Both the position numbers and the translations under genes were made by a program. Shown piece after piece: positions 1 through 64,000 of a stretch of DNA of 64,000 bases (positions are counted from its first letter, which is position 1; each line of letters opens with the position of its first letter). This DNA comes from Blastocatellia bacterium (GTDB lineage Bacteria > Acidobacteriota > Blastocatellia > UBA7656), in assembly GCA_963765495.1 (NCBI GenBank), contig CAVXWP010000009.1, forward strand, positions 1 to 64,000. Direction: 5' to 3'. Below the pieces are notes generated by a model. That model saw nothing but the letters and a program-made list of their open reading frames with translations, ran no database searches and was not told where the DNA came from.

Positions 1-1128
1 TTAGCAGAGCGGGTAGCAGACCGCCGCACCCTTGACTTGGTTGAGCGCTTCTTGAAATCGGGAGTGATGGAGAACTGCCTGTTCAAGCATACCGAGATCG
101 GTACGCCGCAGGGCGGGTTGTGCTCCCCACTTCTGGCGAACATCTACTTGCACCAGCTAGACCTCTACTGGTGGAACAAGTACGGAAGCCTTCACCGCAA
201 AGTCAAGGAGCGCCGCAGGAGAGAGCACATTGGCAACTGCGCGCTCATCCGATACGCCGACGACTGGCTGCTGTTGACCAACGGCGGCAAGCAAGAAGCG
301 TATCGCCTGCGGGATGAGTTCCAGAACTTCCTTGCGGAAGAACTGAAACTCGAACTGTCGGTCGAGAAGACGCACGTGACGCACGTCAACGACGGCTTCG
401 ACTTTCTCGGCTTTCACGTCCGCCGCTACGTCAGCAAGGACGACCGACCCAAGTTATTGGTCACACCGAGCGACAAAACGCAGGCACGGTTGAAAGCCAA
501 GATAAAGGAAATGACCGCCAGAAAGCGGTTCCTCGATCAGCCGCTGCTCAAGTTCAACGCGCTCAATGCGGTGCTGCGAGGCTGGATCAGCTACTACCGT
601 CACTGTAACGCGAAGGAAGTTGCCAAAGACCTGGACTACTGGGTCAACGAGCGGCTTTTTCTCTGGTTACAAAAACGGCATCGACTCCCAGCGAGAAGGA
701 TCCTTGCCCTTTATAAGCAGCGCCAAAATGGTACGCGCGACAACTGGGGAATCCGCAGTGGGGAGCAGATGCTTTACCTCTATCGGATGAGTGACCAGCC
801 GATCACCAAGTATCGGTCACGGAAGCTCGCCAATCCCTACATCACGGATGACTGGACGACAGAGCTTGAAACGGCAGAAGCACCGCTGCCCGAATATGTC
901 TGGGTCGGCAATGCCGAGAACAACGAGAAGTGGCGCGAAATCAAAGCTGAGGTGAAAGCAGAGCGCGGGGCGAAGTGTGAACTCTGTGGCAATCGGATGA
1001 ATCTCGACCTTCATCACCTGAAAGCCCGCCGTTATGGTGGGCAGGATGCCAAAGAGAATGCACAACTGCTTTGCGAGTCCTGCCATGTGCAAACGCCGAC
1101 GTATGGAGACCATAGCCGGATGCAATGA
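1..1128 (+). CDS. ltrA: Group II intron RT/maturase with C-terminal HNH (5' end outside the window)
   Basis: Motifs GTPQGG-SPLLANIYL, RYADD, GFDFLGF, maturase X domain and CELCG...HH...CESCH HNH. Confidence 0.93.
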   Translation, partial: LAERVADRRTLDLVERFLKSGVMENCLFKHTEIGTPQGGLCSPLLANIYLHQLDLYWWNKYGSLHRKVKERRRREHIGNCALIRYADDWLLLTNGGKQEAYRLRDEFQNFLAEELKLELSVEKTHVTHVNDGFDFLGFHVRRYVSKDDRPKLLVTPSDKTQARLKAKIKEMTARKRFLDQPLLKFNALNAVLRGWISYYRHCNAKEVAKDLDYWVNERLFLWLQKRHRLPARRILALYKQRQNGTRDNWGIRSGEQMLYLYRMSDQPITKYRSRKLANPYITDDWTTELETAEAPLPEYVWVGNAENNEKWREIKAEVKAERGAKCELCGNRMNLDLHHLKARRYGGQDAKENAQLLCESCHVQTPTYGDHSRMQ

Positions 1129-1231
1129 GGGAAAGCCGTGTGAGATGGAAACTCTCACGCACGGTTTGGAGAGAGGAGTGGAGAAACACGTATGTTGCAA
1201 GATATAAAAGTGCGCTCTGCTCCTACTCTAT
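1..1231 (+). mobile_element. Group II intron 1 (3' part), inner intron of a twintron
   Basis: The RT ORF is followed by a domain V hairpin (GAAAGCCGTGTGAGATGGAAACTCTCACGCACGGTTT, ~1132-1168) and domain VI ending ...CCTACTCTAT at 1231. Confidence 0.9.
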
Positions 1232-2223
1232 TCTCGCCGACGTTGATGAATATGACACTCGACGGGTTGGAGAAACTCCTGCGGGAGAAATATCCAAGTA
1301 ACACCCGAAGAAGCCGAAAGGCCAAAGTGAACATGGTCAGATACGCCGACGATATGATCATCACGGGCAGTTCGCCAGAACTGTTGGCGGATGAAATCAA
1401 GCCGCTGGTGGAAAAGTTCCTGCGGGAGCGGGGACTGGAACTCTCAGCAGAGAAGACCAGAATCACGCACATCGAGAAAGGGTTTGATTTTCTCGGACAA
1501 AATGTACGCAAGTACAAAGGGAAGCTGCTAATCAAACCCTCGACTGATAGCGTGAAGTCGTTATTAGAGAAAGTGCGGAGAATCATAAAGACCAACAAGC
1601 CAGCCAGTGCTGGCGAGTTGATAGTGAAGCTCAACCCGATTATCAAAGGGTGGGCCAACTATCATCGCCACGTGGTGAGCAAGCGGGTCTTCAGTCAGGT
1701 GGATCGGGCGATCTTCGAGAGTTTGTGGCAATGGGCGAGAAGAAGGCATGCAGCCAAAGGCAAACAATGGGTGGCGAAGAAATATTTTCTACATCCCAGG
1801 ACAGGCCAATGGGTGTTCTTCGGACAAGTAAGAGGAAAAGATGGAGCGATCCAAACGGTCCGTCTAACGAAAGCCTCCGGTATGCCCATCCAAAGGCATA
1901 TCAAGATCAGAGGAGAAGCCAATCCGTATGACCCGCAGTGGGAGGAATACTTTGAACAACGCCTCGGTGTTGAAATGGTAAACCTCCTGAAAGGGAAACA
2001 ACGGCTGCTCAAGTTATGGAAACAACAAAAAGGAGAATGCCTTGTATGTGACCAGCCGATCACAAAAACAACGGGCTGGCATATCCATCACCTGGTACCG
2101 CGCACGAAAGGAGGCGGAGACCAGGTAGGCAATCTCGTTTTGTTGCATCCGACCTGCCACAATCAGGTGCATTCTACGGGATTGGAAGTGGTGAAGCCGC
2201 GTCCAGCAAAGGGCGTTAGCTAA
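1232..2223 (+). CDS. ltrA: Group II intron RT/maturase/HNH, 3' segment of an ORF interrupted by intron 1
   Basis: RYADD, GFDFLG, NPIIKGWANY, ANPYDP and HHLVP..GG...NLVLLHPTCH motifs. The 1192 start in the ORF track lies inside intron 1. Confidence 0.88.
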
Positions 2224-2303
2224 GGCTTGAGCTGCATGCGTGGGAACGCGCCCGTGCAGTTCTTAGGGGAGGGGGCAGCAGCAATACTGCCTCCTTACCC
2301 GAC
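1232..2303 (+). mobile_element. Group II intron 2 (3' part), outer intron, inserted in an IS3 transposase
   Basis: The ORF resumes at (I)SPTLMNMTLDGLE. Domain V GAGCTGCATGCGTGGGAACGCGCCCGTGCAGTTC at ~2229-2262, and the intron ends ...TTACCCGAC at 2303. Confidence 0.9.
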
Positions 2304-2533
2304 TATATAAAAGGTTACACGTCGCCGCGCGAAACGCGGGTTGGAATAGGCAGCTATCTGGAGTTCTATAATGACAGGCGCGTGCATCAAGCCTTGGCTT
2401 ATCGAACGCCAGCCGAAATCCACTTCGGGCTTTGAATTGAACAAGAACCATGTTTATGGCCGACTCAAATGAAAGGAGCAAAACCCACCTTAAAAGTGGT
2501 CGAATTTTTGTCTTGATTTTGGGGTCCACTATA
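2304..2533 (+). mobile_element. 3' end of an IS3-family element (orfB tail plus right end)
   Basis: 2304-2473 is near-identical to 36001-36170 (YIKGYTSPRETRVGIGSYLEFYNDRRVHQALAYRTPAEIHFGL*). The end TTGTCTTGATTTTGGGGTCCACTATA resembles the IS3 end at 41507. Confidence 0.85.
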
Positions 2534-2818
2534 GGTCGTGGTTGGAATCATCCATCAAGAAGGGGACGACGCCGACCCTTTGCAGAAGTGGTATTCTGAC
2601 CAGAAAGATCTGAGATTCGATGAACAGATCATCAATCAAGTAATGGAATTCATCAAGCAGCATAAAGCCGTGACAGTTGTGACGCCGGAGCGGATAATCG
2701 GATGTCCGCACGAAGAGGGGATAGATTATGCAGAAGGGACAAGTTGTCCAGAGTGTCCATACTGGGAAGGGAGGGACCGCTGGACAGGGGATATGGAAAA
2801 CGAGAGCAAACTTATTAA

Positions 2819-4354
2819 CTCGACTGTTGTGTTTTAGGTGAAAAGCAACCAATCAACAAGCCATAATTGGATGTTGTTTAGCAAAAAGCCTGGCGAAAGT
2901 TGCAGACACAGATTCCCCCTGTTGTATTAAGTTGTGTGCTTTCATTATCAAGTTTTCAAGCGATGCTTGTCCTTGTTGCCGACAGGCTTCGCCAATAGTT
3001 CTTATAGGCCGAAGCAGCGGCTGACGTTTCTTCGGTGACGCTTCCAGACAATCCAGATGTAATAGAGAGTAGGCTACGAAGACCAGACACCAATGTTTTT
3101 TAGCGGCTTCGGCTCCTCGCATTCGATATTCGTCTAACCCAAGATGTCCTTTGCTGTCCTGATAAAACGTCTCTATCGGCCAGCGTTGCAGATAACTCTC
3201 AATTATTTTCTTAGCTGACCAATCGGTTCGATTTGTCACTATCACTGCATATGTTCCCTCAAGGCTCGCATCTGAATAACTGATGACCAGACGCACTTTT
3301 CCCAAATCCGGGATGCTAAGATTCAACGCAAAATACCAATACTCTTTTTCATCAACTTTCACCGACTTAAACGCCCTTGCCGGTATCAACTTCACTAACT
3401 CTTCAACTTTGACGTGTGGCCCGGCTATCTCTATCTTCTTCCCCTCGGCATCGCGCAAAGTGAAACTCGCTGTCTCTATTTTGCGATTCTTTTTCAGCAA
3501 ACTCACCCAATCCAACCCATGTTTTTGCAAACACTCAATAATCAGAGGAGCTAGATACCAACTGTCCATCAAGACTATTTTGAAAGGCAATTTGCGTCCT
3601 ACTGCGTCTTGGATTAGCTGCACCCCCAACATTATCTTAGTCTCAAACTCCGTGTGCAGACGCGCGAACTCAGGGTCTGAAAGCAACTTTTTATCAACTT
3701 CTTTATGAAACTTATTTCGCTCTTTGCTCCGGGTTGGAATTTTGCGATCAGGAAAATATTTCCCGACAAAAACCTCCCAATTAGTCTTCTCTTCATAACG
3801 GCGATAAAGACGTGCCGAGACAGGAAAACGCACTGCTCCACTTACGAAATGGCTAGTCACTAAATTGTGCGCCAACGGATAAGTTCCGTCGCAATGATCA
3901 TAATGACGTGAAACATACTCAAACAAACTCCCAAAGTGCTCGCACAGAGTGTCATCCAACAACAAACAAGAATCCTTAGCCGCTCTCAGATGCTTTTGTG
4001 TCTGCTCAATTAGATACTCGACTCGACGGTCATTGACCAGGCTCTCGCTCCAAGGCGATTGAGAGAAAAACCGAGATAGATTGGTTTTGTCTGCGCTTGA
4101 TAAGACACACCGAGAGATGTTGCTCAAGCTTTTGTTGTCTAATAAAATCAACCCTGTCAGATAGTTTTGAAAATGCTCGTACTGACAACAGTTCTCAAAT
4201 AAATCACGAAAAGCCACGGAATGCTTTTCAACTATTGGCGATGGTGCAACAATCGGTACTTGCATGGAAATCATCCAACCTATTCTTATAATCTGTTACC
4301 TTGTCCCAAGCAGGATTATAACCCCGTTGGATAATTCAAAACACAACAGTCGAG
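2819..4354 (-). mobile_element. IS701-family element
   Basis: Inverted repeats CTCGACTGTTGTGTTTT / AAAACACAACAGTCGAG, flanked by direct repeat TTATTAA. Confidence 0.85.
2853..4274 (-). CDS. IS701-family DDE transposase
   Basis: LLLDDT, MDSWY and RWPIETFYQDSKGHLGLDEY motifs. Confidence 0.9.
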   Translation of the reverse strand: MISMQVPIVAPSPIVEKHSVAFRDLFENCCQYEHFQNYLTGLILLDNKSLSNISRCVLSSADKTNLSRFFSQSPWSESLVNDRRVEYLIEQTQKHLRAAKDSCLLLDDTLCEHFGSLFEYVSRHYDHCDGTYPLAHNLVTSHFVSGAVRFPVSARLYRRYEEKTNWEVFVGKYFPDRKIPTRSKERNKFHKEVDKKLLSDPEFARLHTEFETKIMLGVQLIQDAVGRKLPFKIVLMDSWYLAPLIIECLQKHGLDWVSLLKKNRKIETASFTLRDAEGKKIEIAGPHVKVEELVKLIPARAFKSVKVDEKEYWYFALNLSIPDLGKVRLVISYSDASLEGTYAVIVTNRTDWSAKKIIESYLQRWPIETFYQDSKGHLGLDEYRMRGAEAAKKHWCLVFVAYSLLHLDCLEASPKKRQPLLRPIRTIGEACRQQGQASLENLIMKAHNLIQQGESVSATFARLFAKQHPIMAC

Positions 4355-4397
4355 TTATTAACTAACGAGAGTGGAAGGAATCTGACGAGGAGGGGAA

Positions 4398-4482
4398 GCC
4401 TAACTGAGGCATTCAGCGGACCCGCATACCAACTTTTCATTATCCCTGAGTCCACAGCGGGCCGCTGATGCCTGCGTTAGGC
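4398..4482 (+). repeat. attC site
   Basis: GCCTAAC...CAGCGGACCCGC...GCGGGCCGCTG...GTTAGGC. Confidence 0.92.
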
Positions 4483-4536
4483 TCACAGGTCCCACCTTCA
4501 ATTTGCATCTGAGTGAACTTATAATAGAATGCCATT

Positions 4537-4773
4537 ATGAGCAGCAAGACAGTAAATATCCACGATGCCAAAAATTCTCTCTCAGAGTTAGTGTCTTTAG
4601 CTTTGGAGGGTAATGAAGTAATTATTGCCGAAGATAATACTCCATTGGTACGGCTAATCCCCATTAAACGATCAATACGGGCTCGTATCCCTGGTTTGAA
4701 TTGTGGCGAAATTTGGACCAGTGACGACTTCGATCAACCCCTACCTGAATCATTTTGGACAGAAACAGTATGA
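4537..4773 (+). CDS. Phd/YefM-type antitoxin
   Basis: VNIHDAKNSLSELV...GNEVIIA and DDFDQPLP motifs; overlaps the PIN gene. Confidence 0.88.
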   Translation: MSSKTVNIHDAKNSLSELVSLALEGNEVIIAEDNTPLVRLIPIKRSIRARIPGLNCGEIWTSDDFDQPLPESFWTETV

Positions 4774-5156
4774 AACTGCTTCTCGATACCCATACCTTCA
4801 TCTGGTGGTCGAATGAGCCTACGAGACTTTCTGAAAATGCGCTCATTGCTTGCCAGGATAACAACAATACTTTGATCCTAAGCGTTGTAAGTGTATGGGA
4901 GATGGAAATCAAGATGCAGTTAGGGAAACTAAAAATTAGCCGTCCGATGGAAGAGTGGATTAAGAGCCAACAGCAGACAAATGGGTTACAAGTTCTGCCT
5001 GTAGAATTGACCCATGTACTCAACTTGGGCAGTCTGCCTTTACATCACAAAGATCCTTTTGACCGTTTGTTGATCGCCCAAGCAGTAGTAGAAGGAGCGA
5101 CGCTTGTGAGCGTGGACCCAATATTTTCAAACTATAGTGCTAATGTATTGTGGTAA
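4770..5156 (+). CDS. vapC: VapC/PIN toxin
   Basis: MKLLLDTHTFIW, SVWEM and HKDPFDRLLIAQA motifs. Confidence 0.92.
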   Translation: MKLLLDTHTFIWWSNEPTRLSENALIACQDNNNTLILSVVSVWEMEIKMQLGKLKISRPMEEWIKSQQQTNGLQVLPVELTHVLNLGSLPLHHKDPFDRLLIAQAVVEGATLVSVDPIFSNYSANVLW

Positions 5157-5182
5157 ACGAGGGAAACAATCTCTTGGGCGCA

Positions 5183-5267
5183 GCCTAACTGCTCATTCCA
5201 GCGGACGCGCTTTCCACCATCTCGCGTTCCACCAGCTACCGGCGCGCCGCTGAACTCGTCGTTAGGC
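5183..5267 (+). repeat. attC site
   Basis: GCCTAACTGCTCATTCCAGCGGACGCGC...GCGCGCCGCTGAACTCGTCGTTAGGC. Confidence 0.93.
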
Positions 5268-5621
5268 GTCAGATCATCGCTGGAACCGATACGACTCTTC
5301 AAGCGATGATGCGAAAACATGTTCAGGTAAGTCATCATAAGGACAGCTACTTGCTCGCTTCTCTTTCCTCTTTACCTCATACTCGTTCCTCCCGAAACTA
5401 TCTTTCAGCATGGCTCAATGATAATGCTGCCTCTCAAGGATACTTTCGCAGTGCAATCACCATTTGAGCCAAGCGCCAGAGAAGACCTGCCAGGTATGAA
5501 TGAACTTCACGCATCAAGCAGCTTCCCTGACCATAGCAGGAAAACCTGTATCCAACAGAGAACCTGAGAAATGGAGGAATGTATTGAGCAAGGCTCAAGA
5601 AAATGAAGCACTCAAGGGGCC
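5268..5621 (+). other. ORF-less cassette, family I
   Basis: Bounded by attC sites, has no credible ORF, and shares motifs with the other family members. Confidence 0.8.
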
Positions 5622-5706
5622 GCCTAACCGCTCAATCAACCGGACCCGCATACCACCGTTTCATTATCCCTGTGGCCACTGCGGGCCGGTTATCTCGGTG
5701 TTAGGC
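5622..5706 (+). repeat. attC site
   Basis: GCCTAACCGCTCAATCAACCGGACCCGC...GCGGGCCGGTTATCTCGGTGTTAGGC. Confidence 0.93.
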
Positions 5707-6090
5707 GTCAGAATACCGCTGAACCGATACGACTCATCAAGCGGTGATAAGTTCTGGCAAGTCATCGTGAGAACTGCTACTTGCTCGCCTCTCATCCCTC
5801 TTTCCCCATTACTACTCTCCCTGTTCACTCAACTCTCCTCCTTTAACAGATACTGTTTTCTTCCAAAGCAGGCTTCTACCACTGCTCAAAAATAGACATG
5901 CCTATCAAAGATACCTTCATAGGGCAATAGCCTGTTGAGGGGAGTGGCAGACAAGAGTGATTGGTAAAGCGAAACTGGCACATCAAGCTGCTTTCCCGAC
6001 AATATCAGGAAAAGCAATTGCCGGAAGAGAGACTGAGAAAGGAGAGATTATAGTCAGCAAAGAGGAAGAAAATGAAACGAAGAAAGAGCC
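5707..6090 (+). other. ORF-less cassette, family I
   Basis: Same conserved blocks as 5268-5621. Confidence 0.8.
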
Positions 6091-6175
6091 GCCTAACTGC
6101 TCATTCCAGCGGACGCGCATTCCACCGTTTCGTGTTCCGCCAGCTACCAGCGCGCCGCTGAACTCGTCGTTAGAC
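6091..6175 (+). repeat. attC site
   Basis: GCCTAAC...GTTAGAC. Confidence 0.93.
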
Positions 6176-6217
6176 GCTTGCCTGTGACTGGCCGTATTAT
6201 GGAATCGGAGGTGCATT

Positions 6218-6658
6218 ATGAAAGCTTTCTTCGCCATTTTGTTTATCTGCATAACTGCTAACGCACAATCCCGAGAAGAACTCCTCAAGAAATATGGCTC
6301 ACCTATCTCAGAGACACTCACTATCCGACCCGATGTCTTTGTTACCTTTAGATATTCTGAGACCGGAGATGTCTGCGAAATGATAATCCATCGGCAACAG
6401 TTAACATCGGACTTAAATTACCCAATAACGAAGACTATGCGATCAAAGGAACTAACGGAAATAATTGATGAGTTGGTACCAATAAGCCAGCGTGGGAAAC
6501 AACTCATGGGAAACTTTCTTAACATGAGGTGCTTACCTTTAGATAATTGCTGGGGAGGAGTGGACAACTACGAGCGGGTTACGATTTTGCGCAATGGCGG
6601 GGATAACAAAGAGCGGTATGCAAGGATTCGATGGAAAGAGATTGCCTGTCGTGAATAA
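6218..6658 (+). CDS. Secreted hypothetical protein (cassette)
   Basis: GGAGG RBS, signal peptide MKAFFAILFICITANA, and it fills the cassette. Confidence 0.8.
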   Translation: MKAFFAILFICITANAQSREELLKKYGSPISETLTIRPDVFVTFRYSETGDVCEMIIHRQQLTSDLNYPITKTMRSKELTEIIDELVPISQRGKQLMGNFLNMRCLPLDNCWGGVDNYERVTILRNGGDNKERYARIRWKEIACRE

Positions 6659-6664
6659 CTACGC

Positions 6665-6751
6665 GTCTAACAAGCCGGTTCGACCGGACGCGCTATCCAA
6701 CTACTCAGGTTCCAACAACTACCAGCGCGCCGGTCAACCGGGGCGTTAGGC
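6665..6751 (+). repeat. attC site
   Basis: GTCTAAC...GTTAGGC palindrome. Confidence 0.9.
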
Positions 6752-6868
6752 TCTCTTAGTGACCTGAAATCACTGACATGGAATAATCCTCAGAGAATTT
6801 CGCTTGGTTACTTCTCCCCTAGAATTGGAGACTTTGGACTTCAATCACTTTTCCCGTATAATTGTCGT

Positions 6869-7312
6869 ATGTTATTTCCGCGTTACGAACTGAAAGCTGA
6901 TGAGAGTTTGACAATCTTTCAGTTTGTGAGTGTTGGAAGGAAAGGCCAAATTCCTAAGATTGTCCAATATTCGGAAACGAACCTGGAAGGATTTTACAAT
7001 CTTGGGTTTGGCGACAAGGATTCACAGACAGGAGAAATTGACGATACAGTAATTTCAGACAACGGAGATAGTCAAAAAGTTTTAGCGACCGTCGCCGCTA
7101 CAGTTTATGCTTTCACTGAAAAATATCCAGAGGCTTGGATTTATGCAACAGGAAGTACAAAATCTCGAACTAGGCTTTATAGAATTGGGGTGACGAACAA
7201 TTTGGACGAGATTATCGAAGATTTTGAACTGTACGGATTAAGACACGGCAAGTGGGAAGAATTTGTAAGAGGCATTGAGTACGAGGCGTTTTTGGTCAGA
7301 CGAAGGAGTTAA
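6869..7312 (+). CDS. DUF6934-like protein
   Basis: FVSVGRKG, YNLGFGD, NGDSQKVLATVA and GSTKSRTRLYR motifs recalled from this family. Confidence 0.7.
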   Translation: MLFPRYELKADESLTIFQFVSVGRKGQIPKIVQYSETNLEGFYNLGFGDKDSQTGEIDDTVISDNGDSQKVLATVAATVYAFTEKYPEAWIYATGSTKSRTRLYRIGVTNNLDEIIEDFELYGLRHGKWEEFVRGIEYEAFLVRRRS

Positions 7313-7316
7313 ACCG

Positions 7317-7484
7317 ATGAGAAAGATCGAAGAATTGAACAAATCGAAATTGCCGGTGGTTAGAATTGATAAGGAGTTAGGCAAGTACAAAGATAAAATT
7401 CTTTTTGAAGAGAAAGTTGAGAAGGCAAACGAAACCTTAAAAAAGGTAGGTTTGCCAAAAGTATTGGAAAAATCAAAAGCGTAA
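7317..7484 (+). CDS. Small basic partner protein
   Basis: AAGGAG RBS then MRKIEELNKSK...LFEEKVEKANETLKKVGLP; second gene of the cassette. Confidence 0.7.
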   Translation: MRKIEELNKSKLPVVRIDKELGKYKDKILFEEKVEKANETLKKVGLPKVLEKSKA

Positions 7485-7587
7485 CAAGCCATCCTGCTGA
7501 AGTCCTAATGTCTCGATAGACGGCTGGACGCAATAGACTGCCTACAAATATCTGATATACAAGGAGATAAACTCAACCCAGCACGAA

Positions 7588-7672
7588 GCCTAACTGCTCA
7601 TTCCAGCGGACGCGCATTCCACCTCCTCGTGTTCCAACAACTACCAGCGCGCCGCTGAATTCGTCGTTAGGC
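7588..7672 (+). repeat. attC site
   Basis: Host-type attC consensus. Confidence 0.93.
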
Positions 7673-7745
7673 TCGCACTTGTCTACTGGAACTCGCTTGC
7701 TTTTCTTACTTGACTTATTGGCCTCTTCGTAATTACATTGTGCTT

Positions 7746-8000
7746 ATGAAATCTCGTATTATAAAAATTGGTAATTCCCAAGGTATTCGCATCCCAAAGT
7801 TACTCTTGGAACAGAGTAACATTACTGATGAGGTTGACCTTGAGGCACTCGACAATCAAATTATTATTCGATCTGCTCAGCATCCCAGGCATGTTTGGGA
7901 TCAAGCCTTTCAAACTATGACTGAAAATCAGGATGATTCATCTGTTGATGACTATTTTCCTAACTCAACTAAATGGGATGAAGAAGAGTGGCAATGGTAG
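7746..8000 (+). CDS. mazE: AbrB/MazE antitoxin
   Basis: KIGNSQGIRIPK AbrB motif. Confidence 0.9.
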   Translation: MKSRIIKIGNSQGIRIPKLLLEQSNITDEVDLEALDNQIIIRSAQHPRHVWDQAFQTMTENQDDSSVDDYFPNSTKWDEEEWQW

Positions 8001-8317
8001 TCAGGAGATTTGAAGTCTATCTCATCAATCTTGATCCTACAATTGGCAGTGAGATTAAGAAGACACGGCCTTGTTTAATCATTTCCCCTGATGAAATGAA
8101 TAGACATATTAACACTGTGATTGTGGCTCCAATGACAACGAAAGGAAGAAGCTACCCAACGAGAGTTGCTTTGACATTCCAAGGCAAAAAAGGCCAAATC
8201 GTATTGGATCAGATTCGGACTGTTGACAAAGTAAGACTCGTAAGAAAATTAGGGAAGGTTAACAGGAAAATAGAATCAGATGTTTTGACAGTATTAACAG
8301 AGATGTTCGCCCCCTAA
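7994..8317 (+). CDS. mazF: PemK/MazF toxin
   Basis: LDPTIGSEIKKTRPCLIIS and DQIRTVDKVRL motifs. Confidence 0.92.
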   Translation: MVVRRFEVYLINLDPTIGSEIKKTRPCLIISPDEMNRHINTVIVAPMTTKGRSYPTRVALTFQGKKGQIVLDQIRTVDKVRLVRKLGKVNRKIESDVLTVLTEMFAP

Positions 8318-8321
8318 CTGA

Positions 8322-8407
8322 GCCTAACTGCTCATTCCAGCGGACGCGCTTGCCACCCCCTCGATTGCATCGTGAGCCACAGCGCGCCGCTGAATTCGGT
8401 GTTAGGC
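8322..8407 (+). repeat. attC site
   Basis: Host-type attC consensus. Confidence 0.93.
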
Positions 8408-8450
8408 GGCGGGTAACAGCATTCTTCAATTTCTTTTGGAGGGTTTACAC

Positions 8451-8693
8451 ATGATCACTGAGAAGACACACTGCCCAAAGTGCAGCGGCGAGATGGTTCA
8501 AGGGTTCATCGTCGACTGGAGTCATGGAGGTACCCGTCGCGTCAGTAGCTGGGACGAAGGGGCGCCGGAGAAGTCGTTCTGGTGGGGCACGAAGAATTCC
8601 CCGAAGGAGAAGCAGGTTCCAGTGGGGACGTTCCGTTGTTCGGCGTGCGGCTTCCTGGAATCGTATGCCCGTCCAGAATTCGACGCCCGGTAA
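8451..8693 (+). CDS. Small Zn-ribbon protein (PF20097-like)
   Basis: CPKC..EM..G and RC..CGFLESYA; GGAGG RBS. Confidence 0.75.
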   Translation: MITEKTHCPKCSGEMVQGFIVDWSHGGTRRVSSWDEGAPEKSFWWGTKNSPKEKQVPVGTFRCSACGFLESYARPEFDAR

Positions 8694-8719
8694 CGGAACC
8701 AGGTGCTCCGGTACACGCT

Positions 8720-8822
8720 GCCTAACTACTCATTCAACCGGAGCGCGAATAGCGCGGCTTTCATGCGCGAGGCTTGGCTTTAATTGGCGGCTCGTCGCGC
8801 CCGGTTAATTCGAGCGTTAGGC
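8720..8822 (+). repeat. attC site (longer, non-host type)
   Basis: GCCTAAC...AACCGGAGCGCGA...TCGCGCCCGGTTAA...GTTAGGC. Confidence 0.85.
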
Positions 8823-9248
8823 GTCAATCTCAAAAGCGACACGACTCATCAAGCAGTGATGTGTAAACCTGATCAGGTGAGACATCACGAGGACAGCTAC
8901 TTGCTCGCCTCTCGCTCCTCTTTACCCGATTCAACTCTGTTTGTTTCTCTCAACTCTCCCTTATCTGAACTCCTTTCTTCTGATGCTCTCTTTTCAGGCT
9001 TGCTCAAAGATAAACCTATCTCGCAAAGATACTCCGGCAGCCAATTACCTGTTGAGCAAAGAGCCAGAGAAGACTGATTGGAAAGGAGGAGCTTGGCACA
9101 TCAAGCAGTTTCCCCGACAAGAAAACCTGCCCCAGCGGAGAAGGTATGAATTGCGCGCAAGAGGAGAAACTGAGATGAAACAGGAGATGAGAAATGGAAG
9201 AAGCCTGTCAGGAAAGCCCAAGGAAATGAATGAATCCCGAAAGGAGCC
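8823..9248 (+). other. ORF-less cassette, family I
   Basis: Family motifs; bounded by attC sites. Confidence 0.8.
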
Positions 9249-9334
9249 GCCTAACTGCTCATTCCAGCGGACGCGCATTCCAGCTACTCAGTTGAAGCGG
9301 AGGCCACGGCGCGCCGCTGAACTCGGTGTTAGGC
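9249..9334 (+). repeat. attC site
   Basis: Host-type attC consensus. Confidence 0.93.
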
Positions 9335-9770
9335 GTCAGATCACCGACGAAAGGGAGACGACTCAGTTTGCCTTGCTGTTGAAACCTGTCCAGGCAAGTC
9401 ATCGCCAGGACCCCTACTTGCTCGATTCTCTTGCCTCTTTATCCCCTTCTGCTCTGCTGTGTCTCTCATCCCTGCTCCTTCATCTGACACTTCTTTCTCC
9501 CAAAGCAGTCTTTCAGCATTGCTCATATAAACCTGTCTGGCGAAGAAGCCTGTTCAGCCGATTGCCTGTTGAGACAAGCATCAGAGAGGCGAGTTTGGAA
9601 AAGAGGAAGTAGGCAGATCAAAAAGCTTCCCCGACGAAAGAGAGCAACACCTGTCGCACGAGAGAGGAAATGACCTGTGAGGAAGAAGAGAAACTGTGCA
9701 GAAACGAGAGATAAGAATAGGAGGGTTATGATCAGGAAAGCTCAAGAAGGATGAATCGGCGAAGGAAGCC
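9335..9770 (+). other. ORF-less cassette, family I (divergent)
   Basis: Family 5' and 3' motifs; bounded by attC sites. Confidence 0.75.
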
Positions 9771-9855
9771 GCCTAACTGCTCATTCCAGCGGACGCGCAT
9801 GCCACCGATTCATTATCCCTCCACCCACAGCGCGCCGCTGAACTCGTCGTTAGGC
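9771..9855 (+). repeat. attC site
   Basis: Host-type attC consensus. Confidence 0.93.
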
Positions 9856-9993
9856 TCTCTCGGTGACTTTGTATTCCTGCTTTGGGAACTTACGAATGTA
9901 TCTTTCTATGTCCGGTTTTTCCATCCATCTCCTTGATATTTGTCAGCTATTGGTATATACATGGGCTAAACATTTAGCAGGGGGAACAATTTT

Positions 9994-10236
9994 ATGGTTT
10001 CAAAGGTTCAACGATGGGGCAATAGTCAGGGTTTGAGGCTTCCAAAGCACATTTTAGAAAAAGCCGATATTTCTATTGGCGATAATGTTGAAATTTTCTT
10101 GGAAGATGAGTCCATTATCATAAGGAAAGCTCATAAACCTAAATTTGATTTAGCCGAAATGGTTTCACGTATGCCTCGTAATTACAAGGCCCAGGAGGAT
10201 TCGTTTGGCAAACCACTCGGTAAGGAAGAGTGGTAA
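9994..10236 (+). CDS. mazE: AbrB/MazE antitoxin
   Basis: VQRWGNSQGLRLPK and FGKPLGKEEW motifs. Confidence 0.92.
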   Translation: MVSKVQRWGNSQGLRLPKHILEKADISIGDNVEIFLEDESIIIRKAHKPKFDLAEMVSRMPRNYKAQEDSFGKPLGKEEW

Positions 10237-10572
10237 ATGGCAAAATATATACCGCAGAAAGGAGACTTTATTGCCATTTCATTCGACCCACAATCAGGAC
10301 ACGAACAAAAAGGAAGGCGTCCTGCATTGGTGGTCAGCAACTATTTGTTCAATAAACACACTGGGCTAGCAATGGTTTGCCCCATTACCAATACGAATAG
10401 AAGAATCCCATTTCATCTACCTCTTCCTACTACATCGACACTCACAGGATTCGTCATGATAGACCAACTCAAATCTGTAGATTACAGCGCGAGAAAAGCG
10501 AAATTCATCGAAAGAGCACCAGAAGAGCTCTTAAGTGATGTTCTTGAAGTGATTGAAGTTTGTATCAAATAA
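10237..10572 (+). CDS. mazF: PemK/MazF toxin
   Basis: FDPQSGHEQKGRRPALVVS and DQLKSVDY motifs. Confidence 0.93.
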   Translation: MAKYIPQKGDFIAISFDPQSGHEQKGRRPALVVSNYLFNKHTGLAMVCPITNTNRRIPFHLPLPTTSTLTGFVMIDQLKSVDYSARKAKFIERAPEELLSDVLEVIEVCIK

Positions 10573-10582
10573 AGGATCAAGC

Positions 10583-11788
10583 CTGAAGGATGGACACATT
10601 TTATAAAGCAGCCTCCAAGTTGAGTTTCGTTTGAGGAGAAAGATGCTCAAACAAACTTTTATCCAATTTGAGCAAGCTGACCATCGCACTCACCAGGCTC
10701 AGATTCCAGCCTTGTTTGCGCCGCAACGCCACTCGTCGCAGCAATCCAAAAGCTCCCTTCGCTCCTCGCACCAGCAATTTCATCCCCAGCACGACGACGA
10801 TCATCAAGGCGATTGCAAACAGCGCGAACATCCTTGACCACGCCTGCACCGCTTCGATGCGGGCTTGCGAAAAGCCCAACTCCCATTTCACGTCACGAAA
10901 TCCTTGCTCACAGCCGAAGCGTCTGGCGTATTCCTCAGCCGCATGCTTTCCACGATGCCTGCGGTTAGAGAGCAGATACCAAATCTCCCACTTGCCTTCT
11001 CGGTTTCGTGCCCGGCTCATCGTCACAAAGAGTCGGTGCGGCGACGACTCGCAATACTGCACTCGGCCAAAATTGCGTTGTCGGGCATTGCTGCAAAACC
11101 TCATAGTCTTGAGATTGCGCCACACTCCTTGAAAGAAGATTTTGGTGCTGTTTTTGACCCGGATGATGTATTCAACCCCCAAGTCTTCAAACAATTGCGC
11201 CAACTTCACATCGGCAAAGCCGCGATCTGCTGTAACGCGCAGACGGCGACGGCTCAGACGCTTCTTGAAGCCGCCAATGACACGCTTGATGACCGCCATT
11301 TCATAACGCCGCATACGTCCTTTCAAGACCTTGGCCGAATAGGCCCGCCAATAAATCGGCAAGGCGCGCCCGCCTGTCACAAGCGAGACAACCAGCAAAT
11401 GATGGTCGCCTTCAATCGTCCAATCAATGGCCAATCGCAGTTTGCCGCTTCTAGGCAACTGCTTGATGGCTTGCAAGAAGACCGCCTCGGCGAGGTCGTT
11501 TGGCGACAATCGCTGATTATGAAGCAAGCGCGAGAGGCGCTTAACAGCGGCTTCCTGATTGCCAAATTGGCGTGCCAGTTGCGCCTGATTGCCAGTCTGT
11601 TGTTCAATGATGGCGGCGACGAAATCAATAATGGCTTTGCGTTGATGACCGTGCGCCCAAGGAAGCAGCGCAGTGATATAATCAGTCAAACGAGTAGCGG
11701 AAGATTCTTTGTTTGTCATAAAACAAATCTTCCACAAGTGCATAACTTGTCGCTACTCGTTCACTTACAATATGTGTCCATCCTTCAG
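10583..11788 (-). mobile_element. IS4-family element (IS10-like)
   Basis: Inverted repeats CTGAAGGATGGACACAT / ATGTGTCCATCCTTCAG. The 9-bp TSD GGATCAAGC overlaps the attC R'' box. Confidence 0.9.
10601..11743 (-). CDS. IS4-family transposase
   Basis: LAIDWT, ADRGF and YARRFGCEQGFRDVK (YREK) motifs. Confidence 0.9.
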   Translation of the reverse strand: MHLWKICFMTNKESSATRLTDYITALLPWAHGHQRKAIIDFVAAIIEQQTGNQAQLARQFGNQEAAVKRLSRLLHNQRLSPNDLAEAVFLQAIKQLPRSGKLRLAIDWTIEGDHHLLVVSLVTGGRALPIYWRAYSAKVLKGRMRRYEMAVIKRVIGGFKKRLSRRRLRVTADRGFADVKLAQLFEDLGVEYIIRVKNSTKIFFQGVWRNLKTMRFCSNARQRNFGRVQYCESSPHRLFVTMSRARNREGKWEIWYLLSNRRHRGKHAAEEYARRFGCEQGFRDVKWELGFSQARIEAVQAWSRMFALFAIALMIVVVLGMKLLVRGAKGAFGLLRRVALRRKQGWNLSLVSAMVSLLKLDKSLFEHLSPQTKLNLEAAL

Positions 11789-11795
11789 GGATCAA

Positions 11796-11880
11796 GCCTA
11801 ACTGTTCATTCCAGCGGACGCGCACACCACCGTTTCATTATCCCTCTGACTACAGCGCGCCGCTGAACTCGTCGTTAGGC
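11796..11880 (+). repeat. attC site
   Basis: Host-type attC consensus. Confidence 0.93.
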
Positions 11881-12235
11881 GTCAGATCACCGATTGAGAG
11901 GGAGACGACTCGCCAAACAGTGATGGAAAAACATGCTCAGGTGAGTCATCGCCAGGACAGCCACCTGCTCGCTTCTCTCTTCTCTTGTTCCTTCATAGGA
12001 TGTTTCTTCCAAAGGATTATTCACTCTGGCTCAATGATAATGCTGCCTCGAAAAGATACCTTCGCAGCACAACCACCTGTTGAGGCAAGGGGTAGAGAAG
12101 CCTGAATGGGAAGGACAAAGCTTGCACATCAAGCTGCTTCCTTGGCAATGACAGGAAAAGCTGTCTCAGAAAGTGAGACTGAAAATAGGAGGATCAGGGT
12201 CAGCCAAGCGCAAGAAATGAAACAGGCAAGGGGCC
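11881..12235 (+). other. ORF-less cassette, family I
   Basis: Family motifs; closely similar to 29024-29378. Confidence 0.8.
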
Positions 12236-12320
12236 GCCTAACCGCTCAATCAACCGGACCCGCATACCACCGTTTCATTATCCCTCCGACCACAGCGGGC
12301 CGGTTATCTCGTCGTTAGGC
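12236..12320 (+). repeat. attC site
   Basis: Type-2 host attC consensus. Confidence 0.93.
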
Positions 12321-12385
12321 AACTCAATGACTCCTCGCCAAAGCGATTTATCATAAGTTACAATCCCTAAACGGAGTATCGTTAT

Positions 12386-12682
12386 ATGAGTCTTAAGAAG
12401 CCCTTAATATTCGAGACAACTTTCTCCACCTTTACTGCAACCGAAATCGTCGGTGAAGGCGGTTCTGGCCGGGTTTACAAAGCAAGTGATGAAGGTGGAT
12501 CAATATTCGCAATAAAGTTGCTCGATCCGTCAAGAGCAAACAAGGAAAAACTAAAGCGATTCAAGAACGAGTTGCTCTTCGGTCAGAAGAACAAACACCC
12601 CAATATCATCACTGTCTTAGATAACGGTATCTATAAGGAGGCGAAAAAGAAATCTCCTTTTTATCTCGACTTTAGACAAAAG
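12386..12682 (+). pseudogene. Ser/Thr protein kinase, N-lobe only, truncated at an IS1-like element
   Basis: VGEGGSGRVYKA, AIKLL, RFKNE and HPNIITVLDNG motifs; the C-lobe is absent. Confidence 0.85.
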
Positions 12683-13570
12683 GGTAGCTCCACAGTAAAA
12701 CGTGGAGATGTGGGTTTTGCATAAAACGAGGGTCCAAAGATAATCCTTTTTGATCATATAAACGGAAAGGAGTATTGCTTTGGACCCGCTGAGTGTATTT
12801 TGTCCGAATATGAGTTGTCCGGCCAGAGGCAAAACCAACGAAGGTAACATCGGCGTCCACTCGCTTAAACAACGCCGCTACAAGTGCTCTCTGTGCCAAA
12901 AGACCTTTGCCCAAACCAAAGGCACGCCTTTTTATCGCCTGCACCACGCGCCAGAGTTGGTTACCAGAGTCGTCACCTTGCTGGCTTTTGGTTGCCCGCC
13001 GCAAGCCATTGTCGCCGCTTTCGACCTTGATGAGCGTACCGTCGCCAGTTGGCGAGATCGCGCCGCTGCGCATGGCCAGGCGATTCAGCAGCAGTTGGTC
13101 GAGGTGCCGCGTGATCTCGGCCAGGTGCAGATGGATGAAATCAGAGTCAAACAACAAGGTCGCATCAGTTGGATGGCCTTGGCCCTGATGGTAAGTACCC
13201 GGCTGTGGTTGGGCGGCGCCGTCAGCCTCAGTCGCGATGCGACATTGATTACTCATTTGGTTGAGAAAGTCCGTGCTTGTGCAAGCGCCTTGTCTACGGG
13301 TTTGTTGTTTTGCACGGATGGCTTGAAGAGCTATATTAGCGCCATTCGCTCGGTTTTTCGGGAAGGGGTGCCGACCGGCGAGGTTGGGCGTCCTCGTCAA
13401 CAAGCCTGGAAGAAGATATTCATGGCGCAGTCGGTCAAGCAATACGAGCAAGGACGGATGACCGGCATTGATCGCCGCATCATGGCCGGTGAGGAAACCG
13501 ACATTGAGCAAATGCTTGAGCGGACGCAAGGCGGCGGGGTGATCAATACGGCGTTCATCGAACGGTTTAA

Positions 13571-14113
13571 TCTTAGGGGGTCTAATTCCCCGCAGCTTGC
13601 TGCGGTATACTTGCGCGAGTGAGCAAGTATATTCGCAAGAAACATAATGTATCCGTACTTATGTACCACATCGTCTGTCCAGCGAAGTATCGGCGAGTCG
13701 TATTCAGCAAAGAAGTAGACCAGAAGCTGAAAGAGACTTGCCTTGAAATTAGCAAACGGTACGAAATCCATTTTCTGGAAATCGGCACCGATAATGACCA
13801 CGTCCATTTTCTGGTGCAATCGGTGCCAACATACAGCCCGAAAAAGATCGTGCAAGTTATCAAAAGCATCACAGCGAGAGAAATCTTTGCCGCCTGCCCC
13901 GAAGTGAAGAAGAAACTCTGGGGAGGAGAGTTTTGGACGGATGGATACTTCATCAACACAGTAGGAAAACATGGAAACGAAGAAGTGATCAAGAAATACA
14001 TCCAAAACCAAGGCAAAGAGTCAAACTATGAAATCTTGCACAAGAGTCAGATGAGGGACGAGCGACAACTCGATCTCTTCTGATACCCCGCAGCAAGCTG
14101 CGGGGTAGTTCAT
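13571..14113 (+). mobile_element. IS200-type element
   Basis: Terminal hairpins CCCCGCAGCTTGCTGCGG / CCCCGCAGCAAGCTGCGGGG; inserted after TTTAA with no TSD. Confidence 0.88.
13619..14083 (+). CDS. tnpA: IS200/IS605 Y1 transposase
   Basis: YHIVCPAKYRR, DHVHFL (HUH), LWGGEFWTDGY and YIQNQ motifs. Confidence 0.95.
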   Translation: MSKYIRKKHNVSVLMYHIVCPAKYRRVVFSKEVDQKLKETCLEISKRYEIHFLEIGTDNDHVHFLVQSVPTYSPKKIVQVIKSITAREIFAACPEVKKKLWGGEFWTDGYFINTVGKHGNEEVIKKYIQNQGKESNYEILHKSQMRDERQLDLF

Positions 14114-14556
14114 TGCGACCTTTCGGCAATCTCTGTCGACGCTGGTGAGGCGGGGACGCGGCTTGGCGCGGCAAAGCCGTACACTGGAAATGGGGATGTA
14201 TCTGGTGGGAGTGATCTACAACTTCTGCTGTGAGCATGAAAGCCTGCGACTGCCGGGATTGGTCGGCGGGCACAAATGGCTTGAGCGGACACCGGCGATG
14301 GCCGCCGGTATCACAGATCATTGTTGGAGCGTCAGGGAATTGTTGTCGTATCACGTCGCGCCATCTCCATGGCAGCCGCCCAAGCGCCGAGGACGAGTTT
14401 CTACAGCCACCAAACAACTGATCGCGAGGTGGTGTCAATGACCACCTTTAACTGCGGAGCTACCCTTTACCATGAGTCTGGTATTAATTCAGTCTGTTCT
14501 AATCATTATCATTTTTCCTTCATACCTATATGATGTTTGGCTGAGGAATCATTCTA

Positions 14557-15170
14557 TGAATCGAGTAGAGGCAAGAAATTTAGCGACCCGGCTCTCTGCA
14601 ACTGATACTGAATCTGCTCTATCGGTTGCTGGCCAGATCAATGATGCTTGGTTTGGTTGCCAATCGCTTGCTTGGGTAGCGCGCTTTGCCCCAGAAGATC
14701 AAGTCATTGAGATTGTTAAGTTCGCACTCAATAAGGCAAGTCAGGCGAAAGACCCTTTCAATTATGTAGGTGCTGCGGCTTGGGCCGTTCGTGCTCTCAT
14801 CGAGAGGGGACATCTAAAAGAAGTTGATGAGGTAGTAGTACAGCTATTACATCGAGCACCCGATATTGTTCTCTATGCAAGTAGGTCCGAGGCATTATTC
14901 TTGCTGTTTCAGGCTGTGCGTCCTTGTCCCTTGAAAATGTGGCACAAAATCTTTGAAGCATTAGTAGAAGCCTCAAGCCCAATATTTAGCTGGCGGCAAG
15001 GAAGAAATCTACGTGATGCGCTATTAATGATTGCAGGAGAGTATCCCAAAATGGCAGAGGAGGTGCTTAACAATATTGCAGATGAAAAGCTCAAGCGACA
15101 CATCCAACGTAGATTTGACGCAAAGGAGTTCGTAACACCAAGGCAGTTTTTTTGGAACAAGGACGTTTAA
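14557..15170 (+). CDS. Hypothetical alpha-helical protein (cassette)
   Basis: GAGG RBS before ATG 14557; ends just before the attC R'' at 15199. Confidence 0.65.
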
Positions 15171-15207
15171 GAATTCAGCTACAGTGAGCATAGGCTGGGC
15201 CTAACTG

Positions 15208-16691
15208 CAATACCTGTCAAATAAGCCACGAGACGGCATTTATGGCATACTTTCGAGTTGATAGAAACGAAAGTTGTCAAGGAGCCGCCTCGCTTGAGTT
15301 ACAAAATACGCCATATTACCGATGAACGAAAGTTCTGTGATCATCTCTCTATTGATGCCATCTCTGATGCCGTCTCTATTGAATTAATCCAAGAGGTTCT
15401 TGATCTCCACAATGCCTCTCACAAACGACATCGCAAACTCACTATGAGCGCTGTCGTGCTCATTATCATCGCTATGAATCTGTTTTCACATTTCTCTATT
15501 GGACATGTCGTGCGGAGAGTCTTTCAGGGTTTGCGTTTCATCTGGCCTGATCCTGACTTTCCTCCTCCTAAACACAATGCAATATCTTATCGTCGTTACC
15601 AGTTGGGGCCTCGTCCTTTAGTCTCATTGTTTCATCGTGTTGCACAACCTATGGCAACAGATGAAACTCGTGGCGCTTTTGCATTTGGACTGCGATTAAT
15701 GGCCCTTGACGGCTCTATTGAAGAAGCCCCGGACACTCCGGAAAATGATGCTGCTTTTGGGCGGTTGGCTTCTGATCGCGGGAAGTGTTGCTTCGTGCAA
15801 ATTCAGGCTGTCTACCTTGTAGAATGTGGCACTCATGCCATTATTGATGCAGGATTTTGGCCTGCAAAAAGCAGTGAACGAGTTGGAGGTTTTCGCCTGC
15901 TAAGAAGCCTGGGAAAAGGGATGCTTTTGATGTGGGATAGAGGCTTTCACTCCTATGATATGGTAGTTGCGACACTTGAGCGAGGGTCTCAATGTCTTGG
16001 TAGATTGCCTGACAATGTGAAACCGGAACACCTTTGCACGCTAGAAGATGGAACGTGGTTAGGCTATATCAGACCAACACAAAAAGGACGGCGAAATAAA
16101 GAAGACAAACAGTTGGTTCGGATAATCTCTTACACTTTTACAGACCCGACCCAAGCAGGATACCAGAAGAGATACCGCATAGTCACAACACTATTGGATG
16201 AAAGGAAGTATCCGGCCAAAGAGTTGGTGTGTTTGTATCACGAGCGATGGGAAATCGAGATAGTCATAGATGAGATAGATACACATCAACGACTAGCAGG
16301 AAGGCCATTGAGAAGCCTAAAACCAGAGGGAGTCATACAAGAGTTATACGCATTATTGATAGCGCATTATGCAGTAAGAAAACTGATACACGAAGCAGCA
16401 AATGAGGCAGAAGTAGACCCGGATCGGATAAGTTTTGTAGGAGCATTGAGGATAATCCAAGAAGCAATACCAGAATTCCAAATGGTAGAAAAGGAGCAAA
16501 AGGAGCAATTATACAAGAGGCTATTGAGAGATATAGGAGAGCAAAGGTTACCAGAAAGGCGAGCCAGATCGAATCCGCGAGTAGTGAAGAGAAAGATGAG
16601 TGGGTTCAATCTGAAGCGACCACAGCATTACAACTGGCCCAAGCCACAGCTACGATTTTGTGATGCTATTTTGCTTATTTGACAGGTATTG
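15208..16691 (+). mobile_element. IS4-family element, copy 1
   Basis: Inverted repeats CAATACCTGTCAAATAAGC; the 10-bp TSD GGCCTAACTG is the attC R'' box. Confidence 0.92.
15258..16682 (+). CDS. IS4-family transposase
   Basis: ALDGS, WDRGF and LYHERWEIE motifs; R.NPRVVKRK tail. Confidence 0.92.
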   Translation: MIETKVVKEPPRLSYKIRHITDERKFCDHLSIDAISDAVSIELIQEVLDLHNASHKRHRKLTMSAVVLIIIAMNLFSHFSIGHVVRRVFQGLRFIWPDPDFPPPKHNAISYRRYQLGPRPLVSLFHRVAQPMATDETRGAFAFGLRLMALDGSIEEAPDTPENDAAFGRLASDRGKCCFVQIQAVYLVECGTHAIIDAGFWPAKSSERVGGFRLLRSLGKGMLLMWDRGFHSYDMVVATLERGSQCLGRLPDNVKPEHLCTLEDGTWLGYIRPTQKGRRNKEDKQLVRIISYTFTDPTQAGYQKRYRIVTTLLDERKYPAKELVCLYHERWEIEIVIDEIDTHQRLAGRPLRSLKPEGVIQELYALLIAHYAVRKLIHEAANEAEVDPDRISFVGALRIIQEAIPEFQMVEKEQKEQLYKRLLRDIGEQRLPERRARSNPRVVKRKMSGFNLKRPQHYNWPKPQLRFCDAILLI

Positions 16692-16692
16692 G

Positions 16693-16777
16693 GCCTAACT
16701 GCTCATTCCAGCGGACGCGCTTGCCACCGATTCATTATCCCGCTACTACCAGCGCGCCGCTGAACTCGTCGTTAGGC
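16693..16777 (+). repeat. attC site
   Basis: Host-type attC consensus. Confidence 0.93.
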
Positions 16778-16855
16778 ATTTGAAGTAATCCCTTCCGGCA
16801 AAACATTCTGAATTCTGTCTTCCTTTATGATAAGATTCGTCCTTGAGGTACTCTT

Positions 16856-17405
16856 ATGACAATGACCATCCAAACAATTTCAGCAGAAGATTTATTGAAA
16901 AAGCCGAACGATGGATTTCGCTATGAACTTATCGAAGGAGAGTTGAGAAAAATGTCACCGGCAGGACAAAAGCACGGTCGGATTGCAGCCACTATTACAG
17001 GCTCAATTGTTCCTCATACAAGAAAAAATAAATTAGGCGCTGTCTACGCCGCAGAGACAGGTTTTTTGATTCAAAAAAATCCTGACACGGTTAGAGCACC
17101 TGATGTTGCATTTGTTTCTCAGGAACGCCTCAATGAAGTCGGCGAAGTTGATGGATATTGGCCTGGGGCACCTGACTTAGTTATTGAAGTTATTTCACCA
17201 AGCGATACTTATACAGAAGTAGAAGAGAAGGTCTTTGAGTGGTTAAAGGCCGGAGTGCGTATGGTGATAGTAGTCAATTCTAAAAGCGAATTACAACCGT
17301 CTATCACTCCTTAACGGACATTGCCATCCTAACTGAGGATGATTATCTGGATGGGGGAGATGTAATTCCGGGTTGGAAATTGGGAGTAAAAGAGCTCTTC
17401 GAATA
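16856..17405 (+). CDS. Uma2 family endonuclease (frameshift near 17285, possibly a sequencing error)
   Basis: RYELIEGEL, VRAPDVAFV and APDLVIEVISPSD motifs; the C-terminus LDGGDVIPGW..VKELFE* is in a shifted frame. Confidence 0.85.
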
Positions 17406-17443
17406 AGGGTCGTATATTGAGCTATCAGATGGATTCGGGTTCT

Positions 17444-17528
17444 GCCTAACTGCTCATTCCAGCGGACGCGCTTGCCAACTGCTCAGTTGAAGCCAATCCA
17501 CAGCGCGCCGCTGAACTCGTCGTTAGGC
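17444..17528 (+). repeat. attC site
   Basis: Host-type attC consensus. Confidence 0.93.
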
Positions 17529-17604
17529 AACTTCCAGTAGTCGCAATAAGTGAAAAATGCTATCCTTCATATCGTAATGGTCTGATCTTTTTTCGGAGCG
17601 ATTT

Positions 17605-17829
17605 ATGTCAAACACGATTGAGAGAATTACAGTAAATCCTGAGCAATGCGGAGGCCGACCTTGTATTCGCGGCATGAGAATAAGGGTTATCGATGTGCTA
17701 GATTTGTTCGCGGCGGGATTGAGTGCGGAACAAATTCTGGAAGAATTGCCTGATCTTGAGATGGATGATTTGAAAGCTTCTCTTAATTATGCCGCTCGTC
17801 GTTTGGATCACCCTGTGTTGGCAGCATGA
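17605..17829 (+). CDS. DUF433 antitoxin-like protein
   Basis: RITVNPEQCGGRPCIRGMRIRV motif. Confidence 0.92.
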   Translation: MSNTIERITVNPEQCGGRPCIRGMRIRVIDVLDLFAAGLSAEQILEELPDLEMDDLKASLNYAARRLDHPVLAA

Positions 17830-18164
17830 CTATTTGGATTGATGCACAACTATCGCCTGCAATTGCAGACTGGATCACGCTAGAGTGCGCTGTAACTGCG
17901 GTTGCGCTTCGTGATTTAGGGCTGCGTGACGCAACAGACAGGGAAATATTCTTTGTGGCCAGAGATGCAAACGCCATTGTCATGACCAAAGATAGCGATT
18001 TCGTGAGATTACTTGAGCAGAATGGTCCCCCACCCAAAGTCATATGGCTGAGATGCGGGAACACATCCAATGCTCGTCTGAAGGAAATACTAACTGCGAC
18101 ATTAGAAAAGGCGCTTGAACTCTTACAGGGAAGAGAGCACCTAGTGGAGATAAGCGCAGCCTAA
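17826..18164 (+). CDS. DUF5615 PIN-like toxin
   Basis: IWIDAQLSP, TKDSDF and PPKVIWLRCGN motifs; the stop lies in the attC R'' box. Confidence 0.9.
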   Translation: MTIWIDAQLSPAIADWITLECAVTAVALRDLGLRDATDREIFFVARDANAIVMTKDSDFVRLLEQNGPPPKVIWLRCGNTSNARLKEILTATLEKALELLQGREHLVEISAA

Positions 18165-18243
18165 CTGCTCATTCCAGCGGACGCGCATACCACCTATTCA
18201 TTATCCCGCTACTACTGGCGCGCCGCTGATCTCGTCGTTATGC
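18159..18243 (+). repeat. attC site
   Basis: GCCTAAC...GTTATGC. Confidence 0.92.
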
Positions 18244-18279
18244 CCCTTGAGTCGCAACTTTCGGCTCAGTGGAAGAGTT

Positions 18280-18687
18280 ATGAAATACGCCTTTATTCTT
18301 TTGCTGATACTAATGCAACTGTCCTGTGAGCCTATGCCGGAGGTCAGGGTTATGGATAATGAGCCGCCGCAATTCAAGCTAGGCGGGAGAACTGACACGC
18401 TAATCTTTTCCGTCTGTTGTAAAGACGGGACCGTACCGAAAGGACAAGAGAGCTATATCTGGGAGGTGAGAAACACGTCCGATCTAAGAGTAAAGATGCC
18501 GATCGAAGTAACCTATGGCGTCATCCCGACAGGCTTTCACCAGATTACTCCGCCTGAAGATAAGCCGCCCCCATCATTAGAATCCGGAAGGAAGTACAGC
18601 TATTGGGCGCAGGGAATATATGGGGCAAAAGTCGGCTGCTTTGAGATAAGAGATGGAAAGGCCAAGGAGGTGGCTTGTGATCAGTAA
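18280..18687 (+). CDS. Putative lipoprotein (cassette)
   Basis: Signal peptide with lipobox-like LSC. Confidence 0.75.
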   Translation: MKYAFILLLILMQLSCEPMPEVRVMDNEPPQFKLGGRTDTLIFSVCCKDGTVPKGQESYIWEVRNTSDLRVKMPIEVTYGVIPTGFHQITPPEDKPPPSLESGRKYSYWAQGIYGAKVGCFEIRDGKAKEVACDQ

Positions 18688-18714
18688 GAAGAAGACAAAA
18701 TGCCCAACGAAGGG

Positions 18715-18806
18715 GCATAACAATGCGTTGCAGCGGAGGCCACGAAGCGCAACTCTCATGCGCTCTTTGAGTGCCGCTCGTGGCCCCGCTGAATTCGTCG
18801 TTAGGC
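18715..18806 (+). repeat. attC site (non-host type)
   Basis: GCATAAC...GCAGCGGAGGCCACG...CGTGGCCCCGCTG...GTTAGGC. Confidence 0.88.
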
Positions 18807-18855
18807 GCAGCAACGATGGCAAATCTGAAACCTGTTCGTTAGAATGGGTATTGAT

Positions 18856-19740
18856 ATGACTCGTATTAGAATCATTTGGGCTTTTATTAGTTTGACTATT
18901 ATTGTATCCGGTCTGTTTACTCCTCCAATCGGCTACTGCCAGAACACTGACCGCGTCTTTCCGAAACTGCTTATGACTTACTACAATCCCGATCCGAGTT
19001 GCGAGTTGAATGCTGCACTAGATTTACTAGCCGTTGAATTGAGCCAAGACTCGAATCTGTATGGATACCTTATTGTCTATCGTGGCTACAACAACCCTCA
19101 GAGTTCCTCCCACAAGTTTAATCCTCCAGGTCTTTTTTATAGGCATTCGTTCGGAGTGATGAACTATCTTTTAACTGAAAGGTCAATTCCGAATGAGCAA
19201 ATCGAAATAGTTTACGGAGGGTTGCGCAAGGAATTCCAAACAGAAGTTTGGTTAACTACTAAAGGTGGAAGGTTGCCCGAATTCAACACAACAGATCACA
19301 CAGAGAATGCAAAAGGAAAGCAACAAGAACTGTTCGATGAGTACATCTACAATTCAGAGAACGAAATGGCTGTCTATTTTGACTCCCCCGCCAAGCTAGG
19401 TGGATTTGCAAATGCACTTTCTAGTGATCCTGATTCTATCGGCTACATCATCGGATATGGGCAGTGTTTGGATATAGGCGAGAGGCAGCTAATTAGTAGA
19501 GATGGGAAAGCTGATTATGTCAGCCGAAGATACCAAGAGTGTGATCCCACAAACACAGCAAAAAGGATTGCGGAAGCCGAAAAAGCTACTCTGACTGACT
19601 TCTATGGGATATCCCCATCAAGGGTAAGAGTGATAAATGGTGGGTATCGAAATTCACAGATGATAGAGTTGTGGAAAGTTCAAAAGGACGGAGAAATTCC
19701 AGAATTGACCCCAAGTGTCTATCGTCTAAAGGACAAATGA
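18856..19740 (+). CDS. Secreted protein with two repeated domains (cassette)
   Basis: Signal peptide; duplicated LD.LA..L..D....GY.I.Y...GG.R....ELW units. Confidence 0.75.
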   Translation: MTRIRIIWAFISLTIIVSGLFTPPIGYCQNTDRVFPKLLMTYYNPDPSCELNAALDLLAVELSQDSNLYGYLIVYRGYNNPQSSSHKFNPPGLFYRHSFGVMNYLLTERSIPNEQIEIVYGGLRKEFQTEVWLTTKGGRLPEFNTTDHTENAKGKQQELFDEYIYNSENEMAVYFDSPAKLGGFANALSSDPDSIGYIIGYGQCLDIGERQLISRDGKADYVSRRYQECDPTNTAKRIAEAEKATLTDFYGISPSRVRVINGGYRNSQMIELWKVQKDGEIPELTPSVYRLKDK

Positions 19741-19761
19741 GGTCGCAAGCTGAGAGCCGCG

Positions 19762-20800
19762 GGCTTTGTTGCGCAATTCGAGATGAAGATAGACTTCACC
19801 CAGACTTCGACCTCTTTTAGAATGCTACTGTGTCGGGCATCCCTAACTCGCTCATCCGATTCATCACCATGCACTTGATCCTTGCCTCCGTCATCTGTGT
19901 CTCCATCTTCCTACTGCTCATTCGCTCTCCTAATATCCCCTTCAGCCTGCCCATCTGTGTCTCTACCAAGCTCCTCTTGTGATACCCACTCTCTTTCTTC
20001 CACTCCTTCTCTCCTTTCTCTGCCTTCTCTCTTATCGCCAGGTTTCTTTCCCCCATATAATAATACTTGCTCTCGACTGCTCCCTTTCGCGGCGGGATCA
20101 ATGGCTTCGCTCCCTTCTTATAGATCGCCTTGTGACACTGGTTTGTATCATATGCTCCATCCCCATATATCCGACCTACTTCCCCTTCCGTTTCCTCTAT
20201 CAATCGAGGCATTACTCGCGGGTCAACAACTCCCTTGTCGGTCAACTCTACGGCTGTTATCTCCCACGTCTCTGTATCTACTGCTATGTGTAACTTCCTC
20301 CATTCTCGTCGTTTATCCTTCCCGTGTGTGCGAACTTTCCACTCCCCTTCTCCATAAATCTTGACTCCTGTTGAGTCTATTACAAGGTCCGCTATTGGCT
20401 TGCTTGTATCGCGCCTCAACCTTATCTCTAGCCCTGGGGCTCGCCTTGATACTCTACTGTAATCTGCAACGGGCAACTCTACTCCCATCAGCTTGAATAA
20501 TGAGCAGACGAATCCTTGAGTCTGGCGAAGCGGCAGATGGAAGACGGCCTTGATCGAGAGCATTGTTATGATAGCAGTGTCAGAATATCTCAATGGAGCG
20601 CCGGGGCGTGTTTGAGGAGAGCGGTGTAGCCACTGATCAAGGACATCTTGAGAGAGCCAGACTGTTAGACTACCACGATTACGAAGAGAGGAGTTATACT
20701 GTTTCCAGTTACGGGTGCGATAAGTGGGTTTGTTTTTCTTGGTCATAAAGAGATTATACAAACCCTCGCGCACCTGTTGCCATATTTACGCAACAAAGCC
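19762..20800 (-). mobile_element. IS5-family (IS903-like) element, copy 1
   Basis: Inverted repeats GGCTTTGTTGCG / CGCAACAAAGCC; ends 8 nt before an attC; no TSD seen. Confidence 0.9.
19817..20773 (-). CDS. IS5/IS903 transposase
   Basis: NWKQYN..L..RGSLTVW, IDSTGVK, WRKLH, DGAYD and YHKRSLVET motifs. Confidence 0.93.
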   Translation of the reverse strand: MREGLYNLFMTKKNKPTYRTRNWKQYNSSLRNRGSLTVWLSQDVLDQWLHRSPQTRPGAPLRYSDTAIITMLSIKAVFHLPLRQTQGFVCSLFKLMGVELPVADYSRVSRRAPGLEIRLRRDTSKPIADLVIDSTGVKIYGEGEWKVRTHGKDKRREWRKLHIAVDTETWEITAVELTDKGVVDPRVMPRLIEETEGEVGRIYGDGAYDTNQCHKAIYKKGAKPLIPPRKGAVESKYYYMGERNLAIREKAEKGEKEWKKESGYHKRSLVETQMGRLKGILGERMSSRKMETQMTEARIKCMVMNRMSELGMPDTVAF

Positions 20801-20808
20801 AAGGGCTT

Positions 20809-20894
20809 GCCTAACTGCTCATTCCAGCGGACGCGCTTGCCAACTTCTCGATTGCATCGGAGGCCACGGCGCGCCGCTGAACTCGTCGTTAGGC
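20809..20894 (+). repeat. attC site (IS110-A inserted at GTTAG^GC)
   Basis: Host-type attC; the R' box is regenerated because the IS starts with GC. Confidence 0.92.
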
Positions 20895-20959
20895 ATCCAT
20901 GAAGCAAGGCTTCTTCACGACGGATGAAAATGTCTGAGAGTTTATGTATCCTTCCTTCT

Positions 20960-21110
20960 GGTCATTGGCTGATAGGTCGTCGGGCCTTGGTGCCTTTAGC
21001 CCGGTCGTTAGTTTGACTTGGGGAGCCTTTTCAGGCATCACAACTTGTTGCTTCGAGCACGCATAGCAGTCTCTTTTGTTTTGAGGCTCCCCGCCAATGC
21101 CGAAAGGAGT
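20960..21110 (+). ncRNA. Putative bridge/seek RNA of IS110-A (approximate bounds)
   Basis: Guide-like segments GTCGTTAG (21004-11) and GAGCCT (21023-28) match the target; CATAGCAG (21062-69) and ATGCC (21097-101) match the element's own ends. Confidence 0.75.
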
Positions 21111-21116
21111 TCTATC

Positions 21117-22355
21117 ATGCAGATTCTTTACAACTCTTGCTGTGGTATTGATGTTCACGCTCGCACCGTTGTCGCCTGCCTCATCACTGACGGCAACAAA
21201 GAGGTTCGCACTTTCTCGACCATGACTGATGATTTGCTTGCCCTGCTCGACTGGCTCACTTCTCAAGGCTGCACTCACGTCGCTATTGAAAGTACTGGCG
21301 TTTACTGGAAGCCTGTTTTCAATATCCTCGAATCCTCCCTGGAGGTTATTTTGGTTAATGCCCGCCACGTCAAAGCTGTTCCTGGCAGAAAGACTGATGT
21401 TAAGGATTGTGAGTGGCTTGCTGACCTGCTTCGTCACGGTCTGCTTCGTCCCAGCTTTATCCCTCCTCCTCATATCCGTGAACTCAGGGATTTGACTCGC
21501 TACCGCCAGAGCCTTATCCGTGAGCAGACTGCTCTTGCCAATCGCATTCAGAAGTTGATTGAAAGCGCCAATATCAAGCTCGCTCAAGTCGCTAGTGATG
21601 CTTTGGGGGTTAGCGGCAGGCTGATGCTGAGAGCTTTGGCTGATGGTCAAACCGATGCTGACAAGATCAGCGACCTTGCTCGTCGGAGGATGAAGCGTAA
21701 GAAGGCTGACTTGAAGCGTGCTTTGCACGGTCGCCTCACTTCTGCCCAACGCTGGATTCTTAAAGAACTCCTCGATCAGTATGACTCGGTTGAATCCTCT
21801 ATTAAGAGGGTTGAAGAGAAGATCAGCCAGGAGGTCGAAACTTCCCCAGACCCTTTTGTTAAGCAAGCTGTTGAGCTTCTCGATTCTATTCCAGGAGTCG
21901 CAAAGACCTTAGCCCAGATCATTGTCTCTGAGATTGGAGTAGATATGAGCTGCTTCCCAACAGACAAGAATCTCTCAAGTTGGGCTTCGATCTGTCCCAG
22001 TAATAATCAATCGGCAGGAAAACGAAAGAGTGGAAGAACCCAAAAGGGCAATAGCTATCTAAAAGCAGCCCTTGTGCAGGCAGCCTGGGCAGCAACGCAT
22101 CAGAAGGATTGTTTCCTTGCAGCGAAGTACAAAAGGCTGGTCAAGAGAATGGGGAAGAAGAAGGCGCTGGTAGCAATAGCACATTCGATACTTGTGATTG
22201 TATATCACGTCTTAGAAGAGAGAGCCGGTTACAAAGAGTTGGGAGTAGATTATCTGGACAAAAGGAATGTAGAGAAGCAGCGGCGAAGATTAATCCGACA
22301 GCTTGAGGGGACGGGCTTGAGAGTAACTGTTGAAGAGGTCGAGCAAGCTGCCTGA
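21117..22355 (+). CDS. IS110 recombinase/transposase
   Basis: CCGIDVH, AIESTGVYW, KTDVKD and SIPGV...SAGK motifs. Confidence 0.95.
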   Translation: MQILYNSCCGIDVHARTVVACLITDGNKEVRTFSTMTDDLLALLDWLTSQGCTHVAIESTGVYWKPVFNILESSLEVILVNARHVKAVPGRKTDVKDCEWLADLLRHGLLRPSFIPPPHIRELRDLTRYRQSLIREQTALANRIQKLIESANIKLAQVASDALGVSGRLMLRALADGQTDADKISDLARRRMKRKKADLKRALHGRLTSAQRWILKELLDQYDSVESSIKRVEEKISQEVETSPDPFVKQAVELLDSIPGVAKTLAQIIVSEIGVDMSCFPTDKNLSSWASICPSNNQSAGKRKSGRTQKGNSYLKAALVQAAWAATHQKDCFLAAKYKRLVKRMGKKKALVAIAHSILVIVYHVLEERAGYKELGVDYLDKRNVEKQRRRLIRQLEGTGLRVTVEEVEQAA

Positions 22356-22457
22356 TCAACACCTACTCTTATTTTCATAGCAGGCTCTCGCTTTCGCAAT
22401 GATATAACTTGCCTTGATAAAAACTTCTTCCCCTATCATAATGCTGTTGAGGTCATT

Positions 22458-22613
22458 ATGAAGAGTAAGTATGAAATTTTTCCTCGTGCTGTCATTACTA
22501 AGAAGCCTCCTAAACAGGAGATTTCTGAAAAGGAATTTCGCCGCAGATTAAAGAATATTGATCAGTGGAGGAAAGAACGTCTTGCCGAGTTTCGCTCCAA
22601 GAATTCGCGTTGA
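22458..22613 (+). CDS. Small basic hypothetical protein (51 aa; not in the ORF track)
   Basis: GAGG RBS then MKSKYEIFPRAVITKKPPKQEISEKEFRRRLKNIDQWRKERLAEFRSKNSR*; overlaps the next gene. Confidence 0.6.
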   Translation: MKSKYEIFPRAVITKKPPKQEISEKEFRRRLKNIDQWRKERLAEFRSKNSR

Positions 22614-22929
22614 AGTTTACATCCCTGTTCGCTATGAAACTGCCTACCAAGATACTCTTGCTTGGATGATTCGAGAGTTTACGGAATTGCGCGGTGGTTG
22701 TACAGTAATAGAAAATGCCGGTGGTTATTATCTTTCTGACTCGAACGAAATTATAGATGATCGAATAAGTTTGGTATATTGTGATTTTCCAATGGATTGG
22801 AACAAGCGAGTTGAACGCATCGAAGTGCAGAACTATTGCAGTGGGTTGCAGGATTTCCTGCTCAAAAATCTTTGGGAAGAAGCGATCTTGATCGTGGCTT
22901 ATCCGGTTTCACATAGTCAGCTATCTTGA
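22582..22929 (+). CDS. Hypothetical protein (cassette), probable TTG start
   Basis: RVEVYIPVRY...GGCT....GYY...DRI...LWEEAILI; second gene of a two-gene cassette. Confidence 0.65.
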   Translation: MPSFAPRIRVEVYIPVRYETAYQDTLAWMIREFTELRGGCTVIENAGGYYLSDSNEIIDDRISLVYCDFPMDWNKRVERIEVQNYCSGLQDFLLKNLWEEAILIVAYPVSHSQLS

Positions 22930-23011
22930 CGAAAAAGATACGAGAACCTTTTGCTACGATGAATAATTCCAGAATCCTGAACGAACCCATAACAGTAATT
23001 TAAAACACTGA

Positions 23012-23097
23012 GCCTAACTGCTCATTCCAGCGGACGCGCTTGCCAACCGCTCGATTGAAGCGGGGGCCACAGCGCGCCGCTGAATTCGTCGTTAGGC
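23012..23097 (+). repeat. attC site
   Basis: Host-type attC consensus. Confidence 0.93.
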
Positions 23098-23385
23098 CGC
23101 TCGGACACATCCGGCAGATTCACAGCTCATTCCGTTTTGGATTCGGCCATCCAGCGACGAGCTTTCCCGCACGGCTACCGTATCACTGCGTTTTCTTTGA
23201 GTGATGCACCGCGGGTCCCCAGTGAGTTCGGCATCAGGCTTCCGGATGACATCAGTCGCTTTAAGGTCGTCGAGGGCATTCGTGTTTCAGACCTTGACCA
23301 GAATCATATTGCCCCGAATATAGGGCCGATAGTTCTCCGCGGTGTCGGGTATCCACTTCAGCAGATTGGAGCATATAATGACATG

Positions 23386-23484
23386 GGGCAACCATGCGCT
23401 GCAGCCAACGCCGGGAAGCGGCTTCAGTTCTGCTGCGCGGTTCATCTTCACTGGCCCAGCGTCGCTGAGCTTGAGTCGTTGAAT
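23386..23484 (+). repeat. Degenerate non-host attC
   Basis: GGCAACCATGCGCTGCAGCCAACGCCGGG...CCCAGCGTCGCTGAGCTTGAGTCGTT. Confidence 0.6.
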
Positions 23485-23499
23485 GAAAGGAGGAATGAC

Positions 23500-23892
23500 A
23501 TGACCAATCAGGTATTCGAAGGATTTCAACTTGAAAGCAAGTTTGTTCATTTGGAAAATAATGGAAACATGATTAGCCTGTTGGTTGATGAAAAGTTCTG
23601 GTCTGAAGGATCTAGTCGAAGCTACCTCCAATCGGGTAGGCTGATGGGAGTTCTGAAGATGGATACTGGCCCTTCTCATTGGGAAATGCACCCAGACGGA
23701 GATGAGTTGCTGTATTTATTGTCGGGCTCTATGGATGTTGTTATTGAATCGGAAGGCAAAAACAAAGCTATAACTTTGGCTAGTTTCTCTTCTTGTATTA
23801 TTCCCAAAGAAACATGGCATCAACCAATAGCTCGCGAGCCATGTAGCTTACTGTTTATTACTCCAAGTAAAGGCACTCAACACCGTGAATGA
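23500..23892 (+). CDS. Cupin domain protein
   Basis: AGGAGG RBS; WEMHPDGDELLYLLSG and IIPKETWH motifs. Confidence 0.85.
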   Translation: MTNQVFEGFQLESKFVHLENNGNMISLLVDEKFWSEGSSRSYLQSGRLMGVLKMDTGPSHWEMHPDGDELLYLLSGSMDVVIESEGKNKAITLASFSSCIIPKETWHQPIAREPCSLLFITPSKGTQHRE

Positions 23893-23929
23893 TGCGCCCA
23901 ACAAAGCGCTGAAATCCAAACGAAAGGAA

Positions 23930-25217
23930 CTGATGATTTTCGAGTATATGTAAATGGTTGACGGAGTGCAATCTAGGCCCTTTCAATCATGAAAATGCTA
24001 CTACATTTTCGTGAAAGGAGACCTAGAATGCACTTTGAAGAAATTATAAAGCAGTTTCGTATTGTTTTAATCTCCAAGTTGAGCCGTCGAGAAGATCGCT
24101 CCGAGTTCGTTGAAGTCACTTTGATACTGATCGTCGGATTGCTTTGTGGTTTGTTCAATCCCAATCAAGTTGCTGAGCAATTAGGCGTCTCCCCAAAGAG
24201 GTTCTATGCAGTTCTCACAGAGATGGATGCTCGTCAATGGCGAGTGCTGTTAGAAAAGTTAATGTTGGAGAAGGCCATTGAGGAATTGAAAAGATACGAA
24301 TCGGCTTCGGCTTCTACGCGTTCGCGACGCGGGGCTTCTTTGAGCATAGATGACACGCTAGTCAAGCGACTCTCACAGGTGCTCTCTTATGTTTGGGCCT
24401 GGTACAGTGGGCAACTCAAAGATGTGAGGCGAGGGCAAGACCTGCTCGGCATAGTTTTGAAGATCAACGGGAGAATCTTGCCGTTGAGTCTGGTATGGGT
24501 AAGCAAACAGGGACGCGGCTCAACTAACAAACCTGCAGTCTTACTACGAGAAATGAAGCGATTGAAGGAGTTATTCAGGCAAGCAGGTGTGGAAATAACT
24601 GACCTTGCAACGAGCTTCGATAGTTGGTGGGCAAGTAAGCCTGTCAGTTCTCAATTGGCTGAGATAGGTTTTTCAAAGCAGGTCATCTGTGCAAAAGCAA
24701 ACCTCGTGTTTGAGACAAAAGAAGGAAGAAAGAAGTTGCCCCTACATCGAGAGGGGAAGGAGTTGAAACAAGGATGGGGGCATAATGAGCTAGCAAAAAG
24801 AGTGAGGGCAATCTCTCCGACATTCGGGCAAGTGGCCTTGATATTCTTTCATCGAGCGCGCACAAAGGCATATGCGCTGATAGCGCCGCAGCGATTGATG
24901 AGGAGTTGCGAGGCGCTGAGAGTATGGAAGAATCATCAGGCAGTAGAGACATTTTGGAAGCGAATGAAGCGATGGCTGGGATTAGGACAGATGCAGATGA
25001 GGGGGAGAGAAGGAGCATGGGCAGAGTTAGCCTTGAGGGTGATGGCATACTTGGTAGCTCAAGAAATATTCACCGATGAAGTCGGTACCATCTTTCAACT
25101 CACCCAACGCCTGAGACGGGAAAGCACATTTGCAGAGTTAGTCAACAAGCATTTTCACAGCGACCTGCATGCATTGTGCTGAAACGGGAGATTTTAAGCC
25201 GATTCTGAAAAGATCAG
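23930..25217 (+). mobile_element. IS701/ISH3-like element
   Basis: Imperfect inverted repeats CTGATGATTTTC / GAAAAGATCAG; 5-bp direct repeat AGGAA. Confidence 0.65.
23989..25182 (+). CDS. DDE transposase (IS701/ISH3-like)
   Basis: LSIDDT, FDSWW and VETFWKRMKRWLGLG motifs. Confidence 0.8.
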   Translation: MKMLLHFRERRPRMHFEEIIKQFRIVLISKLSRREDRSEFVEVTLILIVGLLCGLFNPNQVAEQLGVSPKRFYAVLTEMDARQWRVLLEKLMLEKAIEELKRYESASASTRSRRGASLSIDDTLVKRLSQVLSYVWAWYSGQLKDVRRGQDLLGIVLKINGRILPLSLVWVSKQGRGSTNKPAVLLREMKRLKELFRQAGVEITDLATSFDSWWASKPVSSQLAEIGFSKQVICAKANLVFETKEGRKKLPLHREGKELKQGWGHNELAKRVRAISPTFGQVALIFFHRARTKAYALIAPQRLMRSCEALRVWKNHQAVETFWKRMKRWLGLGQMQMRGREGAWAELALRVMAYLVAQEIFTDEVGTIFQLTQRLRRESTFAELVNKHFHSDLHALC

Positions 25218-25228
25218 AGGAACTATAA

Positions 25229-25657
25229 ATGACTGACGAAATCGTAGCCGCCAACAAAGAACTTGTCCGCCGCTTCTACAAAGAGGTCTACGGCGACTGG
25301 AATATGGCGCTGGTGGACGAGGTTGTATCACCTCAGTTCACATCCCACGATTGGCCGGAAGGCGGCCCAACCGGTCCGCAGGCGTTCCGAGATTACTATT
25401 CAGCCATACGATCCGCGGTACCGGACGCCCGATATGAAGTCGATGATCTAATTGCCGATGGTGACAGGGTAGTGGTGCGGTGGAGACTGCTTGGAACACA
25501 CAAGGGCGACTTCCGTGGCATCGCTCCCACAGGCCGGGCTATCGTGCTCAAGGGCATCGCTATCTACCGGGTGGAGGGTGGTAAGCTGATGGAGCGCTGG
25601 GTTGTATCTGACCTGCATGGCCTGCTTGAGGAAATCCGAGAATCTTCGCCACACTAG
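25229..25657 (+). CDS. SnoaL-like ester cyclase
   Basis: NKELVRRFY, DGDRVVVRW and GTHKGDFRGIAPTGR motifs. Confidence 0.9.
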   Translation: MTDEIVAANKELVRRFYKEVYGDWNMALVDEVVSPQFTSHDWPEGGPTGPQAFRDYYSAIRSAVPDARYEVDDLIADGDRVVVRWRLLGTHKGDFRGIAPTGRAIVLKGIAIYRVEGGKLMERWVVSDLHGLLEEIRESSPH

Positions 25658-25674
25658 ATGTGCCATGGAGCAGG

Positions 25675-25734
25675 TGCTAACCATCCGCTGGAGGCCACGC
25701 GGCTGTGCCGTGTGCCTCAGCTTGAGCGTTAGGC
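25675..25734 (+). repeat. Short 60-bp attC (non-host type)
   Basis: TGCTAAC...CTGGAGGC...GCCTCAG...GTTAGGC. Confidence 0.8.
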
Positions 25735-26108
25735 GTCAGGACATCGGTGAAATGGAAACGACTCGGCAAGTAATCGCTCAAAGACCTGATATCAATGTCA
25801 CTGCGAGGACAAAGAATATGCTCGCCTACCGATGCTTGTCCTCGCCTCGATTGGTCTTGATGAGCCACAATCTTGCTCATCAATTGCTTCACCAAAACTG
25901 TTCATTCAGCCATGCTGGGGGTCTGGCTGTCGAGGTTCTCTTCAAGCGAGAATGGCTGCACAGCTTTGGCCAGAGCTAACCTGTTTGGGAGGGATGAAGA
26001 CGGGAAACAAAAGGGCAAGGCAGCGAGTAAGAAGCAGGAAGGAAAGGTACGGGAAGATTAGGGAGATGAGAATGAGTCAATGCCAAGGTGAAGTAATGAG
26101 AGAGAGCC
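25735..26108 (+). other. ORF-less cassette, family II
   Basis: Starts GTCAG..CGGTGAAATGGAAACGACTCGGCAAG..ATCGCTCAAAGACCTGA. Confidence 0.78.
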
Positions 26109-26193
26109 GCCTAACAGGTCGATCAACCGGACCCGCATGCCAACGATTCATTATCCCAGTGGCCACAGCGGGCCGGTTATCTCGGTGTTAGGC
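26109..26193 (+). repeat. attC site
   Basis: Type-2 host attC. Confidence 0.92.
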
Positions 26194-26371
26194 TCGCGGG
26201 GAAAGTACCTGACCAACAGCAAGGAATTGGAGATAGAAATACTTGATCAAACAAGATCATAGTAGCGACAAGGTACTTTCACCAAGCAAGGAGATACGCT
26301 TGGGGCCGCGCCTCCCGATATGCCTTGATTGAATTGCAAAGAAAGCCGAGCGCGGCCAAAGACAAAGGCGC

Positions 26372-26456
26372 GCCTAACATGGGCATTCAACGGACCCGCA
26401 TACCAGCGTCTCGTTATCCCTTCGCCCACAGCGGGCCGGTTATCTCGGCGTTAGGC
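26372..26456 (+). repeat. attC site
   Basis: Type-2 host attC closing a 178-bp unit. Confidence 0.9.
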
Positions 26457-26851
26457 GTCCATATCTCAGTGGAAGCGAGACGACTCATCAAGCGATGATG
26501 CGAAAACCAGTTCAGGTAGTCATCGCCAGGACATTGCGCTTGCTCGCCTCTCATTCCCCTTTTCCCGATACAACTCTGCTTCTTTCGTTCATCTCTTCTC
26601 CTTTACCCGATACTCGTTCCTCCCGAAACTGTCTTTCAGCACTGCTCAATGATAAAGCTGCTTCTCAAGGATACCTTCGCAGCACAATCGCCTGTTGAGG
26701 CAAGTGGCAGGAGAAGCCTGATTGGGAAGGACAAAGCTTGCACATCAAACTGCTTCCTTGGCAATGGCAGGAAAAGCTGTCACCGGAAGAGAAGGCAGGA
26801 TAGGAGAATGATGGTAAGCAAGGCTCAAGAAGATGACCAGGCAAAGGAGCC
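26457..26851 (+). other. ORF-less cassette, family I
   Basis: Family motifs. Confidence 0.8.
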
Positions 26852-26936
26852 GCCTAACCACTCAATCAACCGGACCCGCGTGCCAGCGATTCATTATCCC
26901 TGTGGCCACAGCGGGCCGGTTATCTCGTCGTTAGGC
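26852..26936 (+). repeat. attC site
   Basis: Type-2 host attC. Confidence 0.93.
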
Positions 26937-26955
26937 TCCCCTACTTGAATCGAAA

Positions 26956-28458
26956 ATGCATGTAAAGGTGTTCTGGATTAATCAATCTGATTCTGGCCAC
27001 ATCGGGATCATTCCACGTCCTCGCGGTGGTGATTGGCTTGAAGATGAAATTGCTTCTCTTCACCAATCTCACGCTGATGTTATCGTTTCTCTTCTTGAAA
27101 ATGATGAAATCTCAGAACTCGATCTTACGCAGGAACAGACACTTTGCGAGAAAACAGGCATTAGATGATCCGAGGAATAAGAAGGACTTTGGTAAACTAT
27201 TCGCATGACAATCGAACAAATCAACAATCTCAAACCTGCAAGACTCCGCGCCTTGACCCGCATGACGACAAACGCCCTTCAACAATTGTTGTCTACTACC
27301 GTGCCGGTCTTGGTTCATCTCCGTCAACAGGCCAAACTTCTTCGCCCTGATCGCAAACGCGCTCTCGGTGGCGGTAGAAAACCCAAACTCACTCCTTCTC
27401 AGGAGGTCTTGCTCGTTCTCATCTACCTGCGTCACAACCTCGCTCACGCGCGTTGTCGCAGCGTTGTTTGGTGTTAGCGCCGACACCTCCGAGAATCTCT
27501 TTCACGAGATTGTCCCCTTGCTCAGAGAACTCTTTCCCTCCAATCGCTTTGAGGCACAGAAGAGGTTTCGAGGTCAGGAACCGAGCCTCAAAATCCAAGA
27601 GATTGACCGAATTCTCATCGACAGTTTTGAGACGCCAATACCCCGCCCCTCCAATTATGAACGTCAAAAACGGGTATATTCTGGTAAAAAGAAATGCCAC
27701 ACGCTCAAGAGCCAAGTAGAGAGTGATCGAAAGGGAGAAGTGCTGGGTATCAGTGGAGGGCATCGCGGGCCAGCATCGGATAAGCGAGTATATGAAGCCA
27801 GTGGAGTGGGGGAGAAATATCGAGAAGCGAGCAAGCAAGGGGATTTGGGATATCAGGGCACAGAGGGAATCGAAGTACCACACAAGAAGCCGAAAGGAGG
27901 TGAGCTAAGTGATGATGAGCGAGAGGAGAATCGAGCGAAGGCGAGTGTGAGGGTACAGGTAGAACACGGCATAAGAAGAGTGAAAGGATTCAAGATCATG
28001 AGAGAGAAGTATCGGCTGGCAATGGGGTTGTTCCCGATGGTAGCGTCGGCAGTAGTCGGATTGGTACATCTCAACCGAATCCTTATGTAAGCAGACTGCA
28101 AAGGGTGAAGTGTGCCCATCTGACGGTGGGCCGCCCAAGCACGCTTCATTTTTTATTTATCGGATCATCTATTGCCTTCATCCATTTCCCTATTGCTGAC
28201 AGAGGTGTCCCAACATCACGCATAGAAACAATGAGTTTTCTCAGGGATGTCGAAAGGCTTTTGTCAGAAGAGAAGAACATAGTTATTCATTGCAGGCAGG
28301 GTGTTGGTCGCTCTGCGATGATTGCTGCTCTGCTTTTGGTAAACAACGGTGCGAAAGTCGAAGATGCTTTTGAACAAATTCAGATTGCAAGAGGTTGCGA
28401 AGTGCCGGACACTGTAGAACAGAAAGACTGGGTTATTCGTTTTGCTGAGAGTATTTGA
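26956..28458 (+). pseudogene. Dual-specificity/tyrosine phosphatase split by an IS
   Basis: PRPRGGDWLEDE...EKTGI|AFIHFPIADRGVP...IHCRQGVGRSA (CX5R motif). Confidence 0.88.
27163..28170 (+). mobile_element. IS5-family (ISL2/IS702-like) element with a two-frame transposase
   Basis: Inverted repeats AGATGATCCGA / TCGGATCATCT; TSD ATT; HTH ORF 27205-27477 plus DDE part (IDSFE, YSGKKKCHT, DLGYQG, RVQVEHGI) to 28090. Confidence 0.88.
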
Positions 28459-28488
28459 AAAGGTGGAAATAGATCGAAAATGGACTCA

Positions 28489-28573
28489 GCCTAACTGCTC
28501 ATTCCAGCGGACGCGCTTTCCACTTACTCGTTGTCCCTTTGCTACCAGCGCGCCGCTGAACTCGGTGTTAGGC
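28489..28573 (+). repeat. attC site
   Basis: Host-type attC consensus. Confidence 0.93.
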
Positions 28574-28936
28574 GTCAGAACAACGGTGAAATGGAAACGA
28601 CTCGGCAAGCAATCGCTTAAAGACCTGACAGCAAAGACACCGCGAGGAGAATGGATCGGTTCACCTATCAATGCTACTTCTCGCTGCAATTCCTCATCAG
28701 AATCATTCTTCATCAAATCTCTGCTTTCAGATATGCTCAGTCTCAGGGCTGTTTTCCACAGAGCCATTTCAAGCGAAATTGCCTGCGCAGAAATGGCCAA
28801 AGCAGACCTGTCAGGGAAGGATGGTTTCTGCAAATCGACAGTCTGCAAGCAAGGAGAAAGAAGGAGATGGGAGAGGAGGATAGAAACGAGAGATGAAAAT
28901 GAGAGAAGGCGAAGAGGTAAAACAGCGAGGGGAGCC
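28574..28936 (+). other. ORF-less cassette, family II
   Basis: Family II 5' motif. Confidence 0.78.
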
Positions 28937-29023
28937 GCCTAACCATCGGTTCGACCGGACCCGCAATCCAACTATTCGCATGAAGTGGAGGCCACAGCGG
29001 ACCGGTCAACCGGGACGTTAGGC
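28937..29023 (+). repeat. attC site
   Basis: GCCTAAC..CGGTTCGACCGG...CCGGTCAACCG..GTTAGGC. Confidence 0.9.
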
Positions 29024-29378
29024 GTTAGATCACCGATGAAAGGGAAACGACTCATCAAGCAACGCTACGAAAACCAGTTCAGGCGAGTCATAGCGAGGAG
29101 AGCCTCTTGCTCTCTTCTCTCTTCTCTTGCTCCTTCATATGATATTTCTTCCAAACGATTGTTCAGCATTGCTCAATGATAAACCCACCTCGAAAAGATA
29201 CCTTCGCAGGGCAATTGCCTGTTGAGGTAAGCGACAGCACAAACCTGATTGGAAAAGACGAACTTGGCACATCAAGCTGCTTCCTAAGCAATAGCAGGAA
29301 AACCTATCTCAGAAAGTGAGGCTGAGAATTGGAGGATCAGGGCCAGCAAAGCTCAAGTAATGAAACAGGCAAGGGGCT
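29024..29378 (+). other. ORF-less cassette, family I
   Basis: Family motifs. Confidence 0.8.
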
Positions 29379-29463
29379 GCCTAACCGCTCAATCAACCGG
29401 ACCCGCATACCAACATCTCGTTATCCCTTCGACCACAGCGGGCCGGTTATCTCGGTGTTAGGC
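29379..29463 (+). repeat. attC site
   Basis: Type-2 host attC. Confidence 0.93.
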
Positions 29464-29546
29464 TCACTACCCCAAGTGCCAGTATAATGCAAAGGGTTGT
29501 TGACATTTCTAACCACGCTTGTGGATACTTGCCACGAGGTAATTAT

Positions 29547-29774
29547 ATGAAGCAAATGCGACAGTTCACAGGTATTATTGAGCGCGAAGATGATTGGTTC
29601 GTTGCGCTTTGTCCTGAATTGGATATAGCGAGTCAAGGAAGAACGGTTGAAGAGGCAAGATCGAATCTGATCGAAGCCATTGAGCTTTTCTTTGAAGTTG
29701 CCGACAATTCGGAGATTGAAAGTCGTTTACATACTGAAGTCTTTGTTACCAGGATGGAGGTTGCTGTTGGCTAA
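29547..29774 (+). CDS. hicB: HicB-family antitoxin
   Basis: IIEREDDWFVALCPELDIASQGRTVEEA motif. Confidence 0.9.
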   Translation: MKQMRQFTGIIEREDDWFVALCPELDIASQGRTVEEARSNLIEAIELFFEVADNSEIESRLHTEVFVTRMEVAVG

Positions 29775-29988
29775 ACTCCGAGTTTTATCAGGGCAAGAAG
29801 TGTGTAAGATTCTCATGCAACAAGGCTTCTTCGAAGTAAGAAAAAGAGGCAGCCATATTGTAATGCAGAAAAAGACTCCTGATTCGACAATAACTGTTCC
29901 AGTTCCGAATCATAATGAGTTGAGTATAGGGACACTTCAATCAATAATCAGGCAATCGCAACTTCCACGTTCATTGTTTGAGGTGTAA
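29767..29988 (+). CDS. hicA: HicA-family toxin (TTG start)
   Basis: LSGQEV..IL...GF..VR.RGSH and VPVPNH.EL.IGTL.SII motifs. Confidence 0.9.
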   Translation: MAKLRVLSGQEVCKILMQQGFFEVRKRGSHIVMQKKTPDSTITVPVPNHNELSIGTLQSIIRQSQLPRSLFEV

Positions 29989-30082
29989 TGGTCAACTCAG
30001 GACTAGCAGGATATATGGGATTGACGCGCCACCTGTTTGCAACTCTCTGACATATAAGGAGATATATCCTACCCGGCAAGCA

Positions 30083-30167
30083 GCCTAACTGCTCATTCCA
30101 GCGGACGCGCATTCCAACGATTCATTATCCCTTTGCAACCAGCGCGCCGCTGAATTCGTCGTTAGGC
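30083..30167 (+). repeat. attC site (start of the IS110 stack)
   Basis: Host-type attC consensus. Confidence 0.92.
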
Positions 30168-30254
30168 ATCCATGAAGCAAGGCTTCTTCACATCGGATGA
30201 AAATAAGACACCCCGCTAATGAATTCAACAACTTAGCTCTTATTTTCATAGCAG
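30166..30254 (+). mobile_element. 89-bp ends-only IS110 mini-element with type A ends
   Basis: Left end GCATCCATGAAGCAAGGCTTCTTCAC and right end CTCTTATTTTCATAGCAG match IS110-A. Confidence 0.85.
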
Positions 30255-30565
30255 TTCATCATGAGCCTGCGGCTCACCTTCGAATGATGAAAATGTGTGA
30301 GAGCCATGATAGAATTTTGTATGTCGGTATGAAGGTCGAACGGTCCTTGGTGCTTCGAGCCTGTATAGCAGTTTGACCTGGGCATATTTCTGGTACCCCG
30401 AATTGTTGCCTTTGAGCACGTAGAGCAGACTCATGCTTATTAACCAATGCCCTACCGACAACCAGTTTGATGAAGCTGTGCAGAAGTAATATCGCACAGG
30501 CTCGGAGTTGTTTGTCTTCATCTACTCGTTATCAACATTTAGCACCCCTTTTATTTTCAGAGCAG
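30255..30565 (+). mobile_element. 311-bp non-autonomous IS110 element type B (bridge-RNA-like region, no recombinase)
   Basis: Four near-identical copies in the window; IS110-type ends; scaffold homologous to the non-coding ends of types A and C. Confidence 0.85.
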
Positions 30566-32055
30566 CCCGTCATGAAGCGAGGCTTCGCCACGAATGATGA
30601 AAATATGGGCGAGTTCGACTAAACTCTCTGTGGTCAGCGGCGTCAGATAAGGTCGTACAGCCTTGGTGCCTCAAGCCCGAATAGCAGCCTGACCTGAGAG
30701 CCTTTCTGGCACCACCAACTGTTGCTTCGAGCACGCATAGTAGACTCTTCATTAACAAGGCTCTCACGCCCTGGCCAGAAAGAGGTAGCTATGGAGATCA
30801 TCTATTCTTGTTGTTGCGGCCTCGATGTTCACGCCAAGACTGTTGTCGCTTGCCTCATTAAGCACGGCAAGAAAGAAGTCCGCACTTTCTCTACTATGAC
30901 CGATGACTTACTTCGTCTTTCGGATTGGCTCATAGCCGAAGGCTGCACGATTGCTGCAATAGAAAGCACGGGTGTTTACTGGAAGCCTGTCTTCAACATC
31001 CTTGAAGGCAACGTAGAAGTCTTGCTTGTCAATGCCCGCCACTACAAAGGTATTCCAGGCCGTAAGACCGATGTAAAAGATTGCGAATGGTTGGCCGATT
31101 TGCTGCGCCACGGTCTGTTAAAGCCCAGCTTCATTCCTCCGCTTGAGATAAGGGAGTTGAGAGAGTTGACACGCTATCGTCAGCAGTTGGTTAAAGAGAA
31201 TGCGACTATTGCCAATCGCATACAGAAGTTGATCGAGAGTGCCAACATCAAGCTCGGACAAGTCGCCACCGACGTCTTGGGAGTCAGTGGCAGGCAGATG
31301 TTGCGAGCACTGGCAGCAGGTGAGCGCGATGCCGAGAAGTTGAGTGAGTTTGCTCGCCGACGTATGCGAAGCAAGCGTCCCCAACTCAAACGTGCTCTTG
31401 AAGGCCGACTGACGAAATCTCAACGCTTTGTGCTGGGCGAGTTACTGACCCGATATGAAGAAGTAGAAGTTGCCGTCAAACGAGTCGAGCAACAGATTGA
31501 CGAGGAGGTGGGAGAGAGCGCCGACCCTTTTGTCTCTAAAGCCGTAGAACTGCTACAAACAATACCAGGGATAGGAGAGAGAGTGGCAGAAACAATAGTC
31601 TCAGAGATCGGAGTGGATATGGATCGCTTTCCGACAGACAGCCATATTTCGAGTTGGGCAGGGATGTGTCCGGGAAATAACGAATCGGCAGGCAAGCGGC
31701 GTAGCGGGAAGACGACGAAAGGGAATACCTATGTGCGGGAGGCGCTGGTACAAGCGGCGTGGGCAGCGAGTCATACAAAGCAGACATATCTGTCAGCGCA
31801 GTATAGAAGGCTAGCGAAGCGGCTGGGGAAGAAGAAGGCATTGGTGGCAGTCGGCCACACACTTTTGGTAATTGTTTATCATGTGATCGAACGACAGATG
31901 AGTTATAAAGAGTTGGGAGGAGATTACCTTGACAAACAGAATGTAGAGAGGCAAAGGAAGCGATTGATTGATCGGCTCGAAGCAACGGGATTGAAAGTCA
32001 CTGTTGAAGAGGTTCAACCTGCTGCGTGAGCCACATCCGGACATTTTCATAGTAG
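30566..32055 (+). mobile_element. IS110-family element type C
   Basis: Ends CCCGTCATGAAGCG...ATGAAAAT / ATTTTCATAGTAG; AG core at both junctions. Confidence 0.9.
30791..32029 (+). CDS. IS110 recombinase (paralog of the type A enzyme)
   Basis: CCGLDVH, AIESTGVYW, KTDVKD and TIPGI...SAGK motifs. Confidence 0.95.
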   Translation: MEIIYSCCCGLDVHAKTVVACLIKHGKKEVRTFSTMTDDLLRLSDWLIAEGCTIAAIESTGVYWKPVFNILEGNVEVLLVNARHYKGIPGRKTDVKDCEWLADLLRHGLLKPSFIPPLEIRELRELTRYRQQLVKENATIANRIQKLIESANIKLGQVATDVLGVSGRQMLRALAAGERDAEKLSEFARRRMRSKRPQLKRALEGRLTKSQRFVLGELLTRYEEVEVAVKRVEQQIDEEVGESADPFVSKAVELLQTIPGIGERVAETIVSEIGVDMDRFPTDSHISSWAGMCPGNNESAGKRRSGKTTKGNTYVREALVQAAWAASHTKQTYLSAQYRRLAKRLGKKKALVAVGHTLLVIVYHVIERQMSYKELGGDYLDKQNVERQRKRLIDRLEATGLKVTVEEVQPAA

Positions 32056-32167
32056 GCTTGCGCAGAGACCGCCAGAACTCTGGTTGGGTTTATCCATTGA
32101 AAAATCAATCGCGGTTGATTCGACGATTAACAATTTGTTATAAGTGAATAGTTGATCGGAGACTTTT

Positions 32168-32383
32168 ATGCATAATGAATTTACTGCTATTTTTGAACAG
32201 GACGGTGATTGGTTCATTGCCTATTGCCCAGAGATTCCAGGCGCTAATGGTCAAGGTCTCACTATAGATGAGTGTCGTAACAATCTCGCCGAAGCTATTG
32301 CTCTCATTCTCGAAGATCGACGCGAGGATGCTTTGCGTGGAGTGCCTGAAACAGCTATCTGTGAAACGGTAGTCGTGCAATGA
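32168..32383 (+). CDS. hicB: HicB-family antitoxin
   Basis: FTAIFEQDGDWFIAYCPEIPGANGQG motif. Confidence 0.9.
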   Translation: MHNEFTAIFEQDGDWFIAYCPEIPGANGQGLTIDECRNNLAEAIALILEDRREDALRGVPETAICETVVVQ

Positions 32384-32565
32384 AGCGAGGCTCTTTACTC
32401 AAGCACTTACGAAGAAATGGGTGCTACCTAAAGAGAGAAGGACGAGAGCATTCTCTGTGGTGTAACCCAAAGACAGGACAAATCGAAGCAGTGCCGCGTC
32501 ACATTGAGATTCCGAACCTACTTGTAAAGAAAATATGTCGTGGGTTATCGATTCCGGAAATCTAA
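32380..32565 (+). CDS. hicA: HicA-family toxin
   Basis: LLKHLRRNGCYLKREGREH...VPRHIEI motif. Confidence 0.9.
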   Translation: MKRGSLLKHLRRNGCYLKREGREHSLWCNPKTGQIEAVPRHIEIPNLLVKKICRGLSIPEI

Positions 32566-32648
32566 AAAGAAACAATCAAACCAATTTTGACAAAGCGGAA
32601 AGGGTTCTTGTCAAAATGGACATTTGGCCCTTTGAATGAGCCTTCTAA

Positions 32649-32792
32649 CAGCAATTCTCGGTTTAGAAATTCTGTCTTAACAAGAAGTGAACCACTAAAT
32701 ACACGAAGCACACGAAATAGAAGAATTATTCGTGTATTTAGTGCGTTTCGTGGTATATCCCGGTGCGATTTCCTCTAAACCGAGAATTGCTG
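32649..32792. mobile_element. 144-bp MITE
   Basis: 18-bp inverted repeats CAGCAATTCTCGGTTTAG; 9-bp TSD GCCTTCTAA; internal REP-like palindrome. Confidence 0.85.
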
Positions 32793-32826
32793 GCCTTCTA
32801 AGTAAGTCACCTGTAAAGTGCTGATT

Positions 32827-33326
<500 letters not shown>

Positions 33327-33399
33327 ATTAGGAAGTGATTTTTCTCCACATTGGATTCGTGACTTACTTTCATATACATTTCGGCGCAGCCGGTTGAGG

Positions 33400-33484
33400 G
33401 CCTAACTGGTCGATCAACCGGACGCGCATTCCAACGTTTCGTGTTCCATCATCTACTGGCGCGCCCCTGAATTCGTCGTTAGCT
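33400..33484 (+). repeat. attC site (chimeric arms)
   Basis: GCCTAACTGGTCGATCAACCGG...CTGAATTCGTCGTTAG. Confidence 0.85.
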
Positions 33485-33629
33485 GTCATGACGCGAGGCG
33501 TCACCCTCGCTTATGAAAATGTGGTCGAGATGGGTTATGCTCTTTGAAGTCGTCGGCGTTGATCAGGTCGGGGCGTCTTGGTGCCAGCCAGCCCGTGCGT
33601 TAGCTTGACCCGAGAACCTTCCAGGCACC
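33483..33629 (+). mobile_element. Left end of IS110 type D, truncated by IS3
   Basis: CTGTCATGA...ATGAAAAT plus a target-loop scaffold with GCGTTAG and GAACCT. Confidence 0.75.
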
Positions 33630-33683
33630 TGGAGTTGACCTGGTTTAGTGGACAGGTCAACAATTTCCAGAAAGGAGTCCACG

Positions 33684-33983
33684 ATGCCAAAAACACACAA
33701 ACCTTACTCACAAGAATTTCGTCAATCAATGGTCGAACTCGTCCGCGCTGGTCGCTCTCCTAACCAGCTTGCAAAGGAGTTTGAGCCCTCTGCTCAAGTC
33801 ATCCGTAATTGGGTAAAGCAAGCCGATCTCGATCAGGGGCTGCGTGATGATGGGCTGACCACTTCCGACCGTGAGGAGTTGACTCGCTTGCGCCGCGAAA
33901 TCCGTCACCTTAAAGAAGAGCGCGAAATCCTAAAAAAAGCCGCGGCCTTCTTTGCTCGCGAAACAAACTCAATACCTCAGTGA
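33684..33983 (+). CDS. IS3 OrfA
   Basis: YSQEFR, HTH and LKEEREILKKAAAFF motifs. Confidence 0.9.
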   Translation: MPKTHKPYSQEFRQSMVELVRAGRSPNQLAKEFEPSAQVIRNWVKQADLDQGLRDDGLTTSDREELTRLRREIRHLKEEREILKKAAAFFARETNSIPQ

Positions 33984-34846
33984 TATTTGAGTTTGTCAGA
34001 GCAAATCAGGCAGAACATTCTATCTCAGCGATCTGTCGAGTCCTTGATGTCTCAAGATCAGGCTACTATGCCTGGCTCGCACGAAGCCCATCAAGGCGAC
34101 ACCTTGAGGATGTGGCCCTGAGTCAACGCATCACAGAAATTCATCAGATTTCAAGAGGCACATATGGGTCACCCCGGATACTGGAGGAACTAAAGGCTTG
34201 CGGCAAAGGATTAGGGAGAAAGCGTGTGGCTCGCTTGATGCAAGTGTGTGGGCTGGTTGGAGTAAGCCGTAGACCGTTTACAACAACAACTCAAAGAGAG
34301 AGATCAAAACGACCAGCCCCTGATCTGGTGAAAAGAGCGTTCAAGGCCGATTGTGCCAACAAACTCTGGGTGGCGGATATAACCTATATCGCGACCTGGG
34401 AAGGATTCCTATATTTGGCTGTAGTGATGGATGTATGGAGTCGAAAGATCGTAGGATGGTCAATGAAAAGGCATCTTAGAACTGAGTTGGTCCTTGAGGC
34501 GCTCGATAGTGCAGTAGCACAAAGAATGCCTCTAAAAGGAGTGATACATCACTCGGATCAAGGGAGTCAGTACACATCTCTAGGGTTTGGGAAGAGATGT
34601 CGAGAATTTGGAGTACGCCCCTCAATGGGAAGTGTGGGAGAAGGCTCGGACAATGCGATGTGCGAGAGTTTTTTCGCGACACTCGAATGCGAGTTACTGA
34701 ATCGAGAGAGATTCAAAACCGTAGAGGAGGCCAAAATGAAAGTCTTCGAATATATCGAAGGATGGTACAATACAAGGAGGAGGCATTCAGGGATAGAGTA
34801 CAAATCACCGATGGAGTATGAAAGGCTTCATCAAATGATTGCCTGA
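33980..34846 (+). CDS. IS3 OrfB DDE transposase
   Basis: WVADITY, HSDQGSQY and DNAMCESFFATLE motifs. Confidence 0.93.
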   Translation: MIFEFVRANQAEHSISAICRVLDVSRSGYYAWLARSPSRRHLEDVALSQRITEIHQISRGTYGSPRILEELKACGKGLGRKRVARLMQVCGLVGVSRRPFTTTTQRERSKRPAPDLVKRAFKADCANKLWVADITYIATWEGFLYLAVVMDVWSRKIVGWSMKRHLRTELVLEALDSAVAQRMPLKGVIHHSDQGSQYTSLGFGKRCREFGVRPSMGSVGEGSDNAMCESFFATLECELLNRERFKTVEEAKMKVFEYIEGWYNTRRRHSGIEYKSPMEYERLHQMIA

Positions 34847-34887
34847 TAGCCAAGTCACAAACTGTCCACCAAACCGGGGCAGGCCCA

Positions 34888-35691
34888 GGCCCCGATGCAG
34901 GATGAAAACGGGCAGATGGTGGAGCGAACTAGAGGAACTCCGCAGGGGGAGTAGTCAGCCCGCTGCTTGCGAATCTGTTCCTACACTACGCGTTTGATGT
35001 CTGGGTAAGTCGCAACCTGCCGACTGTGCCGTTCTGCCGCTACGCCGATGATGGACTGCTGCACTGCAAGACTCGGAGGCAGGCGGAGTATGTCATAAAA
35101 GTCGTGGGGAGAAGGTTTCAAGAGTGTGGGTTAGAACTGCACCCTGAGAAATCGAAGATCGTATACTGCAAAGACATCAACCGCAGAGGCGACTATGACA
35201 ATATCTCGTTTGACTTTCTCGGCTATACATTTCGGCCACGCTCATCAAAGGACAAATATGGGCGACGGTACGTCAACTTCTCGCCAGCCGTGAGCAATTC
35301 GGCAAAGAAAGCGATGCGGCAGGAAATAAGAGGCTGGCACCTACAGCTGAAGAACGACAAGAGGCTGGAGGATCTGTCGAGGATGTTTGATCCGATATTG
35401 AGAGGGTGGGCGAGCTATTACGGCAAGTTCTACAAAAGCGGCATGAGGGGGATTTGGAATCACTTTGATATGTATCTCACACGATGGGTAATGCGCAAAT
35501 ACAAGAGGCTGGCCGGGCATCGGCGGAGGGCAAGCAAGGAGTTAGGCCGAATCGCGCGGGATAAGCCGAATCTGTTTGTACATTGGCGGCAAAGGGAAAT
35601 GCGAGCGGTTGGATGATGGAGCCGAATGAGGGGAGACCTTCACGTTCGGTTCTGAGAGGGGCCAGGGGAGAGACTCCCCTGGTCTACTCAC
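34888..35691 (+). mobile_element. Group II intron 3, 3' half (RT and X domains, no HNH), 5'-truncated
   Basis: GTPQG (frameshift in a G-run), SPLLANLFLHY, RYADD and FDFLGY motifs; ORF ends at 35616; domain V GAGCCGAATGAGGGGAGACCTTCACGTTCGGTTC; domain VI ends ...CTACTCAC. Confidence 0.88.
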
Positions 35692-36170
35692 CCCTACATT
35701 CGGTTGCTAGCCAACTGGATGTATCTGGTGGCGATTATCGATTGGCATTCGCGTTATGTCGTGAGTTGGGAACTCGATGACAGCCTGGAAGTGGATTTCG
35801 TCCTCTTGGCCGTCGAGCGGGCCTTGCGCCAAGCGAAGCCGGAAATCTTTAACTCCGATCAAGGGAGCCAGTTCACGAGCCAGGCGTACATCTCGCTGGT
35901 CGAAGGAGCCGGGGTGCGAATCAGTATGGACTCGAAAGGGCGAGCCTTTGACAACATCTTCACCGAGAGATTATGGCGAACCGTCAAATATGAAGACGTC
36001 TATATAAAAGGTTACACGTCGCCGCGCGAAACGCGGGTTGGAATAGGCAGCTATCTGGAGTTCTATAATGACAGGCGCGTGCATCAAGCCTTGGCTTATC
36101 GAACGCCAGCCGAAATCCACTTCGGGCTTTGAATTGAACAAGAACCATGTTTATAGCCGACTCAAATGAA
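35692..36170 (+). pseudogene. IS3 orfB 3' exon, right end deleted
   Basis: (T)YIRLLANWMYLVAIIDW...NSDQGSQF...DNIFTERLWRTVKYE; same element as 2304-2533. Confidence 0.85.
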
Positions 36171-36208
36171 TCGTTGGCACGCGGGTCCGCTGTATCCCCC
36201 TGTTAGGC

Positions 36209-36579
36209 GGCTCTCTCTTTCTTCTTCTTCTCTTTGGCTCAGTTTTATCTTCCACTTCTACCTCCGCCTTCCCCTACTCTCTCTTACTCGCCCCTGCCAA
36301 GCCCTCTTGTTTGTCTTCTTTATCTCTTCCAGGCAACTCTTCTCTGCTTCATTGCTGAACATCAATTTGCAGTGTGACGCTGCCCAGAGACTCAGCCTAG
36401 TTGAATGATCTGGTTTGGTGAAGCGAAAGGTTGATGAGCAAGAGTGTGGCTAATCAAGACGAATCGAGGCGAGATCAAGCATTGATAAGCGAGCAGATTC
36501 TTTGTCCCCGCAGTCTCTTTGCTGTCAGGTCTTTGAACGATTGTTTGCTGAGTCGTTTCCATTTCACCGATACCCTGAC
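36209..36579 (-). other. ORF-less cassette, family II
   Basis: Reverse complement of the family II 5' motif at 36525-36579. Confidence 0.78.
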
Positions 36580-36664
36580 GCCTAACGACGAATTCAGCGG
36601 CGCGCCGGTAGCTGATGGAACATGAAAACGTGGTATGCGCGTCCGCTGGAATGAGCAGTTAGGC
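36580..36664 (-). repeat. attC site
   Basis: Host-type attC, reverse complement. Confidence 0.92.
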
Positions 36665-36672
36665 TGCTTGCT

Positions 36673-37711
36673 GGCTTTGTTGCGTAAATATGGCAACAGG
36701 TGCGCGAGGGTTTGTATAATCTCTTTATGACCAAGAAAAACAAACCCACTTATCGCACCCGTAACTGGAAACAGTATAACTCCTCTCTTCGTAATCGTGG
36801 TAGTCTAACAGTCTGGCTCTCTCAAGATGTCCTTGATCAGTGGCTACACCGCTCTCCTCAAACACGCCCCGGCGCTCCATTGAGATATTCTGACACTGCT
36901 ATCATAACAATGCTCTCGATCAAGGCCGTCTTCCATCTGCCGCTTCGCCAGACTCAAGGATTCGTCTGCTCATTATTCAAGCTGATGGGAGTAGAGTTGC
37001 CCGTTGCAGATTACAGTAGAGTATCAAGGCGAGCCCCAGGGCTAGAGATAAGGTTGAGGCGCGATACAAGCAAGCCAATAGCGGACCTTGTAATAGACTC
37101 AACAGGAGTTAAGATTTACGGAGAAGGGGAGTGGAAAGTTCGCACACACGGGAAGGATAAACGACGAGAATGGAGGAAGTTACACATAGCAGTAGATACA
37201 GAGACGTGGGAGATAACAGCCGTAGAGTTGACCGACAAGGGAGTTGTTGACCCGCGAGTAATGCCTCGATTGATAGAGGAAACGGAAGGGGAAGTAGGTC
37301 GGATATATGGGGATGGAGCATATGATACAAACCAGTGTCACAAGGCGATCTATAAGAAGGGAGCGAAGCCATTGATCCCGCCGCGAAAGGGAGCAGTCGA
37401 GAGCAAGTATTATTATATGGGGGAAAGAAACCTGGCGATAAGAGAGAAGGCAGAGAAAGGAGAGAAGGAGTGGAAGAAAGAGAGTGGGTATCACAAGAGG
37501 AGCTTGGTAGAGACACAGATGGGCAGGCTGAAGGGGATATTAGGAGAGCGAATGAGCAGTAGGAAGATGGAGACACAAATAACGGAGGCAAGGATCAAGT
37601 GCATGGTGATGAATCGGATGAGCGAGTTAGGGATGCCCGACACAGTAGCATTCTAAAAGAGGTCGAAGTCTGGGTGAAGTCTATCTTCATCTCGAATTGC
37701 GCAACAAAGCC
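36673..37711 (+). mobile_element. IS5-family (IS903-like) element, copy 2
   Basis: Near-identical to 19762-20800; CTTGCT repeated at the flanks; 8 nt from an attC R'' box. Confidence 0.9.
36700..37656 (+). CDS. IS5/IS903 transposase
   Basis: Differs from copy 1 by one residue in the ORF track. Confidence 0.93.
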   Translation: MREGLYNLFMTKKNKPTYRTRNWKQYNSSLRNRGSLTVWLSQDVLDQWLHRSPQTRPGAPLRYSDTAIITMLSIKAVFHLPLRQTQGFVCSLFKLMGVELPVADYSRVSRRAPGLEIRLRRDTSKPIADLVIDSTGVKIYGEGEWKVRTHGKDKRREWRKLHIAVDTETWEITAVELTDKGVVDPRVMPRLIEETEGEVGRIYGDGAYDTNQCHKAIYKKGAKPLIPPRKGAVESKYYYMGERNLAIREKAEKGEKEWKKESGYHKRSLVETQMGRLKGILGERMSSRKMETQITEARIKCMVMNRMSELGMPDTVAF

Positions 37712-37736
37712 CTTGCTCCGGTGTATTGTCGAATTG

Positions 37737-38135
37737 CTAACGACTATTGGATCTTAGCAATATGGTCACATCTTTTCCGGTTGGAATTGATCTGTCATCC
37801 AGGTGCTCTATCTCCTCTAGAAAATCACAGATTTCATTGAATACCGCTATTGGAAGCAAACCTGTTTTCTTCAATTCCGTTTTATAGCTTTGAACACTGT
37901 GCATCAAGACTTCTAACAAGAATTTTGCCGGGAATTGAATCTGTAATGATCTCGAGGGATCAAGAAACTCATGATAAACAGTTTGCCAGTGTACGGTAGC
38001 TTCTTTAAAGAAAGCTTGCTCATTAATTCCAACCCCAAACTCATGGATTACTCTATTTCTATATATTCTGTAAAGTAAAGCATCGAAAGAAAAATCCTTC
38101 AGTAACACAGAGAAACTTTCTATGGCTTCTAAGAG
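37737..38135 (-). pseudogene. 5'-truncated cassette gene
   Basis: Contains LYRIYRNRVIHE (Rx4H, HEPN-like); abuts a collapsed attC. Confidence 0.55.
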
Positions 38136-38195
38136 CTCCTAACAAAATGAGCAGTTAGGCTGGTTCTTGTTGGCATACTTTCTTCGCAACAACAA

Positions 38196-38537
38196 TTAGC
38201 CTCCGGGCCGATTTATGCGAACGAGTTCTTTGGCAATATCTGCAATTAACCCGAGAGCCGAATCTATTCGCTTGGCCTGACCTTCAAAATCGGGATCAAA
38301 TGTGCAAACAATAATTCCTGCATGTTCTTGCTGTTCCTTGTGCAACCGTATGAAGTGTTTCCGATTTATGGTTAGAATTGCGCGCCTATCTTGAGAGGCC
38401 AACTCAAGGACGGCATCATCTGGAAAGGACTGGTTTGCTTTGCCTGCCTCGTAAATCGTCAGGACATCATGCCCAAGCTGGCGAAGTTCGATTACAACTG
38501 GGAGTGGGAAATTTTCATCAGCAAGCAAACGAGCCAT
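38196..38537 (-). CDS. DUF5615 PIN-like toxin
   Basis: RLLADENFP, GHDV, RAILTINRKHF and HAGII motifs. Confidence 0.9.
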   Translation of the reverse strand: MARLLADENFPLPVVIELRQLGHDVLTIYEAGKANQSFPDDAVLELASQDRRAILTINRKHFIRLHKEQQEHAGIIVCTFDPDFEGQAKRIDSALGLIADIAKELVRINRPGG

Positions 38538-38540
38538 TGT

Positions 38541-38870
38541 TCAAGCTGCCTCATTTTCATGAATTTGTTGCTCAATCTCATTCCTATGCGAGCGAACAAA
38601 TGCCCATGCATTAGCAATATCTACTGCTCGCAACGAAGGATAGATTCGTAGCAATTCGGCTTCGCTTGTACCGAGGCGTCGGGCTTGCTCAAGAACCCAG
38701 ACAGGAATCCTTGTTCGGACAATACAGGGTTCACCGCCGCAAACATCAGGATTGCTCTCGATGCCAGGAAAAGCATCGCCAAGGTCACGCACAACCCATT
38801 GAAGAAGTTGAGCTTTTTCAGCCCGTGAAAGGTCAGAAATAATTTTTTCCATTTCTTCCAGTGTATCCAT
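38541..38870 (-). CDS. DUF433 antitoxin-like protein
   Basis: PDVCGGEPCIVRTRIPVW motif; GAGG RBS. Confidence 0.9.
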   Translation of the reverse strand: MDTLEEMEKIISDLSRAEKAQLLQWVVRDLGDAFPGIESNPDVCGGEPCIVRTRIPVWVLEQARRLGTSEAELLRIYPSLRAVDIANAWAFVRSHRNEIEQQIHENEAA

Positions 38871-38961
38871 TGATGAATACCTCGCGTTGTCTCTAGTTTC
38901 AACAAAACAAATGATTCCATAAATGAGGCGATTAGAGCAACAGGTTACGCTTGCCATGAGC

Positions 38962-39272
38962 CTGCTCTGAAAATAAAAGGGGTGCTAAATGTTGATAACG
39001 AGTAGATGAAGACAAACAACTCCGAGCCTGTGCGATATTACTTCTGCACAGCTTCATCAAACTGGTTGTCGGTAGGGCATTGGTTAATAAGCATGAGTCT
39101 GCTCTACGTGCTCAAAGGCAACAATTCGGGGTACCAGAAATATGCCCAGGTCAAACTGCTATACAGGCTCGAAGCACCAAGGACCGTTCGACCTTCATAC
39201 CGACATACAAAATTCTATCATGGCTCTCACACATTTTCATCATTCGAAGGTGAGCCGCAGGCTCATGATGAA
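38962..39272 (-). mobile_element. IS110 non-autonomous type B, copy 2
   Basis: Same sequence as 30255-30565; abuts the right end of IS110-A copy 2. Confidence 0.87.
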
Positions 39273-41859
39273 CTGCTATGAAAATAAGAGTAGGTGTTGA
39301 TCAGGCAGCTTGCTCGACCTCTTCAACAGTTACTCTCAAGCCCGTCCCCTCAAGCTGTCGGATTAATCTTCGCCGCTGCTTCTCTACATTCCTTTTGTCC
39401 AGATAATCTACTCCCAACTCTTTGTAACCGGCTCTCTCTTCTAAGACGTGATATACAATCACAAGTATCGAATGTGCTATTGCTACCAGCGCCTTCTTCT
39501 TCCCCATTCTCTTGACCAGCCTTTTGTACTTCGCTGCAAGGAAACAATCCTTCTGATGCTTGCTGCCCAGGCTGCCTGCACAAGGGCTGCTTTTAGATAG
39601 CTATTGCCCTTTTGGGTTCTTCCACTCTTTCGTTTTCCTGCCGATTGATTATTACTGGGACAGATCGAAGCCCAACTTGAGAGATTCTTGTCTGTTGGGA
39701 AGCAGCTCATATCTACTCCAATCTCAGAGACAATGATCTGGGCTAAGGTCTTTGCGACTCCTGGAATAGAATCGAGAAGCTCAACAGCTTGCTTAACAAA
39801 AGGGTCTGGGGAAGTTTCGACCTCCTGGCTGATCTTCTCTTCAACCCTCTTAATAGAGGATTCAACCGAGTCATACTGATCGAGGAGTTCTTTAAGAATC
39901 CAGCGTTGGGCAGAAGTGAGGCGACCGTGCAAAGCACGCTTCAAGTCAGCCTTCTTACGCTTCATCCTCCGACGAGCAAGGTCGCTGATCTTGTCAGCAT
40001 CGGTTTGACCATCAGCCAAAGCTCTCAGCATCAGCCTGCCGCTAACCCCCAAAGCATCACTAGCGACTTGAGCGAGCTTGATATTGGCGCTTTCAATCAA
40101 CTTCTGAATGCGATTGGCAAGAGCAGTCTGCTCACGGATAAGGCTCTGGCGGTAGCGAGTCAAATCCCTGAGTTCACGGATATGAGGAGGAGGGATAAAG
40201 CTGGGACGAAGCAGACCGTGACGAAGCAGGTCAGCAAGCCACTCACAATCCTTAACATCAGTCTTTCTGCCAGGAACAGCTTTGACGTGGCGGGCATTAA
40301 CCAAAATAACCTCCAGGGAGGATTCGAGGATATTGAAAACAGGCTTCCAGTAAACGCCAGTACTTTCAATAGCGACGTGAGTGCAGCCTTGAGAAGTGAG
40401 CCAGTCGAGCAATAATAGAATTAGATAGTTTTTTGTTTGTTGTGTTGGTGTTTTTTTTTTGTTTTTTTGTGTGTTGGTGTGTTTGGTTTTTTTTGAAGTT
40501 GATATTTAGTTGTTGTTGTTTTATGGATAGGAGTAGAATATAGATGATTTTATGTTTAGATGGATGTTTATGATATATGTTGTGTGTAAAAAAATATTGG
40601 TTGATTTTTTATGTTGAGTGAGTAGGATTGATTTAAGTAAGGATTGTGAGATGTGTTGGTAGTAGGTTGAGTTATTTGATATTAGTGAGTAAGTTTTTAT
40701 TATAAGTTGTTTTAGTTATAGTGAGGAGATGTTATAAGTATGGATTGATGATATTATATAAAGTTATTATTTTACGTTTTGTGGTGTATTAGTGTTTGTT
40801 TAGTGGGAGTATTATGAAGTTTGTTGATATTTTGTGATGTTATATGTGTGAAGGGAATAAAAGTGATATATTTGGTTTTAATTTGAGTTGTTGTGATTTA
40901 GTGTATGTTTATATTGTATTTGTTGTGAGGTTTGTTTATTATGATTGTAAATTAAGTTTGGGGTATTGATATACTTATATCTGATTTGTGGTGTGTGGAT
41001 GTATTGGTAGTATTGTTGGATTGTTATTAGTGTTATATATTGAGTTGGGAATTGGATTAGAGTTTGGAGTATTTTTTCGTGATGGTAGTATTAGAATAGG
41101 TGTTTGTTAAAGTTTGTTTAGGAATTTGGAACTCTGATTAGGGGAGTTACTTCACTAGTTTGTAATATATATATCGACTGAAAATGGTTGGGTTGTAAAT
41201 CAGTATGGATGGTAAAGGTTGTGTTTTGGATAACATCTTTACGTAGTGTTTATGGAGAAGTATCAAGTATGAAGAGGTCTATCTGTATTCTTATGTTTCA
41301 CGAAGAGAAGCTCGACAAAACATTACTAGGTATATGTGATTCTATAATGAAGAGCGTCTACATCAGTCACTCGATTACTGGACACCGGTTGAAGTCGTAT
41401 TTCAGTTGTGAGAATGAGAAACATCAGCGAAACGATTCTATAATGAAAGGAGAAAAGTCCACTTTAGGCATAGGTAATTTTTTGTCTTGATTTTGTGGAC
41501 CACCTTAAGGGCAAGCAAATCATCAGTCATGGTCGAGAAAGTGCGAACCTCTTTGTTGCCGTCAGTGATGAGGCAGGCGACAACGGTGCGAGCGTGAACA
41601 TCAATACCACAGCAAGAGTTGTAAAGAATCTGCATGATAGAACTCCTTTCGGCATTGGCGGGGAGCCTCAAAACAAAAGAGACTGCTATGCGTGCTCGAA
41701 GCAACAAGTTGTGATGCCTGAAAAGGCTCCCCAAGTCAAACTAACGACCGGGCTAAAGGCACCAAGGCCCGACGACCTATCAGCCAATGACCAGAAGGAA
41801 GGATACATAAACTCTCAGACATTTTCATCCGTCGTGAAGAAGCCTTGCTTCATGGATGC
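39273..41859 (-). mobile_element. IS110 type A, copy 2, interrupted by an IS3 insertion
   Basis: Matches copy 1 apart from the 40412-41507 insert and a frameshift near 39557; inserted at an attC GTTAG^GC. Confidence 0.9.
40412..41507 (+). mobile_element. IS3-family element with a corrupted, C-depleted sequence
   Basis: Right end TTGTCTTGATTTTGTGGACCACCTTA; relics of the QVWGIDITY, NSDQG, SMDGKG..DNIF and KYEEVY coding motifs. Confidence 0.7.
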
Positions 41860-41942
41860 CTAACGACGAATTCAGCGGCGCGCTGGCGGCAAAGGGAGAA
41901 TGAGGCGGTGGAATGCGGGTCCGGTTGATGGACCAGTTAGGC
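41858..41942 (-). repeat. attC site (chimeric arms)
   Basis: Reverse complement reads GCCTAACTGGTCCATCAACCGGACCCGC...GCGCGCCGCTGAATTCGTCGTTAGGC. Confidence 0.88.
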
Positions 41943-41943
41943 C

Positions 41944-43427
41944 CAATACCTGTCAAATAAGCAAAATAGCATCACAAAATCGTAGCTGTGGCTTGGGCCA
42001 GTTGTAATGCTGTGGTCGCTTCAGATTGAACCCACTCATCTTTCTCTTCACTACTCGCGGATTCGATCTGGCTCGCCTTTCTGGTAACCTTTGCTCTCCT
42101 ATATCTCTCAATAGCCTCTTGTATAATTGCTCCTTTTGCTCCTTTTCTACCATTTGGAATTCTGGTATTGCTTCTTGGATTATCCTCAATGCTCCTACAA
42201 AACTTATCCGATCCGGGTCTACTTCTGCCTCATTTGCTGCTTCGTGTATCAGTTTTCTTACTGCATAATGCGCTATCAATAATGCGTATAACTCTTGTAT
42301 GACTCCCTCTGGTTTTAGGCTTCTCAATGGCCTTCCTGCTAGTCGTTGATGTGTATCTATCTCATCTATGACTATCTCGATTTCCCATCGCTCGTGATAC
42401 AAACACACCAACTCTTTGGCCGGATACTTCCTTTCATCCAATAGTGTTGTGACTATGCGGTATCTCTTCTGGTATCCTGCTTGGGTCGGGTCTGTAAAAG
42501 TGTAAGAGATTATCCGAACCAACTGTTTGTCTTCTTTATTTCGCCGTCCTTTTTGTGTTGGTCTGATATAGCCTAACCACGTTCCATCTTCTAGCGTGCA
42601 AAGGTGTTCCGGTTTCACATTGTCAGGCAATCTACCAAGACATTGAGACCCTCGCTCAAGTGTCGCAACTACCATATCATAGGAGTGAAAGCCTCTATCC
42701 CACATCAAAAGCATCCCTTTTCCCAGGCTTCTTAGCAGGCGAAAACCTCCAACTCGTTCACTGCTTTTTGCAGGCCAAAATCCTGCATCAATAATGGCAT
42801 GAGTGCCACATTCTACAAGGTAGACAGCCTGAATTTGCACGAAGCAACACTTCCCGCGATCAGAAGCCAACCGCCCAAAAGCAGCATCATTTTCCGGAGT
42901 GTCCGGGGCTTCTTCAATAGAGCCGTCAAGGGCCATTAATCGCAGTCCAAATGCAAAAGCGCCACGAGTTTCATCTGTTGCCATAGGTTGTGCAACACGA
43001 TGAAACAATGAGACTAAAGGACGAGGCCCCAACTGGTAACGACGATAAGATATTGCATTGTGTTTAGGAGGAGGAAAGTCAGGATCAGGCCAGATGAAAC
43101 GCAAACCCTGAAAGACTCTCCGCACGACATGTCCAATAGAGAAATGTGAAAACAGATTCATAGCGATGATAATGAGCACGACAGCGCTCATAGTGAGTTT
43201 GCGATGTCGTTTGTGAGAGGCATTGTGGAGATCAAGAACCTCTTGGATTAATTCAATAGAGACGGCATCAGAGATGGCATCAATAGAGAGATGATCACAG
43301 AACTTTCGTTCATCGGTAATATGGCGTATTTTGTAACTCAAGCGAGGCGGCTCCTTGACAACTTTCGTTTCTATCAACTCGAAAGTATGCCATAAATGCC
43401 GTCTCGTGGCTTATTTGACAGGTATTG
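41944..43427 (-). mobile_element. IS4-family element, copy 2
   Basis: Matches 15208-16691; the flanks differ (CAGTTAGGCC vs GGCTTAGGCT). Confidence 0.92.
41953..43377 (-). CDS. IS4-family transposase
   Basis: Same protein as 15258-16682. Confidence 0.92.
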   Translation of the reverse strand: MIETKVVKEPPRLSYKIRHITDERKFCDHLSIDAISDAVSIELIQEVLDLHNASHKRHRKLTMSAVVLIIIAMNLFSHFSIGHVVRRVFQGLRFIWPDPDFPPPKHNAISYRRYQLGPRPLVSLFHRVAQPMATDETRGAFAFGLRLMALDGSIEEAPDTPENDAAFGRLASDRGKCCFVQIQAVYLVECGTHAIIDAGFWPAKSSERVGGFRLLRSLGKGMLLMWDRGFHSYDMVVATLERGSQCLGRLPDNVKPEHLCTLEDGTWLGYIRPTQKGRRNKEDKQLVRIISYTFTDPTQAGYQKRYRIVTTLLDERKYPAKELVCLYHERWEIEIVIDEIDTHQRLAGRPLRSLKPEGVIQELYALLIAHYAVRKLIHEAANEAEVDPDRISFVGALRIIQEAIPEFQMVEKEQKEQLYKRLLRDIGEQRLPERRARSNPRVVKRKMSGFNLKRPQHYNWPKPQLRFCDAILLI

Positions 43428-44798
43428 GGCTTAGGCTGACACATCCAAACGCAGCAGGTATAGATATAGGTAGTGATTCACATTTCGTGGCCGTGCCGCC
43501 AGATAGAGCAGAAAATCTGTGAGAGAGTTCTCCTCATTCACCTGTGACCTCAACCGACTTGCAGATTGGTTGAGCGAGTGTGGGGTAGATACAGTAGCGA
43601 TGGAGTCAACAGGAGTCTACTGGATCGCGCTGTATGAGTTGCTGGAAAGTCGAGGATTTGAAGTGAAGTTAGTAGACGCACGACGAGTAAAGCATGTACC
43701 AGGACGAAAGACCGATGTATTGGACTGCCAGTGGTTGCAGGAATTGCATACATACGGACTATTAGAAGGAGCATTTCGACCACCCGACCAGATAATAGAG
43801 TTGCGAAGCTATGTGAGGCAGAGAATGATGTTGGTCAGATATGCAGCAAGCCACATACAGCACATGCAGAAGGCGCTGACACAGATGAACCTGAAACTGC
43901 ATAACGTGATAAGCGACATAACAGGGGCGACAGGGATGAGGATCATCAAAGCGATATTGGCAGGAGAGCGAGACGTGCAGGTGCTAGCGGCGAACCGAGA
44001 TGCGAGGTGTAAGAATTCACGGGAGGTAATAGCCAAGTCGTTGGAAGGCAATTATAGAGAAGAACTTTTGTTTGAGTTAAGACAAGGCGTAGAGTTGTAT
44101 GAGAGCTATCAGGAGAAGATAGCAGAATGCGACCGGCAGATAGAGCGGTAGTTGGGGAGGATGGCAAAGATGGGAGAAGTGGAAAACAAAGCCTTGCCGA
44201 AGGCCAGAAGAGCAAGCAAGGGAGAAGGAAATCAGCCGAGATTTGAGTTGAGGAAATATCTGTATGAGATGATGGGTGTAGACCTGACACAGATAGATGG
44301 GATAAGCGCATACACGGCCCTGGTAGTAGTCAGTGAAATAGGGACAGACATGAGCGCGTGGGAGAGTAGTAAGCAATTCGGGTCATGGCTATGTTTGTCA
44401 CCAGGAAGCAAGAAAAGCGGAGGCAAACAGCTATCAACAAAAAGCAAGCCGGGAGCGAACCGAGTAGCAAATCAGTTGAGGATGTCAGCCCAGGCATTGA
44501 GTAATTCACAGAGCGCATTAGGAGGATATTACCGAAGGATGAAGGCGCGATTAGGAGGACCAAAAGCGATAACAGCGACAGCCTACAAGCTGGCGAGGTT
44601 AATCTATAGCATGATGAAGAATGGAACAGAGTATGTAGATAGAGGGCAGGAAGCATATGAGGAGCAATATCGGGAAAGAGTGTTGAAAAATCTAAAGAGA
44701 AGAGCAAGACAGATGGGCTATGAACTGGTGAAGAGCGATCTACAGAAGGGTTTTCTCGTCCTGTAGAATCAATAGCTTACGGGGAAGTTTCTTAAGAA
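43428..44798 (+). pseudogene. IS110 type E, 3' part (frameshift near 43517, stop at 44149)
   Basis: HPNAAGIDIG, AMESTGVYW, KTDVLD and SGGK motifs; the N-terminus is found at 47972-48042. Confidence 0.85.
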
Positions 44799-44877
44799 GG
44801 CCAGTTAGATGAGTCTTCTTTGCTGTCTTTTCAAAATCGCTTCACCTTGTTGCTTGCCCTCAAAGTGTACACTCTTC

Positions 44878-45429
44878 TTACTCAAAGAGATTATCATCAG
44901 GAAAATGCGATCCTGGCAAAGCTGGTTGAGCATCGGCAATCTCCCCACGACGAAAAATTCTTGGATTTTCTGGATCATCTGATCCGAAGGACTTAATAAC
45001 ATCTAGGTTGAGTAAATCTACATCCCATATAACCACTGTTCCCGCAGCAAAGTAGTCACTTCGCTTCTCAGCAATTTTCTTTTCGGCATTCAGTCCATAA
45101 TCATTCTCGCTTCTAACTTCGACCGCGAAAAGTGGTGCTCCTTCATAGAACTTCATGTGAGGATTGGGTCCAATATAAAACGCCGAATCTGGACTGAAAG
45201 AACCACGATTGGGCAAGTTGACACGAAAGGCTTTATTATCTCCAACTGCTTGCCCTATTTTTGTTTGGCGTGCAAATTGTCTTAAAGATACAAAAATTTC
45301 ATCACCAGCGAACCCTGGGTCTCCTCCGGTAGGTGACATAAGAACAATTTCTCCATTAACGATCTCGGCCTTACCATTTTCAGGAATACTGTAGAGGTCT
45401 TCAATAGAAGCTCTGGCTTTTGTAGTCAT
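44878..45429 (-). CDS. Uma2 family endonuclease
   Basis: KAEIVNGEI, SPDSAF, FAVEVRS and DYFAAGTVVIWDVD motifs. Confidence 0.88.
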   Translation of the reverse strand: MTTKARASIEDLYSIPENGKAEIVNGEIVLMSPTGGDPGFAGDEIFVSLRQFARQTKIGQAVGDNKAFRVNLPNRGSFSPDSAFYIGPNPHMKFYEGAPLFAVEVRSENDYGLNAEKKIAEKRSDYFAAGTVVIWDVDLLNLDVIKSFGSDDPENPRIFRRGEIADAQPALPGSHFPDDNLFE

Positions 45430-45512
45430 AATGTAACCTCACAACCAGAGGATAACATCTGTAGTTTCAGATGTGATCACAATATGAAACATTGGTTCTT
45501 TAGGAAATGGGC

Positions 45513-45823
45513 TTGCTCGGAAAATAAAAGGGGTGCTAAATGTTGATAACGAGTAGATGAAGACAAACAACTCCGAGCCTGTGCGATATTACTTCTGCAC
45601 AGCTTCATCAAACTGGTTGTCGGTAGGGCATTGGTTAATAAGCATGAGTCTGCTCTACGTGCTCAAAGGCAACAATTCGGGGTACCAGAAATATGCCCAG
45701 GTCAAACTGCTATACAGGCTCGAAGCACCAAGGACCGTTCGACCTTCATACCGACATACAAAATTCTATCATGGCTCTCACACATTTTCATCATTCGAAG
45801 GTGAGCCGCAGGCTCATGATGAA
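45513..45823 (-). mobile_element. IS110 non-autonomous type B, copy 3
   Basis: 311-bp unit, in tandem with copy 4. Confidence 0.87.
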
Positions 45824-46133
45824 CTGCTCTGAAAATAAAAGGGGTGCTAAATGTTGATAACGAGTAGATGAAGACAAACAACTCCGAGCCTGTGCGATAT
45901 TACTTCTGCACAGCTTCATCAAACTGGTTGTCGGTAGGGCATTGGTTAATAAGCATGTGTCTGCTCTACGTGCTCAAAGGCAACAATTCGGGGTACCAGA
46001 AATATGCCCAGGTCAAACTGCTATACAGGCTCGAAGCACCAAGGACCGTTCGACCTTCATACCGACATCAAAATTCTATCATGGCTCTCACACATTTTCA
46101 TCATTCGAAGGTGAGCCGCAGGCTCATGATGAA
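45824..46133 (-). mobile_element. IS110 non-autonomous type B, copy 4
   Basis: 310-bp unit, head-to-tail with copy 3. Confidence 0.87.
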
Positions 46134-46220
46134 CTGCTCTGAAAATAATCGCCTAAGTTATTGATTCTACAAGAATCGCTTATTTTCGTCGTTCGTGGCG
46201 AAGCGACCCCTTCATGACGG
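46134..46220 (-). mobile_element. 87-bp ends-only IS110 mini-element
   Basis: Reverse complement CCGTCATGAAGG...ACGAAAATAAG...TTATTTTCAGAGCAG, directly after an attC GTTAG. Confidence 0.8.
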
Positions 46221-46311
46221 CTAACGCCCGGCATCAGTGGGCGCGCGTAGAGCACTCAAAGAAACCGTGTGAAATCCGCTTCGCGCGCTCCACTGCACGC
46301 CATTGTTAGAT
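46219..46311 (-). repeat. attC site (non-host type)
   Basis: Reverse complement ATCTAAC...CAGTGGAGCGCGCG...CGCGCGCCCACTG...GTTAG. Confidence 0.88.
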
Positions 46312-46331
46312 CGCGCCCACGCTTTTATCGG

Positions 46332-47423
46332 TTAGTAGTAAGTGATTATTCGGTGTTCAACATATATGTATTTTCGCCCCGTATGGTCCGTGTTCAGCTT
46401 CGTCTTTTTCACCCAATTACCATGTGAGTCGTATTCAGATATCACCTTCCAGTCGCCCGGCACATCCTTGTTAAGATGTGCCTCACCAACCAGTTTTCCC
46501 TCTTCGTCATATATATAAACCGTCTTGCGGGCGAGCGCTGAGTCCGCCTCATAAACCGCTTCTTCAAGCACCTGCCCTCGATCGTTATAGCTGTATACGA
46601 CTCTGCCGGGCTTAGGTGCATGACTTTGACTTACATTTCGCTGCTTATACTCCATCAAGGTCGTGCGCTGTGCCACTCGCCCCTTTGCGTCATATAGTGT
46701 CTGCACTTTGCTCCAGAGGATCTCAGTGTCTGCATACCTTTCGATCTCTCTACCTAACTTGTCATACGAATACTCAACAGTCGAATTTTGTCCAGGGAAC
46801 TCGTAGTTGACGTATGCCTCCTTCACCAGGTTACCAGCTTCGTTGTAGATTTTCAGATGCTTCTCCCTGAGCCTTCCACTGTAGTATGCTGCCATTTCTG
46901 TGAGTTGCCCGGCCGCATTGTACGCATAGGTAATTCGTTCTTGATAAGCCCCGCCATCAGCAAATCTGGACTGTTCTATCTTTCGCCCATTGTCGTCATA
47001 GGTATAAAGCTCTTGCATTTGCACCGCATCACCCTCATACATGCGGACCTCTATACGGTTACCTTTGCTGTCGTACTCAATAGTCGAGTGGTAACGATCC
47101 TTTTTGGCATCTCCATAGCCGATGATACGGCCATCGGAATCGTAACGGATGACGGAGCGGTCCTGTTCAGTGCCGTCTTGGTTGAAGTTCACTCGCTCGA
47201 CCTCCTGTCCCTTCTGATCGTAGGTAACCTGCTGATGAGGCCAGCGCTTGATCTCGACCAATTTGCCGTTCACCATATCGGCTTCGGCAAACTCGGTCTG
47301 CACGCTCCGGACGGAGCCGACTAGGTTGTCGTGCTGCCAATCAGAGACTGACTGAGGTGTCGCAGCAGGTGCCATAAGAGCAAGAAGCGCCAAAAGGTTG
47401 GCAAAGGTCATGAGTCGTTTCAT
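46332..47423 (-). CDS. Secreted YD/RHS-repeat protein (cassette)
   Basis: Signal peptide, L.G.V.SV, repeated Y.YD..G and YDSHGNW...R.ITYY. Confidence 0.85.
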   Translation of the reverse strand: MKRLMTFANLLALLALMAPAATPQSVSDWQHDNLVGSVRSVQTEFAEADMVNGKLVEIKRWPHQQVTYDQKGQEVERVNFNQDGTEQDRSVIRYDSDGRIIGYGDAKKDRYHSTIEYDSKGNRIEVRMYEGDAVQMQELYTYDDNGRKIEQSRFADGGAYQERITYAYNAAGQLTEMAAYYSGRLREKHLKIYNEAGNLVKEAYVNYEFPGQNSTVEYSYDKLGREIERYADTEILWSKVQTLYDAKGRVAQRTTLMEYKQRNVSQSHAPKPGRVVYSYNDRGQVLEEAVYEADSALARKTVYIYDEEGKLVGEAHLNKDVPGDWKVISEYDSHGNWVKKTKLNTDHTGRKYIYVEHRIITYY

Positions 47424-47632
47424 CTCAAGTTCTCACGTAGAAGACCGATAGTTTGAAGCGTTCTATTCTGGAGAGATTTATTGTTTCAGGAGTCGGGTCC
47501 TATGTAAAGCCATTTGCATCAAGCGGTCACCTGGAGCCGATGGCTCCGATTATCAAGCAACAATCTGAGAATGCTTAGGGCCGACATAATCTCATCTGGA
47601 CCTCCCTCGTCAAATGGCTGCCCAACCTGGCG

Positions 47633-47717
47633 ATCTAACGCCGGAGATAACCGGCCCGCTGTGGGCTCAGGGATAATGAAGGGTTGGAATGCGGGTCCGG
47701 TTGATGGACCAGTTAGG
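47633..47717 (-). repeat. attC site
   Basis: Type-2 host attC, reverse complement. Confidence 0.9.
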
Positions 47718-47741
47718 CCCTCAACCGGCTGCGCCGAATTG

Positions 47742-48042
47742 TCTGTGTAAGAAACTTTCTCTGTGCCGCCACACCTTGTTATCTTTCATTGCGCGTCCAG
47801 GCTGCCAAGACCGCTTGGCCATTGCTGCTTTTTGCCCGTCAGTTAGGCTGGTCCCGGAAGTTTGCGTCGGTCTCATTGGTGAAGCCCTGGCTCTCCCGTT
47901 TAGAAGAGTGTGCTTATTGACGACTTCCGCTCCTGGACGCGCAATTTCTTCTTCAAGTGGAGGTATTATCTATGAAGGCCAAATCGAAGTCAAAGCCCTC
48001 GAAGATGCGCTCGGTCAGATCAAAGCGAGCAAGGCTTAGGCT
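47742..48042 (+). mobile_element. IS110 type E, 5' part (structured non-coding end plus first codons)
   Basis: TAAGAAACTT pairs with the right-end AAGTTTCTTA; stem TTGCGCGTCCAGG / CCTGGACGCGCAA; ATG 47972 MKAKSKSK...RLRL continues at 43438. The left boundary is approximate. Confidence 0.75.
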
Positions 48043-48048
48043 CAATAC

Positions 48049-49353
48049 CAGGGCTGTTGCAAAGTAGGCTCAACGACGCAATATTAGATTTAGGGCCTCT
48101 TGCGGATTGGCGTTGTAGCGCCGCCTTGCTTCCGGCAGATTCTTCAAACCCTGCCTTAATACCATTGCGATTACCAGATTGTTTATCACTGCCAAGCTCT
48201 CTGCTGCATGCCCTGTCTTCAACCTACAATAGTCCTCTTTCATTGTCTTATCTCTTCGGTAGTGTAACCCATTCTCCACTTGCCAATGCTTTCGCACCAC
48301 CTGTAGCATCCTTTCAGCATCTGCTTCCTTCTTTGTCAGGCTTGTTATTCCATAGCTTGTTTCGCTTCGCTTCTTTCCTGTAGACACTATTTCAACTTCT
48401 CGCTCTATCTTGTAGACTTGTTCCAAGTATGGCCAATCCATCTCTCCTGCCATCATTGAACTTGTTGTTATCTTTCTGTGTTCAATTCGCCCGTGATGTT
48501 TCTCTATAGAGCAGGCTGTGGCCAGATCGTTTTTCATCTCTTTGAGTTTGGTTTTACCCTCTTCTATTTCGAACAATGTTTCAATCTCTGAGCGCAGGTG
48601 GGCTTGATTGTCCTTGACTGTCCAGACGTAATCGCCGCCAGCTTCGACGACTTGTCGAGAGAGTTCACGTTGTGCAAACATGGCATCACCAGTCACTATT
48701 TTCCCCTGTAAATCTATAGATTTAAGCAAGCGAGGGGCAGCAGATATTTCATTCTCTTTTGATCCTACTTCCATCTGCAAGAGCACAACGCCTTGATCTG
48801 GGAGATAGGCTGCAAGCAGATGCAACCCTTTAGTCTGACCTGCTGGTATAGTCCCTCTAAGAGTCTTTCCATCCATGTTCATTTCTACTGATTGTTCTGC
48901 TTTATCAGCAGAAAGCAGAAAGAGACTGAGAAGTTGTTGAAATTCATTAAGATCAAAAGCCTTGCCAAGTATACGAGAGTAAGTAGTAGGGTGAGGAGTG
49001 GAATCTCGATCAAAATCGAGAGCCTCACGAAGAAACTGCTTTCTCAAAGCAATCCAATGAGCAATGCCACGAGGCTCATCCTCGCCAGCAAGTTTAGCCA
49101 GAACGACAAAGACCAAAGCAAGTGCAAGAGGGTATCGCTTACCTTTAGCTTTGCGATGATCTTTGAGATTCCCTAGATAATGATAGAGACTCCCGACATC
49201 GAAGAAAAAGGGAGAATCCCCAGGAACAATAGAAGCGGCAAAAGTGTTATACTCCATCAGAGACCTACCTCCGGTTTGTAAAGTGTTTGATTCAAAGAAC
49301 AACCGGATAAGGTCTTTTCTCTTATCTTGTCAAGCTACTTTGCAACAGCCCTG
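48049..49353 (-). mobile_element. ISAs1-family element
   Basis: Inverted repeats CAGGGCTGTTGCAAAGTAG / CTACTTTGCAACAGCCCTG; no TSD. Confidence 0.9.
48070..49257 (-). CDS. ISAs1 transposase
   Basis: DGKTLRG, KENEI, TGDAM, HGRIEHR and HWQVENGLHY motifs. Confidence 0.93.
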   Translation of the reverse strand: MEYNTFAASIVPGDSPFFFDVGSLYHYLGNLKDHRKAKGKRYPLALALVFVVLAKLAGEDEPRGIAHWIALRKQFLREALDFDRDSTPHPTTYSRILGKAFDLNEFQQLLSLFLLSADKAEQSVEMNMDGKTLRGTIPAGQTKGLHLLAAYLPDQGVVLLQMEVGSKENEISAAPRLLKSIDLQGKIVTGDAMFAQRELSRQVVEAGGDYVWTVKDNQAHLRSEIETLFEIEEGKTKLKEMKNDLATACSIEKHHGRIEHRKITTSSMMAGEMDWPYLEQVYKIEREVEIVSTGKKRSETSYGITSLTKKEADAERMLQVVRKHWQVENGLHYRRDKTMKEDYCRLKTGHAAESLAVINNLVIAMVLRQGLKNLPEARRRYNANPQEALNLILRR

Positions 49354-49644
49354 TAGCTTTCCCGCGATATTCTCGTCTCGATTAATTCCAGTTTTCTGAT
49401 TCCGAGCGGTGATAACAAATGTAGATAGCTGACCGGCCCCATCCGTCTTATAGGTAATATTTGATGCACCTTTAATACAGAAGTATTCTTTCCAAAAGGT
49501 TAGAATAGCTGATCGCCTTGCAGAATCAAGAGGCTTCAGATCGACACTATTGAGTAGCCCCATATATATAGTAGTTCCCTGAAAAGAATCACTGCGAGAC
49601 TGTGCTACAGTTCGAGCGTAAGTCTTCGCAGTTTCTTCATCTTT

Positions 49645-49942
49645 TAATACGCTCAAGAATCAGGGTTATCATTTTGAGCACAACTACGGGCACGGGATGA
49701 AACACCTGGCGACAGTGCTGGCGATTGTGATGTTAATGGCCTTTACGGTAGACCAAATCCAGCAACATTGTAGCCGCTTGTTTCAGCAATTGTGGAAAGG
49801 ATTGGGGACGAAGAGCAAGCTGTGGTTTTCGATGCGCAATCTCTTCAGTGTACTTGTTTTTGAGTCAATGGAAGGATTGCACCGACACATGGGATCACTC
49901 TATCGTTTGCAAATAGAGTGATTTCCGTATTGAGAATTGCTG
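49645..49942 (+). pseudogene. ISNCY-type transposase 3' fragment with right inverted repeat
   Basis: FNTLKNQGYHFEHNYGHG..HLATV..LAFTVDQIQQ; ends GAGAATTGCTG. Confidence 0.75.
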
Positions 49943-50194
49943 GCACCCAACCAAACTCAGCTAAAAAGCCCTTTATATGAAGGGACATCAGAGATTCAAA
50001 GACTCGTAATCGCAAATCAATTGTTGAAATAGGAGCCAATACCAAATCTTTTCAGATGATTAAGTTTGACATTCGAATTCGTAGAATCATAGAGATTTTC
50101 AAAACGCAGGTTAGAATAATTGAGATACGCCGCATCCGCGTTCGTCCCGGCCTATCCTCCTCTGTCTTTCATTCATACTCACTAACGGCGCTTA

Positions 50195-51043
50195 CTACTT
50201 ATCAAAATGTGATTGTATTTGTTCAAGCAATTGTTCAGCCATGTACTTAAAAGGATTTATCAATGGGTTTGAGGAATTCTCTCCACTCTCTTTGAGTTGT
50301 AGTTCCAGTTTATCCGAAATCGAAATTAGAGATTCGTACTCCTGCGTCGCCGCTTCTCTGTTTCCGCTCTTGATAAGGAGTTCCCCTATGCCGATATGGG
50401 CCGTAATATCGTACGGGTTCAAATGAACGGCCTGTCTGAAGGCTTCCAGTGCTTCGTCATATTCCTTCAAACCCATGGACGCAGTTCCCAATCCAACATA
50501 CGCCTCGCCAAAATCAACTTTGATTTGTAGCGCGTTCTTGAAGGCTTTTTTTGCGAGTTTCAGGTCTTTTTCCGTCTCCGGCAATATGACCTTGTCATCA
50601 AGCTTTTCGCGCAAATAATAGTACCCCATATAGAGATATGCATCAGCATAATTCGGTTTAAGCTGGATGGCTTTTTCAATGGCTTCCAATGCTTTATCCT
50701 GCTTCCCCAGGTTTACATACGCTTTCGAAATTCCAAAGTAAGCTTCGGCATAATCGGGCTTGAGCGAAATTGCCTGCAAGTATTCATTGGCGATTTCTTT
50801 TGGAGTATCAGATTTCTGTGGCCCATTTGAAAGGGCCTCGGCAAGATGAAAGTGCGCATCGGCTGAATCAGGGTGAGCTGCAACTTCCTGTCGCCCTTTG
50901 TCTACAGCGTCCAGAAGGATTTTTGTTTGCTCCTGGGCCTGTTTCATCCAGTCGCTCATGGTATCTTTCGGCCCGGCGCTTTGTTTCTCCTGTGCTTGAG
51001 CAAGCGTGGGAAGAAAAAACAGCGCGATCAAGATGTATTTCAT
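50195..51043 (-). CDS. Secreted TPR protein
   Basis: Signal peptide and repeated AI.LKPDYAEAY units. Confidence 0.9.
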   Translation of the reverse strand: MKYILIALFFLPTLAQAQEKQSAGPKDTMSDWMKQAQEQTKILLDAVDKGRQEVAAHPDSADAHFHLAEALSNGPQKSDTPKEIANEYLQAISLKPDYAEAYFGISKAYVNLGKQDKALEAIEKAIQLKPNYADAYLYMGYYYLREKLDDKVILPETEKDLKLAKKAFKNALQIKVDFGEAYVGLGTASMGLKEYDEALEAFRQAVHLNPYDITAHIGIGELLIKSGNREAATQEYESLISISDKLELQLKESGENSSNPLINPFKYMAEQLLEQIQSHFDK

Positions 51044-51136
51044 TTCATCTCCTCTTCTCCGGCTATTTATTCGATTTTATGCAAAATTTCCTGTGCCAGG
51101 ATAACGCGCAAGCGTCTAAGACGGCTTCACTATAAA

Positions 51137-52195
51137 TCAACTCCCCGGCGGCTCATTTTTTAGGAGATTCAAGCCTTCGACGAGCGGCGGGAATTCAAGC
51201 AGGTTTTCCTTTTTTACTCCCCATGTCGTAAACAGATGGCCCAATAATCTTCGATCCGCGTGCGCTTCGCCAAATCTTATCAGCGCTTCTGTCGCCTCCG
51301 GACTTTTCCAGCCTGATGGAAGCACGCGGAACCCTTTTTCAAGAAAGAGAGGTATGGAAGGGTAAGTATCTCTAATTTCGTAATGCCAGGGACAAATAAT
51401 TATATCCTTCGGGATCAGGTCAATGGCTGCGGCGGTTCCATTCGTTGATGATTCCCATTCGCCAAAATCATATTTCTCGCCGTCAATCAACCGATCACCC
51501 CACATCAACATTTCCACGTGGCGTTTCTTTACAAGATGATCGTAAATATCGTTGACCGCTCGGGCAAAAAGCTCCGCCGGGTTTTTGCCTCTGGTCGTTG
51601 GAGAATGCTCCGAACCGAGCAAAAAGACTTCGTCCATCCCCACGTGTAGCGCATCGGCTTCAAAGGCGGCAATAATTTCATCGATCAATTCGAAGACGAT
51701 ACGGTTGACTTCCCGGTTCAAGGGGTCCCATTCCCGGCAATATATATCCTTGTTTTCGGGGAAGGCTCCCGGGGTCAAATCGAATTGAGGATAGACGGTC
51801 AGAAGCGGGAAGGTCTCCGATTTCCAGGACTGATGACCGAGGCATTGAAACTCGGGAATCAATCTGATCCCCGATCTGCGGCAGGTTTCGGCAAACTTGC
51901 GGGCTCCTTCCTTCGTGATAGGGTTGCTACCCTGGCGAAGCTCCGGGTGTGACTTGAAATCAAAATGGTAATCAACCTCAAAAACGATCACATTGACTCC
52001 CATATCGGCAAGTTCAGGTATATTTTTGCCCAGCGTTTCCAGATCACCGTCAGTTGTGTAATCGAGCAGGTGTAGGGCTCTCCATTTCGCTTCTCGTTTC
52101 AACCCGGCATAGGGCTTTGGTCGCGGCGCGCACGAGCAGACCGCCACCAGCAGGATAAAAGAAACGAGAAATTTACTAATTTTCATCTGAGACAC
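51137..52195 (-). CDS. GH20-like glycoside hydrolase (lipoprotein)
   Basis: IPEFQCLGH, HVGMDEV and MWGD motifs. Confidence 0.85.
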   Translation of the reverse strand: MSQMKISKFLVSFILLVAVCSCAPRPKPYAGLKREAKWRALHLLDYTTDGDLETLGKNIPELADMGVNVIVFEVDYHFDFKSHPELRQGSNPITKEGARKFAETCRRSGIRLIPEFQCLGHQSWKSETFPLLTVYPQFDLTPGAFPENKDIYCREWDPLNREVNRIVFELIDEIIAAFEADALHVGMDEVFLLGSEHSPTTRGKNPAELFARAVNDIYDHLVKKRHVEMLMWGDRLIDGEKYDFGEWESSTNGTAAAIDLIPKDIIICPWHYEIRDTYPSIPLFLEKGFRVLPSGWKSPEATEALIRFGEAHADRRLLGHLFTTWGVKKENLLEFPPLVEGLNLLKNEPPGS

Positions 52196-52320
52196 CCTTG
52201 TCGGATTTAATATACCCGGTCAGGCCAGCGGTAAGAGACGACCGACCTTCGCGGATCAGATTCGTTACGGCTTCAAGATCACCCGCAAAATACTACTGAC
52301 AATGGATGACGAGCGATGGA

Positions 52321-52791
52321 TTAATTCTCCATATCGTCGAGCGCGTCAAGGACCTCACGGCTGTGAGTGGCGGGGCTGACTTTCTCAAACACGCGGGCGA
52401 TGCGTCCCTTTTCATCAATGATAAAGGTGATTCGCTTGATGCCCCAGTATTTACGCCCGTACATGCTTTTCTCCTGCCACACGCCGTAACTTTCAGCAAG
52501 TTTGTGATCGGTATCCACGAGCAGGGGGAAGTTCAGGCCAAATTTTTCGCTAAATTTCTGATGCGAGCGCTCGTCATCGGTAGAGACGCCGAGCACGACA
52601 CTGTTTCTTCGCTCGAATTCGGCCAGATCGGCCTGGAATCCGCACGCCTCTTTCGTGCAGCCAGAGGTATTATCTCGCGGGTAAAAATAGAGAACTACCC
52701 GCTTGCCTTTGAAATTAGACAGCTTTACCCGACGACCCTCGCCGTCCTTCACATTAAAAGATGGGGCCTTCTCTCCTGCCTTTGGCAACAT
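52321..52791 (-). CDS. bcp: Thioredoxin-dependent peroxiredoxin Bcp
   Basis: [18 protein letters not shown] motif. Confidence 0.93.
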
Positions 52792-52937
52792 TGATGTTTT
52801 CTTCTCCTTCAATCTGTTTCGCGCGCTGTGCTAGAATGATGCTTGATTGGAACGATCACTATTATATTGTCGGCTCTCTAAAGAGTCAAAACCGACACGA
52901 GTCAATTGGAAACCTGATAGAAACTGGAGCTTGAGGA

Positions 52938-53531
52938 ATGCGTAAGGAATACATCAGCTATGTGGTAATCGGCATAGTGGCTGGAATAGTTCTGGGATTT
53001 CTGGTGGCGAACTGGACAGGCGCGGGCACGGGCGCGGCTCAACAGACGGTCGCTACAAACGGAGCCTCATCGGAATCCGTAAACAGCAGCAGCAGCCCCG
53101 AACTGCCGCCGGGGCATCCCCCACTCGACAGCGCGCCGACTCAAGCGCCGCCGCTGCCGCCTGGCACCGGGACCGAAGGAACGCCTTCGATGCCTGCCGC
53201 CGAAACAAGCGGATCGGTTGTATTGCCTTCGCTCGATCCGCTCCCCGCCGACAGCAAGGAGGAGCGGGCCGAGCAAAAGTATAAAAACATCCAGCTGCTC
53301 AAAGGGATACCCTCGGATCGGTTGATGAAAATCATGTTTGCCTTCAAAGGCTCGCTCGGCGTCGATTGCACTCACTGCCACATAAAGGATCAGTGGGAAA
53401 AAGACGACAAACCCGAAAAACAGATGGCCCGCAAGATGATCGCCCTCGTGCGCACCGACAACGAAAAGCTGGGCGCTGCCCGCATCTCGTGTTATACCTG
53501 CCATCGCGGACAGGTCAGGCCGCCGCAATAG
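52938..53531 (+). CDS. Membrane-anchored diheme c-type cytochrome
   Basis: TM helix, Pro-rich linker, NIQLL, LGVDCTHCH and SCYTCHRG. Confidence 0.85.
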   Translation: MRKEYISYVVIGIVAGIVLGFLVANWTGAGTGAAQQTVATNGASSESVNSSSSPELPPGHPPLDSAPTQAPPLPPGTGTEGTPSMPAAETSGSVVLPSLDPLPADSKEERAEQKYKNIQLLKGIPSDRLMKIMFAFKGSLGVDCTHCHIKDQWEKDDKPEKQMARKMIALVRTDNEKLGAARISCYTCHRGQVRPPQ

Positions 53532-53584
53532 TAAGTGCCGCAATAGCAAATAATTATGTGTAATGCGCGATTGAGGATCGAGCG

Positions 53585-54175
53585 ATGACCGAAAAGAGCG
53601 AAACAGAACAGACGGAAAGCAAAGCGCAACGGCTGGCGCTCGATACCGGAACCGGCAATATGCCCTTTGGCAGAGAAGAGGTGCTGGACGAACAACAGAT
53701 GGCTTCAAAGCGCGAGGCGCTTCGCTTCTTTCAGGAGGCCTACGAGGCGCAAATGCGCGGCGATCTGGACGAAGCGATTGACCTCTACACTCAGTCAATA
53801 GAGACTTACCCTACGGCCGAAGCCTACACCTTTCGCGGCTGGACCTATTCATTTATGGGGATGGTTGACCGGGCTATAGAAGAGTGTCACCGGGCCATCG
53901 AGGTTGACCCCGACTTTGGGAACCCGTATAACGACATCGGCGCGTACCTGATCGAAAAAGGAGAGACCTACGGCGCGGTCGAGTGGCTCGAACGAGCAAA
54001 GAAAGCCGCGCGCTATGAGGCGTATTTTTACCCGTGTTTCAATCTGGGCCGGGTCTATGAAGCGCAGGGCAGGCTCTGGGATGCGATCAGAGAGTACAAG
54101 GCGGCCATCGATTTGAACCCGGATTACAGGCTCGCGATCCGGGCGTTTAGAAAATTGCAGGGCAGACTCAATTAA
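53585..54175 (+). CDS. TPR protein
   Basis: PTAEAYTF.GW and AIEVDPDFGNPYNDIG motifs. Confidence 0.88.
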   Translation: MTEKSETEQTESKAQRLALDTGTGNMPFGREEVLDEQQMASKREALRFFQEAYEAQMRGDLDEAIDLYTQSIETYPTAEAYTFRGWTYSFMGMVDRAIEECHRAIEVDPDFGNPYNDIGAYLIEKGETYGAVEWLERAKKAARYEAYFYPCFNLGRVYEAQGRLWDAIREYKAAIDLNPDYRLAIRAFRKLQGRLN

Positions 54176-54189
54176 GGAGAGAGGGATTG

Positions 54190-54816
54190 ATGGACGGACT
54201 CAACCCGAGGGGAGGTTGGATAGAGGTAATCACAGGCGGCATGTTCAGCGGCAAGAGCGAAGAATTGATTCGCCGCATACGACGCGCCGAGATAGCACGC
54301 CAGCGCACGCAGATTTTCAAACCCGCGATCGACAACCGCTTCGACGGTAAGCGAATCATCTCGCGGGACAATCGCGGGCTCGACGCCCTGGCCGTCGGCA
54401 ACGCATCCGAGCTTCGCGCCAACATCTCGTTCGGCGTAAAGGTAATCGGCATAGACGAGGTGCAATTTTTTGACGACCCCATACTGGATGTCTGCATGGA
54501 GATGGCCGATGCGGGCGTGCGCGTGATTGCGGCCGGGCTTGATCAGGACTACCTGCGCCGACCCTTTGGCCCAATGCCGGCGCTTCTTGCGGTGGCGGAA
54601 TACGTCTCAAAGATGCACGCCGTCTGCGTACGCTGTGGAGGGCTTGCGCATTACACGCAACGGGTTTCGGGCGGCGATTCACAGATCGAGATAGGCGATG
54701 TTTCTTATGAAGCGCGATGTCGGCTCTGTTACGAGCCTTATCGCGCGGAGTCCCATCCAGAACATAACGGAAGACCTGCGGGCGCAATTGTGGGCGCACT
54801 CACGAACTCGGAATAA
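54190..54816 (+). CDS. tdk: Thymidine kinase
   Basis: GGMFSGKSEEL, IDEVQF, AGLDQD and YEARCR motifs. Confidence 0.96.
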   Translation: MDGLNPRGGWIEVITGGMFSGKSEELIRRIRRAEIARQRTQIFKPAIDNRFDGKRIISRDNRGLDALAVGNASELRANISFGVKVIGIDEVQFFDDPILDVCMEMADAGVRVIAAGLDQDYLRRPFGPMPALLAVAEYVSKMHAVCVRCGGLAHYTQRVSGGDSQIEIGDVSYEARCRLCYEPYRAESHPEHNGRPAGAIVGALTNSE

Positions 54817-54873
54817 GTTCCCGGCGCTTCGAAGGAATAAGTCTCACCAAACGATTGGATCAATAAAAAGACT

Positions 54874-55866
54874 ATGCACGTATTTGAGTTGACCAGGCAT
54901 TTGATTGCCATTCCATCCATCAGCGGCGACGAAGAGGATGTCGTCGAGTTTCTGGCCGAGTATCTGATTCGCGCCGGGTTTGAAGTGGAGCTCCAGCCCG
55001 TAGCCGACAACCGGTCAAATGTTTACGCACGCCTCGGCGACCCCGTTGTCGTGATGTCAACGCACAGCGACACCGTGCCGCCTTACATCGAATTCAGAGA
55101 AGACGAGGAGTATATTTACGGTCGCGGTGCCTGCGACGCCAAGGGCATAATCGCGGCGATGATAAAGGCGGCCGAGAAGTTAAAAGAGAGGGGCACCGTG
55201 GATTTCGGATTGCTGTTTGTGGTGGGCGAAGAGGCAAGCAGCCCCGGAGCACTTGAGGCCAATGCCATAGCGAACCGCTCGCGCTTCTTGATAAACGGCG
55301 AGCCGACCCGCTCTCGTATCGCGCTGGGGTCGAAAGGCGCGCTTCGCGCCCTGATCAAGGTCACGGGACGCGCAGCCCATTCCGCCTACCCCGAGATGGG
55401 AGTGTCGGCTGTGGACAAACTGCTCGAAATTCTCGCTGACCTCAAGCGCGAGCCTATGCCCACGGACGAGACGCTTGGCCCCACTACGATGAATATAGGC
55501 GTCATCAAAGGCGGAGTCGCGGCCAACGTCATACCTCCTATGGCGGAGGCCGAATTAATGTTTCGCGTCGTAAGCAGCACAGATGCGCTCAAGCGCATCA
55601 TAGAGCGCGTAATCAAGGATCGAGCCGAAGTGGAATACACATTTGCCTGCGACCCCGTCTTTACGGAGCGAGTCGCAGGGTTCGACACAGACGTGGTGTC
55701 GTTCACAACCGATATACCGCTTTTGAACCGATGGGGCAGACCCGTACTGTTTGGCCCCGGCTCCATACTTGACGCGCACACGGCGCATGAGAAAATCTCT
55801 AAGCGAGAACTCTCCGCGGCCGTAGACGCTTACGCAGAGATGGTAACAAGACTACAGAAGGGATGA
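54874..55866 (+). CDS. M20 family deacylase (ArgE/DapE-like)
   Basis: HSDTV, GRGACDAKG, GEE, GEPT and AHT motifs; lies next to the dap genes. Confidence 0.88.
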   Translation: MHVFELTRHLIAIPSISGDEEDVVEFLAEYLIRAGFEVELQPVADNRSNVYARLGDPVVVMSTHSDTVPPYIEFREDEEYIYGRGACDAKGIIAAMIKAAEKLKERGTVDFGLLFVVGEEASSPGALEANAIANRSRFLINGEPTRSRIALGSKGALRALIKVTGRAAHSAYPEMGVSAVDKLLEILADLKREPMPTDETLGPTTMNIGVIKGGVAANVIPPMAEAELMFRVVSSTDALKRIIERVIKDRAEVEYTFACDPVFTERVAGFDTDVVSFTTDIPLLNRWGRPVLFGPGSILDAHTAHEKISKRELSAAVDAYAEMVTRLQKG

Positions 55867-55980
55867 GGGATGAGGGATGAGGGATGAAAAGGACTCTGGG
55901 GAAACATTTCGATTAATGCGGTTGACCTTATAATCGAGAGCTACCCTGACGGTCCTTTTCATCCCTCATCCCTCATCCCT
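55860..55980. repeat. Inverted heptamer tandem repeat (GGGATGA)n/(TCATCCC)n
   Basis: Read directly from the sequence; intergenic hairpin. Confidence 0.85.
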
Positions 55981-55999
55981 CCAAAGGGGTGTGCATCTG

Positions 56000-57052
56000 A
56001 TGGCAAACAAGATACCCGTCGGGGTGTTAGGCGCGACCGGGGCGGTCGGGCAAAAATTTATCATGCTGCTTGAGAACCATCCCTGGTTCGAGCTTACCGA
56101 GATAGCCGCTTCGGACCGCTCGGTGGGCAAGAAATACAAAGACGCAACCACGTGGCGGCAGTACACGCCTATCCCCGAAAAGATCAAAGAAAAACAGGTC
56201 AAAGCGTGCGAGCCGGGTCTTGATTGTAGGCTGGTATTTTCCGGCCTCGACTCATCGGTTGCCGGCGAGGTCGAAGAGGATTTTGCCCGCGCGGGTTATC
56301 TCGTTCTCAGCAACTCGAAGAATCATCGCATGGATGAAGACGTGCCTCTGCTTGTGCCGGAGATCAATCCCGACCATCTGGGCCTGATAGAGGCGCAGCG
56401 CCGGGCGCGCAACTGGACCGGCGCTATCGTGACAAATCCCAACTGCTCTACGATTGGGCTTGTGATGGCGCTCGCCCCGATTCACTATACATTCGGCGTG
56501 CGTCGTCTGATAGTCGCAACCATGCAGGCGATATCGGGCGCGGGTTATCCCGGAATTTCAGCGATAGACATGCTTGGCAACGTGATCCCCTTCATCGGCG
56601 GCGAAGAAGATAAGGTCGAAACCGAACCGCGCAAAATAATGGGCTCGCTCGACGCTGATCGGATTCGCTTCGCCGATTTTGCCATCAGCGCGCATACGAA
56701 TCGCGTCTTTGTCGAAGACGGTCATATGGAATGCGTGTCGGTCGAGTTGGAAAAGAAAGCCTCTCCCGAAGAAGTGGCACAGGCGCTCGCCGGTTTCAGC
56801 GCGCTTCCGCAAGAGTTGAAACTGCCGACCGCACCCACCCGCCCCGTGATAGTGACGGATGAGCGCGACCGTCCGCAGCCCCGATTCGACCGCGACGCGG
56901 GGCACGGCATGAGCGCAGTCGTCGGGCGCGTGCGTACGTGCCCGGTCTTCGATATTCGTTTCGTAGTCCTTTCCCACAACACGATAAGGGGTGCAGCCGG
57001 GGCCGCCATCCTTAACGCCGAATTGATGAAGGCCAAAGGCTATCTGCAATAG
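56000..57052 (+). CDS. asd: Aspartate-semialdehyde dehydrogenase
   Basis: LGATGAVG, NPNCST, QAISGAG and HNTIRGAAG motifs. Confidence 0.96.
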   Translation: MANKIPVGVLGATGAVGQKFIMLLENHPWFELTEIAASDRSVGKKYKDATTWRQYTPIPEKIKEKQVKACEPGLDCRLVFSGLDSSVAGEVEEDFARAGYLVLSNSKNHRMDEDVPLLVPEINPDHLGLIEAQRRARNWTGAIVTNPNCSTIGLVMALAPIHYTFGVRRLIVATMQAISGAGYPGISAIDMLGNVIPFIGGEEDKVETEPRKIMGSLDADRIRFADFAISAHTNRVFVEDGHMECVSVELEKKASPEEVAQALAGFSALPQELKLPTAPTRPVIVTDERDRPQPRFDRDAGHGMSAVVGRVRTCPVFDIRFVVLSHNTIRGAAGAAILNAELMKAKGYLQ

Positions 57053-57082
57053 GCTCAATCTGACAGAGAATCTGAAAAGCTT

Positions 57083-58486
57083 ATGATAGTGATGAAATTT
57101 GGCGGCACCTCGGTTGAGGATGCCGCCTCGGTCGAGCGCGTGGCCCAGATAATCCGGGAGCGGCTTTCGCTCAGACCCGTCGTAGTGGTCTCGGCGATGG
57201 GAAAGACTACGCGCAAACTGCTTCAGGCGGCCGAGCACTCGGCGGCGGGCGACAGCCGCACAACCCTCGGGATAGTAGCCGACCTAAAGGCCCGCCACAC
57301 AAGCGAAGCGCGCCGACTGATCGGCACATCGAGCGCTCGTGAAACCTTCGATCTGATTGACCGGTACTTTGACGAGTTAAAGAAGCTTCTCGAAGGATTG
57401 GCGATCCTCGGAGAAGTGCCGCCGCGCGGTCTTGATAAGATTCTCTCTTACGGAGAGTTGCTCTCTTCGGCGATAGTCGCGGGCGCGATAAATGAAAGAG
57501 GCATCCTCGCACGTCTTCTCGACTCGCGCGAGTTTATCAAGACCGATGATCGCTTTGGCGAAGCCTCTCCGCTTTTCGAAATCACAAACCAGCTGATTAA
57601 AGAGACGATAGCTCCGGCAATCGAACGCGGCGAGGTTCCTGTAATTCAGGGGTTTATCGGCTCTACCCGAGCGGGCGCAACCACTACGCTTGGCTTCGAA
57701 GGTTCAGATTACACGGCGGCCATCGTAGGCGCGGCGATGGAGGCCGCAGACATTCAGATATGGAAAGACGTATCGGGGTTGATGACCGCCGACCCCGCCG
57801 TCTTTGCGGGCGCTCGCACGGTGAAAACCTGTACGTTTGCCGAGGCGGGAGAGCTGACTTATTTCGGGGCGAAGGTGCTCCACCCCAAAGCGATCTACCC
57901 GGCAGCGCGCAAAAATATCTCCGTCCATATTTACAATTCGAAACGGCCCACGGCTACAGGCACGTCCATAAACGCATCGGCCCCGGCGTGCGCGAACCTG
58001 ATAAAATCGATAGCCTACAAACGCCCCGTGAGCGTAATCAACGTCGCCTATGAGACAAGCCCCGAGCAGATGCTTGCCGTTTCCTCCGACGATTTTCTGA
58101 GAACACTTTTTGATGTGCTCAGCAGGCGACGCATACGCCCGCTACTGACGGCTGTTTCGGCTTCGCGGGCGGCGCTTGCGGTGGACTCAATCGCGATTGC
58201 CGATGGAGACGAACGCAGCCTGATCGAAGAATTATCGAGATTTGCCCGCGTCAGCGTAGAGTCAAACAGGGCTATCGTGTCTTTAGTAGGTCAGGAACTG
58301 GGCAGCGACCCGAAGCTTACGGCCCGCGTCTTTAAGGCGATTGAAGAGACGAGGCTTGGAGTGATAATGCACGGCTCTTCGCCAATCAGCATGAGTTTCA
58401 TCGTTGCCGATCACGATGTAGAAACCGTGATAGCCAGATTGCACGAGATATTTTTCGACAAGCTCGACCCACAGGTGTTTGAGTGA
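57083..58486 (+). CDS. lysC: Aspartokinase
   Basis: MKFGGTSV, VVVSAM, TTLG..GSDYTA and GAKVLHP motifs; ACT domains. Confidence 0.95.
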   Translation: MIVMKFGGTSVEDAASVERVAQIIRERLSLRPVVVVSAMGKTTRKLLQAAEHSAAGDSRTTLGIVADLKARHTSEARRLIGTSSARETFDLIDRYFDELKKLLEGLAILGEVPPRGLDKILSYGELLSSAIVAGAINERGILARLLDSREFIKTDDRFGEASPLFEITNQLIKETIAPAIERGEVPVIQGFIGSTRAGATTTLGFEGSDYTAAIVGAAMEAADIQIWKDVSGLMTADPAVFAGARTVKTCTFAEAGELTYFGAKVLHPKAIYPAARKNISVHIYNSKRPTATGTSINASAPACANLIKSIAYKRPVSVINVAYETSPEQMLAVSSDDFLRTLFDVLSRRRIRPLLTAVSASRAALAVDSIAIADGDERSLIEELSRFARVSVESNRAIVSLVGQELGSDPKLTARVFKAIEETRLGVIMHGSSPISMSFIVADHDVETVIARLHEIFFDKLDPQVFE

Positions 58487-58650
58487 TCTAAATTCAAAAA
58501 GAGAGATTGTTCGCCACAGAGACATAGAAATTTTTGTTCTCTTTTCTCTGTCTCTGTGTCTTTGTGGCAACTGCTAAACTCTTTACAGAAGTTTGGCTCT
58601 TCGCGGGTAGTTCGCGTATCATTAATAGCTCCAGCGTTACTATTGATAAG

Positions 58651-59247
58651 ATGGAAGATCAGAATTTCATGGCAATAATATCGAAATCATTTCTTCGAGC
58701 AGGCGCAATCTTCGCTCTTGGGATCGCACTCGTTTCCGTTCATATGGCCGAGCCAAATTCGGCGGCGGCCAGAAACTCATCCAGAAACTCATCCAGAAAC
58801 TCATCCAGAAACTCATCCAGAAACTCATGGCGAGGCATTACGCCTCTCAGATCGTCGTCAGCCGATGTGGCCAGAGTCCTTGAACTGGACTCCGACCCGT
58901 CAGATGGGATGTTGACCGGCCCTTTTGAAGTGGAAGGCGGCGAGGTGACTTTCTCTTATCTGACTCCGACTCTTGCGAAGGAGTATCGCGCCCCGCGCTC
59001 GATGATAGGCAAGGTCTTTACAATCTACTTCAAACCCGGCGGCACGATTTCGCGTGACGAACTCAAGCTCACACGCGATTTCAAACGATGCGTCGAGAAA
59101 TGGACCAGAAGCTCTTACTATCTGGTCTGCGCGTCTGGAATCGCTTATCAACTGCGCCGCGCTGATGACAGCGTCGAATCGATAATTTACCAGCCGTCGA
59201 GCGGCGAAGTCCGGCGGCTCGCGGTCAACACTGAATGCGTGTTTTAA
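58651..59247 (+). CDS. Secreted hypothetical protein
   Basis: Signal-like segment, WRGITPLRSS motif, internal 12-bp repeat; the start is uncertain. Confidence 0.7.
   Translation: MEDQNFMAIISKSFLRAGAIFALGIALVSVHMAEPNSAAARNSSRNSSRNSSRNSSRNSWRGITPLRSSSADVARVLELDSDPSDGMLTGPFEVEGGEVTFSYLTPTLAKEYRAPRSMIGKVFTIYFKPGGTISRDELKLTRDFKRCVEKWTRSSYYLVCASGIAYQLRRADDSVESIIYQPSSGEVRRLAVNTECVF
58769..58828 (+). repeat. In-frame tandem repeat (CCAGAAACTCAT)x5
   Basis: Five perfect copies encoding RNSS. Confidence 0.95.
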
Positions 59248-59320
59248 CAGGGGCCAGGGGTCGGGGGCCGGTGAAAGCCTTCTCGCCCTGATCCCTGACC
59301 CTGATCCCTGACCCCTGATT

Positions 59321-60007
59321 ATGAAAATAGCACTGCTTGGATACGGCAAGATGGGGCGGATGGTTGAAGAGGCCGCTCAGAGGAACGGCATCGAGGTCGC
59401 CTGTGTCATTGACCCCGTTGCCGGTTCGCGCGGTCAAATCACCGATGCCCGGGTATGCGTAGATTTTTCGGAACCTGGCGCAGTGATTGAAAATATCAGG
59501 CTCGTAGCAGGTGCGGGCCGTTCGATGGTCGTGGGCACTACGGGCTGGTACGACCGGATGGATGAAGCCCGCCGGATTGTGGAAGAGGTTGAAATCGGAT
59601 TTGTCTACGGCTCGAATTTCAGCATCGGCGTCAATCTGATGTTTCAGATCGTGCGGCGCGCTTCCCAGCTATTCAGCCGGTTTTCGATTTACGATCCATT
59701 CATCGAAGAGGCCCATCACAAATTCAAGAAAGATGCGCCGTCGGGCACGGCCATCTTTCTGAAGCGAATAGTCGAAGCCGAATACGGCTGCGAAACGCCT
59801 ACTGCCAGCACACGCGCCGGTTACATTCCGGGCACACACACGGTCGGGTTCGATTCCGAAGCCGATACTCTTGAAATCACTCACACGGCGCGCAACCGCG
59901 CGGGGTTTGCGGAAGGCGCAATACTTGCCGCCCGCTGGATAGCGGATCGCAAAGGCTTTTATGAATTCTCAGAAGTGATAAGCGAACAGTTGAAAAGCGA
60001 TACGTGA
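59321..60007 (+). CDS. dapB: 4-hydroxy-tetrahydrodipicolinate reductase
   Basis: GYGKMG, VGTTGW, NFSIG and EAHHKFKKDAPSGTA motifs. Confidence 0.96.
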   Translation: MKIALLGYGKMGRMVEEAAQRNGIEVACVIDPVAGSRGQITDARVCVDFSEPGAVIENIRLVAGAGRSMVVGTTGWYDRMDEARRIVEEVEIGFVYGSNFSIGVNLMFQIVRRASQLFSRFSIYDPFIEEAHHKFKKDAPSGTAIFLKRIVEAEYGCETPTASTRAGYIPGTHTVGFDSEADTLEITHTARNRAGFAEGAILAARWIADRKGFYEFSEVISEQLKSDT

Positions 60008-60133
60008 TTCGTGATTCGTGACTTTGAGACGAAAGGCTTTTCCCAGTCACGTGCAGATCTCACCAATCACGCATCACGCATCACGTATCACTTTTCACGT
60101 ATCAGTGATCGCATCATCGAAAGGAAAAAGACG

Positions 60134-61024
60134 ATGCTTGAGATTGCGAATTTGAGAGGATGCGGGACGGCTCTTGTAACACCGTTCAAGGAAGATTTAT
60201 CTATTGACGAGGAGGCATTGCGCCGCCTTGTCGAGTTCCAGATTACAGAGGGCATAGATTTTCTGGTCCCCTGCGGCACTACCGGCGAAAGCGCCACGAT
60301 GAGCGATGAGGAACAACGCCGCGTGGTCGAGATAGTATTGCAGGAGGCTCGCGGACGCGTGCAGGTCATCGCCGGAGCGGGCGGCAATAATACGGCTCAC
60401 GTCATAGAGCTTGCCAGAGAGTATGAGCGATTGGGTGTGCGCGGGCTGCTTTCGGTTTCGCCTTATTACAACAAACCGAATCAGGAAGGCGTCTATCAGC
60501 ACTTTCGCGCCGTAGCCGAAGCCACCGACTTGCCCGTTATTGTTTACAATGTGCCGCCGCGAACCTCGGTCAACATACTGCCCGATACCCTTCTGCGGCT
60601 GGCCGAGATCGCAAACATCGTCGGAGTCAAGGAGGCATCGGGCGACATATCGCAGATCGCCGAGATCGCCACCCGCGCACCCGAGGGGTTCAAGATACTT
60701 TCAGGTGACGATTCGATCACCCTGCCTTTGATGGCGCTCGGCGGGGCGGGAGTGATATCGGTCGCATCAAATCAAGCGCCCCGCCAGATAACGGCGCTCA
60801 CAAGAGCATGTCTTGAAAATGACTGGGACGAGGCGCGGAGGCTTAACCGGGAATTATTCCCGTTGATGAAGGCAAACTTCATCGAACCAAATCCCGGCCC
60901 GGTCAAGGCGGGGCTTGCCCTGATGGGCAGGATCAAAGAGGTCTATCGCCTGCCGATGGTTCCGGTTCAGGCCGAAACAAAAGAGAGACTGCGCTCAATT
61001 CTGGTTGATCTGAAACTGGTCTGA
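60134..61024 (+). CDS. dapA: 4-hydroxy-tetrahydrodipicolinate synthase
   Basis: ALVTPF, GTTGES, PYYNKP, YNVP and GVKEASG motifs. Confidence 0.96.
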   Translation: MLEIANLRGCGTALVTPFKEDLSIDEEALRRLVEFQITEGIDFLVPCGTTGESATMSDEEQRRVVEIVLQEARGRVQVIAGAGGNNTAHVIELAREYERLGVRGLLSVSPYYNKPNQEGVYQHFRAVAEATDLPVIVYNVPPRTSVNILPDTLLRLAEIANIVGVKEASGDISQIAEIATRAPEGFKILSGDDSITLPLMALGGAGVISVASNQAPRQITALTRACLENDWDEARRLNRELFPLMKANFIEPNPGPVKAGLALMGRIKEVYRLPMVPVQAETKERLRSILVDLKLV

Positions 61025-61111
61025 TCAGGATTAAATCCGAAACCGTTGCCTGCTCTGCGCCTTTAACAGAGCCTGGCGCTCATAAAATGGTGTCCATAAA
61101 GAAGACGTCCG

Positions 61112-61951
61112 ATGGAGAATATGGAGTTAGCCGAAAAAATCAAAGAGCTTTTTGACAGCGGGGCCGATGAATTTACGGATGAGCATTACCGCCTGTTTGA
61201 TGAATTCAAACAGAAGCTCAATCGGGGCGAGGCGCGAGCGGCGGAAAAAGTTGACGGCCGATGGAGAGTGAATCGCTGGGTCAAACAGGGAATCCTTCTC
61301 GGATTTCGCCTTGGGCGCGTCGAGAATTTTTCTACCGGCTTTCAGTTCCGCTACTACGACAAGCACACATTTCCGCTCAAGCGCATCTCAATCAACGACG
61401 GCGTGCGAATCGTTCCGGGCGGGTCTTCAATCCGCGACGGCTGCTATATAGGGCGCGGCGTCACCTGCATGCCGCCGATGTTTGTAAACGCAGGCGCATA
61501 CGTTGACGACGAAACGATGATTGATTCGCACGCGCTGGTAGGTTCATGCGCGCAGGTGGGAAAGCGGGTCCATTTATCTGCTGCCGCGCAAATAGGCGGC
61601 GTGCTTGAGCCCATAGGCGAGATGCCCGTAATAATCGAAGACGATGTGCTGGTGGGCGGCAATTGCGGGGTGTATGAGGGCGCTATCGTGCGCGAACGCG
61701 CCGTGCTTGCGGCGGGCACGATACTGACGGGCGGCACTCCGGTCTACGATCTGGCGCGCGATCAGGTCTATCGCAAGACCGCCGACCAGCCGCTTGAAAT
61801 CCCGGCGGGCGCGGTCGTAGTTCCCGGCTCACGCGCCATCACCAAAGGCCGGGGCGCTGAACTCGGCCTTTCCGTCTACACGCCCATCATTATCAAGTAC
61901 CGGGATGAGAAGACCGATCAATCGGTCCAGCTTGAAGATTATTTAAGATAG
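61112..61951 (+). CDS. dapD: Tetrahydrodipicolinate N-succinyltransferase
   Basis: WVKQGILLGF, GSCAQVGKRVHLS and IGGVLEP motifs. Confidence 0.95.
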   Translation: MENMELAEKIKELFDSGADEFTDEHYRLFDEFKQKLNRGEARAAEKVDGRWRVNRWVKQGILLGFRLGRVENFSTGFQFRYYDKHTFPLKRISINDGVRIVPGGSSIRDGCYIGRGVTCMPPMFVNAGAYVDDETMIDSHALVGSCAQVGKRVHLSAAAQIGGVLEPIGEMPVIIEDDVLVGGNCGVYEGAIVRERAVLAAGTILTGGTPVYDLARDQVYRKTADQPLEIPAGAVVVPGSRAITKGRGAELGLSVYTPIIIKYRDEKTDQSVQLEDYLR

Positions 61952-62080
61952 AGGCAAACCCGAGCCGATAGCGACTGGTCTGTTCGAATTTGAATGGTTG
62001 GGAAGACGGCGGATTTCCAGAGATCAGATTCCTCTCGACTCCAGGACTACCGACCCCCGGCCCCCGACCCCTGGCCCCCG

Positions 62081-63736
62081 CTACTGCCTATCTGCTCTTG
62101 CGCGCTGCGCGTTGTCGGCCAGCATACGGGCCTGATCGAGCGAGTCGAGCGCCTTGAGCATCTGAACATCATCGGATAACAGATAAACCTGATCGCCCGC
62201 TTCCGGGCCGTAGGCGGCAGTGACGATCTCGCGCCGTATCTGGGAACGAATGTAATTCAGATTAGCCGTAAATTGCTCGTCGGTGACATTGAATTGCGGG
62301 CGGGTTGAAATATGCTGCCGGAAGGCCGCTAACATCTCTTCGGTCACGGGATAGCGATTGAGGTCTTCCTCAGTAGGCTGTGGATTATTCGATGTCTCGG
62401 AGATGCGATACTGACGCATCCCGGCTATCTGCCCCTGGACAAGCTGGCGCACGAAATCGAAGGCTCCGTAAAAGAGCTTGCGCCGCACAACTCCGGTCTC
62501 GGGCGATTTCACTTCAATATCGGGAGTAATGCCGCCACCACCATAAACCGTGCGTCCGAGGTCGGTCTGAAGCGCGTCTCCGTGTGGCGCGCTCTTGATA
62601 CCTTCTTCGTCTTCGGTCCGGTTGTTGTAATAATCGTAGAAGCTGACCTTTGAATAATCGCGTTGAATCAGGCGTCCGGTCGGCGTGTAATACTTCGCAG
62701 TCGTAAGCGTAAGTCCCGCGCCTCCCCACAACCGGATGACGCTTTGCACAAGCCCTTTTCCAAAGCTGTTTTCGCCCACTATCAGGGCACGGTCGTGGTC
62801 CTGTAGCGCGCCCACTACGATCTCGGATGCCGAAGCGGTCCCGCGATTTATCAACAGAACCATAGGCATCGTTTCAGGTTCGTTGTTTAAGGGCACTTCA
62901 TATGTGCGCTCGCCGCGCGAATCGCGCCCGCGCTGGTCGAGTATCTTCAAACCCGGGGCCAGAAACTTCTGCGCTACCTCGATGGCCTGATCGAGCAAAC
63001 CGCCCACGTTGCCGCGAAGGTCGAGTACGAGTTGCCGCATTCCTTCTTTATTCAACTGATCGAGCGCTGCTGTCAGTTCTTCCGAAGTCTTGCTGGAAAA
63101 ACCGCCTGTGAGCGCAATATACCCGATGCCGGTCTTTCCCACCATGAATGCGTTTCTGACCGAAGGCAATCTCACTTCGTCGCGGCGAAGCGGGACGATG
63201 ATGGGGTTTGGCGCGCCCGCCCGCTGAACCGTCAGTTCGACAACTTCGCCAAGCTCGCCGCGCACGCGATGCATCACCTGATCGGCCGTCCACTCTTCGG
63301 CATTCTGGCCGTCAACAGCCACCACGGCATCGCCGTAACGCAGACCCGCCTTCGCAGCCGGACCTTCGGGCACCACCGAAATTATATAGACCCGATCATA
63401 GCGTTTTTGAATCGTCACCCCGATGCCGTAGATTCGGCTTCGGGTCTCGGTTTGAAGATCGTCGAATTCCGCTTTTGTGAAGAAAGCCGAATGCGGGTCG
63501 AGCGTGGAAAGCATCCCCTGTATCGAGTTCTTGCCCAATATCTCAAGGTCAGCCTTCCCGGCGTAGTTGTCCTGAACCGCGTTGAGCGCCTCTTCAAACT
63601 CTCTGGACAGATCATAAGGGACTATGGATTCGGTCGCGGTCGCATGATTTGCGCGCGAGGATTCGTAATAGCCGCCCGCAAGCGATGCTGCCGCGATTAC
63701 AGCAACCATAAATAGCAGCATCACCCTGTTTTTCAT
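62081..63736 (-). CDS. S41 C-terminal processing protease (PDZ domain)
   Basis: LDPHS, DLRGNVGG, TASASEIV, FGKGLVQ and GITPD motifs. Confidence 0.93.
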   Translation of the reverse strand: MKNRVMLLFMVAVIAAASLAGGYYESSRANHATATESIVPYDLSREFEEALNAVQDNYAGKADLEILGKNSIQGMLSTLDPHSAFFTKAEFDDLQTETRSRIYGIGVTIQKRYDRVYIISVVPEGPAAKAGLRYGDAVVAVDGQNAEEWTADQVMHRVRGELGEVVELTVQRAGAPNPIIVPLRRDEVRLPSVRNAFMVGKTGIGYIALTGGFSSKTSEELTAALDQLNKEGMRQLVLDLRGNVGGLLDQAIEVAQKFLAPGLKILDQRGRDSRGERTYEVPLNNEPETMPMVLLINRGTASASEIVVGALQDHDRALIVGENSFGKGLVQSVIRLWGGAGLTLTTAKYYTPTGRLIQRDYSKVSFYDYYNNRTEDEEGIKSAPHGDALQTDLGRTVYGGGGITPDIEVKSPETGVVRRKLFYGAFDFVRQLVQGQIAGMRQYRISETSNNPQPTEEDLNRYPVTEEMLAAFRQHISTRPQFNVTDEQFTANLNYIRSQIRREIVTAAYGPEAGDQVYLLSDDVQMLKALDSLDQARMLADNAQRARADRQ

Positions 63737-63817
63737 AAACCCTGACTCCTTACAATTGAGCATAATATAAAAGGCGAACCCACGTCAAAAGGCTGGCGCG
63801 CAGGCCGCGCCACATAG

Positions 63818-64000
<183 letters not shown>

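Follow-up and report, generated by a model that had tools for sequence, protein, structure and literature searches.

An IS110-type insertion sequence with a predicted bridge-type RNA at the R' end of integron attC sites in a Blastocatellia bacterium

The stretch of 64,000 nucleotides that was analysed (the window) holds an integron cassette array in which an IS110-type insertion sequence, IS-A, is found repeatedly at the same point of the attC sites. We consider it probable (roughly 0.8) that IS-A is a recently active, RNA-guided element of the IS110 type that targets attC by means of a bridge-type RNA encoded in its left end. To our knowledge, all insertion sequences described so far as hunting attC sites come from the IS1111 branch, and the usual view is that these disable or fuse cassettes. 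IS-A belongs to the other, upstream-guide branch, uses the opposite end of attC and inserts exactly where one cassette ends and the next begins, so that on paper the recombination site remains intact. Judged from its sequence, it would be a new IS110-type variant of the known attC-targeting elements, placed at the R' end in sense orientation. Should such sites still serve the integron integrase IntI, the integron would be coupled to an RNA-guided transposon, in which case the IS could ride the cassette traffic and the arrays could tolerate the IS.

The attCs of the array carry co-oriented imperfect palindromes RYYYAAC...GTTRRRY, as is characteristic of integrons. There are 30 attC matches in the window (26 on the plus strand and 4 on the minus strand), and the array extends beyond the start of its contig (C9); the genome contains three intact intI genes that score above the TIGR02249 cut-off, all on contigs other than that of the array. 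The motif GTCGTTAGGC is the array's own R' end and does not occur by chance, with 24 matches at no more than one mismatch against 2.36 expected. According to the initial annotation, both IS-A copies and a miniature lie inside the R' box, after GTTAG, in the orientation of the array, and this is confirmed at three sites of the window, where GTCGTTAGGC is followed by ATCCATGAAG... at 20885-20894 (+), 30158-30167 (+, the miniature) and 41867-41858 (-). Each of these sites closes an attC of the form GCCTAAC...GTTAGGC whose strand is also that of the IS, with the insertion after the GTCGTT-AG of the R' box and in cassette-sense orientation, so that cassette ORFs and the IS-A transposase gene share one direction. 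The coordinates are collected in Table 1.

Table 1 Features of IS-A, its attC site and the associated elements in the window
Feature	Position	Strand	Remarks
attC	20809..20894	+	R'' GCCTAAC 20809-15, R' GTTAGGC 20888-94; nhmmer E 2.2e-24
Core dinucleotide AG, left copy, presumed crossover site of IS-A	20891..20892	+	right copy 22382-83
IS-A copy 1	20893..22383	+	1,491-bp IS110-type element, GCATCC...TTTTCATAGCAG; empty-site paralogue
IS-A left end, predicted bridge-type guide RNA region	20893..21116	+	224 nt non-coding; profile hits at 47 related loci
Left subterminal inverted repeat ATGAAAAT	20924..20931	+	partner ATTTTCAT at 22371-78; conserved in relatives
Left-target guide GTCGTTAG	21004..21011	+	equals attC bases through core AG
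Left-target guide extension TT	21012..21013	+	2 nt; IS-A's own first bases are GC
Candidate right-target guide GAGCCT	21023..21028	+	reverse complement of AG+GCTC
Left-donor guide CATAGCAG	21062..21069	+	equals last 8 bases of IS-A right end
Putative right-donor guide ATGCC	21097..21101	+	chance level, unsupported
IS-A transposase gene	21117..22355	+	412 aa, DEDD; Pfam, NCBIfam and PDB matches
IS-A-type miniature	30166..30254	+	89 bp, IS-A-type ends, attC position as IS-A
C-mini	30255..30565	+	311-bp non-autonomous IS110-type element, at right end of IS-A-type miniature
IS-B	30566..32055	+	sibling, ~72% nucleotide identity, at right end of C-mini; right flank GCTTGC
Sibling D, left-end remnant	33483..33640	+	directly after GTCGTTAG of attC 33400-33482; starts CT
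C-mini	38962..39272	-	adjoins right end of IS-A copy 2
IS-A copy 2	39273..41859	-	in attC 41942-41858; 1,096-bp insert (40412-41507) and 1-nt deletion

Since the four bases AGGC are found at both ends of IS-A, its exact cut is ambiguous from sequence alone, and the boundaries were taken from the junctions with the element that follows it. There, CATAGCAG is directly followed by TTCATC, which defines IS-A as GC...CATAGCAG with core AG and moves its end from 22390, the end first given for the feature, to 22383. The same boundaries and the same core follow from a copy that lies, together with a C-mini, in a gene on another contig (C16): removal of both elements leaves a single AG and restores an open frame, ...KLLSLG/PVNWHLW... 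An empty paralogous site on contig C2 (attC end 564109, cassette start 564108) has one AGGC only. Genome-wide, five full copies with 99.9-100% identity and one miniature were found. Three of the full copies lie outside the window, two of these in attCs and one within an ordinary gene at CTCGTTAG. The six IS-A-type insertions have as left flank GTCGTTAG in four cases, GGTTGTTAG, from a different attC type, in one, and CTCGTTAG, in the non-attC gene, in one; the five copies precede five different sequences. Copy 2 is dead as a result of its insert and deletion. Public contigs covering the region, which are weak material for such a search, contained no joints of an excised or circular form.

The family tie of the transposase is supported by Pfam profiles PF01548 (DEDD_Tnp_IS110, E 1e-34) and PF02371 (Transposase_20, E 8e-21), by NCBIfam NF033542 ('IS110 family RNA-guided transposase'; 311 bits, cut-off 140) and by distant matches in the PDB to the transposases of IS621 (E 6.5e-15) and ISCro4. 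Two papers give as the mark of the IS110 type that the longer non-coding region precedes the transposase gene (PMC11187229, PMC11208160), and IS-A is classed accordingly, with 224 nt of non-coding DNA upstream of the gene versus 28 nt downstream. Its subterminal repeats measure 8 bp, the left one being set in from the tip by 31 nt and the right one by 5 nt. A promoter scan of the left end found no sigma-70-like promoter.

Sequence and comparison show that the 224-nt left end encodes a structured bridge-type RNA. In an alignment with relatives it forms four helices with 86% of the cells paired, as compared to 28-48% in slid controls, and its covariation score of 0.175 was reached in none of 500 shuffles (0.132). 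The hairpin that immediately precedes the target guide on its 5' side is paired throughout (100%), and two of its pairs are changed on both sides. A first consensus fold and an RNAalifold run each gave a partial structure; a GGUGCC/GGCACC stem was dropped in favour of an alternative hairpin that had compensatory changes. Rfam has no family for the left end, and its three group II intron matches lie elsewhere. The 8-nt guide GUCGUUAG reproduces the 3' end of attC as far as the AG within the R' box (GTTAGGC), and a second 8-nt guide, CAUAGCAG, the right end of IS-A itself. If IS621 is taken as the model, the excised circle (...CATAGC-AG-GCATCC...) would recombine with the target (GTCGTT-AG-GCTC) at the shared core AG, and IS-A would come to lie after GTTAG and before GC, always in the sense of the cassettes.

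Four guide segments had been read in the left end initially, and the two left-hand ones are borne out by covariation in the family. The left-target guide and the left flank covary in 22 distinct members; with the anchor pattern, a guide was located in 36 of 51 sources, and its last six bases recur immediately beside the left end of the element in 27 of these 36 (the 22 distinct elements). For the left-donor guide, the last six bases served as search key, and of the 24 rows of relatives, 20 have a TTT(T)C-type right end that closes with these six bases; the full 8-mer matches in most of the 20 rows and at 7/8 in four, and nine different 8-mers are represented. Both guides end in AG in IS-A and in nearly all aligned relatives (exceptions L081, AA, and L017, AC). 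Two further nucleotides extend the left-target guide, and in 20 of 22 relatives they are identical to the dinucleotide with which the element begins, whereas IS-A itself is mismatched here (UU versus GC).

The remaining two segments fared less well. The right-target guide is plausible only: GAGCCT fits the IS-A right flanks GCTCTC and GCTCCC at 6/6 and GCGCGT at 5/6, and the motif GAGCCU also fits the flank of IS-B, yet relatives conserve it irrespective of the flank they have, it did not covary with flanks among relatives, and one relative has five copies with five different right flanks. The right-donor segment is at chance level, since the region 3' of the donor guide gave a mean best match of 4.05 of 6 versus 4.12 in permutations, and the whole left end contained no consistent 5-mer and nothing above permutation. 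As right-target and right-donor guides are not demonstrable, the IS-A RNA may work somewhat differently from that of IS621, which has right-half guides.

It was claimed initially that the first bases of IS-A rebuild GTTAGGC, and this is correct: the last two bases of attC 20809-20894 (positions 20893-94) come from IS-A, and because the element begins with GC, both GTTAGGC and the 7-bp stem of the R box are restored. This attC (bottom strand) folds with a 7-bp R box, and the predicted DNA folds of the IS-A-occupied attCs keep it, like those of empty attCs. Siblings at the same spot begin with CC, CT or TT and do not rebuild GTTAGGC, and the attC with the sibling starting CT folds with an R box of only 5-6 bp. 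None of the other lineages (about 17) that lie beside GTTAG among the matches listed begins with GC, which leaves IS-A alone. One rebuilder in about 18 lineages is close to chance expectation (1 in 16 for each), so the property need not be adaptive. Natural attCs of the array also carry GTTAGAC, GTTATGC and GTTAGAT, which suggests that the last bases of R' may matter little. The locus offers a natural series of same-site elements that start with GC, CC, CT or TT.

IntI crosses over in attC between the G and the TT of GTT. IS-A sits five bases 3' of that point, thus topologically in the downstream cassette, of which it would formally be the first part if the geometry is taken at face value. The sequence 3' of R' varies among the attCs of the array, from which we infer that IntI cannot depend on it, and the same geometry indicates that the upstream attC is probably still usable after the insertion. 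A bolder scenario, in which an IS110 bridge-RNA lineage has become an integron-compatible passenger, can be envisaged: the element lands precisely at the cassette boundary, a single base change at its tip (CC to GC) restores a perfect R' box, IntI moves the IS together with the next cassette, and sibling and miniature elements, with target guides retuned to the right end of the pioneer, form trains behind it. If the passenger part of this scenario were true, the IS would have gained a second, integrase-driven route of spread. We regard the scenario as a whole as unlikely. The claim that the IS moves with the downstream cassette was not borne out, as none of five attC-resident copies was found with the same downstream cassette behind a different attC, although this comparison has low power with IS copies that differ by 0.1% or less and paralogous cassettes that differ by 3-5%.

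The opposite outcome, that insertion inactivates attC as is assumed for the IS1111-attC elements, would leave the cassettes fused and the rebuilding of GTTAGGC an inconsequential coincidence; IntI might depend on contacts or base pairing that extend past R', or be hindered by the IS. This, too, we find doubtful. All of the R''-L''-L'-R' module is in place, with a fold like that of empty sites, and the sequence downstream of it varies naturally among the attCs of the array. Inactivation would nevertheless agree with the lack of any sign of IntI activity on the IS-A-occupied sites (0/5), with the family showing no enrichment of elements that rebuild R', and with the guide extension, which points to GC as an unusual and perhaps recent change. 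It would also agree with fused cassette calls around ISPa21, reported in a paper that describes the experimental evidence on such insertion sequences in integrons as limited (PMC11616780).

Three further explanations were weighed. Duplication of cassettes, or IntI shuffling of a single insertion, might have multiplied the copies in place of repeated guided transposition, and segmental copying does occur, as cassettes and attCs are paralogous across contigs. It is nevertheless very unlikely as the source of the copies: every one has different upstream and downstream neighbours, the IS copies are at least 99.9% identical versus 95-97% for the flanking paralogues, and one copy lies in a non-integron gene with a 7/8 match to the guide. 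That last copy, at CTCGTTAG, shows that the target is chosen by sequence and not by the attC hairpin. It makes it highly improbable that the transposase reads the folded attC, like IntI and group IIC-attC introns, with the guide match being incidental, even though five of six insertions are in attCs. The C16 insertion is outside any attC, guide and left flank covary in relatives whose targets are unrelated to attC, and a differently sequenced attC (GGTTGTTAG) was entered at the same register. We give equally little credence to the idea that IS-A simply belongs to the known IS1111-attC group and occupies the position usual for it; the DEDD transposase superfamily and the attC target are indeed the same, but the location of the guide region, the repeats, and the position and orientation in attC all speak against it, as set out below.

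The IS1111-attC group, whose founding papers are said to be Tetu and Holmes 2008 and Post and Hall 2009 (ISPa21, ISPst6, ISKpn4, ISPa25), shares with IS-A a DEDD transposase of ISfinder's IS110 family and a site- and orientation-specific insertion in attC with an element-encoded RNA that picks the target; in both cases one chromosomal array can hold several elements. The initial annotation had made the novelty of IS-A dependent on its position and orientation relative to the described elements, and both differ: IS-A occupies the 3' (R') end of attC in sense, whereas a passage of PMC3001079 describes the IS1111-attC elements as antisense to the cassettes and close to the 5' end. PMC11187229 shows seekRNA for IS1111 elements, encoded downstream of the transposase gene, and gives IS1111 subterminal repeats of 11-13 bp with extensions of 7 bp on the left and 3 bp on the right. 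In IS-A the guide region lies 5' of the gene, and the repeats are short (8 bp) and asymmetric, 31 and 5 bases from the ends. Furthermore, the attC module stays whole around IS-A, unlike with the IS1111-attC elements.

With the IS621/IS110 bridge recombinases, IS-A has in common a structured RNA encoded in the left end (PMC11208160, PMC11208158), separate left-target and left-donor guides that both end in a common 2-nt core, and, presumably, insertion via a circular intermediate. The core is AG in IS-A and CT in IS621, the transposase is longer (412 aa versus 326-341 aa in the IS621/IS110 group) and only distantly related, and the right-half guides of IS621 have no counterpart in IS-A that is detectable by covariation. 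The 2-nt 3' extension by which the left-target guide of IS-A relatives reads the element's own first bases has a geometry unlike that of the IS621 handshake guides (PMC11208158). Group IIC-attC introns are, like IS-A, mobile elements that home to attC sites of integrons, but they are retroelements with ribozyme-based recognition that insert antisense near the 5' end of attC, according to PMC3001079.

A search of the literature in full text gave no IS110-type element with an upstream guide region aimed at the R' end of attC. Among relatives, guides that end in GTTAG are scattered: on a quick transposase tree with midpoint root (48 rows, namely 46 loci with full-length starts, IS-A and IS-B; relatives from genome contigs, truncated loci left out) they require six changes and are unclustered, 138 of 500 shuffles being as low. 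A pattern scan of metagenomes, a small sample, yielded at least 117 stretches, at least eight of them with a left end of the family and the rest chance matches.

The left-target guides of IS-B and C-mini match the right end of IS-A-type elements, and both elements chain up behind these. The locus shows natural reprogramming of a guide, from attC to the end of a sibling, and also a 2-nt guide extension of the kind that reads the element's own tip. According to PMC11187229 and PMC5034289, ISEc21 and IS4321/IS5075 likewise have another mobile element as natural target, in these cases IS3 transposase genes and Tn21 terminal repeats and not the end of a sibling of the IS110 type. The remnant of sibling D, finally, is cut by an IS3-like element.

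The window is occupied by a large integron-type cassette array, in which a profile derived from 12 repeats of the array detected 30 attC sites (integron recombination sites, R''-L''-L'-R'), 26 of them on the plus strand between 4398 and 33482 and four on the minus strand. These sites read GCCTAAC...GTCGTTAGGC; the 10-mer GTCGTTAGGC occurs 14 times exactly in the window, and 24 times with at most one mismatch as against 2.36 expected. Besides the R' box GTTAGGC, natural attCs of the array also carry the variants GTTAGAC, GTTATGC and GTTAGAT. The genome (7.3 Mb in 17 contigs) carries three intact genes for integron integrases that exceed the TIGR02249 cut-off, none of them on contig C9; the window covers the first 64 kb of this contig, and the array extends past its start.

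The IS110-type element IS-A encodes a protein with both IS110-family domains, which scores 311 bits against the NCBIfam model 'IS110 family RNA-guided transposase' (cut-off 140) and is distantly related to the solved transposases of IS621 (E 6.5e-15) and ISCro4 (E 3.8e-12). Five full copies, 99.9-100% identical, are present in the genome, in addition to a miniature. The initial annotation held that the copies share one insertion position and the orientation of the cassettes, and the copies in window and genome bear this out. Since AGGC is found at both ends, the cut is ambiguous by 4 bp. AGGC occurs just once at an empty paralogous site on contig C2 (attC end at 564109, the same cassette beginning at 564108), the junction with a directly adjoining next element reads CATAGCAG/TTCATC, without GC, in three places, and removal of IS-A (GC...CAG) and the next miniature from an interrupted gene on contig C16 leaves one AG and an open frame (...KLLSLG / PVNWHLW...). 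Together these observations establish that IS-A extends from GCATCC to CATAGCAG with AG as the shared core, and that the end first assigned, 22390, lies 7 bases too far.

Coordinates of IS-A, its guide segments and sibling elements
Feature	Position	Strand	Description
IS-A	20893-22383	+	1,491 bp, directly 3' of GTCGTTAG at 20885-20892
IS-A left end		+	224 nt, non-coding
IS-A left-target guide	21004-11	+	GTCGTTAG
IS-A candidate right-target guide	21023-28		GAGCCT
IS-A left-donor guide	21062-69	+	CATAGCAG
IS-A candidate right-donor guide	21097-101		ATGCC
IS-A transposase ORF	21117-22355	+	412 aa
IS-A right end		+	28 nt, 3' of ORF
IS-A second copy in window	41859-39273	-	attC likewise on -
Miniature with IS-A ends	30166-30254		89 bp, in window
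IS-A left flank GTCGTTAG			4 copies, attC
IS-A left flank GGTTGTTAG			1 copy, attC of different type
IS-A left flank CTCGTTAG			1 copy, ordinary gene
Chain attC / mini / C-mini / IS-B	30166-32055
Chain attC / IS-A / C-mini	41859-38962
Chain attC / mini / C-mini / C-mini	46220-45509
Sibling D left-end remnant	from 33483		at GTCGTTAG/ of attC 33400-33482

The second window copy contains a 1,096-bp insert (40412-41507) that matches the IS3-family orfB region at 553887-554578 of contig C2 at 74.7%. The 175 differences comprise 130 changes of C to T on the plus strand and 18 lost C, and some 700 nt are nearly devoid of C, explained either by hypermutation of C to T on one strand or by an artefact of long-read sequencing.

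A profile of the left ends of IS-A and its sibling IS-B was searched against 79 related loci from other genomes, the hosts being mostly Acidobacteriota and further MAGs from soil or sediment, and 47 of these loci proved to have an IS-A-type left end preceding the transposase. In the alignment of these relatives, the left-target guide consists of eight bases 3' of a conserved GCCCG, which vary by element and match the sequence preceding each element's own left end. An automatic guide pass over 51 sources located the anchor in 36, and in 27 of these (22 distinct elements) the last six guide bases are repeated immediately next to the left end; for the remaining nine, the anchor was misplaced or the examined stretch contained no match. 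The left-donor guide, a second 8-mer 3' of GCACG, is identical to the final 8 nt at the right end of the same element. The search key was its last six bases, which close a TTT(T)C-type right end in 20 of the 24 rows of relatives, with the full 8-mer matching in most of these (7/8 in four rows) and nine different 8-mers represented. AG closes both guides, in IS-A as in almost every aligned relative, the exceptions being L081 (AA) and L017 (AC). The left-end RNA has four helices that are 86% paired over 23 sequences, as compared to 28-48% with partners slid, and its covariation score was attained in none of 500 shuffles; the hairpin directly 5' of the target guide reaches 100% pairing, and two of its pairs show compensatory changes. 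An Rfam search gave no family matching this RNA.

The initial annotation regarded four guide segments as readable, of which the two left guides stand, matching flank and right end across relatives. The candidate right-donor guide is at chance level (best complement to the own tip 4.05/6 on average over 22 elements, against 4.12 for permutations), and no consistent 5-mer emerged anywhere across the left end. The candidate right-target guide is the reverse complement of AG+GCTC and fits the IS-A right flanks GCTCTC and GCTCCC, and GCGCGT at 5/6. Relatives, however, keep the motif irrespective of flank, and five copies of one relative have a common left flank and five different right flanks, so that we rate this guide as no more than plausible. 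In 20 of the 22 distinct elements, the two bases 3' of the left-target guide are identical to the first two of the element itself; L016 agrees at one of two, and IS-A is the sole complete mismatch (UU at 21012-21013 versus GC). This extension reads the post-insertion left junction, an unreported detail that differs in geometry from the handshake guides of IS621 as given in PMC11208158.

By analogy with IS621 (PMC11208160, PMC11208158), a circle junction ...CATAGC-AG-GCATCC... would recombine at AG with GTCGTT-AG-GC(TC) under direction of the RNA, which is most likely how IS-A works. Targeting goes by sequence, since one copy lies outside any attC, an attC of another sequence type was entered in the same register, and relatives with unrelated guides occupy unrelated places. 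The copy outside the array, together with the non-autonomous C-mini, interrupts, at CTCGTTAG/GTCC (C16, 238286-241785), a gene whose product is a fusion of a winged-helix regulator with TolB-like repeats; the site is a 7/8 guide match. The choice of R' over the mirror-image R'' would follow from the same rule, because R'' reads GCAGTTAG on the bottom strand and agrees with the guide at only 6/8 bases, and every observed site at 7 or 8.

The IS1111-attC group also targets attC, and according to PMC11187229 its seekRNA is encoded 3' of the transposase gene, whereas the guide region of IS-A is upstream. Subterminal repeats differ as well (those of IS-A are 8 bp, 31 and 5 bases from the ends). IS1111-attC elements are said to insert near the attC 5' end, antisense to the cassettes (discussion of PMC3001079). 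By that description, from a secondary source, IS-A departs from the IS1111-attC group in position and orientation. A full-text literature search turned up no account of an IS110-type element with an upstream guide that is directed at R'. The locus offers a clean example, open to experimental test, of an RNA-guided IS coupled with integron sites. A quick, midpoint-rooted tree of 48 rows (46 loci with full-length starts, IS-A and IS-B; truncated loci left out) placed IS-A within a well-supported 13-row clade that shows repeated retargeting of guides; guides ending in GTTAG were not monophyletic.

The proposed rebuilding of R' is confirmed: GTTAGGC is restored because IS-A begins with GC. In single-strand DNA folds, two IS-A-occupied attCs match two empty sites in their 7-bp R box, spacer and L stem, and just 5-6 bp of the R box are left where sibling D, starting with CT, is resident. 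IntI, the integron integrase, crosses over at G/TT. This point lies 5 bases upstream of IS-A, which formally makes the element the start of the next cassette, and since the sequence 3' of R' varies among the array's attCs, IntI presumably cannot need it. That an occupied attC would stay functional, and IS-A move with the downstream cassette, is a geometrically sound idea. A genome-wide comparison found a shared downstream cassette for none of the five attC-resident copies, and gave no support for co-movement. The copies differ by at most 0.1% and paralogous cassettes by 3-5%; given this near-identity of the copies, there has been little time for IntI events. Overall, the initial interpretation is partly supported. 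Clinical class 1 arrays described in PMC12506996 differ by the joint absence of ISPa21e and the adjoining aac(6')-Ib4 cassette, a hint that a neighbouring cassette may accompany even IS1111-attC elements when these are lost or moved.

Other lineages next to GTTAG begin differently: sibling D with CT, the miniature at 46220 with CC, C-mini with TT, L016 and L027 (in attCs of other genomes) with CC, L005, L015 and L026 with CC, L082 with TC and L042 with TT. At least eight metagenome elements with the family left end, among the matches listed, start with CC (five), AT, TC and CG. A GC start is found in one lineage, IS-A, of about 18 (itself included; metagenome part among the matches listed), which is the chance expectation, and restoration of R' is no family trait.

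Sibling elements also form chains behind IS-A-type elements, each chain following a single attC. C-mini and IS-B carry target guides (TATAGCAG and AATAGCAG, respectively) that match the sibling right ends CATAGCAG and CAGAGCAG, not attC, and five of the six C-mini copies adjoin such an end. The sixth adjoins attC directly, a junction that precise excision of an upstream element would produce. An IS3-like element carrying two overlapping ORFs cuts the remnant of the fourth sibling, D, at approximately 33640 (region 33483-34846).

An IS5-like DDE transposase gene (PF13737 + PF01609) is present twice (19817-20773, minus strand, and 36700-37656, plus strand), each copy stopping some 35 nt short of the R'' end of an attC; across the 400 nt of IS end plus attC the two are 94.8% identical, one attC being occupied by IS-A and the other empty. 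Rfam matches to group II intron domain V/VI lie on the plus strand of the array region at 1131-1231, 2227-2303 and 35617-35692. A 497-nt A run at 32828-33324, the sole homopolymer of at least 60 nt in the genome, is probably an assembly artefact.

What the first reader, a model, noticed from the sequence alone, without database searches (positions are those of the whole stretch)
30083..32060. Tiered IS110 bridge-RNA system: elements programmed to hit another IS110's end, building stacks on attC
Seen: after the attC GTTAG, three IS110-type units sit head-to-tail, each ending in AG (89-bp mini, 311-bp type B, 1490-bp type C), and the cassette then resumes (GCTTG). All share ATGAAAAT/ATTTTCA subterminal repeats, and A, B and C share a non-coding scaffold (CCTTGGTGC..AGCC.G-[x]-TGAC..G-[y]-TTC.GG.A.C ... 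GAGCACG-[z]). Type A has x=GTCGTTAG and y=GAGCCT, i.e. the attC R' target GTCGTT-AG-GCTC. Type C has x=ATAGCAG (30681-87) and y=GAGCCT (30698-703), which spells ATAGC-AG-GCTC, the right junction created when type A inserts in attC. Segment z matches each element's own right end (A CATAGCAG, C CATAGTAG, B AGAGCAG). Known: IS110 recombinases use bridge/seek RNAs with target and donor loops, and IS1111-attC elements target attC. Inference: C and B are secondary colonisers whose target exists only after A has inserted. Similar stacks occur at 38962-41859 and 45513-46220. I know of no description of such a hierarchy. The right donor guide of C was not resolved.
Basis: partly seen in the sequence, partly recalled or inferred. 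Interest (0 to 1): 0.92.

Follow-up and report, generated by a model that had tools for sequence, protein, structure and literature searches.

The report
Insertion sequences that target sibling ends
Three RNA-guided IS110-type mobile elements are stacked head to tail in one integron recombination site, and the guide sequences of the later arrivals match the right end of an earlier element rather than the host site, a habit also seen in unrelated environmental bacteria.

Summary
The stack is real: attC | 89-bp mini-A | 311-bp B (no recombinase gene) | 1490-bp C | cassette, with two similar stacks in the window.

Across 54 to 65 relatives the non-coding scaffold behaves as a bridge-RNA-like guide module.
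- Segment x equals the left flank plus the AG core, so it is the left target guide (LTG).
- Segment z equals the element's own right end, so it is the left donor guide (LDG).
It is one strand of a covarying helix.
- The right target guide (RTG) lies just 5' of the TGGTGC hairpin, a mirror image of IS621.

With corrected guides, C and B still read ATAGC-AG, the right end of A.

Independent support comes from other genomes. An LTG=CATAGCAG element sits behind full-length, truncated or miniature elements ending ATTTTCATAGCAG in 6 of 9 metagenome contigs. Comparable two-tier pairs occur in Planctomycetota, Entotheonellaceae and Acidobacteriota assemblies.

The dependence is not strict. One B lies directly in a naive attC. 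One C lies at an unrelated site. None of 14 perfect C target 10-mers in this genome is occupied.

Tandem IS110 modules and half-match recombination are in print; guide-encoded targeting of another element's end was not found there. Verdict: partly supported, a new variant of a known kind.

The parts
30083..30165 (+). attC site (GCCTAAC ... GTCGTTAG) whose R' end is the insertion point
   Evidence: member of the 92-nt attC repeat family D2
30166..30254 (+). mini-A: 89-bp deletion derivative with A's left 39 nt and A's right end; no guide module
   Evidence: 95% identity to the A left end; right end CTCTTATTTTCATAGCAG
30255..30565 (+). B: 311-bp non-autonomous element with a full guide module and no recombinase gene
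   Evidence: 6 copies at 99-100% identity in the genome
30342..30347 (+). B right target guide GGTCCT (reads AG|GACC)
   Evidence: position fixed
30364..30373 (+). B left target guide TATAGCAG plus 2 nt (TT) equal to B's own first 2 nt
30421..30428 (+). B left donor guide TAGAGCAG (own right end is CAGAGCAG)
30566..32055 (+). C: 1490-bp autonomous IS110-type element
30658..30663 (+). C right target guide CAGCCT (reads AG|GCTG; the three copies have GCTTGC, GCTCGC, GCTCGC on their right)
30680..30689 (+). C left target guide AATAGCAG plus CC (equal to C's first 2 nt)
30736..30743 (+). C left donor guide CATAGTAG (equal to C's own right end)
30791..32029 (+). C recombinase gene (DEDD_Tnp_IS110 + Transposase_20)
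20893..22383 (+). A: tier-1 element in a naive attC. RTG 20982-20987 GGGCCT, LTG 21004-21011 GTCGTTAG, LDG 21062-21069 CATAGCAG, recombinase gene 21117-22355
38962..41859 (-). stack 2: A (interrupted by foreign DNA at 40412-41507) followed by B (39272-38962)
45514..46220 (-). stack 3: 87-bp mini-D (46220-46134), B (46133-45824), B with a mutated right end (45823-45514)

Best explanation
These are IS110-type, RNA-guided elements with a guide module upstream of the recombinase gene.

Anatomy of the target-binding part. It is an internal loop closed by a GGTC/GACC stem with an apical TGGTGC...GCCCG hairpin.
- The 5' side holds a 4-8 nt right target guide ending in CT. CT pairs with the AG core.
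- The 3' side holds an 8-nt left target guide ending in AG, plus 2 nt that equal the element's own first 2 nt.
- An 8-nt left donor guide sits after GAGCACG.

Tier 1. Element A is addressed to the attC R' end (GTCGTT-AG|GC).

Tier 2. B and C carry ATAGC-AG in the left-target-guide position, which is the right end of A. They therefore recombine into the junction between a resident element's right end and whatever lies to its right, and units pile up head to tail on that side. B has a guide module and no recombinase gene, so it must borrow the enzyme of A or C.

Shown: the anatomy, the guide assignments from comparative data, and the placement of tier-2 elements behind tier-1 elements in several genomes.

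Inferred: that the RNA is made, that left-target-guide pairing drives the insertion, and that contact between the recombinase and the resident ATTTTCA end may add specificity.
For: Guide assignments
- LTG: in 53 elements the 7 positions before the junction agree with x at 0.70-1.00 against 0.25-0.57 expected. The left junction was located using x, so the check that does not depend on x is its fixed place 4-6 nt before the conserved CATG hairpin.
- LDG: 59 elements, 0.90-1.00 against 0.27-0.55 expected.
- The 2 nt after x equal the first 2 nt of the element: 0.94 and 0.83 against 0.33 and 0.28 (54 elements).
- RTG: 58 elements, mean 1.71 of 4 right-flank positions complementary, against 0.98 +/- 0.11 when flanks are permuted (maximum 1.38 in 2000 permutations).
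- Loop structure: 54 sequences, 91.3% of cells paired, 8 of 10 pairs changed on both sides, 0 of 500 shuffles as high.

This genome
- 5 of 6 B copies follow an element's right end: A twice, mini-A, mini-D, B.
- C at 30566 follows B.

Other genomes
- 9 of 64 relatives chosen only by recombinase similarity (7 of 44 element types) have TTTTC at the right-end offset in their left flank. Background is 52 of 9600 windows.
- Upstream of these sit miniature or full elements. L030, L084, L089 and L040 follow miniatures. L086 follows a different full-length element ending CAGAACAG, and its own LTG is AAGAACAG.
- L023 (right end CAGAGCAG) is followed by a different full-length element whose LTG is CAGAGCAG, an 8 of 8 match.
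- The metagenome scan for LTG=ATAGCAG gave 61 loci, 12 with the scaffold. Of 9 'E-type' copies (LTG CATAGCAG, own right end CATAAGAG), 3 follow different full-length elements ending ATTTTCATAGCAG, 1 a truncated one, 2 miniatures (one of them in an attC), 1 a solo right-end-like box, and 2 have no element upstream.
- Of eight tier-2 types compared by hand, the LTG matches the neighbour's right end better than the element's own in six. Examples: E 8 against 6 of 8; the element downstream of L023 8 against 5; the L086 type 7 against 4. The exceptions are C behind B and the C-like L115, both 6 against 6 (hand counts).
Against: - Nothing here shows the RNA, a circular form or any recombination.
- C is poorly explained in its own genome. 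Its predicted 10-mer ATAGCAGGCT occurs 14 times, 2 of them at A junctions, and none is occupied.
- C's two sites with an intact left end match its LTG at only 6 of 8 (behind B) and 4 of 8 (C1, an unrelated site).
- One B lies directly in a naive attC, at a site that fits A's guides and not B's.
- The B copies behind A may share one origin as an A+B composite, so they are not 5 independent events.
- E-type right flanks (atgctc, atgtct, gctctg, gaacga, atgtct, ctggct) do not match its RTG.
- L032 and L047 follow right-end-like boxes with no recognisable element upstream.
- The right donor guide could not be found: 4.91 against 4.79 nt best match.
- No close C copies exist outside this genome among 53 family genomes.
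Confidence: 0.65

Rival explanations
1. Local expansion by half-match recombination and co-mobilisation. The stacks arise because the recombinase complex recognises a resident element's right end as a donor half-site (donor loop, not target loop), and composites such as A+B then move as units. The likeness of x to right ends would be incidental, because all right ends of this family look alike (C-N5-AG).
For: - Published tandem IS110 modules (n=437) and tandem non-coding units (n=468) retain matches to the left donor end only (sections 8 and 9 of bioRxiv 10.64898/2026.08.14.744561, read).
- Half-match insertion is reported for IS621 (abstract of 10.64898/2026.08.31.748434).
- ISPpu9 and MITEPpu9 form separate and joint circles (PMC12288879, discussion read).
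- C's own donor guide matches A's right end 7 of 8, as well as its x does.
- C leaves 14 perfect target 10-mers unused.
- A+B occurs twice with identical junctions.
Against: - In the E type, the element downstream of L023 and the L086 type, x matches the neighbour's right end 8, 8 and 7 of 8, while the donor guide or own right end matches 6, 5 and 4 of 8.
- x occupies the position that matches native left flanks in dozens of relatives.
- E-type copies follow three clearly different primaries, so one composite history cannot explain them.
Confidence: 0.2
2. Everything is aimed at attC by A's ribonucleoprotein acting in trans. Newcomers enter the left junction GTTAG|, so the stack grows leftwards (C first, then B, then mini-A).
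For: - A's insertion regenerates GTTAG|GC at its left junction.
- B at C2:561583 sits in attC CTCGTTAG|..|GCCCTC. This fits A's LTG (7 of 8) and A's RTG (GCCC, 4 of 4), and A's 2-nt extension TT equals B's first 2 nt.
Against: - B and C keep intact target loops with ATAGCAG, not GTCGTTAG.
- In relatives the stacks are not in attC. The left flank of the first element matches only that element's guide (L137 CTGAATAG, L118 TATCTGAG, L086 CCACAGAG).
Confidence: 0.08
3. Assembly artefact, or homologous recombination between repeated elements, produced the stacks.
For: - The elements are repeats.
- Short-read contigs of the likely source sample break at them.
- One A copy holds a strange, almost C-free insert.
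Against: - The junctions are exact to the base at the AG core in three stacks of different composition.
- The same architecture recurs in unrelated assemblies.
Confidence: 0.04

Closest known systems
IS621 / IS110-group bridge RNA elements (Durrant et al. 2024, PMC11208160, passages read; Hiraizumi et al. 2024, PMC11208158, passages read)
   Same: - A DEDD recombinase with Tnp domains, and the non-coding guide module upstream of the gene.
- An 8-9 nt guide with the sense of the left flank plus core, and a 4-7 nt guide complementary to core plus right flank.
- A donor guide equal to the element's right end plus core.
- A 2-nt core present at both junctions.
   Different: - The core is AG, not CT.
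- The order is mirrored: RTG on the 5' side and LTG on the 3' side of the loop.
- The extra 2 nt follow the LTG and equal the element's first 2 nt. In IS621 the handshake bases flank the RTG and RDG.
- 8-bp subterminal repeats and a left-end hairpin are present.
- No right donor guide was found.
- No Rfam family was hit at gathering score.
IS1111-attC group: ISKpn4, ISPst6, ISPa21 (Siddiquee et al. 2024, PMC11187229, passages read; Tetu & Holmes 2008 and Post & Hall 2009 seen only as titles in its reference list)
   Same: Element A inserts at one end of attC sites, in one orientation.
   Different: - The non-coding region is upstream of the gene, not downstream.
- The subterminal repeats are 8 bp, lying 31 and 5 nt from the ends. 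The IS1111 type has 11-13 bp repeats with 7- and 3-bp extensions.
- The best annotated plasmid relatives are 52% identical or less and are labelled only 'IS110 family transposase'.
ISPpu9 with MITEPpu9/ssr9 (PMC12288879, abstract and discussion read)
   Same: - A small non-autonomous unit with IS-like ends sits directly downstream of the IS.
- The core is AG.
- Solo and tandem copies occur, and the unit is presumed to use the IS enzyme.
   Different: - B carries a complete guide module of its own, with its own target guide.
- That paper describes no guide-level addressing of the MITE to the IS end.
Expanded IS110 loci and half-match recombination (bioRxiv 10.64898/2026.08.14.744561, sections 8 and 9 read; 10.64898/2026.08.31.748434, abstract read)
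   Same: Repeated insertion into occupied loci, tandem full and non-coding modules, and boundaries that keep the left-donor sequence.
   Different: - Those authors explain growth by the resident element's own donor half-matches.
- Here a different element's target guide is matched to the resident's right end.
- Their supplementary figures could not be seen and might touch on this.
[quoted passage not shown]
   Same: A DEDD-recombinase IS that uses the end of another mobile element as its site.
   Different: There the host element is an unrelated Tn3-family transposon. Here it is a sibling IS110-type element, and the result is head-to-tail stacks.

Membership tests
IS110 family (bridge-recombinase insertion sequences) | DEDD/RuvC-like N-terminal domain plus Tnp (Transposase_20) domain | tested here: met
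   PF01548 at E 4.1e-29 and PF02371 at E 4.9e-25 for C. A is 69% identical to C.
IS110 family (bridge-recombinase insertion sequences) | Longer non-coding region upstream of the recombinase gene | tested here: met
   C has 225 nt on the left and 26 nt on the right.
IS110 family (bridge-recombinase insertion sequences) | Guide segments that covary with target and donor flanks | tested here: met
   LTG, LDG and RTG are supported. The right donor guide was not found.
IS110 family (bridge-recombinase insertion sequences) | Circular intermediate and an RNA bound by the recombinase | not testable with these tools
   No RNA run holds the stretch, and the only data served were contigs.
IS621-type bridge RNA architecture | LTG on the 5' side and RTG on the 3' side of the target loop | tested here: not met
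   The order is reversed around a covarying apical hairpin.
IS621-type bridge RNA architecture | Match to a curated RNA family | tested here: not met
   the window's only Rfam gathering-score matches are three group II intron hits.
IS1111-attC group | Inserts at the attC R' end | tested here: met
   A: 4 of 5 copies lie in attC sites after GTTAG.
IS1111-attC group | Non-coding region (seekRNA) downstream of the gene | tested here: not met
   It is upstream in A and C. The criterion comes from PMC11187229.
IS1111-attC group | Subterminal inverted repeats of 11-13 bp with 7- and 3-bp terminal extensions | tested here: not met
   ATGAAAAT/ATTTTCAT are 8 bp, lying 31 nt and 5 nt from the ends.
MITE-like hitchhiker of an IS110 element (MITEPpu9 type) | IS-like ends, no recombinase gene, several identical copies, found next to the IS and alone | tested here: met
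   B has 6 copies at 99-100% identity: 2 behind A, 3 behind miniatures or B, 1 alone in an attC.

The most novel reading that the evidence does not exclude
A widespread guild of second-tier IS110-type elements has reprogrammed its target guide to the right end of first-tier siblings. This makes them parasites of parasites that build ordered stacks wherever a first-tier element lands. The guild includes guide-RNA-only miniatures such as B, which carry an address but no enzyme. The habit arose in several lineages across phyla. It may account for many of the 'expanded IS110 loci' now attributed to half-match recombination.
Probability: 0.45. Interest if true: 0.85.

Novelty: new variant of a known kind. 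Interest (0 to 1): 0.74.

Why it matters
- It would be a natural case of bridge-RNA reprogramming in which the address is another mobile element's end. Such a site harms no host gene and is renewed by every insertion.
- It gives a sequence-level rule for how IS110 arrays grow, and that rule can be tested with simple guide swaps.
- It describes a non-autonomous element that brings its own guide RNA.
- It documents a bridge-RNA layout with the two target guides in the opposite order to IS621, which matters for anyone mining or engineering these recombinases.
- For integron biology, attC sites can collect stacks of several elements. Because A starts with GC, the GTTAGGC box is restored at the left junction (read; the consequence for integrase action is inferred).

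Tried and rejected
- Single-sequence minimum-energy folds of the A, B and C left ends disagreed with one another and were dropped in favour of comparative analysis.
- My first automatic extraction of x used loose patterns and picked wrong segments in many loci. It was replaced by alignment columns.
- A pattern search for the guide modules of the upstream primaries found nothing. I then read the regions by eye.
- Right donor guide: the best complementary match to core plus the first 10 nt of the element was 4.91 nt, against 4.79 +/- 0.10 when permuted (54 elements). It remains unresolved.
- The long-range pairing TGGTGCC/GGCACCA that I first assumed was set aside, because the local hairpin TGGTGC/GCCCG has covariation support. 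A pseudoknot was not tested.
- Family genomes: 4 of 53 genomes (G000 included) matched C's left end at E<=1e-10, and none outside G000 above 77% identity. No extra C copies were gained.
- The metagenome pattern scan returned 61 loci, of which 49 were chance matches without the scaffold and were dropped.
- Sequencing runs: no RNA holder is listed, and all 4 runs are kept as contigs only. The contigs break at the repeats. The one contig that runs from B into C has 27 nt on the C side, below the 31 needed to count as bridging. A 291-nt contig of a second study is about 95% like B. None of this is used as evidence.
Supplementary files of papers were not opened.
- The statement that guide-encoded targeting of a sibling's end is not in print rests on searches, and on the passages read. 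It excludes all supplements, and subscription journals are not covered.
Full report
WHAT IS THERE

The window is a large integron cassette array with many ~86-nt attC sites (GCCTAAC...GTTAGGC) in both orientations. At 30083-32060 one attC ends in GTCGTTAG and is followed, base to base, by three units:
- an 89-bp unit (mini-A, 30166-30254);
- a 311-bp unit (B, 30255-30565);
- a 1490-bp unit (C, 30566-32055).

The cassette then resumes with GCTTG. Each unit ends in AG. Each has GATGAAAAT about 31 nt from its left end and ATTTTCA just before its last 5-6 nt.

C encodes a 412-aa protein with DEDD_Tnp_IS110 and Transposase_20 domains. A full-length type A (1491 bp, 20893-22383) lies in another attC. 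Two more stacks lie on the minus strand:
- attC | A (interrupted) | B at 41859-38962;
- attC | mini-D | B | B at 46220-45514.

COPIES IN THE GENOME

The window is contig C9 of a 7.3-Mb, 17-contig genome. BLAST and flank extraction give the following.

A, 5 copies:
- three in naive attC sites (CGTCGTTAG|A|GCTCTC, GGTTGTTAG|A|GCGCGT, TCGTCGTTAG|A|GCTCCC);
- one in an attC and followed by B;
- one at a non-attC site CTCTCGTTAG|A|B|GTCCTG.

B, 6 copies at 99-100% identity:
- behind A twice;
- behind mini-A, mini-D and B once each;
- one directly in a naive attC, CTCCTCGTTAG|B|GCCCTCGC.

C, 3 identical copies:
- behind B (this stack);
- at an unrelated site GCACCACAG|C|GCTCGCG on contig C1;
- one lacking its first 13 nt.

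The recombinase inventory is 3 C, 4 intact A, 1 disrupted A and one decayed distant relative at 43501-44742.

WHAT THE SCAFFOLD IS

Rfam has no match at gathering score. I therefore collected relatives of the C recombinase. Of 583 candidate stretches, 500 encode a relative, and the best 80 were kept (L016-L095, 48-75% identity). They come from assemblies labelled Acidobacteriota, Planctomycetota, Chloroflexota, Alicyclobacillus and others. Nearly all have the same upstream scaffold; 67 distinct versions were aligned.

Comparing alignment columns with the flanks (65 elements) gave four results.
- z equals the last 7 nt of the element at 0.90-1.00 (59 elements, expected 0.27-0.55).
- x equals the last 7 nt of the left flank at 0.70-1.00 (53 elements). 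The junction was located with x, so this is partly circular. The check that does not depend on x is that the match always falls 4-6 nt before the conserved CATG hairpin.
- The last base of x and the last base of z are the same in all 53 elements scored (observed 1.00), and in A, B and C both end in AG. The shared 2-nt core is therefore AG here, and AA or AC in some relatives.
- The 2 nt after x equal the first 2 nt of the element itself (0.94 and 0.83, against 0.33 and 0.28). This was not used to place anything. Type A is an exception (TT against its own GC).

In 63 of 63 elements tested, y forms a 5-11 bp helix (62 of 63 at 7-11 bp) with a segment that in most of them starts 10-20 nt after z. 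The mean is 8.49 bp, against 6.16 +/- 0.14 when partners are permuted.
- The pairs covary, for example GAGAGCC/GGCTCTC, GGACATCG/CGATGTCC and GGCGAC/GTCGCC.
- RNAalifold on 13 close relatives finds the same helix, with 5 pairs changed on both sides.
- Relatives L016-L019 carry y=GAGAGCCT (L019: GAGAACCT), but their right flanks are GATCC, CTGCT, GGTGG and CTGTA.

WHERE THE RIGHT TARGET GUIDE IS

The columns most complementary to the right flank lie just 5' of TGGTGC. Reading the 8 nt there as core-CT plus right flank gives long exact matches:
- L073 GTAATCCT against AG|GATTAC;
- L021 TTGCCT against AG|GCAA;
- L071, L074 and L061.

Over 58 elements, 1.71 of 4 right-flank positions are complementary, against 0.98 +/- 0.11 permuted (maximum 1.38 in 2000 permutations). 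A one-base register slip in some rows makes this an underestimate.

STRUCTURE OF THE TARGET LOOP

On 54 aligned sequences, two helices are 91.3% paired: a basal GGTC/GACC stem and an apical hairpin TGG-GC/GC-CCG. Eight of 10 pairs change on both sides, and 0 of 500 shuffles reach any of the five measures. Sliding the partner by one column drops pairing to 47-49%.

The target loop is therefore a true internal loop, with the RTG on its 5' side and the LTG plus 2 nt on its 3' side. In IS621 the order is the reverse, and the extra handshake bases sit beside the RTG and RDG (passages of PMC11208160 and PMC11208158). I could not find a right donor guide.

CORRECTED READING OF A, B AND C

| Element | RTG | Reads | LTG | LDG |
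|---|---|---|---|---|
| A | GGGCCT | AG\|GCCC | GTCGTTAG | CATAGCAG |
| C | CAGCCT | AG\|GCTG | AATAGCAG+CC | CATAGTAG |
| B | GGTCCT | AG\|GACC | TATAGCAG+TT | TAGAGCAG |

- A is addressed to the attC R' end.
- C's three right flanks begin GCT. Its address is ATAGC-AG-GCT, which is A's right end joined to the usual attC right half.
- B's address is again A's right end.

TEST OUTSIDE THIS GENOME

(a) Relatives picked only by protein similarity. Of 64 with a confident left junction, 9 (7 of 44 element types) have TTTTC at the offset where these elements carry it in their own right ends (65 of 71 own right ends). Background is 52 of 9600 random windows.

(b) Reading upstream:
- L030 follows a ~95-bp miniature ending TTATTTTCCGAGCAG (LTG CAGAGCAG).
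- L084 and L089 follow miniatures ending ...GAACAG.
- L086 follows a different full-length element ending TTTTCAGAACAG. Its own LTG is AAGAACAG. The upstream element's LTG is ACACAGAG+TT, and that element sits at CCACAGAG|TT.
- L040 follows a ~115-bp miniature.
- L032 and L047 follow solo right-end-like boxes with no element upstream.
- L087 is at a native CCAGAACAG site.

(c) L023 (right end CAGAGCAG, own LTG GCTGTCAG at native CCCTGTCAG) is followed by a different full-length element with LTG CAGAGCAG+TG, whose first bases are TG.

(d) A metagenome scan for the scaffold with LTG ATAGCAG gave 61 loci, of which 12 are real family members. Nine are one type (E: LTG CATAGCAG+CG, right end CATAAGAG, ~1500 bp). 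Their upstream context:

| E-type locus | What lies upstream |
|---|---|
| L118, L119, L137 | three clearly different full-length elements, all ending ATTTTCATAGCAG |
| L154 | a truncated 3' fragment of such an element |
| L122 | attC GGCGTTAG \| 88-bp mini-A-like unit, the same arrangement as in the window |
| L155 | a decayed miniature |
| L138 | a solo box |
| L103, L147 | sites with CATAGCAG but no element upstream |

The primaries of L137 and L118 have LTGs TTGAATAG and TATCTGAG that match their own left flanks. Tier 1 therefore need not target attC. A C-like element (L115) follows a different full-length element ending ATTTTCATAGTAG.

WHAT ARGUES AGAINST

- No RNA, circle or reaction has been seen.
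- In its own genome C ignores 14 perfect 10-mers, 2 of them at A junctions, and sits at sites matching its LTG at 6 and 4 of 8.
- ATAGCAG occurs 545 times in the genome, yet B is almost only at element ends. Pairing with 7-8 nt therefore cannot be the whole rule. Either the recombinase also reads the resident ATTTTCA box (inference), or several B copies share one history as an A+B composite.
- B in a naive attC fits A's guides (7 of 8, and GCCC 4 of 4) and A's odd TT extension. This suggests either precise loss of an A that once preceded it or guidance by A's RNA. I cannot tell which.
- E-type right flanks do not fit its RTG.

COMPARISON WITH WHAT IS KNOWN

- Bridge and seek RNAs of IS110/IS1111 elements, and attC targeting by ISKpn4 and ISPst6, are established.
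- A small IS-ended unit downstream of ISPpu9 with an AG core, its own circles and tandem copies is described.
- Tandem full and non-coding IS110 modules, and half-match recombination, are described in 2026 preprints.
- In four searches and the passages read, I found no description of an element whose target guide is matched to a sibling's right end, nor of a recombinase-less unit carrying a full guide module. Supplements were closed and may hold such cases.

By organisation these elements are IS110-type, not members of the IS1111-attC group: the non-coding region is upstream and the subterminal repeats are short and displaced.

VERDICT

The tiered-targeting idea is backed by independent contigs, but the dependence on A is a preference rather than a rule, and attC is incidental.
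- This is a new variant of a known kind, of clear interest to people working on bridge recombinases and on integron-associated mobile DNA.

Noticed in passing
window 40412-41507 (inside the minus-strand A copy): A 1096-bp insert splits the A recombinase gene. Its plus strand is almost free of C: 54 C in all, and about 4 in the first 700 nt. It aligns weakly with 35207-36149; at 208 reference C positions it has T at 122 and C at 29, with many other changes as well. It could be a strand-biased hypermutated copy of another mobile element or an assembly or consensus artefact.
   Followed up: partly
window 1131-1231, 2227-2303, 35617-35692 (+): Three Rfam group II intron (RF00029) matches lie inside the cassette array. 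They could be attC-associated group IIC introns, a class named in the title of PMC3001079 (seen only in the listing). Their positions relative to attC sites were not examined.
   Followed up: no
window 21012-21013 (type A): In 94% and 83% of relatives the 2 nt after the left target guide equal the element's own first 2 nt. Type A has TT, but the element starts with GC. TT is how B starts. The one B lying alone in an attC (contig C2, 561583) sits at a site fitting A's guides.
   Followed up: partly
window 19761-20801 and 36672-37712; 20869-22383 and 39273-41883: Long, perfectly complementary inverted repeats (1041 nt, and the A copies with the adjacent attC) show that cassettes and A elements are duplicated in opposite orientation. 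This suggests an inversion or an inverted duplication within the array.
   Followed up: no
window 43501-44742 (+): A decayed IS110-type recombinase gene, 32-39% identical to C with two in-frame TAG stops, lies between the stacks.
   Followed up: no
own genome contig C2, about 5318-5340: The third C copy lacks its first 13 nt. It is preceded by GCGTCGTTGAGCC, which looks like a mutated attC R' end about 20 nt upstream.
   Followed up: no
loci L062, L065, L084, L085: In other genomes, full-length relatives are followed directly by a second left end of the same type (head-to-tail tandems), although their left target guide does not equal their own right end.
   Followed up: no
own genome, all contigs: The 10-mer GTCGTTAGGC (attC R' end plus GC) occurs 74 times against about 14 expected by chance. 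The genome therefore holds a very large number of attC sites that type A could use.
   Followed up: no

Follow-up and report, generated by a model that had tools for sequence, protein, structure and literature searches.

Ends-only IS110-type elements of less than 100 bp at attC sites of a Blastocatellia genome: members of a widespread family with a central IHF-like box

Introduction

Bridge (IS110) recombinases are under development as programmable genome editors. On another side of transposon biology, Correia elements and RIP/BIME elements are miniature repeats that carry an IHF site, and IHF sites lie near the ends of IS10 and gamma-delta. Among IS110-type elements, a miniature precedent is MITEPpu9, the MITE-like ssr9 module of ISPpu9 (IS110 family, Pseudomonas putida), for which the available text of PMC12288879 reports minicircles and tandem copies, as well as a location either right downstream of the full element or alone, sometimes as a tandem duplicate. 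For the IS1111 group, the accessible part of PMC11187229 lists as criteria subterminal repeats of 11-13 bp, with 6-7 bp between the left repeat and its tip and 3 bp on the right, and a gene followed by a long non-coding region. It also presents an engineered ISEc11 mini-IS, in which 84 bp of left end and 71 bp of right end surround a cargo gene (PMC11187229). Finally, the bridge-RNA rule, as given in the excerpted text of PMC11208160, states that in every loop the 5' side pairs with the bottom strand over 8-9 nt, core included. Our literature search found neither an IHF role in the IS110 family nor a description of miniature IS1111-attC derivatives; the supplementary lists of PMC11187229 and PMC11208160 may name relatives.

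Here, we analyse two very short elements, hereafter minis, in a window of 64,000 nucleotides (the whole stretch of DNA studied) from a Blastocatellia bacterium of environmental soil. Both consist of little more than IS110-type ends inserted at attC, and they very probably belong to a conserved, widespread and non-autonomous IS110 family of ends-only elements.

Results

Two tiny elements of 89 and 87 bp had been proposed to be inserted at attC GTTAG^ in this window, and this was confirmed in both cases: each is built from two ends, left and right, around a short centre, and starts right behind an attC-type ...CGTTAG (Table 1). Compared with the full-length element IS-A, mini-1 is identical at 37 of its first 39 nt and at its last 18 nt (18/18). 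The ends of mini-2 are mixed, the left one matching IS-B (33/39) and the right one a 311-bp element (16/18). From left to right, a mini could be read as a 4-6-nt left tip, a 5-bp hairpin (H1), a left subterminal repeat (ATGAAAAT...), a loop of ~20 nt, a right subterminal repeat (...ATTTTCAT) and a 5-nt tail ending in the core AG. The minis lack both hallmarks of a classical MITE, a target-site duplication and inverted repeats at the very termini. They are called MITE-like here because their repeats are located subterminally, at 31 nt from one tip and 5 nt from the other, and because the core AG is all that recurs at the two junctions.

Table 1. Coordinates of the two minis, their insertion sites and the related elements of the window
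Feature	Position	Strand	Description
attC site	30083..30165	+	3' GTTAG = mini-1 insertion point; in 19-copy attC repeat family D1
Mini-1	30166..30254	+	89-bp ends-only IS110-type element, type I; end matches to IS-A
Mini-1 hairpin H1	30174..30186	+	Left-end hairpin GAAGC-AAG-GCTTC; predicted single-stranded DNA fold, stem covariation
Mini-1 left subterminal inverted repeat	30196..30208	+	5' arm of predicted hairpin H2
Mini-1 IHF-like box	30223..30235	+	ATTCAACAACTTA, 8/9; in predicted H2 loop, 32 nt from right end
Mini-1 right subterminal inverted repeat	30238..30249	+	3' arm of predicted H2
Mini-1 right-end tail	30250..30254	+	AGCAG; last AG = putative core dinucleotide
311-bp element	30255..30565	+	Ends and bridge-RNA-like leader, no recombinase gene; guides TATAGCAG (30364), TAGAGCAG (30421)
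IS-B	30566..32055	+	Full-length IS110-type element; guides AATAGCAG (30680), CATAGTAG (30736)
IS-A	20893..22383	+	Full-length autonomous partner of mini-1 (putative); 412-aa recombinase (DEDD_Tnp_IS110 + Transposase_20), 224-nt leader
IS-A leader segment	21004..21011	+	GTCGTTAG, putative left target guide = attC left flank
IS-A leader segment	21062..21069	+	CATAGCAG, putative left donor guide = right end of IS-A and mini-1
Box of element E	44767..44779	+	AATCAATAGCTTA, perfect; right behind stop codon of frameshifted IS110-type element E
Two 311-bp element copies	45513..46133	-	Head to tail, right behind mini-2
Mini-2	46134..46220	-	87-bp ends-only element, type I; left end IS-B-like, right end 311-bp-element-like
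Mini-2 IHF-like box	46154..46166	-	AATCAATAACTTA, 9/9
attC-like site	46221..46311	-	TCTAAC...GTTAG, upstream of mini-2

Mini-1 contains no ORF of at least 80 aa, and a scan of positions 30050-30650 revealed no promoter-like or terminator-like site inside it. The only promoter-like site on the + strand of this interval lies in the 311-bp element, where the left subterminal repeat (ATGAAA) provides the first hexamer and is followed, after 17 nt, by TAGAAT. In an Rfam scan of positions 20000-47000 (E <=1), the minis and the IS leaders had no hit to any RNA family; a group II intron domain at 35617-35692 was the one solid match in this region. Mini-1 had no blastn match in plasmids, and the mini pattern described below had none in viral contigs. 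Contigs assembled from 4 sequencing runs, which cannot show rare forms, contained neither a mini-less form nor a right-end-to-left-end junction.

The leaders of four elements were compared (IS-A, IS-B, the 311-bp element and a 1497-bp IS of genome G061), and their guide segments fall in the same two alignment slots. In each leader, one 8-nt segment is identical to the right end of its own element (7/8 nt for the 311-bp element), while the second is identical to the left flank of the insertion site for IS-A and the G061 IS, a pattern that fits the bridge-RNA rule as published (PMC11208160). The five IS-A copies with an intact left end (5/5), plus mini-1, all follow ...GTTAG, and insertion into attC is orientation-specific. 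The IS-A segment that matches the left flank of attC would act as target guide, and the one that matches the right end common to IS-A and mini-1 as donor guide. The leader comparison yielded neither the right donor guide nor the right target guide of the 311-bp element. On the right side, the hexamer GAGCCT occurs in the leaders of both IS-A and IS-B, and its complementary sequence AG+GCTC stands right of several attC sites.

Since the minis possess neither a recombinase gene nor a leader with guide segments, and hence no bridge RNA, a full-length relative must supply both parts; the dependence in trans announced by the original prediction is in this respect well supported by the sequence. The minis are presumably mobilised by full-length relatives, and IS-A would be the partner that provides recombinase and bridge RNA to mini-1. 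For mini-2, this genome offers neither one guide RNA that would match the two ends nor a single cognate partner. The best plasmid-borne relatives of the IS-A recombinase are at most 52% identical and annotated only as IS110 family.

The 311-bp element abuts mini-1, and IS-B is inserted behind the right end of this 311-bp element. The nested insertions are explained by the target guides TATAGCAG (311-bp element) and AATAGCAG (IS-B), which match the right end of mini-1 and IS-A. Five of the six copies of the 311-bp element are located directly behind such a right end. The proposal that the 89-bp mini seeds the target of further insertions is supported by its right end, which is the target-guide sequence of IS-B and of the 311-bp element; once inserted, a mini would offer its right end as a landing site for both.

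A regular-expression scan of the whole genome (all 17 contigs) detected these two minis only, which are unlike each other, and an identical-copy test found each of them once in this genome. Many more are present elsewhere. The survey relied on a pattern that ignores the box, CATGAAG-N20-30-GAAAAT-N20-50-ATTTTCAKAG(YAG), which occurs in 4 of 61 related genomes, this one counted, and in 4 of 53 genomes of the family, with 1-2 minis at most in each family genome. A genome contig collection yielded 52 pattern stretches, 15 of which have the full right end and the left-end hairpin. The remaining 37, without the ...AGYAG end or the hairpin, are chance matches or other repeats and were discarded, among them four copies of an Ignavibacteria repeat (L022, L031, L049, L050) and L023. 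The 55 metagenome stretches all look genuine (55/55). After counting same-place duplicates once (L001/L058, L005/L061, L002/L055/L059, L003/L013/L060, L004/L056), genomes and soil metagenomes together contain 60 distinct minis of 75-96 bp, a count that overstates independent support because the sequences are related to one another. They fall into four architectural types, namely type I (n=27), type II (n=13), type III (n=15) and type IV (n=4), plus one unclassified member (L011); L113, attributed to type II by the rules, was reassigned by eye to type I, with ATTCAATGATTTA at the box position. The minis are consequently members of a family of 60 and not the one-off internal deletions that had been considered as an alternative at the outset.

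Identical cores are found between different flanks, a sign of mobility for the family (three sites for the L067 core, two each for those of L063 and L108). L087 and L097 are separate loci, and on the contig of L097 an 87-bp mini is present in five identical copies, of which four are arranged head to tail. Inspection of upstream flanks by eye placed 26 of the 27 type I minis behind TTAG and a left tip of 3-7 nt, and L018 behind ...GTTA. The inner right part of mini-1 is closer to other minis (26/32 nt) than to IS-A (21/32), and that of mini-2 matches other minis at 29/32 versus at most 18/32 for any local IS. In genome G061, an 85-bp mini is located 42 bp from the 1497-bp IS, and the two have the first 38 nt and the right end in common; the mini displays a perfect type I box, which its neighbour lacks. 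Judged by these comparisons, the minis are a lineage of their own, a family rather than an accident.

Boxes were scored against the IHF consensus WATCAANNNNTTR given in the original prediction (nine specified positions and four N positions); this consensus is proteobacterial, and the hosts here appear to be Acidobacteriota (Blastocatellia). The three boxes quoted in the original prediction are all present, i.e. ATTCAACAACTTA (8/9), AATCAATAACTTA (9/9, reverse complement of the top strand) and AATCAATAGCTTA. Five relatives of element E, with 45-51% identity, have no box. Among type I minis, the box is perfect in 19 of 27 (0.17 expected) and scores at least 8/9 in 25 of 27 (2.47 expected, both from mononucleotide shuffles); in every case it lies on the top strand, at a distance of 32-33 nt from the right end. 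On average, each of the nine specified positions of this box holds 1.74 bits of information and each of the four N 1.12 bits, and conservation reaches past the IHF consensus, upstream positions -5 to -1 carrying 0.9-2.0 bits and position +1 carrying 1.54 bits. In type III, the best score is 8/9 (8/15 minis), and the box is missing from all 13 type II and all 4 type IV minis, whose lengths are 86-89 bp. The anticipated conservation of the box consequently applies to type I, where it is conserved and fixed in position, and fails for types II and IV. As variable stems beside a near-invariant box indicate selection, the type I box is, on the evidence of these alignments, a real and position-fixed motif under selection.

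Two further ideas about the box were discarded. By eye, no convincing pairing made the box either the -35 or the -10 element of an outward promoter or of one formed at a junction, and the stretch GGCATCACAACTTG of the IS-A leader, which resembles the box, is a chance occurrence, being absent from IS-B and the 311-bp element. The host genome encodes five proteins with a match to the HU/IHF-family Pfam domain at E <=1e-26, plus a sixth, weaker one in a 472-aa frame. On the IHF-beta model, the highest score is 114.2 bits (cut-off 115); for IHF-alpha models, the best score by a protein ranking alpha first is 79 bits (cut-off 111).

DNA folding predicted two hairpins, H1 and H2, in types I, II and IV and in L011, with z-scores of -1.7 to -6.5 in 14 of the 17 minis folded, whereas type III minis fold no better than shuffled sequence (z -0.2 to -0.9). 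H1 covaries across the left ends of the IS clade, with six fully complementary 5-bp stems (GAAGC, GACGC, GCAGC, GCGCC, GAGGC and GAGCC). Because it lies upstream of the predicted leader promoter and is kept in minis, H1 is a DNA feature and not a guide-RNA feature. The H2 arms past a common AAAAT vary between types yet stay complementary, and in type I 90.9% of the cells are paired versus 42-51% when the partner column is slid. Most type I H2 pairs are invariant, and 3 of 18 change on both sides, a number reached by 132 of 500 shuffles. The box sits in the loop of the predicted H2; formation of this hairpin would leave the box single-stranded and no longer a possible substrate for IHF. The box-less types II and IV have longer stems. 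Finally, lengths of 84-89 bp reveal no helical phasing and spread over more than half a helical turn, which neither supports nor excludes a duplex circle.

Discussion

The leading reading of the central box in type I, although a tentative one, is that it is a candidate site for an architectural protein of the IHF/HU family at the right end. Binding and bending at this site would help a segment of ~85 bp to bring both ends into one recombinase complex, and it is plausible that IHF permits a double-stranded circle of less than 100 bp. This reading has to be confronted with others. The view that the minis are dead remnants, i.e. independent internal deletions without function or mobility, could draw on this genome, with two copies unlike each other, and on the one or two copies at most of the family genomes. 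It is highly improbable and already contradicted by the family counts: one architecture is common to 60 distinct copies, identical copies occupy different sites or form tandem arrays, central modules are nearer to other minis than to the local IS, and the contrast of variable stems with a near-invariant box suggests selection. A second view, which we consider unlikely, holds that the element's own machinery, its recombinase or its guide RNA complex, reads the box as a cis site, or that the box is left over from the recombinase stop codon and right-end spacer, its match to the IHF consensus being coincidental. Full-length relatives do show a partial ATCAA/ATCAC past the stop codon, 25-32 nt from the right end (6-7/9 in each of IS-A, L124, L125 and L136), and the perfect box of element E is placed directly past a stop codon. 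Moreover, the conserved block of the minis is longer than the IHF consensus, and a target stem-loop is a structural recognition layer in one IS110 element, according to the available part of the published work. Yet the motif is missing from 5 of ~9 full-length right ends (IS-B, L126, L127, L128 and L129) and from the five relatives of element E, the minis fit the consensus better than their own partners do, and no such subterminal protein site appears in the accessible portions of the IS110-family literature examined.

The serious rival to a circle assisted by IHF is a single-stranded DNA route taken by the same non-autonomous family, to which we give some credence without favouring it. One strand would be excised as a circle of 85-90 nt or transferred directly, H1 and H2 would bring the ends together as DNA hairpins with no need for an IHF bend, and the box in the loop would serve another purpose, such as protein recognition or second-strand priming. 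The shared fold of types I, II and IV and L011, the covariation of H1 and its retention in minis, the complementarity of H2 arms that differ between types, the longer stems of box-less types and the wide spread of lengths are all consistent with this route. In addition, two preprints report, in the parts accessible, that IS621 and CazIS110 form circles which are mainly single-stranded, or use copy-out, and rolling-circle copying of a tiny circle would yield head-to-tail arrays such as that of L097. Against it stand the mostly invariant type I H2 pairs, whose double changes are readily equalled by shuffling, and the weak folding of type III. Besides, conservation of the box dips at its N4 positions, which suits a duplex-binding protein better than a loop, and one of these preprints, as far as its available text goes, expects a double-stranded circle before insertion.

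A broader reading, which is rather doubtful at this stage, would regard the minis as natural minimal substrates of bridge recombinases, with an evolved central module, at the bottom of a three-tier parasitic hierarchy. The module, an IHF-type bend site inside an extended inverted repeat, would replace the 1.4 kb that separates the ends of a full element. Full elements would give the recombinase, 311-bp elements guide RNA only, and the ends-only minis would form the last tier, guide RNAs of the upper tiers being programmed to land on mini right ends.

For the IS110 field, natural donors that keep ~39 nt of left end and ~45 nt of right end may mark out the essential cis sequences. These include features, among them the covarying left-end hairpin and the subterminal box, that are not described in the accessible parts of the IS110 literature examined. 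If true, the need for a bending protein or an 85-nt single-stranded circle would bear on how IS110 elements excise. To judge from the guide segments in IS-B and the 311-bp element, some IS110 elements are programmed to insert beside relatives, and integron attC sites seeded by minis could in this way turn into growing pile-ups of insertion sequences.

With regard to known systems, IS-A resembles the IS1111-attC group (Tetu and Holmes 2008, as cited in the available text of PMC11187229) by its membership of the IS110/IS1111 superfamily and by insertion into attC in one orientation. It departs from the IS1111 layout as listed there, with repeats of 8 bp that lie 31 nt from one tip and 5 nt from the other, and its non-coding region shows the opposite arrangement, with 224 nt upstream and 28 nt downstream of the gene. 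As for the box, a consensus IHF-type site at a fixed place in a miniature repeat is also found in QMITE1 of Coxiella, as far as the accessible text of PMC5896051 describes it. QMITE1, Correia, RIP/BIME, IS10 and gamma-delta are DDE-transposon or REP systems, whereas the minis are IS110 elements and their box is putative. Like the minis, MITEPpu9 is non-autonomous, flanked by copies of IS110-family ends and presumed to be moved in trans (available text of PMC12288879). It differs by its sRNA gene, so that the guide-bearing 311-bp element is what comes closest to it here; the minis have no RNA gene in their 75-96 bp and display a central box and an extended subterminal palindrome. Finally, the engineered ISEc11 mini-IS, in the part of PMC11187229 that is accessible, provides the nearest parallel of design: both are ends-only donors, those of ISEc11 moving with recombinase and guide RNA supplied in trans, and the natural minis keep only ~39 + ~45 nt and carry no cargo.

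Results

The two ends-only IS110-type elements of the window, mini-1 and mini-2, each start directly after the GTTAG of an attC-type site, as first noted, and the three IHF-like boxes reported with them were all recovered (Table). A scan of all 17 contigs of the genome counted these two minis and no third one. A wider search with a pattern made of the end motifs only, the box being left out, revealed that they are not one-off internal deletions, as 60 distinct minis were obtained after duplicate removal and identical cores were found at different sites (the L067 core with different flanks at three sites, the L063 and L108 cores at two each). The pattern matched in 4/61 relatives and in 4/53 genomes of the family. 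Matches comprised 52 stretches in genome contigs, 15 of them complete at the right end and bearing the left-end hairpin and the other 37 set aside, and 55 in metagenomes, all with the full architecture. No mini was found on plasmids or viral contigs. A repeat of ~90 nt in the Ignavibacteria records L022, L031, L049 and L050 matched a loose pattern and lacks both the hairpin and the ...AGYAG end.

Besides one other mini (L011), four architectures were distinguished. Type I (n=27, L113 being assigned by hand; 84-89 bp, one of 96 bp) targets GTTAG, carries the box and includes both window minis. Type II (n=13; 86-88 bp) also targets GTTAG, is devoid of the box and has a longer inverted repeat. 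Type III (n=15; 75-95 bp) targets GGGGTCAG and displays a related motif, TTTCAA-N4-TTAG, and type IV (n=4; 89 bp) comes from one Chitinophagales lineage and is without the box. One metagenome contig bears an 87-bp type I mini in five identical copies, of which the first precedes an 18-nt repeat of the left flank of the target and the other four stand head to tail. Either repeated insertion beside a right end already in place or a small circle copied by a rolling-circle route would fit this arrangement.

Table. Minis, boxes, partner elements and guide slots (window positions unless a locus is named)
Feature	Position	Strand	Description
Mini-1	30166-30254	+	89 nt; directly 3' of attC-type GTTAG
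Mini-2	46134-46220	-	87 nt; directly 3' of attC-type GTTAG
Box ATTCAACAACTTA	30223-30235		mini-1; 8/9 specified positions
Box AATCAATAACTTA	46154-46166		mini-2; reverse complement; 9/9 specified positions
Box AATCAATAGCTTA	44767-44779		directly 3' of stop codon of frameshifted IS110-type gene E
IS-A	20893-22383		left end compared for hairpin H1: 20901-20913
IS-A slots			first GTCGTTAG, attC left flank; second CATAGCAG, own right end
IS-B	30566-32055		
IS-B first slot AATAGCAG	30680		
IS-B second slot CATAGTAG	30736		own right end
311-bp element	30255-30565	+	leader aligned
311-bp element	38962-39272	-	
311-bp element	45513-45823, 45824-46133	-	
311-bp element	contigs C16, C2		
311-bp element slots			first TATAGCAG; second TAGAGCAG, own right end at 7/8
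G061 IS	L125:1267-2763		1497 bp
G061 mini	L125:2806-2890		85 bp
G061 element slots			CACGTGAG, its flank; CATCAGAG, its right end
Type I array	L097:1877-2329		five minis

The product of IS-A, a full-length element present in five copies with an intact left end, contains DEDD_Tnp_IS110 and Transposase_20 domains. Mini-1 is identical to it at 37/39 of the first 39 nt and at all of the last 18 nt (18/18). Its inner right part agrees with other type I minis at 26/32 nt versus 21/32 with IS-A, and that of mini-2 at 29/32 nt with minis L088 and L111 versus at most 18/32 with any local IS. In genome G061, a mini lies 42 bp from a full-length IS in inverted orientation, right ends facing; it equals this neighbour at its first 38 nt and right end, but its type I box is perfect, whereas the IS shows no more than GATCACAACTTTG there. 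So the ends of the minis track the local partner, and their centre is inherited among minis. A single palindromic target accommodates the G061 IS in one arm and the mini in the other, and AACGTGAG directly precedes each of them.

The non-coding part of IS-A is made of a 224-nt leader 5' of the gene versus 28 nt 3' of it. Alignment of this leader with those of IS-B (a second full-length element) and of a gene-less 311-bp element disclosed a common scaffold with two variable 8-nt slots, and the slot rule also holds in a fourth element, from G061 (Table). We infer that AG is the core dinucleotide. The minis end ~60 nt before the guide segments and thus carry no guide; from this layout, we infer on good grounds that they would rely on a partner for both recombinase and guide RNA, in line with the trans dependence first proposed.

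The 311-bp element combines IS110-type ends with a bridge-RNA-like leader and has no recombinase gene. Five of its six genomic copies directly follow a right end of the IS-A/mini-1 type (two after IS-A, one each after mini-1, mini-2 and another copy) and the sixth follows attC. It is a guide-only element, parasitic on other insertion sequences. One copy of IS-B comes after a 311-bp element's right end and another (contig C1) after ...CACCACAG; the target-guide slot of IS-B, too, specifies the right end found in relatives, not attC. Both IS-B and the 311-bp element hold, in their first (target-guide) slot, the sequence of the right end common to IS-A and mini-1, and the guide sequences thus support the claim that mini-1 seeds the target of the elements first labelled B and C. 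A second route to such tandems, according to a preprint, is 'half-match' recombination, in which the donor arm alone is recognized. In a sediment metagenome contig aligned to window 30225-30398, another type I mini is joined to a relative of the 311-bp element (27 unaligned nt ending ...CTAATAGAA, then the shared TCAACAACTTAG), and the tandem of mini and guide element therefore recurs elsewhere.

The expected conservation of the box held for type I and failed for types II (0/13) and IV (0/4). In type I, it is perfect in 19/27 minis and matches at least 8/9 positions in 25/27, for which shuffles predict 0.17 and 2.47; its strand is constant and its distance to the right end is 32-33 nt throughout. 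Among full-length relatives, a partial motif (6-7/9) is present in IS-A, L124, L125 and L136 and none in the others; the box is absent from five relatives of element E. In the genome, five proteins match the HU/IHF-family Pfam domain (E <= 1e-26), with a sixth, weaker match within a 472-aa frame; the best one scores 114.2 bits on the IHF-beta model against a cut-off of 115.

Folding as single-stranded DNA predicted the same two hairpins in types I, II and IV and in L011: H1 at the left end, and H2, whose arms are the subterminal repeats and whose loop contains the box. Fold z-scores ranged from -1.7 to -6.5 in 14 of the 17 minis folded, and type III folded no better than shuffled sequence. H1 (5-bp stem, 3-4-nt loop, 8-10 nt inside the left end) is also carried by full-length elements, and its stem shows full covariation: six distinct 5-bp versions, all complementary, occur across the clade (left ends of IS-A, IS-B, the 311-bp element, L069, L090, L124, L129, L137 and L139). 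H1 is probably a structural signal in DNA, since the promoter-like site of the leader is downstream of it. In the two type I helices, 90.9% of cells are paired versus 42-51% with partners slid; most pairs are invariant, and the one figure that stands out is the number of cells in which both sides changed (14 versus 7.8 in shuffles). In type II, H2 is lengthened to ~18 pairs, with a few compensatory changes.

The window, the first 64 kb of its contig in a 7.3-Mb genome, holds a chromosomal integron array densely populated by insertion sequences. Its 83-nt attC-type repeat (GCCTAAC...GTTAG) occurs in 19 copies on the + strand up to ~33.5 kb and in more copies on the - strand past 36.5 kb. Three insertion sequences (one with IS4-type domains, one with DDE_Tnp_1_5, and IS-A) form inverted pairs in mirrored order (15199-16779 and 41856-43436; 19761-20801 and 36672-37712; 20869-22383 and 39273-41883). 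Together with the reversal of attC orientation between the two halves, this suggests that the array contains a large inverted duplication or an inversion. A group II intron domain at 35617-35692 (Rfam RF00029, 58.2 bits), a reverse-transcriptase/maturase/HNH ORF at 1192-2223 and a 174-nt stretch duplicated at 99% identity (2300-2473 and 35997-36170) probably reflect two group II intron copies. A ~1.1-kb insert (40412-41507), which may be an intron fragment, splits the second IS-A copy; the end of this insert (41442-41503) is 76% similar to 2468-2529, beside the intron-type ORF region.

Discussion

How could such a small element be mobilized? During excision, according to PMC13626964, the substrates cross one another within an X-shaped complex. 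Published work also shows that insertion can be gated by a stem-loop next to the target. An 85-bp duplex loop presenting two sites to one tetramer would need sharp bending, for which a putative architectural-protein site with constant spacing to the right end would be a reasonable solution. We tentatively read the box as such a site, a plausible assignment short of an even chance. In type I, its information content averages 1.74 bits over the nine specified positions and 1.12 over the four N positions, and drops to 0.13-0.95 at neighbouring stem-extension positions; this is the profile expected of an IHF-type site. However, conservation extends to five positions upstream of the box and to the G that follows it, the second position is always T in type III, and types II and IV lack the box. 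Alternatively, the vehicle may be an 85-nt single-stranded circle, which would require no bending and under which the hairpins make sense. Preprints propose that excision may release mainly a single-stranded circle. We consider this route only slightly less probable than the bending-site reading.

In the literature searched, we found no description of IS110-family elements below 100 bp and no role of IHF in this family. IHF sites are known near the ends of IS10 and gamma-delta, and the mini box recalls them. Targeting of attC is common to IS-A and the IS1111-attC group, but IS-A fails the IS1111 structural criteria given in PMC11187229. The nearest described case is MITEPpu9 of ISPpu9, which, according to PMC12288879, carries an sRNA gene and is therefore closer to the 311-bp element than to the minis.

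Follow-up and report, generated by a model that had tools for sequence, protein, structure and literature searches.

A transposase-less element of the IS110 group that carries a bridge-RNA-like module and is probably moved in trans

The window analyzed here, a stretch of 64,000 nucleotides from contig CAVXWP010000009.1 of a Blastocatellia bacterium (GCA_963765495.1), contains a short repeated sequence, designated element B, that has no recombinase gene. The locus raises the question of how such a sequence is multiplied, and whether the bridge-RNA-like module that it appears to carry takes part in the process. Bridge RNAs are known from autonomous IS110 elements, and as engineered trans-acting guides.

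Element B is 311 bp in length including the terminal AG core, and occurs in six copies across the 7.3-Mb genome. All six were mutually 99-100% identical, and the four copies in the window were at the coordinates given by the first-pass annotation. The focal copy (38962..39272, minus strand) adjoins the right end of a disrupted element A, and the plus-strand copy (30255..30565) lies in an array of the order attC, mini-A, B, C. A third copy (45824..46133, minus strand; 99.4% identical) belongs to an array attC, mini-2, B, B, where the second B of the tandem (45513/4..45823, minus strand) has a mutated right end (…TTTTCCGAGCAA) and has lost the AG core, the substitution of its last base giving AA instead of AG. 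The remaining two copies were located on other contigs (C16:239086-239396 and C2:561273-561583), and copies from three contigs were 100% identical. Insertion sequences and repeats were dense in the region of B.

For all six copies, identity broke off precisely at the AG core on either side. The flanks, which the first-pass annotation had noted to differ, were unrelated, and no longer flanking homology was seen between the surroundings of the copies. In five of the six copies, AG is present just before the left end and again as the last two bases of the right end; in the sixth the core is AA. The left end forms a hairpin (TTCATCAT..GAGCC..GGCTC..ATGATGAAAAT; 39233..39272, minus strand in the focal copy), and the right end consists of CCCCTTTTATTTTCAGAGC and the AG core (38962..38982, minus strand). 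Both ends are homologous to those of the co-resident elements A and C, as in a MITE-like IS110 module. They also bear the signature of the IS110 group, namely a shared core dinucleotide and a fixed orientation to a specific target, without terminal inverted repeats or longer target duplication. The recombinase of an autonomous IS110 element (PF01548 and PF02371; NF033542) was not found among the ORFs of B, in agreement with the first-pass annotation. The only ORF, 91 aa on the opposite strand, was rejected as a gene, as stop codons break it in a 79%-identical homologue from another genus. B is not an integron gene cassette either, as none of the attC repeat families identified is represented within it; attC sites are interrupted by B at GTT-AG.

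The left neighbors of the six copies were A (two copies), mini-A, mini-2, another B and a bare attC, corresponding to two A-B, two mini-B, one B-B and one solitary arrangement in attC. The first-pass annotation had stated that B always follows the right end of another element. This held for all four copies in the window, preceded by ...TTATTTTCATAGCAG or ...TTATTTTCAGAGCAG, and for five of six copies in the genome, but the C2 copy directly follows an attC end (..CTCGTTAG, then B, then GCCCTC). As the junction of the B-B tandem has the sequence expected of a circle junction, the two cannot be told apart in contigs. The proposed search for a full-length element with B ends found none in the 7.3-Mb genome, and an RNA-model search found none in 53 family or 151 class-level genomes.

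Possible sources of a recombinase are present in the same genome. An intact A element (1491 bp, 412-aa recombinase; 20893..22383, plus strand) occupies an attC site and is not followed by B, and a C element (1490 bp, 412-aa recombinase; 30566..32055, plus strand) directly follows the right end of a B copy. Both recombinases contain PF01548 and PF02371, and matched NF033542 at 311 and 297 bits, respectively (cut-off 140). The IS110-group A element whose right end abuts the focal B (39273..41859, minus strand), also in attC, is broken by a unique 1096-bp AT-rich insertion. Two still shorter elements stand in attC directly to the left of B: mini-A (89 bp; 30166..30254, plus strand), composed only of an A-like left-end hairpin and a right end, and its 87-bp homologue mini-2 (46134..46220, minus strand), with a C-like left end and a B-like right end. 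AG was found at both junctions in four of four intact A copies and in two full-ended C copies as well, the third C copy being without the left tip. B was absent at the corresponding junction of three of the five A copies. The two A+B composites, inserted at two attC sites, share an identical junction; the one in the window interrupts the attC at 41860..41942 (minus strand). A public contig (run X1) joins position 38963 directly to 41862, and is a precise empty attC without the 2898-bp A+B unit. This insertion polymorphism shows mobility of the A+B composite, not of B alone.

B retains the whole 5' non-coding RNA module of A and C. A covariance model was built from 15 autonomous relatives together with C, B and a homologue of B in another genus (genome G002). 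The model scored B at 109 bits, A at 112 and C at 124, in agreement with the claim that B keeps the scaffold, and the scaffold of B was 71% identical to that of C and 65% to that of A. The bridge-RNA-like core extends from the 5' strand of a closing helix P0, TGTCGGTA, to its 3' strand, TACCGACA (39067..39205, minus strand; 30322-30460 in the plus-strand copy). A promoter-like site, ATGAAA followed by a 17-nt spacer and TG-TAGAAT (39212..39240, minus strand; 30287-30315), ends 7 nt before P0. Its architecture of ATGAAA, 17 nt and TAnnnT was also readable in A, C and the G002 homologue, and a promoter scan gave one weak minus-strand site inside B. Within the core, helix P2 is formed by GGGCAT (39142..39147, minus strand; 30380-85) and ATGCCC (39075..39080, minus strand; 30447-52). 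A 3' hairpin, AGCTGTGC-loop-GCACAGGCT (39025..39053, minus strand; 30474-30502), occupies the place of the ribosome site and the tnp gene of the relatives; its stem is conserved in the G002 homologue, with a different loop. This hairpin may act as a terminator, and was not called by a terminator scan.

Four helices of the RNA module of B covary across the family. Among 27 distinct sequences of the family, pairing was seen in 89.0% of 447 pair cells, when compared to 29.5-45.5% with the partners slid, 10 of 17 pairs changed on both sides, and the observed score was reached by none of 500 shuffles, these pair counts coming from an alignment fitted to the covariance model. P2 of B pairs one register off the model columns. 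For P0, the mean longest complement was 6.96 (n=27) versus 4.36 for non-cognate strands (n=702); P0 and P2 had been spotted by eye and were tested afterwards. The minimum-energy fold of B includes P0, P1, P2 and the 3' hairpin, and its stability did not exceed that of shuffled sequence (z = -0.27). RNAalifold on a plain MAFFT alignment gave only P1 and a small hairpin. Another candidate helix, GGUGCC/GGCACC, was discarded, being broken without compensation in several relatives and clashing with P1. Rfam gave no match to B at gathering thresholds, with chance-level matches only at E up to 10. The model score and the helix covariation supported the assignment of the predicted B RNA as a complete bridge-RNA-like module of this IS110 subfamily.

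The four guide motifs quoted by the first-pass annotation are in place in the plus-strand copy (ATAGCAG at 30365-71, AGAGCAG at 30422-28, GATGAA at 30469-74 and GGCATAT at 30381-87), and the first two proved to be rightly assigned, following rules that hold across about 20 relatives. The putative left target guide, TGTATAGCAG followed by TT (39154..39165, minus strand; 30362-73), and the putative left donor guide, GTAGAGCAG (39099..39107, minus strand; 30420-28), are at the positions of these guides in the family. ATAGCAG is identical to the right end of both A and mini-A, and the TT after it to the first two bases of the left end of B itself. In the family, the target-guide 7-mer plus two bases corresponded, at the expected position, to the left flank and the first two element bases in 19 of 23 rows (9/9 in ten, 8/9 in seven and 7/9 in two). 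In B, three copies fitted their sites by 9/9 and two by 8/9, or by 7/7 and 6/7 for the 7-mer, and the C2 copy by the core only. The donor guide agrees with B's own right end, CAGAGCAG, over the seven core-proximal bases, AGAGCAG being present in both. In relatives, the donor guide and the own right end agreed in 8/8 bases at 13 of 21 testable loci, in 7/8 at six, in 6/8 at one and in none at one. Moreover, the donor guide and the right end of B share a T-to-G difference from A. No other RNA in the genome, as read, fitted all three B features: in the C RNA, the same target 7-mer is followed by CC rather than TT and the donor guide reaches 6/8, and the A RNA has a different target guide (GTCGTTAG) and a donor guide matching the right end of B in 7/8 bases.

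The right-side guides were less clear. GGCATAT, which the first-pass annotation regarded as the right target guide, forms the 5' side of a covarying helix and has ATGCCC (30447-52) as its partner, so that the relaxed right-side recognition proposed there was drawn from the wrong bases. The family rule leads instead to AACGGTCCT (39180..39188, minus strand; 30339-47), whose final CU is complementary to the AG core. Across the family, the right target guide agreed with core plus right flank in 3.0 of 5 bases for cognate pairs (15 pairs) and in 1.28 of 5 for non-cognate pairs (150 pairs). For B it predicts GACCG, which fitted the four non-element right flanks weakly (3, 2, 3 and 3 of 5 bases), and each of the two element left ends standing as right flank in 1 of 5. 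The corresponding guide of A (predicting GCCCG) fitted the same four flanks in 4, 3, 3 and 4 of 5 bases, as read. As for the right donor guide, complements of core plus left end were sought among the 5' regions of the family, and no consistent position was found. GATGAA, earlier taken for this guide, lies 3' of the closing helix and outside the RNA core, and in the G002 homologue it did not covary cleanly with the left end. AATGCC of A was actually the 3' strand of P0, and ACUCAUG (B) and CUUCAU (C), complementary to subterminal left-end bases, failed, as read, in other relatives.

The G002 homologue retains both ends intact at 79% identity to B, with 85% identity in the scaffold versus 61% in the adjoining spacers. 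Its target guide plus two bases fitted the left flank in 6/9. The stretch at the position of the right target guide differs from that of B and predicts 4 of 5 bases of the homologue's own right flank. An A/C-like recombinase was not detected in the G002 genome at E<=1e-60. A contig from an unrelated study (X2) is 95% identical to B with none of 14 differences in the scaffold, an outcome of P about 4e-4 if differences fall evenly. In a second contig from the same study, B is again preceded by a mini-type right end. The G002 and X2 comparisons showed that, in the lineage of B, conservation is stronger in the scaffold.

Truncated scaffold remnants without a recombinase gene were common in relatives. 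Five tnp-less hits (L170-L173 and L197) had no right end, and in two others (L174 and L175) no more than the first ~30-36 codons of tnp were left; all were rejected as truncated remnants. In contrast to these remnants, which were single-copy and without a right end, B has both ends and is multi-copy. One further genome (G063) had only a 75% match to the 3' third of B, with the recombinase not found nearby. A loose-pattern scan of public genome contigs gave a single weakly similar stretch (L084) among the at least 120 stretches listed. Two B-specific patterns had no match in public metagenome contigs, and one had none in viral contigs.

On the basis of ends, scaffold and guides, we consider that B, a transposase-less, non-autonomous derivative of an A/C-like IS110-group element, is probably moved in trans with its own guide RNA. 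B would have arisen by internal deletion from an A/C-like insertion sequence, of which the two ends (with the left-end hairpin), the native promoter and the entire bridge-RNA gene of roughly 140 nt remain, and a hairpin has taken the former position of the recombinase gene. The RNA would be driven by its own promoter and loaded by the 412-aa IS110-family recombinase supplied by A or C of the same genome. The donor loop would recognize the right end of B (AGAGC-AG), allowing excision and then re-integration at the AG core, and the target loop, with the left guide AUAGCAG followed by UU, would direct integration just after A-type right ends in attC sites. As each insertion recreates a junction of right end and flank, head-to-tail stacking would follow, as in the observed arrays attC-mini-B-C, attC-mini-B-B and attC-A-B. 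Neighboring left and right ends might also be used together, by which A+B would move or excise as one unit. The use of B's own RNA rather than that of A or C is inferred, and likewise the order of insertion.

The matches do not point to B's own RNA at every site. B could be a passive hitchhiker like MITEPpu9/ssr9, moved alone or as A+B by the A (or C) recombinase with the bridge RNA of A (or C). Its own RNA would then guide nothing, and its guide-like matches would be inherited from a C-like ancestor. We regard this explanation as unlikely, while several observations agree with it. The bare attC end at the C2 copy fits the target guide of B in the AG core only, and is exactly the site to which the target guide of A points. 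The right target guide of A, as read, fits the right flanks of B at least equally, its donor guide agrees with all but one of the eight bases tested at the right end of B, and the target 7-mer of B is also carried by C. The junction is identical in both A+B composites, and the sole polymorphism seen removes A+B as one unit. In addition, circles from all end combinations and transposition without ssr9 are described for ISPpu9 (PMC12288879). However, a passive element needs its ends only, yet the scaffold is the best-kept part of B in both X2 and G002. The T-to-G difference common to the donor guide and the right end would not be expected either, nor would the diverged right-target-guide stretch of G002 that predicts its own right flank. 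Furthermore, B has at least four different right-end partners (A, mini-A, mini-2 and the X3 variant), which require repeated insertion of B at such ends.

Scaffold conservation would be predicted equally by a protein-binding decoy. In this alternative, the B RNA would titrate the recombinase or base-pair with an RNA antisense to the A/C 5' region, and B would be kept to control transposition with its spread being incidental. Such pairing has been proposed for Ssr9: it has complementarity to Asr9, the RNA antisense to the tnp 5'-UTR, whose action Ssr9 is suggested to oppose (PMC8450116). The resemblance of the B scaffold to those of C and A is also in line with this function. Nevertheless, a regulator needs neither guides matched to the own right end and insertion sites nor ends kept intact in two genera, and the single weak minus-strand site from the promoter scan also speaks against it; we thus judge the decoy to be quite improbable. 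The abundance of insertion sequences and repeats, the two identical A+B junctions and the frequency of recombinase-less remnants in relatives would suit dead relics that owe their copy number to segmental duplication, or to rearrangement of IS-rich integron arrays, rather than to transposition, but identity stopping at the AG cores in 6/6 copies with unrelated flanks, 100% identical copies on three contigs, the precise empty site, and the single-copy, right-end-less state of those remnants when compared with B make this very hard to believe.

Movement in trans with B's own RNA also has a wider reading, which we put forward only tentatively. B may represent a guide-only lineage, in which a natural trans-acting bridge RNA with its own ends would reprogram a resident IS110 recombinase, insert behind other IS110 elements at their right ends and stack head-to-tail inside attC sites. 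It would be a hyperparasite persisting without a recombinase gene in at least two genera. If true, the guide RNA itself can be a unit of selection, competing RNAs within one cell share recombinases, and target guides can evolve toward the ends of other elements. Such ends would then serve as a neutral 'safe harbor' that multiplies with the host element. These loci would also offer natural test cases for guide-to-end co-variation, in an AG-core subfamily with an architecture unlike that of IS621, and an IS110-type lineage with the RNA upstream would join the insertion sequences that erode integron attC sites.

Among known systems, IS4321 and IS5075 of the IS1111 family reportedly target the terminal repeats of Tn21-family transposons. 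These are DEDD-family systems aimed, as is proposed for B, at the end of another mobile element, but they are autonomous and have a different type of target. The IS1111-attC group is said to be covered by Tetu & Holmes 2008 and Post & Hall 2009. In this group (ISKpn4 and ISPst6), insertion sequences with a DEDD transposase insert at one end of integron attC sites in one orientation under RNA guidance, and an ends-only element moves with the transposase and the RNA (seekRNA) in trans (PMC11187229, relevant sections). The RNA of that group lies downstream of tnp with subterminal inverted repeats, whereas it lies upstream in A, B and C, as in the IS110 type. The same sections of PMC11187229 describe no natural RNA-only derivative.

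The bridge RNA of IS621/IS110 is, in the excerpts of PMC11208160 and PMC11208158, a non-coding RNA upstream of the recombinase gene with target and donor loops, and works when supplied in trans. Its left guides are in the top-strand sense and include the core, as in B, and its right target guide is complementary to core and right flank, the candidate of B being placed by the same rule. The differences are that B has no recombinase gene behind the RNA and that its core is AG, not CT. In the subfamily of B, as read, the right target guide is located within helix P1, on the 5' side of the left one, and the closing helix P0 encloses both loops; a right donor guide was not found in the subfamily, nor a match in Rfam. 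More generally, RNA and transposase of IS110/IS1111 act in trans and can move an ends-only element, according to parts of PMC11187229 and PMC11208160. A MITE-like sRNA module of an IS110 element, as covered in passages of PMC12288879, forms transposase-dependent circles, alone or with its IS.

This module, MITEPpu9/ssr9 of ISPpu9 in Pseudomonas putida KT2440, is the closest precedent of B as far as the consulted portions of PMC12288879 and PMC8450116 describe it, the likeness considered here being one of organization. Both are short transposase-less modules between copies of IS110-group left and right boxes, with AG cores at both junctions, and both occur immediately behind the IS, as tandem copies, or as single units at other places. 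The small RNA of MITEPpu9 is transcribed from its own promoter and its circles were shown experimentally, while B is known from its sequence, with a promoter-like site and an RNA module. MITEPpu9 was interpreted as a selfish module using the IS transposase, as B is here, and an ISPpu9 remnant with left and right boxes 69 bp apart (PMC12288879) is reminiscent of the minis. The targets are REP sequences for MITEPpu9, and integron attC sites and element ends for B. In those portions, Ssr9 figures as a regulator with complementarity to an antisense RNA, and is not presented as a bridge RNA. Unlike Ssr9 as so described, B has the entire bridge-RNA scaffold of its family with fitted guides, the donor guide to its own end and the target guide to the ends of other elements. 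The precedent suggests that the phenomenon may be general, and Ssr9 may merit a second look as a bridge-RNA derivative.

The window is a cassette array within a chromosomal integron, and the repeats of families D2 and D3, with the GCCTAAC...GTTAGGC form of attC sites, are taken to be such sites. Three integron integrases scoring above the TIGR02249 cut-off are encoded in the genome, and the array is heavily interspersed with insertion sequences and group II introns. attC sites are known entry points for group II introns; three domain V-VI matches (1131-1231, 2227-2303 and 35617-35692) and a reverse-transcriptase/maturase ORF (35026-35616) were detected. The IS110-family elements A (1491 bp, five copies in the genome, one disrupted) and C (1490 bp, three copies) encode recombinases of 412 aa each with 68% identity, both above the NCBIfam cut-off for 'IS110 family RNA-guided transposase'. 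All four intact A copies were preceded by ..GTTAG of attC, and the right end ...CATAGCAG was followed by GC.. in three of them and by the 311-bp element B in the fourth. These junctions and right ends indicated an AG core common to A, B and C, and the left ends set by this core matched up base for base (GCATCCATGAAGC, TTCATCATGAGCC and CCCGTCATGAAGC, respectively).

Copies of A were located at 20893-22383 in the window and also at C2:11867-13357, C2:22764-21274 and C16:240887-239397 on other contigs. A targets attC and is of the IS110 type, its RNA lying upstream of tnp; the elements that PMC11187229 names as attC-targeting belong to the IS1111 type and have a downstream RNA. The copies of C (30566-32055, C1:174826-176243 and C2:3842-5260, the last without the first ~17 left-end bases) had the B right end as the left neighbour in one case, and ..CCACAG and ..CAACAG in the other two. 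A distant third IS110-family recombinase gene (43510-44745, plus strand; 34% identity to A and C) was frameshifted into ORFs 43519-44151 and 44152-44766. The disrupted A recombinase gene was interrupted by a unique, single-copy 1096-bp insertion (40412-41507, minus strand) of 30% GC in a genome of 54% GC. This insertion lacks a long ORF and has an A-rich low-complexity tail; it may represent foreign DNA, a retroelement-like insert or an artefact of assembly.

The whole-genome search identified six full copies of B in the 7.3-Mb, 17-contig genome, including the four listed in the first-pass annotation (30255-30565, 38962-39272, 45513-45823 and 45824-46133), which were confirmed to be 99-100% identical. 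Four of the six were 100% identical over 311 bp, one 99.7% over 310 bp and one 99.4%, and the identity ended at the same bases in every copy. In the orientation adopted in that annotation, B started with TTCATCATGAGCC immediately 3' of AG and terminated with ...TTATTTTCAGAGCAG in all copies but one, whose end was mutated. The arrays were attC-mini-A-B-C (once), attC-A-B (twice, in the window and on contig C16), attC-mini-2-B-B (once) and attC-B on contig C2, where B directly followed ..CTCGTTAG. The claim that B always follows the end of another element thus held for five of the six copies and failed for the C2 copy, located at a bare attC. The minis (mini-A, 30166-30254; mini-2, 46134-46220), the only two such elements in the whole genome, were 87-89 bp in length, consisted of nothing but the left-end hairpin and the right end, and lay within attC directly left of B. 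A 91-aa ORF on the opposite strand of B was broken by stops in a 79%-identical homologue from a genome of another genus (G002), and is therefore not a gene.

IS110 homologues were gathered from 401 same-class genomes, with 29 genomes including G000 at E<=1e-60, and the 5' regions of 15 relatives were aligned with those of A, C, B and the G002 homologue. B was alignable across the entire conserved 5' block. The covariance model derived from this alignment matched three C, five A and six B loci and one truncated remnant in the home genome, with scores of 109 bits for B, 112 for A and 124 for C. When the 30 model matches (27 distinct) were re-aligned, this model-fitted alignment gave standard pairs in 89.0% of 447 pair cells vs 29.5-45.5% with partners slid by 1-3 columns, and changes on both sides in 10 of 17 pairs; its covariation score was reached by none of 500 shuffles. 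The closing helix P0 (TGTCGGTA/TACCGACA in B) was located just beyond the model edge, and its mean longest perfect complement was 6.96 for cognate strands (27 pairs) vs 4.36 for non-cognate ones (702 pairs). The minimum-energy fold of B included P0, P1, P2 and the 3' hairpin, with ordinary folding energy (z = -0.27). A promoter-like site (ATGAAA, 17 nt, TG-TAGAAT) ended 7 nt upstream of P0, and equal spacing with a TAnnnT box was readable in A, C and the G002 homologue. A weak model match of 24.9 bits at 47808-47955 (plus strand) adjoined the attC at 47631-47718, and its guide-position 9-mer equalled the attC end ..CAGTTAG/GC; this is probably a further decayed IS110-group left end.

The family followed two guide rules. 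The eight bases 3' of GAGCACG correspond to the element's own right end, with 8/8 matches at 13 of 21 testable loci, 7/8 at six, 6/8 at one and none at one. The seven bases ending in AG before the P1 3' strand, together with the next two, correspond to the left flank plus the first two bases of the element, a rule that 19 of 23 rows followed at the expected spacing (9/9 in 10, 8/9 in seven and 7/9 in two). The left target guide ATAGCAG (30365-71) and the left donor guide AGAGCAG (30422-28) proposed earlier for B were found exactly at these positions; the former obeys the rule and the latter matches the right end of B, a T-to-G difference from A being present alike in the guide and the end. The target guide plus UU matched an A or mini-A right end followed by TT at 9/9 in three copies, and at 8/9 in two copies behind a B-type end. 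C and B share the 7-mer ATAGCAG in their left target guides, and the TT after the left target guide of A mismatches the left end of A itself (GC) and matches that of B. A fourth IS110-group element in attC (33488-33637, plus strand; junction ..GTCGTTAG/CTGTCATGACGCG), cut off near 33637 by an IS3-family element, had a flank matched by the left target guide GTGCGTTAG-CT.

The right-side guides of the first-pass annotation were not sustained. At the right target guide position proposed there, GGGCAT (30380-85) pairs with ATGCCC (30447-52) and is a helix strand, the homologous strands being complementary in 18 of 18 aligned sequences despite much sequence variety. The right target guide is instead predicted to be the stretch ending in CT between AGGTCG and TGGTGCC, whose complement matched 3.0 of the first five flank bases in cognate pairs (n = 15) and 1.28 in non-cognate pairs (n = 150); three relatives gave 5/5, two of them only after re-registering of the guide by eye. 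In B this guide, AACGGTCCT, predicts GACCG, and the fit to the observed flanks was weak: GCCCT, GTCCT and GCCCA matched at 3/5, GCTCA at 2/5, and the C and B left ends at 1/5 each. The proposed right donor guide GATGAA (30469-74) lies 3' of P0, where the relatives carry a ribosome-binding site. Its counterpart in the G002 homologue was altered, as was the left end there, leaving only a shifted 5-base complement. No consistent right donor guide position was found across the family 5' regions.

The G002 homologue retained both ends intact, with 85% identity to B in the scaffold vs 61% in the flanking spacers. The stem of its 3' hairpin was retained with an altered loop, and its right target guide differed from that of B at three positions and predicted 4/5 of its own right flank. 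In an unrelated sediment study, a 291-base contig showed 95% identity to B with none of the 14 differences within the 123-base scaffold (P about 4e-4 under an even spread of differences), and a second contig carried a third, diverged mini-like sequence, then an A-type right end and then the B left end. The nearest scaffolds to that of B were those of C (71%) and A (65%), and the RNA model detected no autonomous element with a B-type scaffold in the home genome or in 53 family and 151 class-level genomes. Together, these comparisons suggest that the RNA module matters to B. Separately, locus L132 (G063:C205:135-241) gave a 75% match to the 3' third of B alone (hairpin and right-end-like tail ...AAAAGCAG); it follows an ordinary gene and has no recombinase in its vicinity. 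Tandem GGGATGA heptamer runs ending in GATGAAAAG, oriented toward each other with about 60-80 bp between, were found by a motif scan at many loci genome-wide (e.g. C1:421688, C9:82775 and C16:352334), and look like an abundant, unrelated repeat family.

A 368-base contig from the public sequencing run X1, possibly of the source sample, contained unique flank to 38963 followed by 23 bases identical to 41862-41884, that is, attC rejoined precisely at the AG core without the 2898-bp unit of disrupted A plus B. This junction reflects either an insertion polymorphism of the composite, bounded by the A left end and the B right end, or its precise excision; it concerns the composite only, not movement of B by itself.

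The best reading is that B is a non-autonomous IS110-group element with its own bridge RNA, which would guide the A or C recombinase supplied in trans. Among the three RNAs of the genome, that of B alone fits the left flank, first two bases and right end of B, which favours self-guidance; we regard this as moderately probable. Three observations, namely the position of the C2 copy at a bare attC, the poor fit of the right target guide and the empty site lacking the composite, favour co-mobilisation of B by the RNA of A; the four non-element right flanks fit the guide of A no worse than that of B. The bare-attC copy may be a remnant left by precise loss of its left neighbour. Individual steps of the mechanism have published support: PMC11187229 and PMC11208160 describe a transposase and RNA functional in trans and an ends-only element that is still mobile, and the MITEPpu9 circles are described below.

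Full-text searches on IS110 bridge RNA and non-autonomous, MITE or orphan elements yielded a single primary study of an IS110 element, that of ISPpu9, the remaining hits being reviews and one unrelated preprint. According to PMC12288879, the ssr9 module of P. putida (MITEPpu9) has variant ISPpu9 end boxes with an AG core at its borders, occurs downstream of the IS, on its own or as a tandem, and forms transposase-dependent circles by itself or jointly with the IS. Ssr9 is not termed a bridge RNA in the passages of that paper that were consulted. Its complementarity to the RNA antisense to the tnp 5'-UTR (PMC8450116) suggests that Ssr9 resembles this 5'-UTR and may be of the same nature as the RNA of B. 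B is a MITE-like IS110 module, like MITEPpu9, and its kind is already known. What appears to be new in B is a predicted complete bridge-RNA gene, with its own guides, which apparently target the ends of other elements residing in integron attC sites.
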